64,000 nt of DNA from Geosiphon pyriformis uo1 (GCA_016748015.1 JAAOMT010000003.1:1549365-1613364), one strand, 5' to 3'. Counted from the first letter of the stretch, positions 1-64,000 are shown. Notes: generated by a model not told the origin, from the letters alone. Program-made: numbers and translations.

Positions 1-829
1 TAGTTAGGACTATAACCCTATCAAAAAGAAATGACAGATTAGAAAGGAAAGTCAAAACACAACTAAGCTTCCCAAAATAACATTAATAAGCAAACGCTTT
101 GCAGTTAATAACTCTGACACTTGGAAGAATCAAAGTAATCATTTATTAAATCATCATAAATAAAGAAATTATTGCAAATAACCAATTTTTCATCTATTTC
201 AGACTATTTTATAATTAAATTTCAAGTGTTTACTGATTTCTACAACTTTATTAGTACTTAGATAATTTGAGTTTTCAGATCTGAAAAGAGGGGCTTAAAT
301 CAAAAAAAATTTCCCTATTAAAATAATAATATATACTTTTATATCTTTGATAGCATCTTGTGTCTCTTTGGAATTAAGTCTTTTTTTATGGAAAATTTCA
401 TTCAATTTACAGTTATTTGAGAGCAGCAATAGCTTTTTTTTGAATCATTTCCTGAATACATTTAGGTGTATGCTTTTCACCAATTGTAGTGCTCTTTCCT
501 TTAAACACTTCAAATTGCACGAGATTCAGATATTTAATATTATTTCAAGGTCTTTCTCTGAAATAATTTCCCATGAATTTGATAGCAAAACTGTAAATAT
601 TCCTGTGCATGGTATGACGCGACGAGTTCCAAATTTCGGGCGCTAAGTAGTGAATAACACCATGTATATTATTGGGCTGGAAAGAATAATTGGCAGGATG
701 ACAGAGTCTAAGGTCAGTAATGACAACTTTTAAGGCACTTGATTTTAAAAAGAGATGTATTGACAGAATTTAAGTTTCTATGCACTTTTTCCACTAGTTT
801 ATGTTTGAAAAATTGTGAATATTCACAAC

Positions 830-1513
830 ATTTAGACCAAAGGGGACCTTTTAATATACTATAGCATTCTGAACATTTCGGCAACCTCCGCTTTAAAAAT
901 ATTACACTTTTATTACAAAACGAACCTTTAGGTGATCCATTAATGATTTTACAAAATTTTCCACATTTCAGCTACTTAAATTCATCTGAAAACTGGTTAA
1001 AGAAAGCTTCAAAATCTAAAAATTCTCCTTTGGAATTATCTAGACATTTAAAACCTCAATTTTGCAATTATAAAATAAAACGCTCCAGGTTATCCTAATT
1101 AAAATTAGGAAAATTCCTTTTAAGAACTTAATTTATTTACATAGGCTTTTAGATAGAGTTTAAATCTTTTTCTGAATCTCTTGCTGTTCCCATCCTTTTT
1201 TATATAACAAAATCCAAGATTTGATTGTGTTTTTGTGTTACCCGCCTCTGCTGCTTTTGAATAGAATTCAAAAGTTTTTCCTCATTTTGACGTCATTCTC
1301 CATTATTACAACAAATAACAAGATTTTTATTGTGCATAAATTTCTTGCTTTTGCTACTTTTAAATAGCGTTTAAATGCTTTTTCTTCATTTTTTTTGATT
1401 GCGCTTAAGATCCTTTTTGAAAAAATATCTAAACTTTCTTTGATAGCAATGAAGTTTCCTTTAAGAAAATTGGGAGATAAAATTGCGTTTTCACTTGATG
1501 AAGTAAACGACAT
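830..1513 (-). pseudogene. Frameshifted Sel1-repeat (possibly Sel1 + kinase) pseudogene
   Basis: Minus strand gives Sel1-like pieces across frameshifts: KKNEEKAFKRYLKVAKARN, NEEKTFEFYSKAAEAGNTK, QSNLGFCYIKRMGTARDSEK, FKLYLKAY; further on a kinase subdomain II-like LKCLDNS. Boundaries approximate. Confidence 0.6.
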
Positions 1514-2153
1514 GATTTTCAAACAAGGCAAAGGATTATTGAACTTCAAATAACTTGTATAGGGAAAGAAGGATTTCTATATTAATTCAATCTAAATCAC
1601 ATTTCTGAAAAAGGCTAAGACTTGCAACGTTAGAATATGAAAAAAAACTTTGAAAATAGGCAGTTCCCGGATTTGATATTTTTTTAACGGATAGAGGATT
1701 ATTTTAAAATATAGCCTCTTATCAAAAAAATTCATTTTTTAATGATAAATTAGCTGTCACTTTGAAAGACAATATAAATAAAATCTTGAAACATATCTGT
1801 TGTTATTATTATCATATTCCTGTAGAACTGAGCTTTATCTAAATTGGGCCGCAACAATCTTAATAATTTAACCCCGAGATCTACAACGTTACAAAGAAAC
1901 AATACTTAACAAAAATAGACCATCTTCTCATTGTCTCTTCAGCACACAATGCGGGGTATTACTGACAAATTGGCAGAACTCGGATCATGTACCACCTTTT
2001 CTTTGTTTTGTGCCTATTTAGGGATCAATGAGAAGTTTTCTATAAATATAATTGATTTTTTAGATTCAAAAAATAACAAAAAAACCATCTAATTTCAATA
2101 ATAATATCAAAAAATCCATTAAATTTCAAAATAAAGAATCATCGAATTTCAAA

Positions 2154-3053
2154 ATGATTTCAAATCTCCATCCAGAAAATTATATCAATGGTCCATTCAA
2201 CCAGATCGCAAAAAGTTTCCTTGAGTCAATCGATCGTGGAGAGATTTATTGTGATATCGCGCTCGATATCCAAAACAATCTTAAAAGTCACAACCTTTCC
2301 CTGGAATATCTAATTGAAAAACTCACGATTAGAACACAGTACGTTCGACAGTTTAGATGCCTCCTAGGATTCTGTCATCAGTATATCAAGGAATGTTTTG
2401 ATCCGATAAAAGCATTTGAAGCTTACGAAATTTCCTCCGATAGTGGTTACTCGTATGGCCATTTATTCCTTGGAATCTGTTTCGAGACTGAATTTGGCGT
2501 GGAAAAAAATCTAGAAAGAGCTTTCGAATTGTACCGGATTTCTGCGAATGATGGTAATGGACATTCCCAATATCGGCTTGCAAGGTGTTATCAGCGTGAA
2601 ATAGGAACTATTGTTGATATGGAAAAATCATTAGAATGGTTTCTTAGATCAGCTGAATCTGGTCACTTAGGTGCCCAAAATAACGTCGGATGCTTTTACA
2701 AATCAGGGTTAGGTACTCAGCGAGATCTTGTCAAAGCTTTCTATTGGTATCAAACAGCAGCCAGGGCTGGTCTTCCCTGTGCTCAATTTAATTTGGCCGA
2801 GTGCTTTCGAGAGGCACAGGGTACAAAAAAGGATGATAAACGAGCATTATATTGGTACAAGAAAGCTGCAGCGGGTGATGATCTTAATGCCAAGATTCAG
2901 CTGGCTAATCTTGACAAAGAACAGGTCATCAAAAAGGAGGAGAAATATGCACCAAACGGTTATTTGAGCTCGGCAAGTTGTGATCCTCAGGCTCAGTTTG
3001 CTCCAAAGGAAATGTACAAAAATCGAAAACCTGTTGTAGATCACAAACGGTAA
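2154..3053 (+). CDS. Sel1-like repeat (HCP-like) protein, 299 aa, intronless
   Basis: About five tandem ~36-aa Sel1 repeats, e.g. SQYRLARCYQREIGTIVDMEKSLEWFLRSAESG, AQNNVGCFYKSGLGTQRDLVKAFYWYQTAARAG, AQFNLAECFREAQGTKKDDKRALYWYKKAAAG; TATAAA at 2041. Confidence 0.93.
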   Translation: MISNLHPENYINGPFNQIAKSFLESIDRGEIYCDIALDIQNNLKSHNLSLEYLIEKLTIRTQYVRQFRCLLGFCHQYIKECFDPIKAFEAYEISSDSGYSYGHLFLGICFETEFGVEKNLERAFELYRISANDGNGHSQYRLARCYQREIGTIVDMEKSLEWFLRSAESGHLGAQNNVGCFYKSGLGTQRDLVKAFYWYQTAARAGLPCAQFNLAECFREAQGTKKDDKRALYWYKKAAAGDDLNAKIQLANLDKEQVIKKEEKYAPNGYLSSASCDPQAQFAPKEMYKNRKPVVDHKR

Positions 3054-3819
3054 TTCCCGTTAACCCGAAGTTGAATTAACTGTACGGTTGCCCACAGAAG
3101 AAACTGAACACGAAAAAAAATGACGAAATTCGAATGTCTCGCCAAAAATTAATAATATACATTGGTTAAAATGACAAATATTACTTTTCTTCAAATACAA
3201 CAACTCATTTGCAAAATCACCTGCAAATTTTAGCTCATAAACTATTAATAATTTGTATTTCGCACAATATTTAAAAATAAGATTTTAAAATAATCATTAG
3301 TTATCATTAGTTATAGCAAATCAAATTTTTGATAATTTTTTTTAACATTATGAATGTAATTACTTTTATTGTACAAACTTAATTTTTACAGCTTAAACAA
3401 AAACAAAAATTCTCTCTTTTTTTTATAATAGTCAATACTTTTATTATTTAATGATAATACTATACAATGTAATAGTTTTTTGAAAAAAGATAACCTACAA
3501 AATATATTTTAGGTTTTTATTTCAAAAATGTGCAATTGCGCGCATAATAAATAAGAAATTGAATTTTGACACTCTTACAAAAAGCATTATTTTTATCTAT
3601 AGGTTGGGATATTAAATTAACTGATAACAGGAGTTAAAAAATTTAAATTTAACTAGAAAAATTACAACAAGAAAGCAAGTTGAATGTAAAAGTAATTTGA
3701 TTAATAAACTTCTTTTTGCCAGTTAAATTTTTCTAAATGCACGGAATTTCAAAAATCTCGAAACTACTATGTTCACATTTCAGATTTTATTAATCTCAAT
3801 TGTTTTTCTCTTTTAACAT

Positions 3820-4300
3820 ATCATTGGTTTCGAGGTTCTCACAATGTTTCATATTTTTTCAAAATATGGGCCATAACGAAGGTCATTTAGTTTCCCGAAA
3901 TACTTTGAATCTCTTCTTATCATTTTCTTAAAATATATAATTTTTCGAGATTTATACCGGATGTTCGTTCAATATGTGGCTGTTATAGCATTCATATACA
4001 AGTGAGTAGGTGCTTGCTGGCCATTCACAATATTTTTCCTAGGAAATTAACTCTGTGCGTGTAAATTTATGACTGAATGAAAATGAACGAGAATTTTTGG
4101 GGGTTCCAAAAATCGATTTTAATAGAATTTAAATTGATTCCCATTTGATAACAGAAAACAAAATTATATTCCAATTTATAGTGAATTTGATAACAGCTCA
4201 AATGCTTTTTCCAAATTTTGATTGGTTATCTATATGAGGGTCTATCCCCAAGTGAAAACTTTCTCTGAAACTCCATAAATGAATAAATACATTCTACAAT
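3820..4300 (-). pseudogene. Heavily deleted class-3 lipase-like pseudogene (3' half)
   Basis: Family motifs in the expected order on minus: IFGTPKI (cf. TFGQP), YCEWPASTYSLVYECYNSHILNEHP followed by a GTATAA donor-like site, then RYGPYFEK/MKHCE (cf. HxGPYFxxxMGxC of the intact paralogues). Confidence 0.5.
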
Positions 4301-4497
4301 TTTATATTTGCGATAAATCTCTATGATCACGCTCCTGTTGAGAGCTGATAACAGATCAAATTTTTGGCAATTGTAACGAAAATTTGGGACGTACTCTAAG
4401 TACCAAAAGTCACGCCCAATTTTTTATTAAAACAAAATTTGAATATATATTTAATTTATTCTATTTATTAATTATAAACCTGATTTTTTTAGAATAA

Positions 4498-5440
4498 TTA
4501 ATATTTTATTGACTCTCCCTCTGCATCTAATACTGCTTCAATTCTTCGTGGCATTGAATCACAACTGTTTGGAGAACTGATACATCAAATTTTCACCATC
4601 CTAGTCTTAAAGCAGTTTTGAGTTCTTCTATAGTTCTTGGAAAGTTTTATGCTTTCGAATATTGTCCTTTAACAACTTCCATCTATTTTAAATAGGGTTA
4701 AGGTCCGGAGAACTTGCTGGCCAATCCAAGGTTTTGATTTTTTTTGTTCTTCAACCAATTTTTGACATCTTTTGCAGTGTGAATTGGTGCGTTGCCTTGT
4801 TAAAATGTTATACTTTTTCCAACCAATGGATGTGCTGCATTATAAAATGATATAAGATTATTTTCCAAGATTTTTAAATAGGTTTTTGCTGTAATTTTTT
4901 CATTTTTTTTTATGTTCATCACACAATACTAATCGATTTTTGATTTCTCCCATAAAACATCTCCAAATCATTAATGATTGTTTACCACTTTTAAAACTTG
5001 GTGCTAAATATTCAGCAATATATTTCTTACCTGTATTACACCATACATTGACTTTTTAAGATTGTTTTCCAATTTCTATACTTATTTCATCAGAAAAAAT
5101 GATTTGTTGCCAATTACTTGTAGTTTTATTGTTTTCTGACATGAAGAGCTTCTTTACTGCTATATAAAATTGAATTTCAGAGTTGCGAAATATTCTAACA
5201 GCGGTTGTTAAACTGCAATCCAATCATAAGTCATTAGTAACTTGTTTTGATAATAAAGTTTTTTTGTGTTTGGTAGAACTTGTGACTGTACAGATTGTGT
5301 TAAGTTTTCTATTTTCTCAATCTCCTTATACTTGGCAATAAATTATCGTATTGTGGTATGGCTATAGTTTATAGTTCTTGGAATTCATTAGGCATTCATA
5401 TTATCCATGTATGCTCGTATATTTTTTCAATAACATTAGT
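4498..5440 (-). mobile_element. Tc1/mariner (DDE_3-type) transposase relic, with stops and frameshifts
   Basis: Minus translation: WQQIIFSDEISIEIG, LAPSFKSGKQSLMIW, ITF*QGNAPIHTAK, LDWPASSPDLNPI, DSMPRRIEAVLDAEGESIKY*; HTH-like remnant near 5300-5430. Confidence 0.92.
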
Positions 5441-5449
5441 TAATTAAAG

Positions 5450-8400
5450 TGAGTAGTTACTATATTTTGCAATAATATTTCTATAATATGTTTATATAAA
5501 ATTATGAAAGTAAACATTAAAAACAATTATTAATATAGAAATATTTTAAAAATGGTTATAATTTATAAATATGTTTAAATGCAAAATATTTAGCTATAAT
5601 TGTTAATAACAAAAACAAATTAAATTATTGATTTTAACAACAAAAATTAAAAAAGAAAATTTTTTAATAACATTAATAATATTTTATTGGTTGATTTTTT
5701 TGTTAATTAATAAAATCAAATAATAATTAATATATTAATAATAAGAACTAATTAAAGCTTGGTGAGTTAATAATTAAATTTATGACTTCACAAAAAAATA
5801 ATACAAAAATCAATAAAGATGAAAAATAATTTATTTAAATTACTTAGTACAGAAAATTACAAAAATAAGATATTTAACAATATAAATTTTGTATAAATAA
5901 ATTGTAATATTACAAATAAAATTGAAAATGTAAATAATGGTTTTTTTATTGGTGTTTTTCATATTATAAATTAATTTATATTTTATAAATTAATTAATTA
6001 ATACCAATTAACAATTAATTATTTGATTTCGATGTTGAAAAAGCATTATTAAATTAAGAAAACATCGTAATTACATTATTGTCCCAATTTTTATTAAACA
6101 ATAAATTTAAATCTTTTTAATTAATTATTTCAAAACATTAGACTTTATGTATAATTTTTTAAACCTAGATAATAAAGCGAAACTTTATGTGTTACTATTA
6201 TATTTATAAATTTTTATTTAACCACTTTATTAGATTGATTAATACAGTATTTTTAATTTTATTTAATCTTTTTTTACTATTATTATCCAGACTTGTTTAT
6301 AATGCAAATTTCCAAACATTTTAATTAAATCAGCAAATCAATTTTAAAAACAAACTTTTTAACCAAAATATATAAGTTGATATATTAATATTAATATTAA
6401 TAATCAATATAAAATATATAAGTTTTGTGAAATTAATAAATGCTAAATTTACATTTGCTCAAAAATTTTGAAATTATATAAAAAAGAAAATAATATATTT
6501 TTTCGCTCAGAAATATTTTTACAAGTTAATTTTAACTTTTATTATTTTCTAATATAACACTCATTTTTTTGGTTTGCTTTCTTACTTGTAATTAATATTT
6601 AATAATAATAACAAAATTATTAATATTAAATAAAAGAGTTTATTAAAAATTAATTATCTACATAACTTTTTTAAACTAAACATTATTCCAAATCAGAATA
6701 ATATGCAATAAAATTGGTCAAAAAATATTTTAAACAAGAAAGCAAATTAAATAAGTAAGTATTTCAATTAATGTAATTAGGTTTATAAAATTATAGTTGC
6801 TGAATTTTTTTAAGTTGAGAAATAGTTTGTAACTATTAAAAAAAATAATATAGTCATTATAATTCTATGGCTTAATTAGAATTTTTAGATTCAATAACAG
6901 ATAGTACTCGTTTTTCAATAATTGTTTATTTAAAAATATTTTTATTAAAGTTAACAATAATACGAATCAAAAAAGGGAAAAAATTGCAATTTTTTATTTT
7001 AAATATTCAAATTTAGTATAAATTAAAATAAATTGAATGATTAATATTTAAATAATTAGATACTTTTTTATAACTTAAGAAAACTTATTTATGTATTTTT
7101 TGAAAAAAATTATTAATTAATTAACAATTAAATTAACAATTTAGCCAATAATTAAATTTATAATTAGGTTAATAATTAATTTTAAAAATAAAATAAATAA
7201 AATATGTAATATTATTATAGTTGAATATTTTAGTTTTTAGTTTTTTCTAATATTTAATTTTATTTTATTATCTATATTAGCTATTAAGTCATTTAAATTA
7301 ACCATTCTATTTTTATGATTAATTATTAATATTGTTATAGATCATAATAACACGCTAACAAATAGCAATGAAAAACAAATATTGTGTAATAAAAAAATAA
7401 TTAAAGAGTAAACTCAACTTAAGAAATAAATTAAATTTGTAAAAATTCAATATGCAAAATAAATTTTATAAATATCTTAATTACAATTTTTTCCAAAAGT
7501 AACAAAATAAAAAAATAATTTGTACTATTAACAAAATAATACATTTATAATTATATATTATGTTAAAATTTATATAATTTAATAAAATATATTATTTGAA
7601 CTTTTTAGCACATATTTATTCAATATGTCCTACAATAATTAATAATATACAAATCAAAAAAATAAAGATTAAAGATATAAGTAAATTAAAATTGTGGTAT
7701 TAATTTGTAATTAAAAAATAATTCTAGTTTGAAATAAATTTTAGTTTTAAGAAGTTTTACTTACATATTCTAAAGAAAATGAATTATAAAATTAGTAATT
7801 ATATTAATAATTTAGTTAAAAATTAGACCAATAATTAAATTAATAATCAAGTTAACAATTAAGTTAATAATCAAATTATTAATTAAGTTAATAATTATAT
7901 TAATAACTTATTTTAAAAGTAGAATAGTAATACAAATAACATTAATAACTAATATATATAACTAAATATAATTAAATAATTAATATAAATAAAACTAAAA
8001 GATTTAATCACAATATTATTAATTTAAAAATATTAAATTCTAGTAAAATAAAATTATCTAAGAAAATTTTTAGCATATTTATTTTAAAACTTAAAATTTT
8101 TGGATAAAAAAGTGTATAATAACTGTAATAATATTAACTTTAAATTTAAAAAACCAAATCTTTATATAAGTATGTTGACTTTTTTTACAATAATCTAAAT
8201 TTTTAGAATATTTTACTATATAATATTTAAGACTTTTATTTGAATTTCTAAAGTTGTTTTCTTTAAAAATTTTATATTTTCTATAATTTTACTAAGTTAT
8301 TTATAATGTTTAAGTTATTTTTATAAAATAAATTTTAGTTAATAAACAAATTTTTTTATTGTTTTTTTAAATATATTAAAAGAAAAAATAATTTAGCAGT

Positions 8401-11400
8401 TATGTATTTAAATATAAATTTATTTATTCTACTGCCAATTTTTTGGGTTTATAACAAAATATACTTTAATTTTGTTTTTAATTTTAATTTGTTTTTTTAA
8501 TAATAAGCAAAATATTAAATGATTTTTTGTTTAATATTCATAAAAAATGGAAAGAGTGTTTTGTACAATTTAATTAAAAAATAATTATTTATGTTGAATA
8601 AAAATATGTTTGTTTTAAGACTACAATAATTTTATTTATACATGTTTTGGTGTTTTATTGATTAATATTATAAGTATTCCAACAATAATAATTATTTGAA
8701 TCTTTTGTAATACTTTTTAATTTCTGTATTTTAAACAAATTAATTATTAAATATTGTTATATATTAATTTTACAAAATAAAATTTGGTATTCAATATTTT
8801 GTTTAATAATAAATAATTTTTTATCAACTTAAAAACTTATTGCTAAAAACATTGTTTTGGTTTAAATTGTATTCGAAAACTAATATATTAATACATAAAA
8901 TACAAGATTTTAAAATAATTATAACTTATATATTTTATATATATAACTAGTTATTTAAACCAGTTAAAACTATTTTATGTTATATTAATCATAATACTTA
9001 ATCTATTTTAACATAAAGTTGAGCAACAAAATATAAAGCATCAAAAAAAATTCTAAATTGCTGTTTCAATAAGTGTAAATTAATTGATAATATTTTAGAG
9101 TTATTATGTCAGATATGATTATTACTTTAATTTAATTGTTGCTGTATTATTTCTAAAAAAGTACTAAATGTTACTAGAAATTTTTCTACTTTTTTTTAAT
9201 GTTGTTAATATTATTTTGCTGTTAATTCTGCTGTTAATAGAAGTTGGTAAACCTTTAATAAGTTAATTTTTTTTTAAGTATCTTTTTATATTTTAGACTA
9301 TGTATATTATTGTACTTATAATAGAATAACCAGTTTTATATTAATTATTAGTGTAATTATTTTGCAATAAAAGTCAACTTTTTTACAGAAAAATTTTGTC
9401 TGCAAGCTTTTCAAAAATAATATGTAGTTACTTTGCTGTAAAAATCAACTTTTCTACAAGAAATTTCAATTATAGGCTATCTAATAATATAAAAAAAATA
9501 AAAAAATAAAATAAAAAAATTTTTAAAAAAAGAAATAAGAAATATGTTAATAAAATTATTTCAGATCTAAGTCTGGAAGTTACTAATAGTTACTGAAATT
9601 AGTAGCTAATCAATTTTAGAATAATAGTTTCGAATAGATAAATTTCAAGTGTTTAATACTTAAAAATTTGGTTTTAAAGTTATTTTTATTAAATTGATTT
9701 GTAAAAACTATTGGTTTTAAGATAAGATTGCTTTTAAGAAAAATATTTGGTAGAAGATACATTTTTTCGAAAAGAAAAATTTTTTTTTTATACAACTTGT
9801 TATAATAATATTTTATGATCTAGCATTTTTTTTTAATTTTTTGGCAAACTACAATACATTTTATTAAACTACAAGTTGTTTCTGTAAACTATAGAATATT
9901 TTAGTAAACTGTTAAATATTTTATCAAATTACTAAATATTTCAGCAAATTTTAAATTTTATATAGTTTAGTGTATTATATAATTTGATCATTACAATTTG
10001 GTTATATTTGTGTTTTATACAAATTAGGTTATTAATTGAATAATAATTTGGGTAATTTGATAAGATAATAAATGATATATTAAAACAATAATATATGTTA
10101 ATTAATGATAAAAATTATAAAAATAATTTTAAGCTAACTAATATCTTAAATTTCAGCTGATAATATTACTTACAAATTAGCAACATGTTTTTATTTTAAT
10201 ATAAATAATTGAAAAATTATTTTTTTATTAACTTTGTTTTATTTGGTGTCAAATTTTTTAATATTATTAAACCAATTCTAAAGACTAATTATTAGTTAAA
10301 AAAAATATTATTATGTAAATTATTAATAATAAATTATGAATTATAAGTGAACTTAAATGTATAACAGCTAATTTACCACAAAAAAATGATTTGGTTAGAA
10401 TTAAATAATATAAAACAAATTATAAATATCAAATATATAACCAATTTATTAATTTAACATTTAATTATATTGATAATACATGTTTTTGTTAATATATTAA
10501 TAAATTGTATACTAAATTAAATAAACACTAAACTAAAGTTCTATATATACAATTGGCAATTTATTATAACTTAACTATATTAAGTTTTTTTAATAAATTT
10601 ACTTAGAATTATTATTTGCAAATATTATATGATGTATATTACTTAATATTTAAAAAAACATAAATATTAATAAATTTTATATTTAATTTTTTTAACCAAA
10701 TTAGTGAGAAAACATAAAATATTTATTGACAATATATTAAAAAATCTGTAAAATAAAATTGAATACCAAATTTTTTAATTTATTATTAAAGTTTTACTTT
10801 TAATAATATTTTTCAGTTTTTTATCTTAATATTATTTATTTTAAAACGTTTTTTTAAGCAATCTTATTTGAAAACTGAAGTATTACAAGATTTACATATT
10901 AAGATAAATTACAGATATAATATAAAAGTTATTATACAGATATATTACTTATAGACAATTGAAGAAAACATTTAAGTATATATTTACTACTATAATAACA
11001 GAAAAAATTATTATAAATTGCATAATATTTTATAAATAGAATAATTATTTTTATTACAAGTTATTTATTTATTAATAAATAATAATTATAAAGCTAATTA
11101 TATATTATTTTAAATGTTTTTCAAAAAATTTTCAAGTTTTCCGAATTTATGTATATATATATATTTTATATAACATGTTCACAATTATAATATACTTATT
11201 AATATAATTATAACAGTTAAAAAAATTGTTCATTACAAACACAAAGATTAAGAACCTTAATTAAATTACGAGATTATCAAATTTAATTTAACATGATATA
11301 AAAAACAAAAAAACAATTTAATACTTAATTGATAATTGACAAGATTTTTGTTTTTTTACATCATTAAATAGTTTTTAACAATTTACAACAGATTTTATTT

Positions 11401-14400
11401 CTTCAATTATTTTATGTAAACCACATATTTATAATAAAATAAAAGATTTTAATAAGTATTATTATTTTATATAATATTGTATTATTTTATTTATTGTTAT
11501 AATAATTTTATTTTTTATAAAAATAAACAAAATAATTTATTATAATTCTTATTTTATTAACATTATATTGTACCAATTATGAAACACAAAAGAATTATTA
11601 TATTAAAACTAGTCAAAAAAGCTAATTATTAATCATTTGCTTTTTTATATATTACAAAGTATTATGAGCAAAATTTGAATAATTGTGCTTATTCTTATAT
11701 AATTTTAAATAATAATAATAAAGAGCCAATTTAAGTACAATAATATATTAAAAACATTATGAATATTTATAAAAAATTTAAAAAAGTTGCATATTTACAA
11801 ATTAAAGCTATTTTTTGTTATCAAACAAATTCTAATCAAATTTATGTTTTTTTATTTTTGATTAATTTCAAACAATTAATTTTTTAAATGCTATTTTTTA
11901 ATATTTTTATTATATTATTCAAAATTTTAAAGAAGTGCAATATTTAAATATTTATTCAATAATATTTTTAATTACAATTTTTATGTTTACTTTGTTTATA
12001 CATATAAATTTACATGTTATGCTTTTAAACATAATAAAGCAATATTAAAAATAATTTTTTTATAAATTTTTAAATTTTATAAATAATAAAATAGTAATAT
12101 TATTACAATAAAACAGCAATATTATTATAATATAATAATATTTTAATTATGAGAAATATATGATTTTTTAAAAAGTTTAATAAGATATTTAAAAAATATT
12201 TATAAAATATAAATATTATATAAATATTATATTATTAAAATTAATTAAGTTTTAGCAATATAATTCTATATTTTATATTAGTACTTTTAAAATTCAATAT
12301 TAGATATTAGTTGTATTTTTTAGTAAATATTTATTTAATATACTTTATAAAAATTAACAATTATACAAATCAAAAAAGAAAAAAAAATAGTAAAAAAAAA
12401 ATAAAAAAGTTAATATTATTGTATTAATCTTTTCTTTAAATAAATTTTAATTTAAGTGTGAATAAATTTTTACAGCTTTGAAAAGTTTTATTTATATAAT
12501 TTTAAAAGAGAATCAATGATCAAGTTAATAATTACAGTCAATAATTAAGTCAATAATCAAATTAATAATCAAATTAATAACTAAATTAAAAAGTTTAAAA
12601 TGCAAAATTTATTTAAAAAAGTTCAATATTGTTTTTAATAATTAATTTCAAATTAATAAAATTATATAAAGATTAAAATTTAACTAACTTAATTTTGTAG
12701 TTTTTTGACAAATATTAAAATAAAAATTACTTATTTAAAATTTTTTAATAACTTATAATTATTTTTCAAATATAAATAAAATTAATAATTTTTTCAAATA
12801 ACAAAAAAAAGCTATATTTTTTATTTAATTTGTTTAATCTTAAAATCAAGTAATCATATAAATTAATTGGTTAAAACTAAATATGAAAAAATATTTTTTT
12901 GGTTATTTAAATAATACTACTAATAGCCAAAGACTGCTTTGTATTTTAATTATTTAAGAAATATACTATTAAAAAATACTGTTAGGCTGTTTTTATTTTT
13001 AAAAAAGTTTTTAGAATATTAGAATTATTAAACCAACAGAAAAAAAGAAAGTGCTTTCTTTTTATTTTTTGCTTTGATTGTAATTATAAAAATACAAAGA
13101 AAAAGAGTTTTTTTTAAAAAAATTTAAAATTTGTTATATATATTTTAAAATAAATAAATTAAAAAAAATTTGGTTATATATTATTAGTTAAAAAATTTTT
13201 AAATTTAATTAACAAATAATTAATTTATTGTCAATATATATGTTATTATAATTATTTATAATAAAAGATCAAATTAATTTAAACAAATTTATATATTAAT
13301 TAAAAAACAAAATTATTTAATTTTAAGTTTTTTTAACAAATTTATTATTTATTTTTATTCAAATTTTTATAAAAAATGAACAATTAATTAATTATTTAAA
13401 TTAAAAACAAACAAACAAACAAATAAAAAAAATATTTAACTAAAAATCAAGAAATTTTAATTTTAATTAATCAAGTTATATGTTTTATAATTGTTTTTAT
13501 AAATAGAAAATTTTTAAAAACTTATTTATGTATACGAATAACATATTCAAAAATAATCATTAATTAAAAACTATAAAACATAAAATATTGTGATTGCTGT
13601 TTTATTATATTACTATTTTTAACTTTTAAATTTTTTGTTAATATAAAATTTGCAAAGTTATATAAATATTTTATTTTATTTTTTTATTAAACTTTAAAAT
13701 ATTTGGAGTGTTTACAATTAAATTGAAATTAATTGCTTTTTTTGAAGATTAATAGAAAAAAACTCTTGTTTTTTGATATATTAAGAAGAAAATTATGTTT
13801 TGAATATTTTAAAAAAAATTGGCTGCTATTTTTGGTGCTGGTAATAAAATTGCTTTTTGGTTAGTTTGTTGTTAAATTTTTAAGATTTTTGTTAATAGTT
13901 GTAATGACATTAAAATTATTCTTGGTGTTTTGTTTAAAATCTGTAAAATAAAAAAAATGCTTTCAAAAAACATTTGTTTAATTGTCTTTATTACTAAGAA
14001 ATTTTTCATGGTTGTTGCATTTTCAGATATAATAATAAGAATAATTTAATATGAAAATTAAAAATAATATTTTAAATAGATTATAACAATTTAACCAAAT
14101 ATTTGCTACAGTTTTATAAGATATAGTGATACTATTTCAAGAAAATTGTTTAAAATAATATTAAAAAATAAGAATAAATGTTAACCAGTATAATGATAAA
14201 CTTTTAATAATTTAAGTTGAATATTGATCTATAATATGTGAAGAAATTTTTGATTAAAATTACTCATTATATTTTTCATGTTTCCAAATATAAACTTATT
14301 TGAAATTTAAACTGATTTCATTTTTTGTAATTGGAAATGTTTTTATTACATATAATTTTAATGCTTACAATAATAATAAAAATAATAAAAATAAAAATAA

Positions 14401-14460
14401 TAAAATACTAAAAATAATAAAAATAAAAAAATAATAATAATAATAAAAATAATAATTTTA
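5450..14460. mobile_element. Hyper-AT-rich block of decayed, nested transposable elements
   Basis: About 9 kb with no ORF in the track, almost no CpG, few CC/GG runs, flanked by a Tc1 relic; shares repeat sequence with the block at 32-34.6 kb. Element families not identifiable by eye. Confidence 0.7.
7794..7901 (+). repeat. Degenerate 12-bp tandem array (consensus ~AATAATYAAGTT), about 9 units; sister arrays at 7123-7182 and 12515-12587
   Basis: Units read directly: aataatttagtt aaaaattagacc aataattaaatt aataatcaagtt aacaattaagtt aataatcaaatt attaattaagtt aataattatatt. Confidence 0.75.
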
Positions 14461-16049
14461 CTATATAAACTGGTAAAATTTTGTAATAAAATAAAAGTGG
14501 CAAAATTTTTTTTTGATCTTTTATAAATCTAGGTGTTGAACGTTTCTAATCAAAATAAAATCTTTACTAATAAGAATAATTTTATTTTATTTATAAATCT
14601 TAATTGTAAAAAAATTTATCCAATTGATCACATTATTCTGGTCATTGATATCAAAAAAATTAAATTGAAAATGAGCTAATTCAAATAAAATAGTTGACAA
14701 TCAAAAATCTAATTCCCAAAGCAAATACAAATTATTGCTTCGATTTGTGCAAGCTGATTTTATATGTGATACATTATGAAGAATCAATTTTTTTATTTAA
14801 TTAATAGAATAAGATGTACAAATCGTAGCTACTTAATATTGTGACTAAATTGACCCCCGCATAAACAAAGGTTGCCGTAAAAGGAAAGATGTGACTCAAA
14901 AGAGTTTATTTTTTCGAATATCCCGATGCTAACCATTATACCTGATTACTGGTTCCACAAACATTGATAGGTGCCTAAAATTTTCGGTAAAATGGTTCCC
15001 CAGGATCTTCAGGTATTTTGTTAAATTTTTATTGTCCCTTTTCCATGTAACTTGTCACCATCTATTATTAATCTCTTTAGTATCATAAACGTGAATGATG
15101 TCAAAAAATTGTTAATTATTGAATTTTCTGTTCAATTCTGTGGTATAATAACATTTAAATTTGATAACCTCTTTTTTTTTTAATACTCATTACAAAACCC
15201 GAAGCTAGAAGATTCGAATCTCTTTTGATTAAGGTTTCACACAACAAAAAAATGCCATCACAATGACGTTTTCAAATAGTTATTGCGAAAAACTATAATT
15301 GTCAAAATATTAATTATTTTTTAGATCTAGCTTTTTTAATGAACAAGGAGTATATAAGGTATTGTTTTACGTTATTTTGAAGAAACCTAAAAGAAAATCC
15401 GAATAACGCAAAGTTTTATAAACTTATTGGGAAAACAAGAATACCCAAAAAGTTATAAAATTTTGATTTGCGGAATTTTCGATAGTTTAGGGTAAAAATA
15501 AATAAAGTTTTTATTTGATCCGATAAAATTCCACCAGCTTGGAAAGGAAAAGTTTTTATAGATGAAATAAAAAGGGAATATTCTATATAAAGTAAAAATG
15601 ACGCTCATTGTTTGAAATCTTTTATATGTTATACGTCATCGAGATGATGATGCTATCGTATTCTCAAGAAGAAAAAAGCATCTCAAATTGGTCATTTTAA
15701 ATCAAATTTAATATTTAGTATTTGAAACTTTTTACATTACAATTTTTTAATTGTAACTTTTTTACAAATTCTGAGAATAAAAAATATGTAATAACTTTTT
15801 TATAAAAAGACCTTTTTCAAACAGCTAACTTAATTGTTAAATTTACTTTAATAACAAAAGATAAATGTGCTTGAACTGAATTGAACACAAGATTTTTATC
15901 TTTTAAATAAAAAATATAAACATGGGGAAAACCAAAAAGAAATAAAGTAAAGTAAAGTAAAGTAAAGTAAAAGTAAATAAAATAGATTCAAACAAAAAAA
16001 TTTGAGTATATGAATGTATAAATAATCTTGATTTTTTTTTATGTTAGGT

Positions 16050-16800
16050 TGGTCAATGTAAATGAATGAAATAAACTTGAGGGAACGAACAATAATATTG
16101 TCAATTTCAAATAGTTTACATGATGGTTGAAGTTTTAAAGGAAGAAAACTTGCTTGTTGAACACCACTCTTTTATGTTTCTCCTCATTAGCATACTGCTG
16201 CCAATCTAGACTGCTCTTTGTAAGAGCTTGGGGAATTGTTGGCAAGAACTTGTGAGCGTAAGGTTTGTGATGTAAATTATGGATAGGGTCGGCTAGCATT
16301 GCTAAGCGTTTTGAAGCAATTAGTAACGAGTCTTGAAATATTAATCACACGACAGATTTCTGACATACGCCTACCATTGTTATTTCTATCTCAATTCAAA
16401 GCTTTTGTTTGCCCCTTAAGTGCCTGGATCTCGTACGTTTTTTTGCCGTGGGAGTTTTTTGCATGTTGTACGAAGGGCGAGACCCTTCTCTCAGTGGTAT
16501 GACGGTAGTAGAGAGGCTCACAAAGTACTGGGCAAAAAGACGAACTGCATAGATTTTACTGTCCAAGTTTTTGAAGAGGACCTAATCGAGCAACGCTGAT
16601 GTAAAGATGACTTTGCATCATTGTTTTGATGTGCCTATTCTACGAATTGTTTTCGCCACAATGTTATCTCAATCTCTGCAGTCGAGCACTATTTTTAAAA
16701 ACCCTTGGTACATTTATTCGTGGCTGGGAGTTGTGTAGAATTACAATAGCACACATATTTATTAGACTGGTCCAGCTCGCTTTGATATGATAATCGAATG
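16050..16800. ncRNA. Candidate structured non-coding RNA or small-ORF transcript, family unknown
   Basis: GC-richer, CpG-retaining island without a long ORF; stems 16436-47/16531-42 (12 bp), 16597-606/16611-20 (10 bp), 16544-55/16671-82 (11 of 12), 16472-77/16483-88, 16299-305/16320-26. Confidence 0.4.
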
Positions 16801-17506
16801 ACCATGTTATAGTTTGGATGGGAACTAGAAGCTAAAAATAATGTGCGTGTTTGTTATACCTGATCCGCGAGCAATTTGCATGTGACATCATGTGGTTTTG
16901 TCGCATTATGCTGCACATTAATTATTATTATTGGTAGTTTTTATTATGGCATCACGTTTCAAAGAATAATGAATTGAAATTGGTAAAAAAAAATTTTCGG
17001 CAAAATATGAAATTATTCTATATAATTCCGAGTTGACATTATTTGCCCAAAAATGTCAATTTTAATTTTAATTTGTTTTGGATATTCCGGAAATTTCAAG
17101 TAACTACCAAAATGTTTTCAAAAACGAAATTTTCTTACTTTCGGATTAAAGAATTTCCCATCATCACAAAGATGATCTATGGTCATTTCAGTGATCATGG
17201 TACAAAACTATTGTGTGTGACCTCCAATATCAAATATTGTTTTTTTTATAAACATATTATTCAAGTAGAGTTTTAATGATCTTAATCTTTTTTCCGTTCA
17301 ATAACCATTCTGTTTTCCAAATTGGCCATATTTGAGTCGTAAAACTTTCTTTTTAATCAAGTTGATATTTTTAATACAGTCACGTTTTTATTGATATTTG
17401 ATCTCGTCAAAGTACCATCAATTTTATTGATAATCATCCAAATCAATGGGATTTAATATCTCCAAGTAGATTTTATAAGTTAATCTATAAACTATATTTA
17501 AATTTG

Positions 17507-17641
<135 letters not shown>

Positions 17642-18001
17642 ACCAAATTATTAAATTTAAACTACCTTTTTCTTATAAAAATTTTAATCTTGTAATCTGA
17701 AAATATTCATGAAAATAAACTATCTATATAACCAATATCCGAATTAACAAACTTTCTTTAAAGAATACTTTGAAAATAATATGGTAACAATATTAAAAAG
17801 ATTAGTAAAACCCATGCACTTATTCCCTTTGAAAACAAACCAATTATTAAATAGCGGAAAAATAAATTTCGTGCATCAAACAGGTAATTCAAATTTTAAT
17901 ATCCGTGCGCTAATTCTGCATGATGCAACATTACAGAATGCATTATCAAGCTATTTTGACTGAAAAATTTTGTTCATTTCGTCAAAAAAATCAATCATAA
18001 T

Positions 18002-18032
<31 letters not shown>

Positions 18033-19247
18033 TAAAAAACCAATTTATTCGGGCAAAAAAAAATCTAAAGTGATAAAAAATGATACGTTTTGTTTTCGTA
18101 ATTTTTTGATATTGTTCCCAGCATTTTTAATACCTTTAAATAAAAATTTTTCTTAAATTCTTAATTATTTTTTTATGTTAAACTTTTGTGCAAATAAATC
18201 TATCAGGGTCTTTTTTTTACTACAATAAAAACTTTTCCCCTTTGTTCTAGGTTACATTTAAATACGAGTTTTTTTTTTTTTTTTTGCAAAAGAAAAATAT
18301 GTCTCGGCAATAATTGTTCTTCCTGTGTTTATTTTCGAATGATTCGATTAATATTTAGCCATACTCAATTGAAAAAATCTCTATTACAAAAATTAGTTGT
18401 GCGTGAGAAGTTATTTTAAGCTGGAAAGTGTCAAGAAAATAATATGTAATAATTCACTCAAAATCAGGTCATTATTTATCAAAAGGTGATCAAGATCAAA
18501 AAATTATTTGTGCTAATTATAAATTCTTCAAACATTTTTGAATCTGTTCTGTAATAAACGAAATTAAAATATCGAAAAATTCTAAAAAAAAGTGTTTATC
18601 AATCATCATTAAACAAAGATAAATAATCCAAATACTTCAAAATAATATTTTATTAATCTTTACCCCCAAAAAAAAATTTTAAAAGAAAAATTATTTTTTA
18701 TGTTTGCTATGAAAGATGAAAATAAATTTATATGTCTCGTAATGAACAAGGAGACATCTTTAACTCTTAAAAAATTAATATTGAAAAGCTCCCAAGAAGG
18801 GAGAGGGTTTTGTCGATTGAGTAAACTTAAAAAAAAAAAAAAAAAATGATGAAAGAAAGGTTGTCTTCCTGATCAGTATAGTATGCGGTAACAGGTAACA
18901 TTTAATAAACTATGATAAGAGTCTTAATTTTAAGAGCATTGCATTAAGCATAAATTTTTTTTTCGCTGAACAATGTCGTTCATCAATATTAGAAATTATC
19001 AAGTGACAACACTACCAAAATGGTTCAAATTAAAGATCAGCGCGTGACTTTTTATGTTCGCGCATAACTTTTATCAAATGATTCGTCATTAATTATGATA
19101 CTCGGGAGGAAAGAGGGAATTACTTAAAATTGTTTTAAAAGGGCAATAACTGATTAATTTTAAGAATTAATATATTTGATCTTTTATGCATAGAAAAAAT
19201 CTAAAATCTAAAATAAAATTTAAATGTGCGTAAAAATTCAAGAAATC

Positions 19248-19288
<41 letters not shown>
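19248..19288 (+). repeat. (AAT)n microsatellite
   Basis: Directly visible. Confidence 0.9.
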
Positions 19289-19289
<1 letters not shown>

Positions 19290-21065
19290 TATAATTCTAT
19301 TATTATTCGTTTTTGATTTTCATATATATATATAATTTATTAGCTTTACCATTTTTTATTCCAACCATTCAACTATAACTTTTTGTAAGACTTTCAAGCA
19401 CAATGATATACTTTTTTATTTAAAACTTGGCACTTGCCATTTTTAATATCTAAACCTCAATAATAATCAATCCCTAATTTTTTTAACCAACTACAAGCTC
19501 TTACCAGTTTACTGGTTACCACGTTAATTGACTCAATTTTATACACTCCACAAACCTAATTATTAATACCATAGCTATCTAAGCACAAAAATTCTGTCGC
19601 AGCTTCTTCCATTTACCATTTTTAAATTCTCAATCTTCAATTCATTGCCGAAAAAAAAACTTGTCATGATACAATTGGCAACGATAATCCTAAATATAAA
19701 TTGTTTATTTAAAATAAATTCCTCATGTTGTTGTTTATCGTCATCCGATATTGGTTGCCAAGATTGATCATCGTGCCATGTCAGATATTTTGATTATCTC
19801 GCCAACCCTGATCATGAGATCGCGAAATTCACTCAACGATTACAACTCATTTTTCTCACTTTTTGTAACGGCACACCATTTTATTAAAAGCTAAAACTCA
19901 ATTTTGTATTGCTATCATTGATTATTATCATCATCATCATTATTATTAATATTATTAATATTATTATTGTTATTATTAAGAGTATTGGAGGCTTTAGAGA
20001 TTTACCTAAAGAACATTGAAAGAAAAACAAATTTTTGATTTTAAATAAAAAGAAGTACAAGATTTCTGAGTACGAAAGAATTTTTCTCAATTTGGGAATT
20101 ATGATTATCCACAAAATGAAGAGAAATAAATCGATCGACTAGCGAAAAAGTTTTATTTTTGATACATTTTGTAAATGAAGGTTGGGAAAGAATGTATTGA
20201 GTTTTGATGAAGCTTTGAGAGATGAAGGTATGCTATTATAATGATATGATATCAAAAAAAGTAGAAATACATTCTTGGCTCAAAAATTAAACTGAAGGTG
20301 TATATATGTCTTATTTCGAAAGGGATGTTTGTTAAAAAGTATCGTAGCCAGAATTATTTTAAAATCAAAATTTTTCATGCTTTTCTATGTAAACCTGTTG
20401 TCGAAATGAAAATGATAGCAATGGAAGAATGATTTTTTGTATAAATATTGGAGATGCCAAATAGCTAAAGGGTAAAAATATATTCACAAAAAAAAATTAC
20501 AATCTAGTGGTGAGATATGTTTTGGAAGATGTGTGAAACTTTTTAAGAAATGTTAAAAAAATATGTACAGAAAAAAAAGCTATGTGTATATGGAAGGGGA
20601 GAGGCATAGAAGTTTGTAGGTTTAGGAATTTAGCGTGAGTTTCAATCTTAGTGATTAAATGATTGAGAAGGCTACCCGAGTTTGACGTCTAGACAGGATA
20701 AACCATATTATTCTTTGTCTCCCATGAATGCACGAGGAAAATAATTTTAAAGATTGGGGAAGGAAGAAATAATAAACAAGAGAAAAAGGACAAAGGGGAA
20801 ATTAAAAATAAAACAAGAATGGAAAATCTGATTGTCCATCCGAAAGAAAAAAATTTTCTAAAAACTAATCGGCAAAATGAAACTTGTGGTATATCTAATC
20901 CATCAAAAAGGCACTTGCAAATTCCCTCAAACTATGTTTCGGTATCATAAATAACAATGTTCCTCCGATTAGATCGGAAATTATTAATAAAAAAATACTT
21001 TTGGATATTAGGATTATTAAGTATTATTTTTAAATCCAAAAAAATATCAAAGTCAAACAAACAGA

Positions 21066-22307
21066 TCATGCCCAAATATCATCCGATAAATGACTAGGAA
21101 ACACGTTTCGTATCGGGGTAACTGGTGATCCTGATATTAAATCGCCATTACTATCGGTTCCATTATATGCGTCCAAATAGTTTGTATCATGTGTTGATGC
21201 CATTTTTGTATAATGTTCCTCGCGAGTACTCTCAAAACCGTTTCTCATTTTGACATCACGATCAGGGAAGAATACTGCATCAGGAGATGAAGTGTACTTT
21301 GAATTGTCGCCATGAACCATGATAACTGGAGCGTTATGTTGTATATTTGTTGATGCAATTTCTTTGAGAGATAAAGATAATTTGCGAGAATGTGGAGCTG
21401 CGAATGGATTTCCAATACGTCTTTCTTGTAGACACGAATGAGAAACTGGTTTTCGGAGGATTGGCTGCCCTAAACCATATATAGCGATTTGATTGCTTAA
21501 CAAAGAAGTTTGTGGTCGCATCCGTGCTGGCAGAGAGTTAGACGATGTTTGTATGGATCGCTCATTTGAACCAGAGCCAACGCCATTTTGATTATTGCAT
21601 CCACTACGAATCGACTCTATTGAACTTTTCCTCGAGTCACGCGAACCTAGTGATGGTGTATCTAAACTCATTGAGTCGGTTGATGGACGCCGTGAGGAGA
21701 GTGTTGACGAAGAACCGTTACCACTTCCACTACCACTACGAGAATAGAAAGAGTTCACTGAGCTGTAGCTTCCCTGTCTTCGATGACCACCAGATGTCAA
21801 ATCTAATCGATCAAGTACTATGTCAACAATATTACGTTCACCAATTCGTGATTGTAAAATTGAAATCCATTGTCGCATTTCAATTTCTGAATCTGCATAG
21901 GCGATAAAAGAAGCTGGGTTTTTCAATTCATGATAACTTAAATTTGAACGAACGGAATCAGATGATTTGGCAATTTTTTCTATTCGAATACAAAATTTTG
22001 ATTTTTTGGTGATGGTCGGGTCGTGTACTACGGTGTTATACTTTGATAAATGAATTACGCCAGCTGGTTCAGAGGCACCCTAAATGAAAGGAATTGGAAG
22101 AATGAAAGATTAATGAATGTCGCATTTTGATTTAAATCAAACGATGCAGATTATCAATAAATTGGAAAATAAATTTACCTGTTGACGGTAATAGTACAAA
22201 TAATCTCCTTTTATTTCGCACCAACGTTTCTTCCATGTTTTTCGAAGAGCATTGCCCCCTTGCTTTGTTAACCAACCTGAGCGTGTTTCTTCAGATATGT
22301 ATTGCAT
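21066..22307 (-). CDS. PH-domain protein with long Ser-rich disordered tail, ~380 aa; exons 22307-22179 and 22079-21066
   Basis: Exon 1 MQYISEETRSGWLTKQGGNALRKTWKKRWCEIKGDYLYYYRQQ is a canonical PH N-terminus; GT..AG phase-0 intron; exon 2 GASEPAGVIHL...AYADSEIEMRQWISILQ gives the C-terminal helix with conserved Trp and joins ORF 21066..21926. Confidence 0.92.
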
Positions 22308-23140
22308 TATTGCGATAATTTTTGTTTAGGATGAGAGGGTGAACAGTCTCAAATCGAAATTTGCGACGGTTATTGATAGGAAAAAAGAGGTAGAGAGAGC
22401 AGGAAACTTTTTTGTTATTTTCGTCTAGTGAAAGGGTGAGCGCGTTTGTCCAGCAAGCGTCAAGAGAGAAGGGAAGAAGCAGCTGAAAGTAGTACAGAAG
22501 GATCTTTGATAGTAGGTTTAAAGGAAAAATATTATTAATTCTGATAGAAAATTCAGAATTAGTCGGTGACTTTTTTATGTGAAAAAGGATTTAGATAAAA
22601 GGAAAGAAACGAAGAAAATAAAATTCAAAGTTTCTTTGTTAGAGGTGCTACTGTTGTTAATACTAGTATAATGGGAAATTTATACTAGGGTTTGAGAGAT
22701 AGGAAGAGAGAGGAAGAGAGAGAAAGAGAGAGATGCAAAAGAATAATAGTTGGTTATTATACAGGAACAAAAGTGAAGTTACTTTTGAAAAGTAAAGTAA
22801 GAAAGAAATTAATGTGGGGAATTTGGTGGGATTTTATACATTTTTTTTGTTAACGACTAAAAATGAAGAGTATCGGGTGCACAGAAAATACGATTGTAAT
22901 CACAATAGTCAACTTTTTTTTTTTTTTTTTTACATTACACATAGTAACGGGGGGTAACGGTAGATGGTAGTAATGTAGGATATTTGATGTACCAAAAGTG
23001 AGTGATATTTTTATTTGTGTATAATACTACAAAAACAGGTATTAAAGAGAAACGTAAATATTTAGAGAGAAAGTCATACCGTTGTATATTCGCTTATTGC
23101 TAATAACAATATTATAAAATAAGGAGTATTAAATATAAAA

Positions 23141-23161
23141 TGTGTGTGTGTGTGTGTGTGT
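23141..23161 (+). repeat. (TG)n microsatellite
   Basis: Directly visible. Confidence 0.9.
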
Positions 23162-23883
23162 ATGACAAAAAATAAATAAACAAAAGGGGAAGATGACGAG
23201 TTAGAAAAGTACCAATTCACAAAAACTCAAAAAAGTGTGTTCCGATGTGATCCAAGAAACAAGTTTTTTTTTTTCAACTCTATATTTATATTTTGTGAAA
23301 ATTTAAAGTGTAAATTCTATTTCCCAGTTCCTGGAATTCTAAAACTTTAAAATTTTGTTCAGGGAATAATTAACCAAAAAAAAAAACTTTTGGTAGGTCA
23401 TCATGATATTATTTTCCTTGTCATAAAAGAAGGTGAAATGACCAAGGGAAACAAAAAAATTTAAAAGAAAATTTTGAGATTAATAAGTAACAATCTATAA
23501 CCGATACATTAATGAAGTCGCCGATTCTTTACAGAGGTGAAAAAAATTAATTGATACATTTGTGACCCCAATGACAGATGAAAGGTTTATTATTTTTTTT
23601 TTAATGTCGTAACTGTACGATCCTTTTTTGCGATAGCTTTCCTGAACCTGTGAGCAACGAATGGTTCTAATGATCAATTATGAGCTCATTGATAATAAAT
23701 GATCATATTATGCGCTTAAATAAACTATATTGACTAAGGTCATATATACATTTATTTTTACTTTCCTAATCTATCAAAATCTTTTTTAAAATTTGATTTC
23801 TTTTTTTACTTTTATATTAGATATCGCTGCAATTATCTGTGCTTTTGAATATGCAATTGGGGAAAAGATAGAAAGAATATAAA

Positions 23884-23923
23884 GATGATGATGATGATGA
23901 TGATGATGATGATAATGATGATG
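23884..23923 (+). repeat. (GAT)n microsatellite
   Basis: Directly visible, one interruption. Confidence 0.9.
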
Positions 23924-26900
23924 CAAGCGTGAAAAAAGATGCAATCAAATTATTAAATGCAAGTAAGTATCATAAATGGTAATCGGGGATATCGGTACCA
24001 AAAAAAGTGATTGTTTTCCATGCAGAATGCAAAACTTTACTCGACAATTCCTTTCCTAATAATACTTTTGACAATTATAAATTTAAAAATAATTTTAGGA
24101 GTATTTAAGAAACTGGAATCAAAAGTAAAACGGGGATCAAAAAAGTACTAAAGAACAAAAAGAAGCCTAGCAAGCTCTTTATAGGTAATCATCAATTAAC
24201 AACGCTAACCTAATCTTAAACAACTTTTTTCGTAAGTTTCCAGTCAAAAAAAAAAAAAATTTTTTGTTTATGAGCCCTTGATGAAACCTAATTTATTAAA
24301 ATTTTTTGATTCTGTTAAGGAAATTATGAATCTATATTAATATTTATATTTTAAAGGAAAGTTACGGCACATTTTATTTGATATTTTTCCTATATTTGTT
24401 TCAAGGTTGTTCCTTATTTCCATTATTAAATTGGATTGGGGGGGGATGATCAATTTGGTTAATTGATACTCTTGATGCTCAATATCATGAGGTAGGTTAG
24501 GAACAAGTTTAATTCTTTCCGATTTACTAGCATTATGAAAAACGATTTCACAATTGCTACTCTTTTCCGAAGAGAAATCGGCCGCTGATTATTGGAATGA
24601 GTAAGAATGATTTTCTTTGAAATGTTGCACCATTTTTCTTTTTCGTCATTTCGATTATTAAGAATCTTTGAATCTTATTTTTTACCCTGTTCAATGACAA
24701 TTGAAACAGGATCTTAACTAGTTGGCTACCGGTTTGTAAAGTGAGTTGTAGTAATCATACGATTCAAAGAGAATGCATCAATTTGAGAATTTTGTAACAT
24801 GTTAATAATGAAAAAATAATTAAAAATGGACAAGAAAGCTTTAAGATTTCATCAATAATAAATTCAAAAAGTAAAACAAACCATTTATGATTTCAAGAAA
24901 AAACTTGTTTACTGGTTTACCATTAAAGTCATTTTAAGTATTCTTTCAAATTTTGTCCGTTATGAATTTTAAGATTTGATACCATCCAAAATCTCAAACA
25001 AATTTAAAAATCATGTGGAAAATTAAGCAAGTACCACTGGGCGTTAAATTTTAAAAGAGATCTAGTTTTATTGGGGAAATCAGGACCAAAAAACTTATTC
25101 AGGGGAACAACAAAAAGGTTAATTGATCGGGTTCAAGGGTTTTTTGTCAGCTAATTTTGTTTGACTAGTTTGATCAAAACTCCTGTACAATTACCCCTGA
25201 GCTTGTTCAAAAAAAGATTGATATACAAAACAAACCTACAGAAATGGATTTTTAAAATTTTAAAATTTATTTATAAACAAAGAAAGCCAGAAACAAAGCT
25301 AAAAAATATCAGGGGATTGTTTGAATCTAATCTTACATCACTCTAATGTAAAATTTAATTAGTATGTTTTGCATGCTAGTAATTCCAATAAATTTATATG
25401 TTAAATTAGTAAATCAACTTTTTAGGAAGAGTCGAGTCATTATTGAAAATCAAACACTTGTTAAATGCAAAAATCGTGACAATAAAAATATCCAATTACT
25501 TTTTCGCTATCTAACCTTTTTTTCATGAACCAACATCCTATTACCACCTTCGTTACCAAGAAAGGTCCTCTCGGCACCAAGCAAAAATAGAAGTTCGGCC
25601 TCCTCTCTCGATTTCCAATCTACGAACATCTCAGCGCGATATCAGCTCAAATGTTAAATTTTAAGGTACCATTTGAATGGTGAAATTGCGGCTTGAAAAG
25701 ATTTGCCTTTAGTCGAATGAACGTTTTCCTAGATCTATAAAGATAATTCGGTGGACAACTTCATATATGCAGTCTTTACTTATCTTAAGGGGTTCTTCGT
25801 AAACCTTTACACCTTTAAAGGTGTGTGGGTAAAATAGGCTCCAGTGACATTGGACAAATTTTTCATCTCTTAAAAGCATATGGATCGAAAAAATTTAAAC
25901 TCAAAGGATAAGAAACGTACGGGGAAGGATTGTGCATCTGCAGAGTGAAATTCCCAGAAATCCTATCGTGTTCATTACTCACCGATAATGTTTAATTGCT
26001 AAAGCTAAATATTTCATGTTTTCATTCAAAATGAGGCCTATAAATACAAGACATATAACTTGTATGATAATATAAAGATCATTCGAGGGTCCGGAATATA
26101 TTTGCACAGCTGTAATAGACAGAGATGAAAATGACGCTCGGTGAATCCTCCTCCGGGAATTACTTTATATAGCCTTGATTCTCCTGAGATTTCATGCAGG
26201 ACAAGAAATAGTAGTCTTTACTTTGGAAAGTTTAGCATTGTTGATTTGTTAAAATTCATCTGATAAACTTTTGGTTAGATAATTTCTCGATAGATTAATT
26301 TATTTACTTGTGGAGCAGTTATATTATAGTTTAAAGAGACACATGATGCATTATATATTACACCAAAGGTTTCTTCTGAATAAAAAATATCATTTTTTTT
26401 TTAATAAATTCTAAGAAGCTTGAGAAGGCTGTAGTGTTGTTTGCCAAAGTTTTTTTATTTATTTATTTATTATTTAGAAAAAAATTAATAATCCTTTTCT
26501 TGATAATTTGCAAAAAAATTTTAATAAAAGAATTCTTTTTTGGAAAGTTTTTATTTAGAAAATTTTTTTTTTCACTGAAAAAATCCTAAACCTTTGTTAA
26601 ATTGTTAATGTAGTTCTAGTTTCAATTAAAATATCAATAAATAATAATTAGTATTCTATTCAATGGAAAAAGAAATCTTTTTTTTGAAAAATTTATTTAA
26701 AAAGAATGTAAGAAAACGGTTTTTTTTTTCTAAAAATATTATCCTGCATTGTGTGGAATGGTTTACAAGAAAAAAATCTCGGGAAATATTAATATTGGAG
26801 TTACGAACTAATAATATGTGGTGTTTTATTTAATGCATTGGTAACTTAACCTTTTAAAGTGCATAAAGAACAATAAAAATGTGCAAAAACTGTTTCACAA

Positions 26901-27506
26901 AATTTTTTACGAAAGAATGATTCAATGATCTTTCTTTTTTGATGGATATTTTTAGAATTAACTCTTTTTCATTTTATTTTTAAAGTTCATGAACTCTTCT
27001 GTTCGATTTCATTGTTTCCAACTTTGTCCCTTGTAAAACTTGTAATTTCTTTTACTTGCAGTATATAGGGGCAAGTTTGATATTTAAAAAATTTTGTGTA
27101 AAGGTTATTTTTATTCTATTTACAGATTAAAGTCATAAATAGCTATATAATAAAAAACCCTTTCTAAGATTTTTTTTTCATTCTGAAATAAAGTACATAT
27201 TTTTTTTTTACACCATTTCAAAAGTGTTACATGCGAGCAGTATTTAATTAGTATAAACGTTAATATTTCACTCAAAACCCAGTTTAAGGACGCATGCTGA
27301 ATTGTTGTGATAATTTAAAAAATTCAAGTTGTTTCGCCTGTGCGAAATTAACACATTAACATTAAAATAAAAGCATGCTGTTCAATAATTGGATTATTTT
27401 TTTAAGGGAAGGTTAGAGCTTTTTAACCATGCTTATTTAAAACATTCTTTAGAATTCTTTATTCATTATGATTTCAATTTAGGTAAAATTTAGTTTTTTA
27501 GGTAAG

Positions 27507-27550
<44 letters not shown>

Positions 27551-27894
27551 TAAATTATCAACTAATTTTTATTCAGTTGAAAATATTAGATTTATCTAAT
27601 TATTTTTTATCACAAAATTTTCACATTCCCTGTTCAGTTCAAAGAATCTTTCAACGGATGTCAACAAATATGCAAAACAATTAAAGAAGATCTATTTGAT
27701 AGAAATATAAATTCCTGAAAGCTCAAATTAATATTAGAATTTCTTTTATTATAATATTTTTAAGAAAGTATATAAAGGTATATCATAGCTTAGTAGATAT
27801 TATGTCGTATTGGGAGATAAAAATCTTTATGTATGTTTGTATTTTCAATGGAGATGAACCTTTTAATTTATTGCTTTAAAGGGAAGAGACTTTT

Positions 27895-28014
27895 AAATCT
27901 TAGTTTTGAAATATTTTCAGAAAATTTGAGAATGAAATCATGGTTTTAAAATATTTTCAGGAAATGTGAGAATCAAATCTTGATTTTGAAATATTTTCAG
28001 GAAATTTGAGAATC
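27895..28014 (+). repeat. 40-bp minisatellite, 3 copies
   Basis: aaatcttagttttgaaatattttcagaaaatttgagaatg / aaatcatggttttaaaatattttcaggaaatgtgagaatc / aaatcttgattttgaaatattttcaggaaatttgagaatc. Confidence 0.92.
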
Positions 28015-28989
28015 AAAAAATTTTTCTAATTGAACAAATTATCAATTTCAAAAATGATAGCTATTAACATTTTGACTCGTGCTGAGTACTCCCCGAAACG
28101 CATGCAGGAAGTATTATGTTTATTTTTTTTTCAGCAATTTGCTATCATCTCATTTGACTGGATGGATGGATGGATGAATGAATGAATGAATCAATAGGAT
28201 TGATAATCATCATTCATTTTTAATTTCCTCGGAACAAATATTTGAGGTTTTAAGCAAATCCAAATACCCTAGCCAAAGAAAAAAAAAAGGCATTTTAGAT
28301 TGTTATTAGAAATTAAACAAATAATTTCAACAAGTTTTGATGATTTGAAAACTTTTACGTTAATTATTTGTTTAAAGGATTAAAGTTACAGAAGTCTCAA
28401 TTTTGAATTTAATCAATGTTTTGGTCAAAAATTATTATCTTTTTAATTGAGAACGAGTCGTAAAACAATAATTTTACCGAAAAAAACATTGTACTTGTAA
28501 TTGAAATTATTGATTTTTGAGATGATCCCGGAAAACAAAAACAAACAATGATCGAAAATTCTTTTGATGTTCAACTTTTATTTTTTTTGGGATGATTTCA
28601 AAGTTCCATTTCATAGTCGGTCTCATAAACATCAGTTGAAACGTTTTAAAACAAGAGAATACAAGAATTTTCGGAAAAACTAGTTTTAAATTTTTTTTTC
28701 AGTATCGATTTTATTAATCCGACAAACCGAGAAATCTTTGTTAAATAATATTTTCATAACATAAAAAATTATTTTCATTATAATAATATCTAAAAACTTG
28801 ACACCATCATTAATTTTCATTATAAAATGAGATTTTCTACTTGGAAGGTTTTTACCTTCTTTTCAAACTTGTTTTTCTCAATCATGAGCTGTCAAAATTA
28901 ATTTTTCCTTTTTAAATTTTATACTTTGTGATTCAATGAAAAAAAAAAATTTTTTTTTTTCACCATTTACAAAATATTAATATTTTGAT

Positions 28990-29022
<33 letters not shown>

Positions 29023-29994
29023 TGACAAAACAGATTAAATTTATTTTTTTCTTTGAAATATTTGAAAACGGGTAAAAATTTTTTTTTAAAAGGCATATTT
29101 CTTGACGCAGAAACTTTTTAAAATAAATTACAAAAAGATAATTTAGTGAAGAAACTATTTTTTTTATTGATCAGATTATTCAGTCAGTCATAAATTTTTT
29201 ATTGTTATAATACATTGATTTTTTAAGATGTTTATTCACATGGATAAATTTTACTTTATTCAATATTTTGTATCAATATTTACTTGCCGCAAAATAAAAT
29301 AAAAATAAAAAATTAAACTATTCTTTAAGAGGTTTATATTATCGTGATATATATCGATATCCCAAAAATATCTGATATATTTTTCTTAGATTAATATATA
29401 TATATATATATATATATTAATTAATTAATTAATTAATGAATCAATTAATTAATGAATCTATATTAGCCCTTAGCAATCCACCTATAGTTTTTCTATTCGC
29501 TCAACTTAGGTTTATCTTTTTGTCATCGTTTTTGACAGACTATCTTTTTACCAGTTTTTCTTAATGGAAACTCGGTAAATCTTTTTTAAACACAAATTAT
29601 TTCAAAGAGAAATTAAGTTTAAATATGAGATTACTAATAATTTTTTATTATATTAAAAGATTTTCGGTAAAAAAATGTAGAAAAGAGAATGGTTTTTTTC
29701 GAATAATAGTAATAATAGTAATAGTAGTAATAGTAATAATAGTTGTAATAATTATAATTACAATAAAATTATAATCAAACTTTAATTATTAATAAAAAAT
29801 TTTAAATTAATAATCAACTATCTACTAAATTTAAGAAAGAGTGTTATACTTTAGTAATTCGAACATTCATTTAAAAAAAAAAAACTTTTATACGATAACA
29901 AACCAAAAATTTTTTTAAGTTTAAAGTAAAGAAACCAATTTTTGGTTTCCTTTCAAACTAAAAGATGCTCCCTTTTCGCTGAATAAACAGATTC

Positions 29995-29997
<3 letters not shown>

Positions 29998-30048
<51 letters not shown>
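29998..30048 (+). repeat. (TTA)n microsatellite
   Basis: Directly visible. Confidence 0.9.
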
Positions 30049-30054
<6 letters not shown>

Positions 30055-30836
30055 CTATCATTATTATTGTCATTTAGTTAAAATAAGATTTCTTGTTTAT
30101 TCATTAATTAAAAAACGGTTGAATTCGTGTCAAACACATGGAATGTTAGAACTGAGAGAGATCAAATTAAGAGTTTTTTTCATTTATTCTTTGCATTACA
30201 ATGTGATTTTCAGAGTTTTAAAGGATTGTTTTAATTAACAAATGAATTAATGAATTAATTAATAACCAAATATCCCGCAATACCAAACATCTTTTTCCCC
30301 CTACTTCTTTAGTTTAACCAAATTTAAATCATTCTGCAAAACTATTTTATTTGCGGGTGTAAATTCAGTGACAATATTAAATACAAGACCTTTTTTAAAA
30401 AAACGTGTAGATCTAAATCTAGACTTTTCTTTTTTCATACTAAATGAAGGATTTAATAATCATAATGATTTGTTCGATTCTAACATTTTGGATCGTCTAA
30501 ATGGATGACTATCTTTTAAATGAGCAATTCCGAAAAAAGAAATTGAAAAAGTTCATTTTCCAAAGGGTTTCAAAAATCCCAACCACAATTATTAATTATT
30601 ATTATGAGATCATTTTTTTTTTCTATTGCAAAAAATTTTAACATGACATGTGGTCACTCGAAAATTTTTGTTTAAAAAAAAAAACCTTTGTATAGAAATA
30701 AAATCAAGTCTTTCAAAATTGATATTCGTAAGATAAGATCTAGTCTATCAGATTACTTTTTATTTCAAAAATTATTTATGTGTCCTATATACACATATTG
30801 GATGAAATTAAATGTAAATAGATTTTCAAAAAGAAA

Positions 30837-30871
<35 letters not shown>

Positions 30872-31949
30872 ACAAAAAAGAAAATGTATTTTTGAAATAC
30901 CATAAAAAATTTTTAAAATATTAAAATATTTTTTTGATGTCAACATTTTATGACATGATAATAATAAAAGAGAATTTTAGAAAGGCAAATAATTTCAAGG
31001 TTTAATTAATTTTTCAATAAACTATTTGGAATTCAAAAGATTTGGCAATAAAAAACGTACATGTATATAAAATCGGGGATTTTTTAATGTCCAATGTGAA
31101 ACTTGTCAAAACATGGAAAACAATGGAAAACCATGAAATTAATAATGTTTTTTTATTATCATAAAAAAATAAATTTAGGGTAAAGTGAATAGAATTTAAC
31201 AAATTTTTATACCAAAGCTAGAATTTCTTATTTTTAACCATTTTTAGACTTTAAATGTCACTTTGAAAATTTTTAAATAAAACATATAAAATTTGTTTTT
31301 GCAAACAAAAACGATAATGAAAATTATTTTTATATTAACATGATAAATTTTAATATAAAAATAATAAACCTTTATTTAAATTAACCATTTTCTTCATTAA
31401 GTTATTTCCAAATGCAAATTTTAAACAATCTTTGAAATTCTATCAGTTGTTTCCTTCAATAAAAGAAGAAACAAATTCTTGCTTTTGTTTTTAATTTTAA
31501 TTTTTTACTCTAGCTATTTTCTTTCAGTTTCTGAAAATCATCTTCATAACATATTGGTGGATATATTGATTATCCCTATTAGCTTAAAATCAGACGATAA
31601 TTAAACATTTAACGCGCGAAAACCAAACAAAATTAAAAAGCTATTTCAAAGCCGAGCCAGAGCCTTTTAATCCGAAGGGAAAACTATGTTCACATAAGCT
31701 TAAAATCTTCATAACACACAAACAGGTTTAAACCATTTTTTGAGTCGACATATGGGTAAAAAGAATTAAGGATAGCCCAGATCAAATTTTTTATTTGTTT
31801 ATGGCTAAATTATTGAGCCAGTAAATTTTAAGTTTTCGAATCTGCAATGAAAGTTGGCTTTGAAGGTAATATATAAATATGCTTTGGCTTTAAAAATTTA
31901 CCTTGAATTATCAGGCTCTTTCAATAATTACTGCATGTGACTTTATAAT

Positions 31950-34600
31950 AACAGTTAATTACATTGTTATATATGAAATAAAATATTTTTCACAAATTTT
32001 ATGAAACTTGCAAAAAAGTTTCAATATTGAATTATTTTAATGAGTCATTTTGAAGTCTTTTTATCTCTTTATGCAACTTTAATAATGTTTTATAATATTT
32101 TAAATTGATAATATTTTTAAGGTCTTGCTGTACAAAATATTGTATTATTAATTATAGAGCATTCCGTGCTTCTTTGTGAATAATTTTTTGACATTTTATG
32201 CTTATTCTTTTTTCACTACTATTCTTTTTAATAATTAAATTCATAATTTTTTGATTAATAAGTAGTTTATCTATGTGTGTTTCTTTGAATAATTGATGTG
32301 TTTACTAATATTTATTACATTTTGCAAGTAAAGCATTTTAATATCTGTTTGCAACTCTTTTATTATTAAAACTATTATTATTCCTAATATTATTGTTATC
32401 ACTGATATTATTGTCATTATTAATATTATTTTTTATATACATAAAACTAAAATATTTTACAATATTTATAATTTATAAATATTTTACATATAATTAATTA
32501 TTTAGTTCTAAATTAATAAATAATATTTATTTAACAAACCAAAAAAACTTATTGTTTTTTATTTATCAAAGCTTTTATCAAATGTTTAATTATTATAAAC
32601 ATACTTTTACATCTGTTTTATTGTTGGTTTTTTTTAAATTTCACTTTATTATTTTGTAAATTTCATATTTTATATATTTTACAATAAATTTATTTTTTTT
32701 ATTATAAACATCCGAAAAATAAGTTTTTTATTTTATTTTAAGCTGTTTAGTAAACCAGTAACTAAGTTATAAATACACTTTATCTAAGTTTTTAAAAAAA
32801 CAAAATAGTTTTTAATATTTATAAAAAGATTTATTTTAATAGTAAAAAAACCAAAAATCAAATTTTTCAATAATAAATTATATTAAACCAAAAAGTTAAC
32901 TAATTTGGTTTTAAATATATTATAAAAAACAATAACTTTTTTTAATTAATAAAAAAAGAATTTTAATGATATTTTTTATTGTTAAAATTAATTTATAAGC
33001 TAAAACAACTTTAAAAGCTTTAAAAACTTGAAATACACAAAATTATATTGTTATAAACCAATAAGCTTTGTATTAATATTAAAAACTTTATAAAAAATAC
33101 TAAAAATGTTAACTTTATTCAAAGAAGTTCAATATTATTTTTACTAACTAATTTTAATTAATAAATTTATAATGTATTCAAAAAGAAGTTTTCTAACTTT
33201 CATTTTATTAGTTTAATTTTTGTAATTAAATAACTTAATAAGTTGATTAAATAAAGTATATATAAAAATATAACTTGTTTTGTTTTTAAAACCAAAAAAA
33301 TATTTAAAATTCAAATATTAAGTAATTCAGTTATAATTTATTTAAATTAGCTTTAACAAACATATTACTATTGCTATTGCTATTATTTAAAAAACATTAT
33401 TGTTTATAAACAGATTAAGATTGAGTATTATAATTAGTGCAGCTGTAAAAAAATTGGTAAAAATATCAAAAACTAAAAAAAGCCAATATTTTATTTTTTT
33501 ATAAAAAAAGAATTAATAACAATAATTTTGGAAAAAACAGTTGCTTTTTTATATCTTTGACTTTTTGAATTATTTAAACAATAATAGATAGAGTTGTTAT
33601 AGAAAAAAGTAGCTTTGTTACCAGTTTGCTATTGGAAATTTTTAACTTTTTGGAATAATAGCAATTACATTAAAACTGGCTTTATTTAATTATTAAAAAA
33701 GAAAAAAACTTTTACTTTAAGTCAAAAAAATGTTATTTTATCTGCCAAAAACTGCTTTGTATTTATATTATTTAAAAAAATGCTGTTTAGCTAAATTAAA
33801 ATTTGAATTTTTGAGAAAAAAGTTTTATTTTTATTTTTATTTTTTTTTGTTTTGGCTGTTATCATAAAAATACAAGAAAAAGTTTTTTTGTATTAATATA
33901 AATTAATTATTAATTATTAAATATATAATTACATATTGAAAAAATAAGTAAGCTCTATTCATATTATATATTTTTTAATTTTTGTGCAAAGTTTTTGTTA
34001 TCATTGTAAATATTAATACTATTTTATTTTGATTTTATAAAATTTATTCATGCAATAGATTTATTATCTTTGATTATTAAAAAGTTGTTTGTTTTTTTGT
34101 AACAACTTTTTTATAATTTTTCTTAAATAGTTAATAGTAATTTGATAAATATATATATAAAATGTTTTTAATTTAATTGACAAGATCAGCTTGAATTTTG
34201 GTCTTTAAACATGATTATTGTAAGTCTTTACTTATTATTTAAAGTGTTTCTGGAAGACATATAAAATATTAATAGTTTAGAAAGTAACATATTAGAATTG
34301 GATGTGTTGAGATAAATGAATATTAACTAAATATCTTAATTTTTTATGTTAAAATTGATTCAAAATATGCATTTAACGTAGCAACAAAATTTTTCATATT
34401 GTTGACATGCTGACATTTAATTTTTTGCAAATTGAATGCAAAGTTTATTGTAATTCTTTTTTTGAATTTATAAAAAGACTTTAAATATATTTTCTTAAAC
34501 ATAATTGTGAATTAACTTGTTAAAATTTCAACAACTTTAGAATAAATTATTGATTTTTAATATATAATAATATGTGGTACAACAAAAAAAATAAAATAAG
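31950..34600. mobile_element. Second hyper-AT decayed TE block
   Basis: Same composition as 5450-14460; 33744-33890 aligns by eye with 12926-13115 (gccaaaaactgctttgtattt vs gccaaagactgctttgtattt; ataaaaatacaagaaaaag vs ataaaaatacaaagaaaaag). Confidence 0.65.
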
Positions 34601-35162
34601 TTTAATATATACAAATAATTTACACATAAATAACAATAATTAACGCAGATATTAACATTTTTGAACGAAAATTCGAAAAACACTCTAATAATTAATAAAT
34701 TCATTTTAAAAATGTGAATTTTGTGAGGTTAAAAACTAAACTGTGAATCATTTAACACATCTAGATTGATAAAAACATCAAGTGTTTTAATCAAGTAACA
34801 AAAATAGAACTCAAAATGGCAAAATTTTTTTGTTTGAAATTTTCTTGGTCCATGCAATTTAATCACATATCGCGTTTACAGAGAAATTCACTTTAATAAG
34901 TCTGTACGTGTTTCTTTGGGCCTTTGAATTACCTGTAAAAGGCTTTAATACAAATCTAATGGAGAAAAAATTAGCAAGGTTTTGATTTTTTTTGAAAAAT
35001 AGAAACTTTTTTTGCAATAATAAATTATAATTTTAATTAAAAATAAAATTTGAAGCAGACAAATCTACAGTATTATTACTATTAATGTACAAATTAGCTA
35101 AACATTTATGTTTTGAAAGTATAATATTAAATTAATTAAATCTAATTATCAAAAATTCTCTA

Positions 35163-35720
35163 TCAGACTTCAATCTTTTCTTTTAAATTATTAGTTCCTT
35201 TAAAGCGAGATTGTTTTGGTTCATGGCCAAAAAGATGAAAGACCAAGAGGCTAATTGACAAAATTGACAAAAGCAAGAATATAATAGCAACTATTGAAAT
35301 TAGCACCCATTTAATGGTTTCCCTTTGATTGTCATTGGTGTTAAAATCTATACTTGAAATTTGTGTTGTTAAGGGTTCTATTATACTGGTTACAATTCTA
35401 GGGGTGCTTGAAATAGTCTCCTTCATGCTTAAATTGGAAAAGGTGGCAGAAATTTTGGAAATTTTAGTTTTAGTGTATAAATGTTCTTCTGTTCGAGTTG
35501 AAACAATTCGTTCGGCAGTGGTGGGATACAGTGAATTAATTAATATTATTATTGTCATTTGAGCAAATTCTCTTTTCCTAAAACTGAAATTGGAAAGTGG
35601 TGACAATAGATATGAAAGTATTTCAAAAAATTTGGTATGTTGATGAGAACATCGCATGGACGATGTCAGTTGTTGCGGATTCTGAACTTGTTTTGTGCAT
35701 TTTTGTTTTGAATTTACCAT
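35163..35720 (-). CDS. Ser/Thr-rich membrane protein of unknown function, 185 aa (start may be the internal Met)
   Basis: Open frame in AT-rich surroundings; S/T-rich region followed by a clear TM helix WVLISIVAIIFLLLSILSISLLVFHLF and a short basic tail. Confidence 0.65.
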   Translation of the reverse strand: MVNSKQKCTKQVQNPQQLTSSMRCSHQHTKFFEILSYLLSPLSNFSFRKREFAQMTIIILINSLYPTTAERIVSTRTEEHLYTKTKISKISATFSNLSMKETISSTPRIVTSIIEPLTTQISSIDFNTNDNQRETIKWVLISIVAIIFLLLSILSISLLVFHLFGHEPKQSRFKGTNNLKEKIEV

Positions 35721-37390
35721 GGTAGAAAAGTGTATTTTTTGTAGAAAGTTTGGTTGTTTTCAATTTATGAAATTTCAAAGTTTTAACTCTTTTGTGAGAT
35801 TTAACTGAATTGCAATTTTTTAATTTATAAAAAATGACTTTAATAAAATTTTTTAGCTCGATAAAACAAAGTAAAAATTTTTTGTCTTCCAGTTATCACT
35901 TTTAAAGCTTTTTCAGCTATTCATAAAATCTTGTAAAATTTAATTTCCTTTGATTGACGTGAAATAGAATTTTCCGAGCCCATCATTTTCTAAATGACAT
36001 TTCATTAATTTAACCTGTAAAACGATTTTCCGAATTATAATTTTTTTTATATATTAAATGCATAAACATTAAATGCAACTCACACGTTTTACTACATGTG
36101 AACAGCAACTCGATTTAATAAAGTTAATAATTCCAGAGAGAAAGATTAATATATAAAGAAAAATGTCTTTTTAGAAGTAAGAAAATCCGTAAAAACTAAC
36201 CATATTTTACTATATTCAAAAGTTATATTATATATCATTCATTATAATTAATTTTTTGATAGAATTAACACGAGGGACCGATCCCAAGCAAATTAGAATA
36301 TCTTAAACTTTATTGCTTTTTAAATCTTCTAAGAAATCTAAAATCACACATAAAAATACTTTTTTCTTCTGTAGCTTTACCCACTTTATTTCTGATCATT
36401 CAGACGGCAATGCCGGTTTGTCAGCTAAATTACAAATTTAAATTACTAAGCTCGAAAATTATTTTGCTTTTAATCATATATATACAGTATAGTATAATTG
36501 TTTTTTTTTATTCTTATTTAATGAATAATTATTCTACATAATTTTTTCTATTAATAGAAGAATAAGATAAATTTACTTAAGACCATTTTTTAAATATATA
36601 ATTAAAAAAATGATTACAAACTGTGCCACAATTTAATTTAATAAATAAGTTTACTTAATATTATTTTATAAACTTTTTTTTTAATCTTATTTTCTCCAAG
36701 TTTAAAGTAAATCAATAAGAAATTGGATGGCTAATCATGCTTAGTAGTTTTCCTAAACTTGCTGGACTCATGTTTACTATAGACATTTACATGTACTAGG
36801 ATAGTAGGCTACACTCATTTAAGCATTTGAATAATGATCTTAAATAAACTTATTTTTTAAATATCAAAAAAACATATGTTATTAATATTTATTAATTAAA
36901 AAATATTCATTTCAAAAATAATTTTTCTTCATTGTACCTTAGATTGTTAGGTAAACTATAAGGGTAAAAAGTTAACGACCATGATTTTTTTGCCAAATAG
37001 TAATTCTACCATTTCGAGAGCTTGTTAAATTATATATAGCTAAAATAATTATTTCATGATATATTTTCCTAGTTACAATAAATTGGTATCAATCTCTTTA
37101 TTAGAAATATTCATTTCAACCAACGAAAATGATAGAGAGCTACATGCCAAAAAATCCCTAGATTGTAAAAAGGGTCCAAAACCCCATTAGTTGCTATATC
37201 AGGGATTAGGTATTCAAACTCAAATTTTCATAAAGGATATTCATCTTTTAATAAAGACTAAAAGAATTCCTGCCATATTGTTTTTTTTTTAAAAAAAATG
37301 GATTCATCCCACTAAAAATGCTTTGGAAAAAAAGAAATTAATAATAGAAAGTGTTGATGAAAATAAACCCCTTTTTTAAAAAAATTTTGA

Positions 37391-38287
37391 TCATCTAATC
37401 AAACAGCTTTTTCTTAAAACTTGAGAATAATTAATTTCCTTTTTCAGCCGCAACACCACCACAATATAAGCCGAAGCATTCTGTAAATTCCATTCTAAAT
37501 CAGGGAACAATCTCACAAGGTTTTCCCCAAGTTCACTTCCAAACAGATACAAGAGTCGGAACCCACACATTTCAAAGTTTTTGAAAATCGATAAATTCTG
37601 CATGGGTGCATCAATTATTATATTCGAACTTCCGGTACGCGAAAATCGATACTTACCTTTACTAAACGCATCCGAAATTAGGAAATTATTCACACGTGGT
37701 GGACTATGGTAAAATTGTATTTGTAAGGTTTTCTGAAGGTTTTGTTGCATCTGACATATCAAACTTTCGAAAGCGGCGAAGAAATCATTTAATTTTTTTG
37801 CTAATTGAGATTCTTGAAAATCTTCAAGCTCTTGCGCCGTCATTTGTCGTGGTAGAGTGACTCCATATTTTAGATTTATTGGTATTTGAAAAAATTCTAA
37901 TTCTGCCGCTAATTCTTGTTGAGTTACGAGAGTTATCGCTGAAGTTTCGCTATCTGATGGCCATAATAGTTGTCCAGTTCGATAAAATTCTAAAATGTGA
38001 TGAAATGCTCGTCCATTACGATCAAAAAAATATTCATTCCCATTTTCCGGGTGTAAGAGACCGTTATTTCGTTTACTGAACATTGTCCCAAGCAGAGTGT
38101 CTGGATAAGCTGTCAAAGTTGATCGAAATGTTTCGTACTATGCAAATATCAAAAAAAGAGAAATGAGCAAAATACTTGAGATTTGAAGGAGAAATATTTC
38201 TTTTTAATACCCCAAGAGCTCCCACAAAATCACCTTGATCCCACCAATATTCAGTACAATTCTTTCATCATTCAAATTTGTCGCCAT
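37391..38287 (-). CDS. BTB/POZ (BTB_2, KCTD/T1-type) protein, ~266 aa; exons 38287-38234 and 38137-37391
   Basis: MATNLNDERIVLNIGGIK | YETFRSTLTAYPDTLLGTMF...EYFFDRNGRAFHHILEFYRTGQL...ELEFFQIP; canonical GT..AG phase-0 intron. Confidence 0.93.
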
Positions 38288-39000
38288 TATTTTACTAATT
38301 TTCCAATTGATAAATTCAACTTGCAAAAAATGGTCTTTCCAATGTTTTTCTAATTCAATATCCATGATAATTGCCTATAATATAGCAATCTTAGATAAGA
38401 GAAGATATTTCTGAAACGCAAATCAAATAAACAAATTTTATAACTAAGACAGCGTATACCCTTGAACTTTCAATATTCGTTTAAAAATTCAAGTTTTGGT
38501 AATAGTTTTGATGATCTGTTTGAAATTGGTATCAGTTTGTGATAAATATTTTGCTAAAAGAATCAAATAAAGTAATCTTGCATGCAAACTAGTTTCTGAA
38601 ACTGCATCACTCGTTTCTGACATCTTCTATTTCACTTAATGTTGCTTTTTAACAAAAAGAAGTTTTTAATAAAGGGTACACACATATGACCTTTTTCAAG
38701 ATTTCTGTTTTTAAAGTTTATTAGCCTCAGAGCCTCATTTTTAATGAAAAGTCAAGTTATATTTCATTTATGCAATTTAGTTTAAATAAAAAAATCTTTA
38801 TAAAAGAAAAAGGTTGTGAACCTCAAATTGTTAAAAGATACTTTAAATAAATAAAAAAATTATTGAAAAATAATGTCCTTTACATATTCAGGTAACTATT
38901 GAAGGAGTAATTACGATGGTGAAATTCTGATTATGATTTTAGTGTTCAAGTGAAGCTGAATTTTTACAAATTACATTTTTAATGAGAAGAGAAAATTACA

Positions 39001-40192
39001 TTAATGGATTCTATGATTTTCATAAATTTTTTTTATTTCTTCTTCAGATAATTCTTCATTATCTTCATACCATAAAGCTAAATGCAGGAGGAAATAAAAC
39101 GGTTGAAAATTTATTTAAAGAGAATTTCGGTTAAGTTGAAAAATAATAAACAAATTTTTAACATGTTGAAGAACTTACCAACACTTCCAACTATTTGTGG
39201 AGCTTTCAACGAGACAACATCATCAACTTCGTGAAGAAACATTTTCTAGAAACAAGATTTTTAATTATCAATAAGTCCATACTATCTTCAATCAAAATCG
39301 TTGAATCGTACCTGTGCATCCGCACCAATCACTCCTCCAACTAAAACAATTTTTCCAGTATAGCCAATCATTCTAATGAAAGAGAGTGTTGCACGAGCAT
39401 TTTGACCAGTTTGAATACCATCGGTGACGAGAATAATTGTAGCATTTTCCCCAGAAGGAAACGAAATATTGGTTGTTGAGAGTTTTTTGGCAAGATTTTG
39501 AATTTTCGCACGCTATAGAAGTTAAAATATATGTTAATCAGGAGTTTCTCTTTTTTTTTTTAAATTTTATGTTTTTGGTTTTACTAGGAATATATAAGTG
39601 ACTTACTTCCAGTGTAACAGCTGCGTCTATTGTTTCTTGTGTAATATTACTGCCCCTAGAATAAGCGTTGGAATATATAATTAAAAATCATGACCTCAAT
39701 CATATTTGAATGTCTGACAGGTCCTACAAACCTAATAATGTGATCTTTTAACATAACTTGATCTGTCTTGTCACAGATGGCACCAAAAGTCAACCCATTT
39801 ATTTTTAATAAGCGAATAAGGAATAATCCTAGTGGAATATTTAGAGCTTGTGCAATCTCCAATGCGATTTTACTGGCAGACGGTTTGATAGAATATACCA
39901 CTTTAAAAGTCGATTATGAGGAAAAAAAATTTGGAAATTTTTTTTAACGTTTATCCAAGTTTCAAGAATAAACAATTAACACCAGAAAAATTATTTATTT
40001 ACCAGTATTTTTATGGTTTGCGTAATAAGTTAATAACCTGGCAAGCAATTTTCCAACATCAGTGAACGAAGTGAACTTTGAAAGACAATATGAACGTTGA
40101 TTGCCAATAATAATTTGGGAGTGTGTAAGACGAGCAGGCATGCGAATTAAAGATGTTGGGGTAGCCTCGGATAAAATATGTTCAGCGAGCAT
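39001..40192 (-). CDS. Prokaryote-type (COG1926-like) phosphoribosyltransferase-like protein, ~250 aa; exons 40192-40003, 39900-39732, 39655-39607, 39512-39312, 39245-39179, 39077-39001
   Basis: Six exons splice in frame with GT..AG sites (753 nt). FTSFTDVGKLLARLL, IALEIAQALNIPLGLFLIRLL, FGAI, TIILVTDGIQTGQNARATL, EVDDVVSLKAP, WYEDNEELSEEEI follow the colinear pattern I recall for the bacterial predicted-PRTase family. Confidence 0.85.
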
Positions 40193-43139
40193 GATGGCAA
40201 GAATTGGATTATTTAATTCCAAAAATTAGATAAAAAGATTCTCTTGATTCACGAAATTTTTACGCATTCCTTGGACTGGAACAAGATATTGCGATTTATT
40301 AGTTTTTGAGGTGATGATCATCTACTAAATGGTGATGGGGGGGGGAAGCACTTTAATAATTGCTAACGCGGAAAAATTGGTGTGATTATGACTAATTGAG
40401 CTATTAATGTCAACAATCAGCAACGATCGTAATAGAAAGAATGAATCGGCAAACACCTCCGAGCTAATTTTTTGCCTGATCATCTTATCTTGTAGATGCA
40501 GGTCAATCTAAAACTTAGTTTGTTTAATTTAAAAAGTATCATTGGTTTTTACTTTGTGTAACGAAAAGGTAAAAGGCTTGGTCGGATCTTTAGGTTTTCC
40601 TATTTTGAGATGGATAATCATACTTGTCGTGAACAGGTATAATGGCAAATTTAGCCAAAAATTTTAAGGATCGTTTAAAATTTATCATCTTTCATAGATT
40701 TATTTCATAAAAAACTGGCTTTTTTGTGAAAACGAACTTCGAACAGGCCATTTAAATTTGTCTAGGAGAGTTCACACGGGTAAAAAAGATTAAAACGTTT
40801 TTATCAGATCACGCCAGTATAATATGGGGGTACAGGTAAATAAGAATTATCATAGTCATATGACCGTCCATCGTATCATTGATTCCCAATTAGATTGTCT
40901 TTTTTTGACTAGCTTCTCCAAGGCGATAATGGGACTTCTAATAATTGGTATTTCTGATCGATTCTTGTTTATCAGCTTTCAATCATAACTTAAACGATTG
41001 GTCTTTGTTAGAAAAACCAATTGAGGAGTAAAAATACCAATCTGAAAATAGATTATGATAATGATTTTAATATATTTCTTATTTTTACTGTTACGATTTT
41101 ATCCTCAGATTTCAAGCTCAATTCGAGCTTTTGAATTTCTTTTATCCAGAAATGACCAGAAATTCAAATTGTGCCCCTCATTTGAATATTTCTTGTCTAT
41201 TTGTAAATTACACTCTCCATTACTACAACTTAATAAAAATATTTATCTCAAAAACTTTTTAATGCTTTTTATTAAAAATACAATTAACATTTTTAACACA
41301 TTTTATTTTTTTTTACATTATTTTGTTACAACTCTTTTATTTTTAAATTTTTTAAAAATCTAATATTGTATTTTAATTAAACAAACAAACCATTTATGAT
41401 ATAAAATTTGTTTATAATAATGTTATATATATGACAATACTGTTTTAAAACATAAAATTATAACTATTTGAAATTAATTTTCAGGTAAAAAAATCAAAAT
41501 CAAAATCAAAAGTTAAAACATCAACTTATAATCAACATTATTTTTAATTTTTATAAATCATAAAAACTTTTTCTATTAATAATAGCCATTCAAAGCACAA
41601 AAATTATTATTAATTTAATAAAAAAAGCACATTTATATAAATTTAAAAATTTTATATAACAAATTTTTCAAAAATAGAATATAAATAAAAAGTCTTTACT
41701 ATTGGTTTAAGTATTAAAATCTTTGGGTTGTTTTTCAAATCATTACTAACATATATTATGTGTATTAACTATTATATTTATTATTAAATATTTATATATA
41801 TAAAAATGGTTGTTTTGAAAAGAAAAACATCTCAACATTTTATTTATTTTTTAATAGTTTAATTTCACATGTTGCTTGGATATCAAATACAAACAAAAAA
41901 CCTTTTTGATGAGTGTCATAAAAAGGCAACATTATGAATATTAAAAATATTCGATGTGATTATTCTGTAATTTAATTCAGATTCAATGGTAAAAAAAAGA
42001 GACAAAATATATATATCTTAGGTCATTGACAATTTAATCGACAGATTGCTTGACAATGGAGAAGGGGAAAAAAGTGGCAGATGTAAGTGGCTCAGTGCCA
42101 AAATTTTAAATTGGTAATAGGTAGAGATTTCAATGGCACCCAAAAAATCTCCTTGAAATTTTTTTTGCCTGATGGGTTGCACACACAAGTGTATGGAGTG
42201 AAAAACACTCATCTGACTAGTGTTGATTCGTTTAAACCCATTCGCATTAAGTAATCATAAAATAAAAGATTTACCAAAAGCCATCGTCTGAAAAAAATTT
42301 GCAGGGATTTAAATTTATAGGTTTCATAATATGAAGAGTGATGGGAATTTGGACATTAAATAATGTTTTCAGGCTTCAATATCTTGAAAAAAAAACGGTT
42401 TTTTACTATGGATTTTTTAATTTGAAATCAAACATATGTATCAAAACTCCTTCGGTCACTAATATATTCAGAACTATTGTTTTTATTCTTTAATGAGTTA
42501 GAGTATGATTATGATTTTAGAAGAAAAGGTGTAAAATTCTGTATGTGATCATAATAGAAAATTCATAAATTAACGAAAAGCTACTTATGTATTAGAAAAT
42601 TTTCATTGGAAGCAATTTCTTTCTCATCCGTTTTGGCAAATCTCATAAAACTTTTTTTTTTGAACCTTTGACGATAATTTCAAAAGATATTCACGAGACT
42701 AAAATTTTTTAGCTTTTTTCTGATTTGTTTAACTTAATAAAAACATTTACTCAATGATAGAAAATATGATGAAACACGATTTTTATGAACAAATAAAAGC
42801 TTCCCAAAAATTCCAAATGAATTTAAACTATTAAAGAATTTATTTTTTGAGATATTTTCGACAACTTCTAAATTAAAAAAAAAAGAGCATGTGTTTGCTA
42901 GCGAAAGAAATCAAATTTGACATGGGTAAAAAAACGATTGTTCACAATCGTGGAGCGTTTTTGGGAAAAAAGATCACAAAATAAATTGGTCCCTTATGAA
43001 CGCAATATATTTACTCAGCGTATTTAAAAAAAAACAACGTTCTCTAGAAGAGGGACTGTCGGACACGGAATTACTTGACCGATGATTTTCTATCTTAAAA
43101 TAATCAACAACTTTTTGCTTGAAAATTTAATTATATTGG

Positions 43140-43425
43140 TCTGAAGTCAAAATCCCGCTGACATATCTAAGAATGACTACATTTCGCATACCTCAATTTG
43201 CAAATGAAAATTTTGCAAGCTATATTAAGAGTGTTATTTCACGTGGGATAATGACGATTATGCTCCTACACTCCCAGTTCTTAGAAACAAAAAATTTGTA
43301 TTCATTTTGGAATTGTCGAAGAATCACGCAACTGTGTATTTAAGGAAAATCAAAGAAGCTATTAATTTTGGTTTTGTTTGGGTCCGAGAAGACAAGGCTG
43401 GTTTGACGAGAAGCAGATATTTGAA
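43140..43425 (+). pseudogene. Class-3 lipase-like exon fragment
   Basis: LRMTTFRIPQFANENFASYI, (frameshift) DNDDYAPTLP, CLGP match TFGQP..N..FA.Y, NxxDYVPxLP and CxGP of neighbouring genes. Confidence 0.6.
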
Positions 43426-43885
43426 TAAGGTTTTTTTTAATTCAAAATTCTTTTATTATAATAATTTCTTCTTTGAAATCTAATGTGCAAAATTTATCAT
43501 TCTAAGCTCATAAAGTCTCTATTTGGGAATAATGATGGAAAACTTTTATGCCTCACAAACTCCACACAAGAATATAAAAAGCATTCTTAAATTATGATAA
43601 ATTTAAATAAACAAAGGTTTTGTGAAATTTCTCGAACTTATTTTATATATATTATAAAAGGTGTTACCAAAATTTACAAAAAAAAAAATTTATGATGTTC
43701 ATATTTATTTTCCACAACAGAGTACTAAATACGTATGCTTGCTCTTAGCCATCATTAATACACCGATCTCTGGTGAGGATTTTGATAATATAGCAAACAA
43801 ATTCCTATCAAATCACAAGGTAATGAAAATATTTATAAACCGCTTAATTTGAAGATTAATTTGGGAGGTTAATTATTCTCAGAAA

Positions 43886-45328
43886 ATGGCATCCAAAAGA
43901 AGCACTTATTGGAATATAAAAACTTTTTTAATTGCTTGGATTATTGGATTGATCATATTCAGAATACATGTATATGGTAAAGGGAAGCCTTAAAAATTTA
44001 GTATTATTTTAGTAGTCTGCTAATTATATATTATATATTTAAAATTTTCAAAATAATATTTGAAGAAAGCTTTTCAAGGACTAAATTAAACTTGTTTAAA
44101 GAGAAGAATTCGGCGATAGAACATATTGGCTCGACTGATTTCACCTCTAAAATATATTTCAGCAATGAAGAAAAACAAAATAGCACAATCATCATCCGAT
44201 CACGAAAAGGGCTGGATGGTGTTAAAACGGAATATCCCAATCAGTTTATCGTACGAGACCATTTACCGGAATATGCATGGTGGGCAATGCGATCGTATTG
44301 CCTCGATGGAAATAATTTAGTTGGTCCAGGAGTATACGGTTCGTCATTTTAAAAAGTTTTTAGGTTTATTCATTATTGACTATAAACAAAATTGAATCTT
44401 AATCTTTTGAATTTCAGCCAAAGTTGTTGTGCGAAACTCCAAATTAATTCTCATGGTAAAAGGCGAATCACTTGACAATGAAAACTACTGGGAAAAACGA
44501 GAAAATCAACTCATCGATTATCCAATACTCTCTTCAAAAGCTATTGGAGCAAAAGTCGATAAAATATTTTATAAAAATTTCAAAAAAATACGCAAAGCTG
44601 TGACTAATCTTATTTTAACTGCTCTCCGGAAACATGAGGTCGAGATTATTATAGCTGTTGGACATGGATCAGGTGGAGGTAACATCTTGAATCTTTTTTA
44701 AAGTCACTCACTTTGATACATAGAAAAATTCTGGTGATGTTCTTGTTTCATTATTTTAGTTTATGCAATCTTGCAAATGTTAGAATTAGTCAAATTAAGT
44801 ATGACGGTGCCTTTGAGGGTTTGCACTTTTGGCCAACCACATCTAGCGAATCGCGAGTTTTTTCAACAATTTAATAGAATGGCGACCAATATCAATGAAA
44901 TTTTATTAACTCGAGTGACGAATATGAATGATTATGTCCCAAAGCTTCCTGAAAGTACAATTCGAGACTTTTACGTACAAAGCCCCTCAGAAATTTGGAT
45001 TGAATCTGATGATTGTCAATGTGCTACTGGAAAAGTTTACATATGTCTTGGACCAAAGTTTTTCCAAAATGATGGGTCAGTTATTCTTCAGGAAAATCAG
45101 GTTTAGTTTTTGATGAATTTATTTAATTCAAACGAAAAAATATCCAATTTACAAAATTTTATCGATTTTTAGGATTGCAATGCTCAATTTTCAGAAAAAA
45201 ACTTTGCCCCACATAATGGGCCTTATTTTGACTACATGATGGGGAAATGCTTAGATGTACCACCACCTTGGGATATAAATTTTTGGCAAAAACTGCGCTC
45301 GAAATACTTTAGAAACTGGTATTTATAA
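43886..45328 (+). CDS. Class-3 lipase-like protein A, Gly at nucleophile position (GHGSGG), ~373 aa; exons 43886-43976, 44066-44338, 44418-44678, 44760-45100, 45173-45328
   Basis: All introns GT..AG and frame-preserving; hydrophobic N-terminus; motifs SYC, VKGES, AVGHGSGGVYA, TFGQP, RVTNMNDYVPKLP, EIWI, HNGPYF..MGKC. Confidence 0.9.
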
Positions 45329-46831
45329 ACATTTGATGAGTAATTAACTAATAAAAATAATGTCTTCCATACTCATAATTTCCTAATTTCAAAAGGAAAT
45401 TAATGGAATGATTATATTTTTCAAATAAACAATTTCAAAGTTAAATATTTGAGTAGCTATTCTTCGCGATATTAAAATAGAAATATTTATAACACATGAA
45501 TAAACCTAAAGTAGTATGAGAGTTTAAATATTTTTAATAAAACTAAACTCAAAATTAGTTAGGCACTTAAATTCTTTTTGAACTCTAAACCCAAGGATTC
45601 TTTGTTTGTAACTAATGTTTTGAGAGATAATTGTCTGAAATTTTATTTTTAGTTTCAAATTTAGAACCTCATTGGAAATTTTTGTGAAATTAAAATACCT
45701 TTGCAATGGCAACTGAAATCAGGCCACTCCAATCTCCAATGCATGGAAGGCTAGTCATCTTAACTACAGTGATTTTTCAAAGAGTTAATAGCAGTTTGCT
45801 GCTCTCAAATTCCAGTTTCTGTAGAAAAATGACAGTATACCGCATACTTAATGTTTTAACTTATTAAAATTAAAAATACTTAAGAATTTTTCAAGCCTGG
45901 AATAAGTAAAGTTTCTTCTGTGAGCAACTACATATGATTCACAGCTGACTTTCTTTGTTATTGAAACCTATTAAAGAAACAAAATTCGATCCGATCTGTA
46001 GTCCAAAAATTTTTGTTTTGATCTTGGAAAATATTTTGAGTGGTTAATACTCATTTTATAAAAAAATTTTTTTTTTTTAGCTAGAAATACTCCAAGCTAA
46101 GGTTTTTTTTGCAAGTATTAAATTCGGGAACTTTATGCGAAAATATTCTATAAAAATTTAAATCTTTCATTTTAAAATGCGGGAGGAAAGGCTCAATGCT
46201 TATAATTAAAAGTTTTTATAAATATTTTCGTCAAAATGCTATTTCTGATAAAAATATTTAACATGATTTGATTAAAAGCTATTTTGAAAATAACTCAACT
46301 GGCTCGTTTGAAAAAAAAATTAGGTTTTGTTTTTAAAATATTTTTTGGTGTCACAATTCTTTTAGAAAAAATCGAATTTGGTAAAGAAAATTTATTAGTT
46401 TGAACCAAAGAAAAGAAAAATTTTACCAAACTGAAAATGTTTTGAAATCCTTTGAAATGATAAAAAAAAAATTTTTTCTTTTGATCTTTATCAACTTTCG
46501 AAAGATGAATTGTCATTAGGGAATTCAACGATTATGAAAAATGTTTCTGAACAATTGGTTTTAATTGTCAAACTTTTTCAAATGCTAATTTTTAAAAATA
46601 ACTACATGTAGAATTCTGGTAGCTCGAGAATATCAGAAAATTAATCAAGTCAAATCACTATCAATTTTAAATTATAATTAAAGGACCAATCACAGTAGCA
46701 TTTTATGATACATTCAAGAAACCCAATCATTTTTTTAAAGCGAATATCATCATCAATTCAAAAGCCCTCCTTTATCTTATATATATATATAAGTATCATC
46801 ACATTGATAAAATATATTTCAGCGATGAGAC

Positions 46832-47612
46832 ATGACTTGTAAAAATATAACTTGTGATGATCGCATTGTGCTAAATGTAAGGTAAGAAAGCTTTTCCTCG
46901 AGATTCAATAGCAATTATTTGCTGCGCGAAATATGGTAAATCGAATCAACGTTCTTAGTACGAAACTTTTCGCTTAATATTAACTGCGCGTCCTGACACT
47001 CTCCTTGGGAACATGTTTTCTGAAAGAAATAAAAGCATGCCTAAGCCTACCAAAGGCAATGAATATTTCTTTGATCGTGATGGTCATGTATTTCACTACA
47101 TAATGCAATATTATTGTCTTTTGCAAAGTCATATGGCCCCCTACCCCAAAGTGATTAAAAGACGAGCTCCGATATTTTCAAATTTCTTTTATTAATTCAC
47201 AATCAATCGACAGTCAGGAATTCGAGCTCGCTGAGGTAGTTGATGAATTTGTGTCGGCTTTAGAAAGCCTTATTAAAGGCTATGCGTCATAATTTTCAAA
47301 GTGAAGTAACCCTAAAGTGCTATGAGCGACTTTAGAACCGCCACAGGGTTGACAGGGTCACAAAATCAAGAATAGTTCCACATTTGAAAGATTCGTGCAA
47401 ATTTTAGAAAACTTTGACCTCGCGGCCTATGAAATACTCAAAAGATTAAGCTCAAAGATTATTACCACCTTGAGAAAAAAATTCCAAACGTGGATATCAA
47501 TATTGATTCGAATGAGATGCATACGGGTATGAAATATGCCTTTTTCAGTGTGAGAGCTAGGGATTCATATGATAATGATAGGATCCTTTCTCAAAGCTAT
47601 CTCAAAAATTAG
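46832..47612 (+). pseudogene. BTB/POZ pseudogene, paralogue of 37391-38287
   Basis: Exon 1 MTCKNITCDDRIVLNV lacks GGIK and ends out of phase; same intron position; YETFRLILTARPDTLLGNMF...EYFFDRDGHVFHYIMQYY, then frameshifted DELRYFQI, VDEFVSALESLI, DRILSQSYLKN*. Confidence 0.85.
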
Positions 47613-47884
47613 AACGTAAAATTGCTCTGTTGCTGCCAAACGAACAGCAATTTTAAAAAATCGTGTCCTTAAATTTTTGAATAAACTAAGGTTCCATCGA
47701 AACTATTTCGCTTTTGTTGAATCATTTGATTAGAGACTACAGGAAAGAATCCCAATTGTTAACATTTTTATAAAATTAGAAAATTCCATGAAAAGATTGG
47801 TTTTATCAAATATTTAGGCTTGCTCAATTAACATGAAAATCAATTCAAATTCGGCAGTGTCCAGAAATATAGAAAGTTTAATAT

Positions 47885-49334
47885 TCATAAAATGTCAACC
47901 GTACAAGTTCCCATCATGATACCCATATATGGTCCATCATGTGGTTTAAAATTTCTCGTTTTATATTGATTATTGCACAACTAATTTTCAAAGGCAAAAT
48001 GAAATTTTTTTAAATATTGGTCCATCATAACAAAAAATAAACTTTACAAGGCAAATAGGGGTGATTGCAAAAATACCTGACTTTCTTCAGTAAAAAGAAC
48101 CCCATCATTCATAGTAGTTGGTCCAATACATCCAAAAACTTTACTCTTTGTACAATCACAATCATCATTAGTCTCGATCCAGTATTCTACAAATGGGTGA
48201 TGGTACGGTATAAAATCTAAGGAAGTGTGAACAGGTAACTTTGGAACATAATCGTCCATATTCGTTAGTCGGACCGCATGGAGCCCCTTAATTTCGTTAA
48301 GATACTGGGCAAATTTCTTATCACCCATATGAGGCTGTCCAAAAGTTATTAAAGTGAGAACAATGTTGAAATTTAGCGTGTAGATTAAATCCAAAATTGC
48401 AAAAGTTGCATATACTAGGTTATTGAAAATTGAATCAACGTTAATTGAGCAAAGTTACTTTTCAAAGAAGATGGAAAACTTGATTTAACAGATGGTTCAG
48501 GTAAACTGAGAAAGTGCAGTTACTTACCGCCACCAAGCCCATGACCAACAGCAACAAAATTTCGAGCCTTTCCTCGCAAAGAATTCAAAACCATCTTAGA
48601 CATCTTATCCTGAGTTCTCAGATAGTTTGTATAAAAGAATTTATCCACCTGAGCTCCAACAAACTTGGGATATTTTATAAACTCATTTTGTCTATTTTCC
48701 CAGTCCTCTATCGCTGATTCTCCTTTTACTGTCAGAATGATTTCCGAACCATCAACAAATATTCCAGCTGTAAAAAGCAAAGAGTAAGCAAAGGTTTGCT
48801 TTATTAAAAATATTTAATTTAAAATGTATTTTTTGGCAAATTACCACGTATTTCCTGACCCAGATTTTTTGTTTCAGTTACACAATAAGCTTTCATTGCA
48901 TAAATTGCGTATTTTCTTAGCTCTATTAATTCTAATATGGGTAGAATTTCTTTTTTCCCCAATAGATCTGTTGTTTGACTATCAATTTCGTTAATTGTTC
49001 TTCTCTCCAAAATAAATCTTTTAATCTTTAAAGAATCATGTTTTAAAGTAGAAATTGAAGTGTTGTTGCCGCCCTTTGAAATGGAAGAAGTAACAGACGT
49101 GGTGCTTAAAATGAGTTTGGTATTATTATTTTTTCGAAAACTTTTAAAGATTTTTGATGTGAATAAAATTTCCTGATTTATTTTATGTTGAGAAAGTGGG
49201 TCAGTATTTTTCCAACTAACAAAATTTATTGTTATCTCTGTCAACAGTAAGTTAAGTAATAAATTCACGAAAATCAATATCAGCACGCAAATCAAGGCTA
49301 ATGTTGATGAGTAGAAATTTTGCGATGATAACAT
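47885..49334 (-). CDS. Class-3 lipase-like protein B (GHGLGG), ~387 aa; exons 49334-48845, 48767-48528, 48414-48077, 47980-47885
   Basis: In-frame GT..AG splicing; long N-terminal hydrophobic segment; AYC, VKGES, AVGHGLGGVYA, TFGQP, RLTNMDDYVPKLP, EYWI, HDGPYM..MGTC. Confidence 0.92.
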
Positions 49335-51349
49335 TACTTTTTTGATTTAATAGGTGAAAACGATGTAAAATAAATAGGTTGGGTATTTTATACAATAAAA
49401 AATTTAAGGTATTATTATAACTTTAATTATTGAATGCTAGAAATATGTTACTTTTTAAAGATTGTTATTTTAATAATTAAATAAAGCAAAAGGTAATGTA
49501 ACACGCTGCCAGCATCGATTTTATATATATGGATTGGGACATGCATAATTAAAGGATGATCCTAAACACTCTTTCTGTGTTTTTTTCTTGCATGAGTAGG
49601 CTTTATTTTGATCGATTCGTAAGAATTTAAAACTAGAAACGAAACGAGAAATTTCTCGAGAATCTATTTTTATTTGGTTATTATCTTATCTCCATCAAAT
49701 GTAAACATCTTCTGTCACGCTTAATATCTTTTTTCAGCTAATGATTACCTATTTAGGCTAACGTATTCGTATATTTTTTTTCTTTGAGTGAGGTTATATT
49801 CACAAAAGAAGTCATTTTCCCTTGATGATTAATTTCAGATATTTTTCTCACAATGGGAAAGAAAAATGGTCGGGAGCCTAAAGGCTTTTCATCGTAATAA
49901 CTTCAAAATTCCCAAAATACATCACATCTACGGGTTATGACGATAGATCTCTGTTTCTCGTGCGATTCGACATCAAATTTGGTATCAATCCTGCTTATCC
50001 TGATACTGTATATTTAAAATTTTACATGCACAATGAGGATAATTTTCCTCATGCCAATTTTTTCATCTGTTTACGTCATACTGGGAAAATACACATAAAT
50101 GGCAGTCGCATGTGTTTCGCATATCAAATATCATAGGCTGAGGTCGTGATTTTATAAAATAGGCTTTAAAAAGTTTTGTTTTATATGGAGCGTGCTGCAA
50201 TAAAGCCAGACAAAGTGAATGTCAAGCAATTATGGCTTTGGTTATTGAAAAGGGATTTATCTTTTCGCTGGCTTCTCAGCACTCAGAATATTGCTGTTAT
50301 CCCGGCTGTCATAAAGGAGATATTCGTCTTGAATTACTTTACCTAAGAGCTGGGTATAATGTTGAGCCGTCGAATACGTTCCTCTCCGGTGCCCAATAAG
50401 GAGATCAACCACACCACAAGAGGAAGAGATGCAAAAGCGGCGATGAGCGTTTGCTCTTTTCAGGGCATCCATCATTCTCTCGTCTGACCACTTTCTCCTT
50501 TTCCTCGCAATGCCAATCACACAAGGTACAACCTTGCAAACGAACTCCTTTTAGTTGTGACACCAGAATTGGTTACCCGCGACTCCATTTGAGATGAATG
50601 AATATGGTAAGGAAGGAGATTTTGAATTTTTGAATTTCCCTGACTTCTTTATTCAATTGAAAATCCTTTGTGACCCAGTGTTTTTTGTGGAAACCTTGAG
50701 CATGATATAAAAAGATTATCAGAAAATCATTTCTAATCAGGGGTCAATGAGCTATTTTAATTGGCGAGATTTATATAAACATTTGTGGAGGTCGTTATCT
50801 CGGGTCAACTAGTTTTTTTAAAATCACAGATTATATCTCGGATGTAATCAAATCTCATACCATGTTTGAGAAAAGTTATAATAAAATAAAATATAAAAAA
50901 TCTTTAATTCATAATCTAAATTTTAGTTTTGAATCAAAATAATGAGTATTTTGCATATTTCAAATAAATTGACTAATACTACCTTTTTAGTGGATATATT
51001 TTCGAAAAAGGATACATTCCATTCTTTGTAATACATGATAAAAATTAAATTCAAACAAAAATGTAAATAATTATTTTTATTTAGTGGAGCATTTGAAATT
51101 TCGAACGAAATGTGGTAAAATTTCTAAAAAAGATGCCCAAAACAACAGTTTAAAAATTGGATCAGCTCCGATTCATGTATGTTTCAAAGATTATCATTAA
51201 AAACTGTGTTTTATATTATCTTATCTTGCTGTAATTTATTGGACATATTTCAAGTTCTTATTTTCAAAAAATTATGCTTTCTCAATTTCTTTGTAGAATA
51301 ACAACAAGACTAATAAATATAAAACGAATAAGGTTTATGTAAAGCATTA

Positions 51350-54100
51350 AAATGATTCAAACTATATTAGATTTTTAAGAAAATAACCCAGTTGTTAGGA
51401 AGATTATATTTAATAAAACTATTTATTTTAGCGCTACAAAGAATTTCAGCAATGCAGCTGTATATAATATCAATGATTTTCATTGGATTAATATTTTAAA
51501 AAAATTATAAATTAAATAAAATTTTTATTTTTATTTATATGATTGTAATACTAATTTCTTAAAAACAAGTTTCTTTAACTTTGAATGGTCTAAAAAATTT
51601 GATTCACATAAAATAGCATTATTTTTAAAAAAAATTAATCAGCTTCATATTTAAAGAATTTTAAAACATAACCAAATATTCTAATTTTTTTTTTAAGGAT
51701 TAAATTTCGAAAACTAATTTTAAAAGCTTCAAAGTTTTATGTTTTTAAATAATAAGAAAGCACTAGATAAAAAACACATTTACTATTTATTAAATTACTT
51801 TACAAAATTTTGTGAATTTAAGATATAAGAATATAGTTAGAATATTAATTAAATCAAAGAATTAATTTAATTTAGAACCATTTTATTAATTAAGTTAAAT
51901 ATAATCCATCTGGAATAATGGAAGTGATTTTATTCTTTTATCATTTAACCATTATAAAGGATAGTATCGAGTGAATAATTATGAAAGAAAGGAATTCCTA
52001 TTGAATGTTGAACCTGTATAGTATATGCTTCTATCCAGAACATTGTGAAATTTTTTCAGACCGAATTTTCTATCAGATGTTCTGATTGATATTTCAATTT
52101 TTATTTTTGCTTTGGAGATAATGGCATTTTTTCTAATATTTTGAAAATTGATCAAACATAATTCTGTTTGATTTGCTCAAAGAATTTATCAATCACGTAT
52201 CACGTGTTACTCTGAATTTTCTTGGTCAGATCTTTCAGGAATCGAGTTAATCACTAATAAAACTATCAATTTTAAAACCTTAATAACTTGAGAAAAATTT
52301 ATTTAATTTGAAAATTTGTTCTGATATTATAATAGAACTCAACCTAATATGTCTTTTATCAGGTCCAATTCAAATTATTTATAATTTTGGAAGACTAGAT
52401 ACATTTAAAAATTAGGTAAGATTTCTTTGATGACTTCAAATGTCTTGTACTATAGCACTTTTATAAACTATAAAAAATTAGTGGTTGCTTCTTTTTTACT
52501 CTTCATTTTAGTTTTGATCATAAAAATTACAATATTTTATTCAAAATAATATAATAATTGTTGAAAAAATTTTATAAACTCAAATTAGATATTTTCAACT
52601 TTTTTTTATAAAATATAAAATTTATAATTAATTTTCATTTAATAAATATTCTAGTTAAATCCTAAAAATTTAATCAATAAAATATTAAAACTTTTAAGCT
52701 AAAAATTTTAAATTTTTTAACAAGGAATGCTGAAAACAAAATTATTTAAGTTTCTGTCTAAAAAAGCATTAGTATGCAGCAGAATATTGCTAAGACTATT
52801 AATTTTTCTCATATAAGCTTAAACAATGTTATTTGCAAGTTCAAAAAGAGCTTCAGAAATGAAAGTTACTTTTTTTCAAAATTACTTATCCTGAATTTTT
52901 CTCAATATTTTAACATAATTCTAAAGAGATTATTTTCTTTTACAATTTGTAAGAATTTTTTTTATTTAACCAATGTCATGTGAGACAGCTCATTATCGAT
53001 AATTCTAAAAACTTATTTTTCCAATAATTTAGAAAGAATGCAGAAGCCATATTATAAATTTATATCTGAATCAAATAAAGTTTTGATTTCAAAAAACTTA
53101 AATAAAATTTTTAATCTCTAATTTATATTCATTAAAATATTTTTGAAAAACTAATTTCAACCTGAATTATTAAACATAGCTTATCTTTTAGTTGGTATTT
53201 TTTAGAATGAAAAACATTCAAGATATGTTTTCTGAATATTGTAATAAATTATTTTAAAATTGTCAAAATTAATTTTTTTTCTAAAAACTTATAGTTATTA
53301 TACTAATATAAGTTAGTGAAATTGGAATATTTAAATAATTACTTTGATTCAATAAATTATTGCGGCTGGAACATAGTATCATAATACAAACCAATTAAAT
53401 AAATTAGGTTAAGAAAAGTCCTGATTGCATTTAATCTATTTAAATATTTGGATTGAAACTGCCAGCATAAATTTCTACAGTGACAAAATTTATAAAAAAC
53501 CAGAATACTCCAACCTTTTAATTAATAATAAAAATTTTTCAGATTTGAACTTTAAGTAGAATGTTTAAAGTTTTATTACTAATAAATAGAGGCAAAATTT
53601 TTTCTCTCAAATATTTATTTTATGAAGCATTTGGTCTAAAAATTGCGAAAATATTAATAAGAATCAAAAAATCTTGTTTCATCAAATGTTGAGCATTTAA
53701 TAAAAGATAATAAACTCAAAGAAATTTAATCACTGTTTAAAATAATAGGTAAAATTTATTAGAACTTATATAACGGGGATATTCCTGATAATTTTTTATT
53801 ATTAATGATTTTGTTATTGATTTGACACTATTTCTCGAAATTGGAATATTTCTGTCTCTTAGATTCTACGAGATGAAAATTACACATTTTTATTGTTCTT
53901 TGTTTTATATTTTCGATTAATTTGATTAATTTTATTTAAAAACGATATTATCTATTAGTTACCACTACTATCGTTGATAATTGGGTATTCTAGAATTGAA
54001 CTAATCTTTCTTCATCCAAGGTTTGAAATGGAAATTGACTCAAATTGTAATTTTTGATTAATGTTGCTTAATTTATCAAATAATAAATTTTATTAAAAAG
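51350..54100. mobile_element. Decayed AT-rich element relic, family unassigned
   Basis: CpG-poor, stop-riddled sequence between genes; no diagnostic motif recovered. Confidence 0.35.
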
Positions 54101-54810
54101 TAATCTTAAACAAATAAAGAAATTTCTCGTTGTACATTTGAAGGAAAATTTTGTATGGAATGCATTAATGGGCAACGGGGCATATTTGAAACTCATCCCT
54201 TGAAAGTTTAGCAAATAGACGGTTCTATACCAGTTTCGGCTTCCCATTTATCTAAAAAGAATCGATATAACCCCCATATATGAAACATGGGCCACAAATT
54301 TTAGCTCCCAGGTTTTTCCATAATGAATCAATTGGGCATTTTATGCTCAACAAAATTAAAAATTAATATTTAGTCAAATGTCATATTACCATGATGTGCC
54401 AAATTCCAAGATATCGTGGTTAAATTTTAAACTTATAACATAAAAAAATCTTTACCTATCCGACTATCTCCAGTTTGTAAGTTTTCAAATGAATTTCTGA
54501 AACGATCTTACAAAGAACTTATCGTCACTTGGTTTTTGAGAAAGGGACCTTGATTTTGTTCAAAAATTTATTTTGCTGAAGTGTTTTACATCCAAAAAAA
54601 TTGAAGCTTTAATATTCATCAAAAACTAACTTTTCTTTCTTGAATTAATAAATAATTAGCAAAGAAAATATTCAAATAGAATATTTGTTAACAAATTAAT
54701 TGTCTTAATTAAAATTCACAAACCTAATTGTGAATAAAAATGTAACCTGAAGAAAATTTCTACTAATTGAATTCAATAAAAAATCCATCAACATATCAAA
54801 AAGACTATTT

Positions 54811-56147
54811 TTAGGTATTTCTTTTAATATTTATTTCCTTGGCTTTTGTACTTGATGATATATTAACATTTGGCAAAGGATGATTCGGCTTAACTTGTAT
54901 CGTCTTAATCAAAGAATTTAAGGTCCTGCTTTTATAAAATGCCTGTCGATGAGGAGCTTTTGAATTTTCCGGCTCCTTCGGTTGGAATTCATAGACATCT
55001 CGATGCTCGGGATGGTTTTTATCCAAAATTTCTGAAAACAGATTTTTTAAGTGTTCAGCAGTTGGTCTTTTTCGTGGATCCGCAGCCCAACATTGTTGCA
55101 TTATATTGGAAAAGAATTTTGGAATGTTTTCTTGTATTTTTGGTCGAAGGCCATTACATATTTCTTGAATTAGATTTGCATCATGCTTTTTATGACAAAG
55201 GTATCTTTGTATTGAGCATGCTTCCCATACCAGGATTCCAAAGGAATAAATGTCTGAAAATTTTGATTTATTATGATTATATTTTTATATTTTAAAAACT
55301 TTATCTTATATTTGTAAATTACATACCAGACGCTTGAGTAAATGGCTTCCCTTGTAGAACTTCCGGTGCAATATAAGGAATAATGCCGAACACATCCTTA
55401 CTTTTATTTCGTTCCTTTTCTGTACGACACTGGGCGAACCCAGTAATCCATGCCCAATTAGTTGCCGATAGCATTATATTGCCAGGATGAAGGTCACAAT
55501 GAACCAATCCTTCTCCATGAACACTTTTTAAGCCGTCAATAATTTTGAATAACATAAAAGACGGTAATTTCCAGGCGTAGTCGTTCATTGTTTTGTCCGT
55601 CATGCATGGCATTACTAAAATAAAGTTTCTCGTAATTGGATTCTGGGACAAACCGAAGCATGGTATTATAGCATTTCCACTTAGGCAAGCTGATTTTTCA
55701 ATCTTGATTCATTTTAAAATATTTTCTTTTGAGAAATATGAAAAATATGAAAATACATACTAAAAATAAAAGGACAAAAATACATACCTCATTAAGAATA
55801 GCATCCCCAATTTTACTTGAGTTGAAGATTTCTTTTAAAGAAACCATTTTCTGTATCTCCCCGTTATTCTTACTTTCGTTTGAATAAAACAAAATTATCT
55901 TTTCACCGCACTCCCAATTTCTTACACCTTGCGTGATGAATTGAATTTTTTGTAATTTTTCGAATGGAATCCATTGAAACCAACGACCATTTCGTTTCTT
56001 CAACAGTTTTCTTTGAATTTCTTGGAGAAGGTTATCAATTTGTGGAATTCCACTCTGGTGAATTGGAAAGTCACATGGGGGACATACTGGTTGATTTATT
56101 GGCAAAAGATTTTCGCATTTAGGGCAAATTGAATTGTTTGGAGACAT
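54811..56147 (-). CDS. Tyrosine-kinase-like protein kinase, probable pseudokinase, ~392 aa; exons 56147-55788, 55702-55327, 55253-54811
   Basis: In-frame splicing; N-terminal CxxC-x10-CxxC, QWIPFEKL, VSLK, FGLSQNP, VHCDLHPGNIM, VFGIIPYIAPEVL, SDIYSFGILVWE, MQQCWAADPRKRPTA; DFG position reads GFA. Confidence 0.9.
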
Positions 56148-57844
56148 TTTATCTGAGTTTCTTATCAAAGCTAGTGTTTTTTTTTGAAATTGATTTTCGA
56201 AAATTCGCTGTAAATATTATATACCAAGTTAAACAGAATAGTTGGAAGGGTTTGGATTGTAACAAAAAAAAGATCTCCCAATATGAATACCTTATATGCA
56301 TTTTCCATAAAAATCGTTTTGTTTGAAATAACGTTGTGCCACATTGAACACTAAAGGTGAAGTATTATCAAGTCCACAGAATTCTTTTAATACTAATTAA
56401 GACTAGCAGTTTATTTAATTTCTGGAGATAACTTTCAAAGAAATGTTGGATATATTACGTTCCAAAGAGCTATAATCTTATTCTTAACATTACTACTAAC
56501 CTAATTCGAGGATTTTGGTCAATTTCCATGAAAAGGTTTTCTAGATTTTTTAGCACAGTTCTAAAAGCTGGAAAAGATTATTCTATTCCTTGCTCATGTG
56601 ACTGAGAAAGTTAATCATTTAAAGTCCATCACTCAACCAATTTAAATGAAATGTAATCTGAATGACAATTGGGAACGTGAGCAACATGTCACCGATATCT
56701 TGTTTTAATATCTTAAGATGACAACAATTGAATTGCATTAGAAAAAAATTCAATCCGGGTGGAATACTTGCCTTCTTTAAAATTGAACATAAACTGCGTT
56801 TCAACTGCACAACTTTATTTATTTCAGATTGTTATTATTATTGAATCTGTAAAAACAACAACATTGATCCGCTTCTCTTTTTCATAACTCAAATCAAGTT
56901 TAAGCAATTTTTTAGTTTTAAAAGTTGATGTATCTTTTAAAGAGTTTTTGCCATCCAACATTGTTCATCCATATGACACATAATGGAACAAATTGTAAAC
57001 TGTGGTAAAAGTAGAATTTAAAGAAATATGCCTTATAAGATTTATATAAACTTAAGAATTAGAATAAATAACATTATAAATTCACTGTCAACAATAAGTT
57101 TAAATAAGATATTTTTTATGATATTAAGTTAAATAAATAAATAAATTGAAAATTATATTTCCTAAAAATAAGAAATTTGCATGATAATCATAATTCCTAT
57201 TCAAAGATATTTTTAAAACTAACTTTTAGTTATTGACTTCAACAAATATTTCAAAGTTTTATAACACTTAATTAATGAATTCTAAAGTAATACTCAGTTA
57301 ATATATAAGATACTATTTAAATTAAGGAGTTTATAAAAATGTTATTTTCAAAAAATATCATCCCTTTTGAATAATACTAAAAAAATTTGACTCAACATAA
57401 TTTGAAGTTTTTGAAATACGCTTTTTTCTAAAAATATTATTTTTTATCAAGAAAATCTTCGATTATTTACATTATATATTTTTTAAAAGTGTAAAAAAGA
57501 TATATTATAACTTTTTTGCAAATTATTCCTTTGTTCTTTATTCACAACTTGACAAGAGAATTATCAAAGCTCCTTTAAATTTCCTAAAGTAGAAAAGGTC
57601 TAATTTTTTAGAATTCTTTAAAATATTAAAAAATAATTTAATATGTGAATTTTTATAATATAAAATATAGTTCAAAAGCGGATTAAATGATAATTCTTTC
57701 CGGATTTAGAACATTCCTTATTGGGTAATACTCTTGGTAATCTTAAATGAGATAATTTTTGTTTCTTCTCATTTTAAATTATTATAAAAGAATAGCTATC
57801 TTAACGTCAGTGACATTGTTATGTTGACTTGAAATAATTTAATC

Positions 57845-59167
57845 ATGTTACATAAGGGGGAAATGTTTTACATTTTGAAAATTTTTTATAAATTTCATAT
57901 ATTATTAACAATTTTTTCATTATTTTTACTCTATTCTTATAAAATTTCCAATAAATTTTTTTTTTCAATAATTTCAAAATCAACATCTGAACAAAATTAC
58001 TTTTCAAAAAATTTGAATCAAAATTTATCCAATTCTATTTTATTTCAAAAACGAAATAATTTACCTTTAAATTCAAATGAGGGACGTTTTATTGGCCAGA
58101 ACGCTAAACTTAATTTAACCCCAAATCAACAAGGATATACCGACCTAAAACTTTCTGCTTTCTATGCTAGCACGGCCTATTGTTTCCACAAAAAAACACA
58201 CGAGATTGCTGATGGAGTTTATGGTAAGGTTTAGATTTTTTTCTTCTATTATAAATATGAATATCAATTGTATTATGCCAAAAATATTAACAATTTTTTT
58301 AAGCAAAAGCTCAGATTATTCCAGATGAATTTGGTAAAAAGGTCATTATGGTATCTTTTAAGGCAGATTTTCCTAAAACCTCTGAAGACTGGAAAAACAA
58401 AATATTCAAATTCGATTCAAAATTTGCTGATGTAAATGGTGCAAATTTTGATTCGGAATTTTATGCAAGATATAAAGCTTTCCAAGAGAAATTAATGTCA
58501 AAAATAATACCAGTTTTAAAAGAGGCTGAAGAACTTGGACCTGATATTGTGTCTACTATTCGATTTGTTGGTCATGGAATGGGGGGAGGTTGGTCACAAT
58601 ACTTTTTTAGATATATTATAAAAATATTGAGAAATTCTTTAGTAATTATTTTTTGTTATAGTTTTTGCATATTTAGCGGGATACCATATGTCTTTGCCAT
58701 CAACTAATCCCTTCAAGAATGTGATACATACTTTTGGTCAACCTCGTATTGGAAATCTTCAATCCATACAATCAATGCTTGCTAAAAAATTATCTGTATT
58801 CCGTGTTACGCACATGAACGATTATCTACCTCGTCTTCCAGAAAGTAATGCATTTTTGCATCCTCCATTTGAAATTTGGATTGAATCAGATTGCAATTGT
58901 TCATCTAATAAAGGTATTGACAAGGCTTATCTTTGTTATGGCCCCATTGACACATTAACTTATACTTATACTGAAAGCAATGTAAGCATAAGAGCAAAGT
59001 TTTTTATATTTAATATGCATTTTTTAAATTTTTAACTTATCAAAATTTTCTAACGGTTTATTAAGGAATGCATTAATGCACAACCTCTTAAATCTAAAGT
59101 TGCACATCTGGGTCCTTACTTTCAGCTTATGATGGGAGAATGTCCACACTTAGAGTTTGAAGAATAA
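57845..59167 (+). CDS. Class-3 lipase-like protein C (GHGMGG), ~361 aa; exons 57845-58223, 58304-58588, 58662-58981, 59066-59167
   Basis: In-frame GT..AG splicing; AYC, VSFKAD, FVGHGMGGVFA, TFGQPRIGN, RVTHMNDYLPRLP, EIWI, HLGPYF..MGEC. Confidence 0.92.
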
Positions 59168-59199
59168 GTGTGTATACTTTTAAAATGATCAAAACTCTT

Positions 59200-60850
59200 T
59201 AAAATTTTATAAAAATTAATAATTTTTTTTTCATTAATCAAAATGATTAAATCATTTATCATAAATCACACTTTGTAGTTAAGGAATAATTTGATTCGAT
59301 ATTGGCTTTTCATCATTTATTAAAGTATTCTATTAAATCTTCATATTTTATAATTTCTTTGATAATTCATTGAAAATTTCTTAAATAACTGGAAAACATC
59401 TATATTTATTTTCCCTAGTATGTTAAATTATTCTAAAAACTTTCCAATAAAAATATGCCCATTTAGAAATTTAAAGACTCTGTTTATTAGATTGATATTT
59501 CTTCTGAGCTATTTTTACCAATAATTCTACTATTTTTGAATTGAAATCTATTAAAAATTTATTTTGTTAAGATAAACTTCAAGCATTACATTGTAGCTAA
59601 AATCGAAAAAATCTAATTAAATTTTTTAATAAAAATATTTCAAATTTGTTTTAAAAGGCAAATAATTTTACTGTTCAAGTTAAATTCTCAATATAACAAT
59701 TGAGTTTTTATCAAAATTTTAACGAAAACACACTTTATTTTATTTTATTTTATTTAAACTTGATAATAAAATTTGAATTAAATATATTTATTTTTAACAA
59801 AACTTCAATTGAAATTGTTTTTGAAATTGGAAAATTTTCAGATCAAAACATTGAATTATCCTATATCTTTTTAGCCAATATTTCATAAAGAATTAAAATC
59901 TTTAATATTCGGTTATTTCCCAACTATTTATCAGCTTTACATTATAATTCATTTAAAGTTAAATCCTAAAAAGTTTTTGAGATATATGTTTTATCAAGAT
60001 TTCGAAAATTTTAAATTTTTTGTTTCTTACTAAGAAATTTTCTATTATTTGTAAAAACCATTGAATGTTGAGAATATTATATATTATATCAAAATTCTAA
60101 TGATGCTTTCATCTTTAATTCTGAAAAAATTGTAATTGATTATCCCAATTAAAATTCTGATAGACTTTTGATAGCATTAATTTTTTAAACAGATTTTCCT
60201 GATAGCTGATTTTTGTCAAAAAATCATTCTTATTTAAATTTCCTAAATATTTCAAGTATACATATATATTAAATTATTGAATATAAAATTAGTTATTATT
60301 CTTCGGGCTTACTAATTCATAACATAATGTCAAAAATAAATATTATTTGCAACTTTTTAAATATTTCAATTGCAGAATTTAAAAATTTTCAATATAAAAA
60401 AACCTAATAATCAAAAGTTAAAAGCTTAGGCCTAATTTCAAAAAATAATACAAAATTTTTAACTTAATAAATCTGAATTTTTCACAAACAAATAATTGTT
60501 ATGAATAAATAATTGCTTAAATTGATAATCATGAATTTTTTCAATATATAATATTGCTATTCAATTATCATTTTAGACATTTTTTTATATAAAATAACCT
60601 AATTTTGTAATTTCTCAAATAATTTATTGCTGAGAAATAAAATATAGATTTACATATTTCATTTGATATTGATGAATTAATCTCAAGTTTTGAATCATTA
60701 TAATTTATTTATAATTTTAATTAAATTGATTATTATTTTAACTTAGTTTTTATTATATTAAATTTATATTAATTAGAATATTAAAAAAATTGCTTCTTTT
60801 ATTCCCAAATATTCAGGTATTTAATTTTTCTTCTAATCATGCTTTTTCAT
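59200..60850. mobile_element. Decayed AT-rich element relic between lipase-like genes C and D
   Basis: Composition and CpG loss only; family unassigned. Confidence 0.35.
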
Positions 60851-61461
60851 TTCCTAATTTATGGTGGAACTTAAAGTCGAAAGCTTTTGGTTGAGTTGCA
60901 GGTTTTAGACAAATTTTAATTTTTATAAATTATTAATATAAAAGTTTTGATTTGGTTGCCATTGGTATTTGGAATGGTATGATTGCATTTTTACTTTCAC
61001 AGGAATTGGTGTATTTTGCGGGTATACATATTAATAAAAATAGATTGTAAAATCTCATGAATTTCATGATAAATTTCGAAAATGACTTCGAATTCATCCT
61101 ATCGTTATTTGCAAACAAAGAATGAATTTATTGGCTTGCAATTTACTATCTATGAAAATATTTGGCAGCTATACATTTTAAACACTTAACAGTTTATCCG
61201 GTTAATATAGAGTTACTTAATACTTTATCTTAGAGAATTATATTGCATTGGGAAATATTAAATGTTGAGATAGCCAAAATTTGAATGATCTTCAAATTCC
61301 ATACTGGGTCATTGGCCATTCGAAAAAAGATCCCTTTTTTGAGGTAAAAGTTATAAAAAGAAGGATTGAAAATTTCAAGTCAATAAATAACAGTACTCGA
61401 ATAATCAACAGGATTTTCTCTAAATGGATATTGAAATATATATTTTTTCCGTAAGAAAGCC

Positions 61462-62918
61462 ATGATTCTCAATCACTTTAGGGGAAAAAAGAAAGGGTTC
61501 TTTACAAGACAAATTATATTTCTTTTCATCCTTATTCTAGCTACTCTCGAAATTCTTATCAATAAAGTTGAAAAATATTACTTAATTGGAGCAAAATTAG
61601 CTGAAAATAGATTAAATTGGTCAAATAATCAAGACTTTTCCTATTTGTGGCCAGAAACACTCCAAAATAATAGAACTTTGAGTAAACGTGAATTAATAGC
61701 AGCTGGCCCCTCAAGAGGTTTTGGTGGCAGATCTAAAAAAATTCCTCCTAAAACACTAGTTACAGATCCGGAGATAATAAATTTATTAAAAACGATGGCT
61801 TTCTGGGCAAATATGCCGTATTGCACTCCGAACCGGAAGGTTGCAAAAGATTCCCTGGGAGTAATTTGTAAGGAACATCTCTTTTTCAAGTTTGTAATTA
61901 TTTGATTCAAGGAAAAAAATTTTAAAGCCTAAACTTTAATATTAAAAACTTTTTTTTGCCATGAAAAGGTGATATTTCACTACAAACAATAGAAAAAAAG
62001 GAAGGAATAGTAATATATTTCCGTGGTTAGTTTTGTAAAACTTCTCATTGAATTCACTATAATTCCAGCTTCAATATTTTTTTCTTCAAATTAAGGACCT
62101 GAACTTACTAGAAAGCAATGGAATGATAGAAAATTTAATTTAGACTCGGATCGTAAAAAAGATTCTTGGCCGGTAGATTCTCAATGGAATGAAGTGACCG
62201 ACGGTGCCGTGGAAGGAGTGTTAAATGGAATTAAATACTATAGTTCCGAATTTACTGGCGATACGGTGTTCACATATTTTACAGGCCATGGAATAGGAGG
62301 GGGTAATGTTGTATTTAAATTTGTGCAAATATAATAAAGTAAAATTGATTTTTATGTTTTTTTGGATTATAGTATATGCTCAATATATAGCTAATATACT
62401 TGCAACGATGTCGGAACGCAAGAGAGTTGGTAAACATCTCGATGGTAAAAATATGGAAATCACAGTTGTTACATTTGGACAACCAAGAGCGGGAAACTTT
62501 CAATACGCAGAGCGTGTAAATGCCCTCATGAGGTCGAAATTTCTCAAAATCTATCGCGTGACTCACTCAAATGATCATGTGCCACAGCGACCATATTTAA
62601 AATCGACTTCAAAGCCTTGGTTCCATACCGATCGAGAATATTGGATTTCATTGAATTGTAATTGTTCGCAAAAAAAAGCGCCTGAATATGAACTTTTTGA
62701 ATGTCCAGGATATTCTAAAGCTGATTCTGAAAAATACGGAGAAAATAAGGTAATTCCCTCAAGTTATTTTTTTTCGAAAGTTTGACTTTATATTTATTTT
62801 ATGATAACTTTAATAGGAATGTAATCTTGGTACTGACGGTGCAAGTAACACAGCTAATTATGGTCCATACTTTGGAATCACTTTTGGAAAATGCGATGGG
62901 TTTTTTCCATTGAATTAG
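61462..62918 (+). CDS. Class-3 lipase-like protein D (GHGIGG; catalytic His also replaced by Asn), ~382 aa; exons 61462-61867, 61969-62025, 62096-62302, 62373-62749, 62817-62918
   Basis: In-frame GT..AG splicing; PYC, IYFRGP, FTGHGIGGVYA, TFGQPRAGN, RVTHSNDHVPQRP, EYWI, ANYGPYF..FGKC. Confidence 0.9.
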
Positions 62919-63159
62919 TTGGTCTTAAAATCTAATTAGGCAAATTACTAATAATAAGATAATAACTCATATAAGTAGATTTTTAAATATAATAAATACA
63001 AGCTAGTTGCAACACTCCTGTAATTTACTATTAAATAAAAGCTAAATTAATTTCGCATTTGAATAATTAATTATTTCTCTATAATCATTATGATTAAAAC
63101 TTTTTTTAATACCTATTATAGAGAAGTTTTATTGAAAAAACTTAATACTTTAACACATA

Positions 63160-63530
63160 GTCTAAAATACTATCTCATAATTGCAAGTTTTAAGGGTAAC
63201 TTTGATCACGATAGTAGGCAAGCCTTTCTTAAGTTGATGCGACCAATTGTTGCTCATATCAATGTCTTTTATGAAGTTTATTCGATTGGATATGGAGCTG
63301 GTGCGGGATAAGTGATATTACCGATAGTTTGCTTTTATAATAAAAATTCCTCTCAATCAATCTTATCTGCTATCTGGCTTTCAATGTTAGCTTACGCGGT
63401 TTTAACAGCACTAGCCCTCCCAGAAACTATCCAAATCCCCCGACCTGAAATTCCCAACGCTTTCACATTTGAAATCTCTAAGATATTTTGCAAAGCACGC
63501 AGGAAACTTAATAAATATTTAGCAAATAGA
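63160..63530 (+). pseudogene. Truncated class-3 lipase-like pseudogene (IGYGAGA)
   Basis: IIASFKGN...SIGYGAGA, broken donor GATAAGT at 63307 at the family's conserved intron position, acceptor then AYAVLTAL...AFTF; N-terminal exon and C-terminus not found. Confidence 0.65.
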
Positions 63531-64000
63531 TAACTAAATTATCTGTAAAACCTTCTGTTCATAGCTACGAATAAATTGAGTAATGGGTCACCAATGCGGT
63601 TTAACGTAATCGGGTCTTTATTTTTAAGTGTTATTTAGGGTTTTCAGTGAAGAATCAGAATACTCTATTATTACGCACCCTCACATAATGATTATGAAAT
63701 GCTTCAAAATTTGAAAAATCCACATCTCATAATTGATCTTGCATAGACTCTTAAATTATAAGCGTAGAGTGGGTTATTTTTTAGTATATGTCTTACTTTA
63801 AATAAAGCTTTTTCTGATTAAAATCACTAAAAACGTGAAAATCATTCTTTAAGCGGCTGATTTTGAGATTGCTCAGCTCTATATTTGCCTAAGGAAAAAT
63901 TTTTTTGATTTGAGAAAGATATTTATTGATCGATCACATGATGTTATCCATTTTCTAAGAAGTATAAATTATTTATTGTTCACAATCTTAAACAACGAAA

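Follow-up and report, generated by a model that had tools for sequence, protein, structure and literature searches.

Four lipase-like genes with glycine at the nucleophile elbow

We analysed a 64,000-nucleotide stretch of Geosiphon pyriformis DNA (the window; positions are counted from its first letter), in which four genes, g1 to g4, encode proteins related to class-3 lipases (Table 1). All four are complete open reading frames with canonical GT-AG introns at homologous positions, among them a phase-1 intron immediately 3' of the elbow GG, and every exon matches Pfam Lipase_3 (PF01764) with scores of up to 41.6 bits (cut-off 22). Pairwise identity among the four proteins is 27-40%. The GHGxGG motifs that an earlier reading of the DNA (hereafter the sequence-only reading) had located in this region lie, to the nucleotide, in frame inside these intact spliced genes. 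Neighbouring genes belong to Sel1, BTB and kinase families, which are likewise expanded in Glomeromycotina.

Table 1. Lipase-like genes, their nucleophile elbows and a possible relic in the window
Feature	Position	Strand	Description
g1	43886..45328	+	373 aa, 5 exons: 43886-43976, 44066-44338, 44418-44678, 44760-45100, 45173-45328
g1 elbow GHGSGG	44660..44677	+	GGA CAT GGA TCA GGT GGA; Gly at catalytic Ser position
g2	47885..49334	-	387 aa, 4 exons: 49334-48845, 48767-48528, 48414-48077, 47980-47885
g2 elbow GHGLGG	48529..48546	-	Gly codon GGG
g3	57845..59167	+	361 aa, 4 exons: 57845-58223, 58304-58588, 58662-58981, 59066-59167
g3 elbow GHGMGG	58570..58587	+	Gly codon GGA
g4	61462..62918	+	382 aa, 5 exons: 61462-61867, 61969-62025, 62096-62302, 62373-62749, 62817-62918
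g4 elbow GHGIGG	62284..62301	+	Gly codon GGA
Possible decayed relic of elbow-bearing exon	63063..63308	+	Ends IGYGAGA then stop; 6-bit colinear family HMM match

The GenBank counterparts are G9A89_023421 for g1, the two models differing in their 5' exon, the partial model G9A89_023423 for g2, and G9A89_023426 for g3. Among database proteins, P0004 is 98% identical to g1 across residues 60-373, P0006 is 99.5% identical to g2 and P0009 is 93% identical to g3; the closest protein to g4, at 69% identity, is P0008, a paralogue encoded on that very contig. Public RNA-derived contigs from run X1 span one junction in each of g1 and g2, and introns 44339-44417 and 48768-48844, respectively, are absent from them exactly as modelled. 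These two genes are thus transcribed and spliced.

A pseudogene reading GYGAGA had also been proposed, and support for it is weak. The colinear match covers profile positions 77-151 and ends on the motif, with an AYAVLTALAL remnant in the next ORF (63312-63530); the interval 63063-63308 has no Pfam match.

Predicted fold and active-site residues

An AF2 model of P0004 (pLDDT 83, pTM 0.82), a protein assigned to PF01764 in precomputed annotation, gave 6QPP, 1TIC, 1TGL, 3TGL, 1UWC and 1TIB as top Foldseek matches, each with probability 1.0. The best matches are Rhizomucor, Rhizopus and Thermomyces lipases together with feruloyl esterase A, at a target-normalised TM of 0.78 or less. The family profile aligns with solved class-3 lipases at an E of 5e-32 and with those just named at about 1e-31, and its Gly falls on their Ser; the elbow Gly thereby pairs with Ser146, the nucleophile within GHSLGG of Thermomyces lipase. 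Fold model and alignments together indicate that g1-g4 have an alpha/beta-hydrolase lipase fold derived from Rhizomucor/Thermomyces-type class-3 lipases. Besides fold and Pfam family, they share with the lipases of Rhizomucor miehei, Rhizopus and Thermomyces lanuginosus and with Aspergillus feruloyl esterase A the geometry of elbow and helix, TFGQPR.GN, an Asp within ND.VP, a His within H.GPYFG (Asn in g4), the position of a Trp-bearing lid, an N-terminal pro-like extension and a putative signal or anchor. They differ in having Gly for the nucleophile Ser and no oxyanion Ser/Thr after FRG, in lacking a loop of about 30 residues that follows the first Cys in Thermomyces lipase, in a Cys pattern of their own (YC, CxC, C, CN, C) and in numbering hundreds of paralogues, as opposed to a handful in most fungi.

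The FRG-equivalent reads VKGE in g1 and g2, FKAD in g3 and FRGP in g4, and all four carry TFGQP, six conserved Cys and the Asp within ND(Y/H)(V/L)P. The sequence-only reading, which had described class-3-lipase-fold proteins without a nucleophile or an oxyanion Ser/Thr but with the triad Asp, TFGQP and Cys pattern kept, agrees with these observations. It does not mention the triad His, which g1-g3 retain but g4 replaces by Asn (TANYGPYF).

A residue census covered 159 lipase domains, namely those of the 150 best representatives, of P0151 and P0152, and of g1-g4. The nucleophile position is Gly in 123 domains, Ser in 20 and another residue in 16, with Ala, Arg, Asp, Cys, Tyr and Phe among its occupants. 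Within the Gly class, the triad Asp is invariant (123/123), His is kept in 88/103 (85%), and the elbow Gly is preceded by His in 111/123. Asn occupies the triad His position in g4 and in 14 Gly-class domains, among them the GHGSGG proteins P0151 and P0152. The oxyanion position is mostly P, E or K (Ser in 5/123), the lid Trp is retained in 87/123 domains, and the six Cys are 96-99% conserved; Cys and structural motifs taken together are 96-100% conserved among proteins of only about 30% identity. The most variable segments are the lid and the helix after it (3.3 bits vs 1.7 at the elbow). A conserved Ser follows the elbow Gly in the g1 clade, giving GHGSGG in g1, P0151, P0152, P0026 and P0020.

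In g1-g4, a basic N-terminal stretch is followed by a hydrophobic segment of 13-21 residues (Kyte-Doolittle 2.4-3.4); the g2 segment of 21 residues resembles a signal anchor, the paralogues P0151 and P0152 share such a segment, and in g1 the lipase fold is followed by an aromatic/basic C-terminal tail. A hydrophobic N-terminus is found in only 19/60 GenBank family models, which poor 5' models may explain. The six conserved Cys probably form three disulfides and would be compatible with an oxidising compartment. These features fit the proposal that the proteins are secreted or anchored, though only tentatively for the family as a whole.

A large gene family apparently specific to Geosiphon

Genome-wide, the GHGxGG pattern (GGNCAYGGNNNNGGNGG) occurs at 329 sites compared with 30 for the reversed control, an excess beyond chance. 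Of 34 such sites in the fetched loci, 32 are in frame within a family HMM match and 2 fall a short way upstream of such a match, giving the pattern a predictive value of 32-34 of 34. GHSxGG occurs at 63 sites (control 11), with TCN Ser at 22 (control 6) and AGY Ser at 41 (control 5). Roughly, then, the genome holds about 300 Gly copies and about 50 Ser-bearing ones. Judged from ranked matches and samples, the family is apparently specific to Geosiphon pyriformis; in 120 metagenome loci with TFGQPRxGN, we found GHS in 86 and GHG in 0. The sequence-only reading expected automatic annotation to call these proteins lipases, whereas GenBank names all 30 of 30 named family proteins 'hypothetical protein', Geosiphon pyriformis.

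Canonical class-3 lipases are encoded in the same genome (L004, L005 and L007-L009 among them) and retain FRGT and GHSLGG with AGY Ser codons. Like the family, they have an intron directly after the elbow, TYGQPR.GN and a D..PH.P Asp motif, but they do not align to its Cys-rich C-terminal half.

Recurrent Ser/Gly switching and purifying selection

On the family tree, Gly copies are interspersed with Ser copies, and forcing the Gly copies together costs 357 lnL units (AU p = 1.4e-8). Moreover, one Gly/Ser pair at a dS of only 0.18 has AGT vs GGT at the nucleophile. The idea that Ser loss was a single ancestral event, with all GHG copies in one clade, is rejected by these two results. Also proposed was that the Gly codons stand two steps from AGY Ser; this is correct for g1-g4 (GGA, GGG, GGA, GGA), but in 60 sampled family genes 26/48 Gly codons are GGY, one transition away from the AGY carried by all Ser copies (7/7). 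The Ser/Gly state has thus switched many times via single AGY<->GGY transitions, amid tandem and dispersed DNA-level duplication.

In five older paralogue pairs (dS 0.17-0.83), omega ranges over 0.32-0.50; its upper 95% bound is 0.59-0.84 in four of them and 1.09 in the Gly/Ser pair. These values show moderate purifying selection on the family, in line with the selection previously postulated. Because omega is about 0.93-0.97 in the two youngest pairs, some copies may be drifting. Taken together, the spliced g1 and g2 transcripts, intact frames, conserved Cys and omega values indicate that the g1-g4 family is kept as working genes.

Possible functions of the family

By its sequence and modelled fold, the family would belong to a known kind, the non-catalytic alpha/beta-hydrolase homologues, which preserve the fold but lack an essential catalytic residue. 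Neuroligins, other adhesion molecules of the cholinesterase-like type and the Drosophila yolk proteins, which are lipase homologues, have another residue, typically Gly, at the nucleophile position and reuse the fold for binding outside the cell. These belong to other alpha/beta-hydrolase subfamilies (carboxylesterase type B, pancreatic lipase type), are animal proteins in small families, and each stems from a single ancient loss, unlike the recurrent AGY<->GGY switching seen here. The plant immune regulators EDS1, PAD4 and SAG101 use a Lipase_3-fold domain as a non-enzymatic scaffold and match the family more weakly in sequence and fold, with no close kinship (E about 1e-9 vs 1e-31); they are also intracellular, fused to an EP domain and members of small families. 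EDS1 and PAD4 retain the Ser-Asp-His residues.

Since no acyl-enzyme should be possible, we infer that the g1-g4 proteins are not lipases; with the catalytic Ser missing in about 300 proteins, these most likely bind something, probably lipid, instead of digesting it. The reading we favour, with moderate confidence, is that they are non-hydrolytic secretory-pathway proteins that bind acyl lipids. A working model for a GHG protein is PDB 1GT6, by its entry title the nucleophile-less S146A Thermomyces lipase with oleic acid bound, that is, an engineered class-3 lipase that still binds fatty acid. This mutant was made in the laboratory, has Ala where the Geosiphon proteins have Gly, retains its oxyanion residue, and says nothing direct about them. 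Family members would reach the secretory pathway through the N-terminal signal or anchor and bind acyl lipids without hydrolysis at the cell surface or symbiotic interface, where they could hold, sort or pass on lipids freed by the small number of active FRGT/GHSLGG paralogues; differences among the diversified lids would adjust what each copy binds. Dependence on a partner for lipids has reportedly been extended from AM fungi to Geosiphon by Malar et al. 2021. Sequenced AM fungi cannot make lipids (PMC9453076).

The proteins may instead be non-catalytic without carrying lipid, a possibility that we regard as real but clearly less probable. They would then form a diversified surface or secreted family for recognition, adhesion, decoy or effector roles, acting as decoys that absorb partner-made lipase inhibitors or as interaction modules that contact the Nostoc partner or other microbes via the variable lid face. 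About 300 fast-diverging copies resemble a recognition or effector family more than they do a transport system, and this reading is further favoured by the low identity among g1-g4, the concentration of variability in the lid and following helix, an omega that is about 0.5 overall but about 1 for the youngest pairs, the location amid expanded Sel1, BTB and kinase families, and the presence of EDS1/PAD4/SAG101 among fold matches. The Ser-to-Gly cholinesterase-like adhesion proteins and SAG101 are precedents. A pure protein-protein scaffold, however, would need neither the lid Trp nor the Asp/His that the family keeps. Retention of the Asp in every Gly-class domain and of the His in most could reflect chemistry, whether residual or different, and not just a structural role. 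We nonetheless consider it quite unlikely that these are still enzymes, in which a His-Asp pair by the Gly cavity activates water or another nucleophile, or supports a non-hydrolytic reaction as in some alpha/beta-hydrolase-fold enzymes. The His preceding the elbow Gly and the conserved Ser after it in the g1 clade are in keeping with such activity, and a review mentions 'migrated' catalytic residues in some pseudoenzymes (PMC10211241). The oxyanion Ser/Thr is gone as well, however, the triad His has become Asn in g4 and 14 Gly-class domains, including P0151 and P0152, which carry that very GHGSGG, and the range of residues tolerated at the nucleophile position looks like that of a released site. 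The +1 residue of a nucleophile elbow faces away from the active site.

We attach very little probability to the view that the family arose largely as a side effect of runaway duplication in a genome rich in repeats and consists of dying enzymes without a function of their own. The near-neutral omega of the two young pairs, the possible decayed relic in the window, two identical fetched copies (L033 and L034) and a genome reported to be 64% repeats (PMC9453076) would all be expected from it. It is opposed by the intact frames and conserved splice sites of g1-g4, Cys and structural motifs maintained at such low overall identity, omega significantly below 1 in older pairs and spliced transcripts from g1 and g2.

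Beyond acyl-lipid binding as such, which remains our preferred reading, a more elaborate and, in our view, unlikely scenario is that a secreted lipase has been turned into a pseudoenzyme system of about 300 members toggling between Ser (AGY) and Gly (GGY), so that matched sets of cutters and of binders that do not cut would jointly capture, sort or sense acyl lipids from the partner at the symbiotic interface. If true, this lineage would have found its own answer to fatty-acid auxotrophy within an endosymbiosis of fungus and cyanobacterium.

Gene models, motifs and annotation of the window

All four lipase-like genes of the window (g1 to g4) have open reading frames, the intron positions are homologous among the models, and a phase-1 intron adjoins the GG of the nucleophile elbow on its 3' side in each. 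The elbow-motif coordinates of the sequence-only reading of this DNA, which had proposed intact pseudo-lipases, were exact in 4/4 gene models. Every exon matches Pfam Lipase_3, and pairwise identity among the four proteins is just 27–40%. Each protein starts with a short basic stretch followed by a hydrophobic segment of 13–21 residues, a variable linker and the lipase domain. GenBank counterparts in Geosiphon pyriformis (G9A89_023421 for g1, G9A89_023423 for g2 and G9A89_023426 for g3) are named 'hypothetical protein'. The spliced models were used only for translation checks, local HMM alignment, trees and dN/dS; database searches were queried with exon references (alignments A1 and A2) or with database proteins such as P0004, the GenBank model of g1.

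Features of the window
Feature	Position	Strand	Length	Elbow	Remarks
Sel1-repeat ORF	2154-3053	+			118 bits; interspersed with the lipase-like genes
Intergenic stretch	6001-14000				extremely A+T-rich, G+C 12–15%
Intergenic stretch	32001-34000				extremely A+T-rich, G+C 12–15%
BTB/POZ ORF	37391-38116	-			interspersed with the lipase-like genes
g1	43886-45328	+	373 aa	GHGSGG	ORFs chained through canonical GT-AG introns
g2	49334-47885	-	387 aa	GHGLGG	ORFs chained through canonical GT-AG introns
Split protein-kinase gene	54811-56168	-			zinc-ribbon-like N-terminal exon; interspersed with the lipase-like genes
g3	57845-59167	+	361 aa	GHGMGG	ORFs chained through canonical GT-AG introns
g4	61462-62918	+	382 aa	GHGIGG	ORFs chained through canonical GT-AG introns

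Contigs of a public RNA run from 2019 (X1), identical to the window, skip exactly 44338/44418 (GT..AG) in g1 and 48845/48767 in g2. Because the skipped stretches are two predicted introns, both g1 and g2 have transcripts spliced in accordance with the models.

P0004 (347 aa) begins in an ORF further upstream (MTTFRIPQF...) and has no hydrophobic N-terminus (window 43173-43343 versus 43886-43976); exon 1 of g1 as modelled here (MASKRSTYWNIKTFLIAWIIGLIIF) agrees in architecture with P0151 and P0152 (each 373 aa), which are the nearest paralogues of full length. Many GenBank 5' ends in the family may be mis-modelled. Several further GenBank proteins of 540–1290 aa (P0001, P0002, P0005, P0010, P0013 and others) contain two or three complete lipase-like domains each, and are most likely not true multi-domain proteins but adjacent tandem genes that the gene predictor joined. 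An aromatic and basic-rich C-terminal tail, PPPWDINFWQKLRSKYFRNWYL, is found in g1 alone among the four (last exon, window 45230-45325); in the predicted model of P0004 it forms a helix (H329-340), perhaps an amphipathic one that binds membranes.

Downstream of g4, the element reading GYGAGA that had been proposed as a pseudogene does give a colinear family match, but a weak one of 6 bits, and can be taken for no more than a weak, decayed relic. The Sel1-repeat, BTB and protein-kinase families, all present among the neighbours, are expanded in Glomeromycotina (PMC9453076). The A+T-rich intergenic stretches are probably degenerate repeats.

Nucleophile and oxyanion hydroxyl both lost

A profile of 61 family sequences (alignment A3) matched the solved Thermomyces, Rhizopus and Rhizomucor lipases and feruloyl esterase A with E-values of 5e-32 to 1e-27, aligning 'rfvGHGiGGvyA' over 'vFTGHSLGGALA'. 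Since this alignment with solved lipases pairs GHGiGG with GHSLGG, the family glycine occupies the catalytic serine position. An AlphaFold2 model of P0004 (mean pLDDT 83, pTM 0.82) had the same solved lipases as its top Foldseek matches, the Rhizomucor lipase-propeptide complex 6QPP being first, with a target-normalised TM-score of 0.78 to 1TGL and 3TGL.

Following the FRG equivalent, g1 and g2 have Glu, g3 has Asp and g4 has Pro, so the oxyanion Ser/Thr is also lost in all four genes, bearing out what had been read from the DNA. The triad Asp is present in 4/4 window genes and the triad His in g1 to g3, with Asn in g4. Canonical Geosiphon lipases, paralogues outside the expanded glycine family, retain FRGT and GHSLGG together with the Asp motif; therefore the loss of nucleophile and oxyanion residue is a trait of the expanded family and not of every Geosiphon lipase. 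We regard it as unlikely that the +1 Ser of GHGSGG has taken over as nucleophile.

Size and distribution of the family

The assembly searched comprises 128.3 Mb in 792 contigs and is A+T-rich, the window occupying positions 1549365-1613364 of its contig C787; the published Geosiphon pyriformis genome has 129 Mb, 795 scaffolds and 29% G+C (PMC9453076). A degenerate DNA pattern for G-H-G-x-G-G found 329 genome sites versus 30 for the reversed control, and the G-H-S-x-G-G pattern 22 sites when Ser is spelled TCN (control 6) and 41 when it is spelled AGY (control 5). Within fetched loci, 32/34 GHG pattern sites lie in frame within a family HMM match and the remaining two directly upstream of one. 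A six-frame Pfam search returned 783 candidates at first look and 171 matches with a score. An automatic division of 75 hit groups into complete or partial genes was dropped as too threshold-dependent (the last exon of g2 was missed). On another contig, C371, a pair of GHGLGG copies separated by about 25 kb (L033, G000:C371:296000-299500, and L034, G000:C371:318000-327999) is identical over 141 codons (dN = dS = 0), which reflects either segmental duplication in the very recent past or redundancy in the assembly.

Searching 1.84 billion representative proteins with a profile of the TFGQP exon returned 1284 matches at E <= 1e-3, 206 of them at E <= 1e-10. The best 150 matches, together with P0151, P0152 and g1 to g4, gave 159 alignable lipase domains, whose nucleophile residue is Gly in 123, Ser in 20 and another residue in 16 (Ala 6, Arg 4, Asp 2, Phe 2, Cys 1, Tyr 1). 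Where the source was looked up (30 proteins), 27/27 family members came from Geosiphon, and the three outsiders (fly, Coemansia and amoeba) each carry GHSLGG; another 23/150 match a small Geosiphon DNA sample at 95% identity or more. In an outside control on metagenome contigs, GHG was found upstream of TFGQPRxGN at 0/120 loci and GHS at 86/120, and a search of such contigs with exon alignment A1 found no relatives. Word-index protein searches with P0004, A3 and the Ser-type protein P0034 returned just 5–6 Geosiphon proteins each, an index too coarse for so divergent a family and uninformative on other fungi; a protein-atlas search, likewise uninformative, returned generic Lipase_3 clusters from bacteria and viruses only. 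On the database matches and metagenome samples, we provisionally regard the family as Geosiphon-specific.

Repeated switching between serine and glycine

In a tree of the 159 domains computed with the nucleophile column left out, Gly and Ser copies are mixed together: the Ser label has to change 12 times, and at least 5 times if just the strongly supported branches are counted. The sequence-only reading had taken the Ser loss to be ancestral and asked whether the GHG copies form one clade. That grouping fails, as the best tree holding all Gly copies together was 357 lnL units worse (AU p = 1.4e-8) on a 56-row subset whose rows were chosen after the first tree had been seen. A pair on contig C371 (dS 0.18) reads TTT GTG GGA CAT GGT CTT GGT GGA in one copy and TTT GTG GGA CAT AGT CTT GGT GGA in the other. 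On the intermixing, the AU test and this close pair, we reject a single ancestral loss.

In the DNA sample, Ser codons are AGY in 7/7 cases and Gly codons are GGT (22), GGA (19), GGC (4) and GGG (3). The intermixed tree, the AGT/GGT pair and these tallies therefore indicate repeated switching by a single transition, in a direction that these data do not give. The window genes (GGA in g1, g3 and g4, GGG in g2) sit in old Gly lineages; the clade holding g3 contains 15 Gly, 9 Ser and 2 other copies.

Terminal branches of Ser-type members within the expanded family are similar in length to those of the Gly type, and most of these Ser-type members also have no FRG-Ser/Thr; some GHS copies may thus not be ordinary lipases. 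One subclade has GFG or GYG instead of GHG, and in a GHRL(A/G)G clade the triad His is also changed, to Tyr.

Conservation, selection and possible roles

The window genes belong to a large, selectively maintained family with the class-3 lipase fold, secretory-type features and neither nucleophile nor oxyanion Ser/Thr, expression being seen for g1 and g2. In the Gly class, the six Cys, TFGQPR.G, R.T..D.VP and E.WI are each 96–99% conserved and His precedes the elbow Gly in 111/123 domains, a conservation that spans proteins of just about 30% shared identity. We infer that the family proteins are non-hydrolytic and act by binding.

Neutral decay of the copies appears highly improbable; against it, omega (Nei-Gojobori estimates on the two main exons, bootstrap 95% intervals) was 0.32–0.50 in five pairs with dS of 0.17–0.83, the interval lying below 1 in 4/5 and spanning 0.26–1.09 in the fifth, a Gly/Ser pair. 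In its favour, two very young pairs (dS 0.06 and 0.14) gave 0.93–0.97 with wide intervals. Residual or new chemistry through the retained His-Asp pair also seems improbable. In its favour, the triad Asp is present in 123/123 Gly-class domains and the triad His in 88/103 aligned ones; against it, 14 have Asn at the His position. That these are recognition, decoy or effector proteins we consider possible, if rather unlikely. In favour of this, the lid segment and the next helix are the most variable parts (3.3 bits versus 1.7 at the elbow); against it, a Trp aligned with the Thermomyces lipase lid Trp is found in 87/123 domains.

The role we favour, by inference, is acyl-lipid binding at the surface or at a symbiotic interface. 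Glomeromycotina rely on partners for lipids, and lipid uptake on the fungal side is poorly understood; Geosiphon, too, is reportedly unable to make its own lipids, which speaks for such a role. Acyl-lipid binding is further favoured because the architecture of groove and lid is retained, as is the lid Trp, because a Thermomyces lipase that is nucleophile-less like the Gly family proteins holds oleic acid (1GT6), and because own lipid synthesis is absent from the sequenced AM fungi (PMC9453076).

Significance

Non-catalytic alpha/beta-hydrolase homologues are already known as a kind; what is new here is the origin from class-3 fungal lipases, the family size and the fact that the nucleophile has changed again and again by single-nucleotide steps. 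A published description was not found in the searchable literature, whose coverage leaves out the Geosiphon genome paper (Malar et al., 2021), and Lipase_3 does not appear among the rows of the PMC9453076 supplement. Tallying Pfam Lipase_3 matches as 'lipases' would overstate the lipolytic capacity of this genome roughly five-fold. The expansion is among the largest of pseudoenzymes that we know of in any alpha/beta-hydrolase family, and it offers an unusually clean natural case of a catalytic residue switched repeatedly by a single nucleotide. For the symbiosis, the family supplies specific candidate proteins by which lipid could be captured or recognised where Geosiphon and Nostoc meet.
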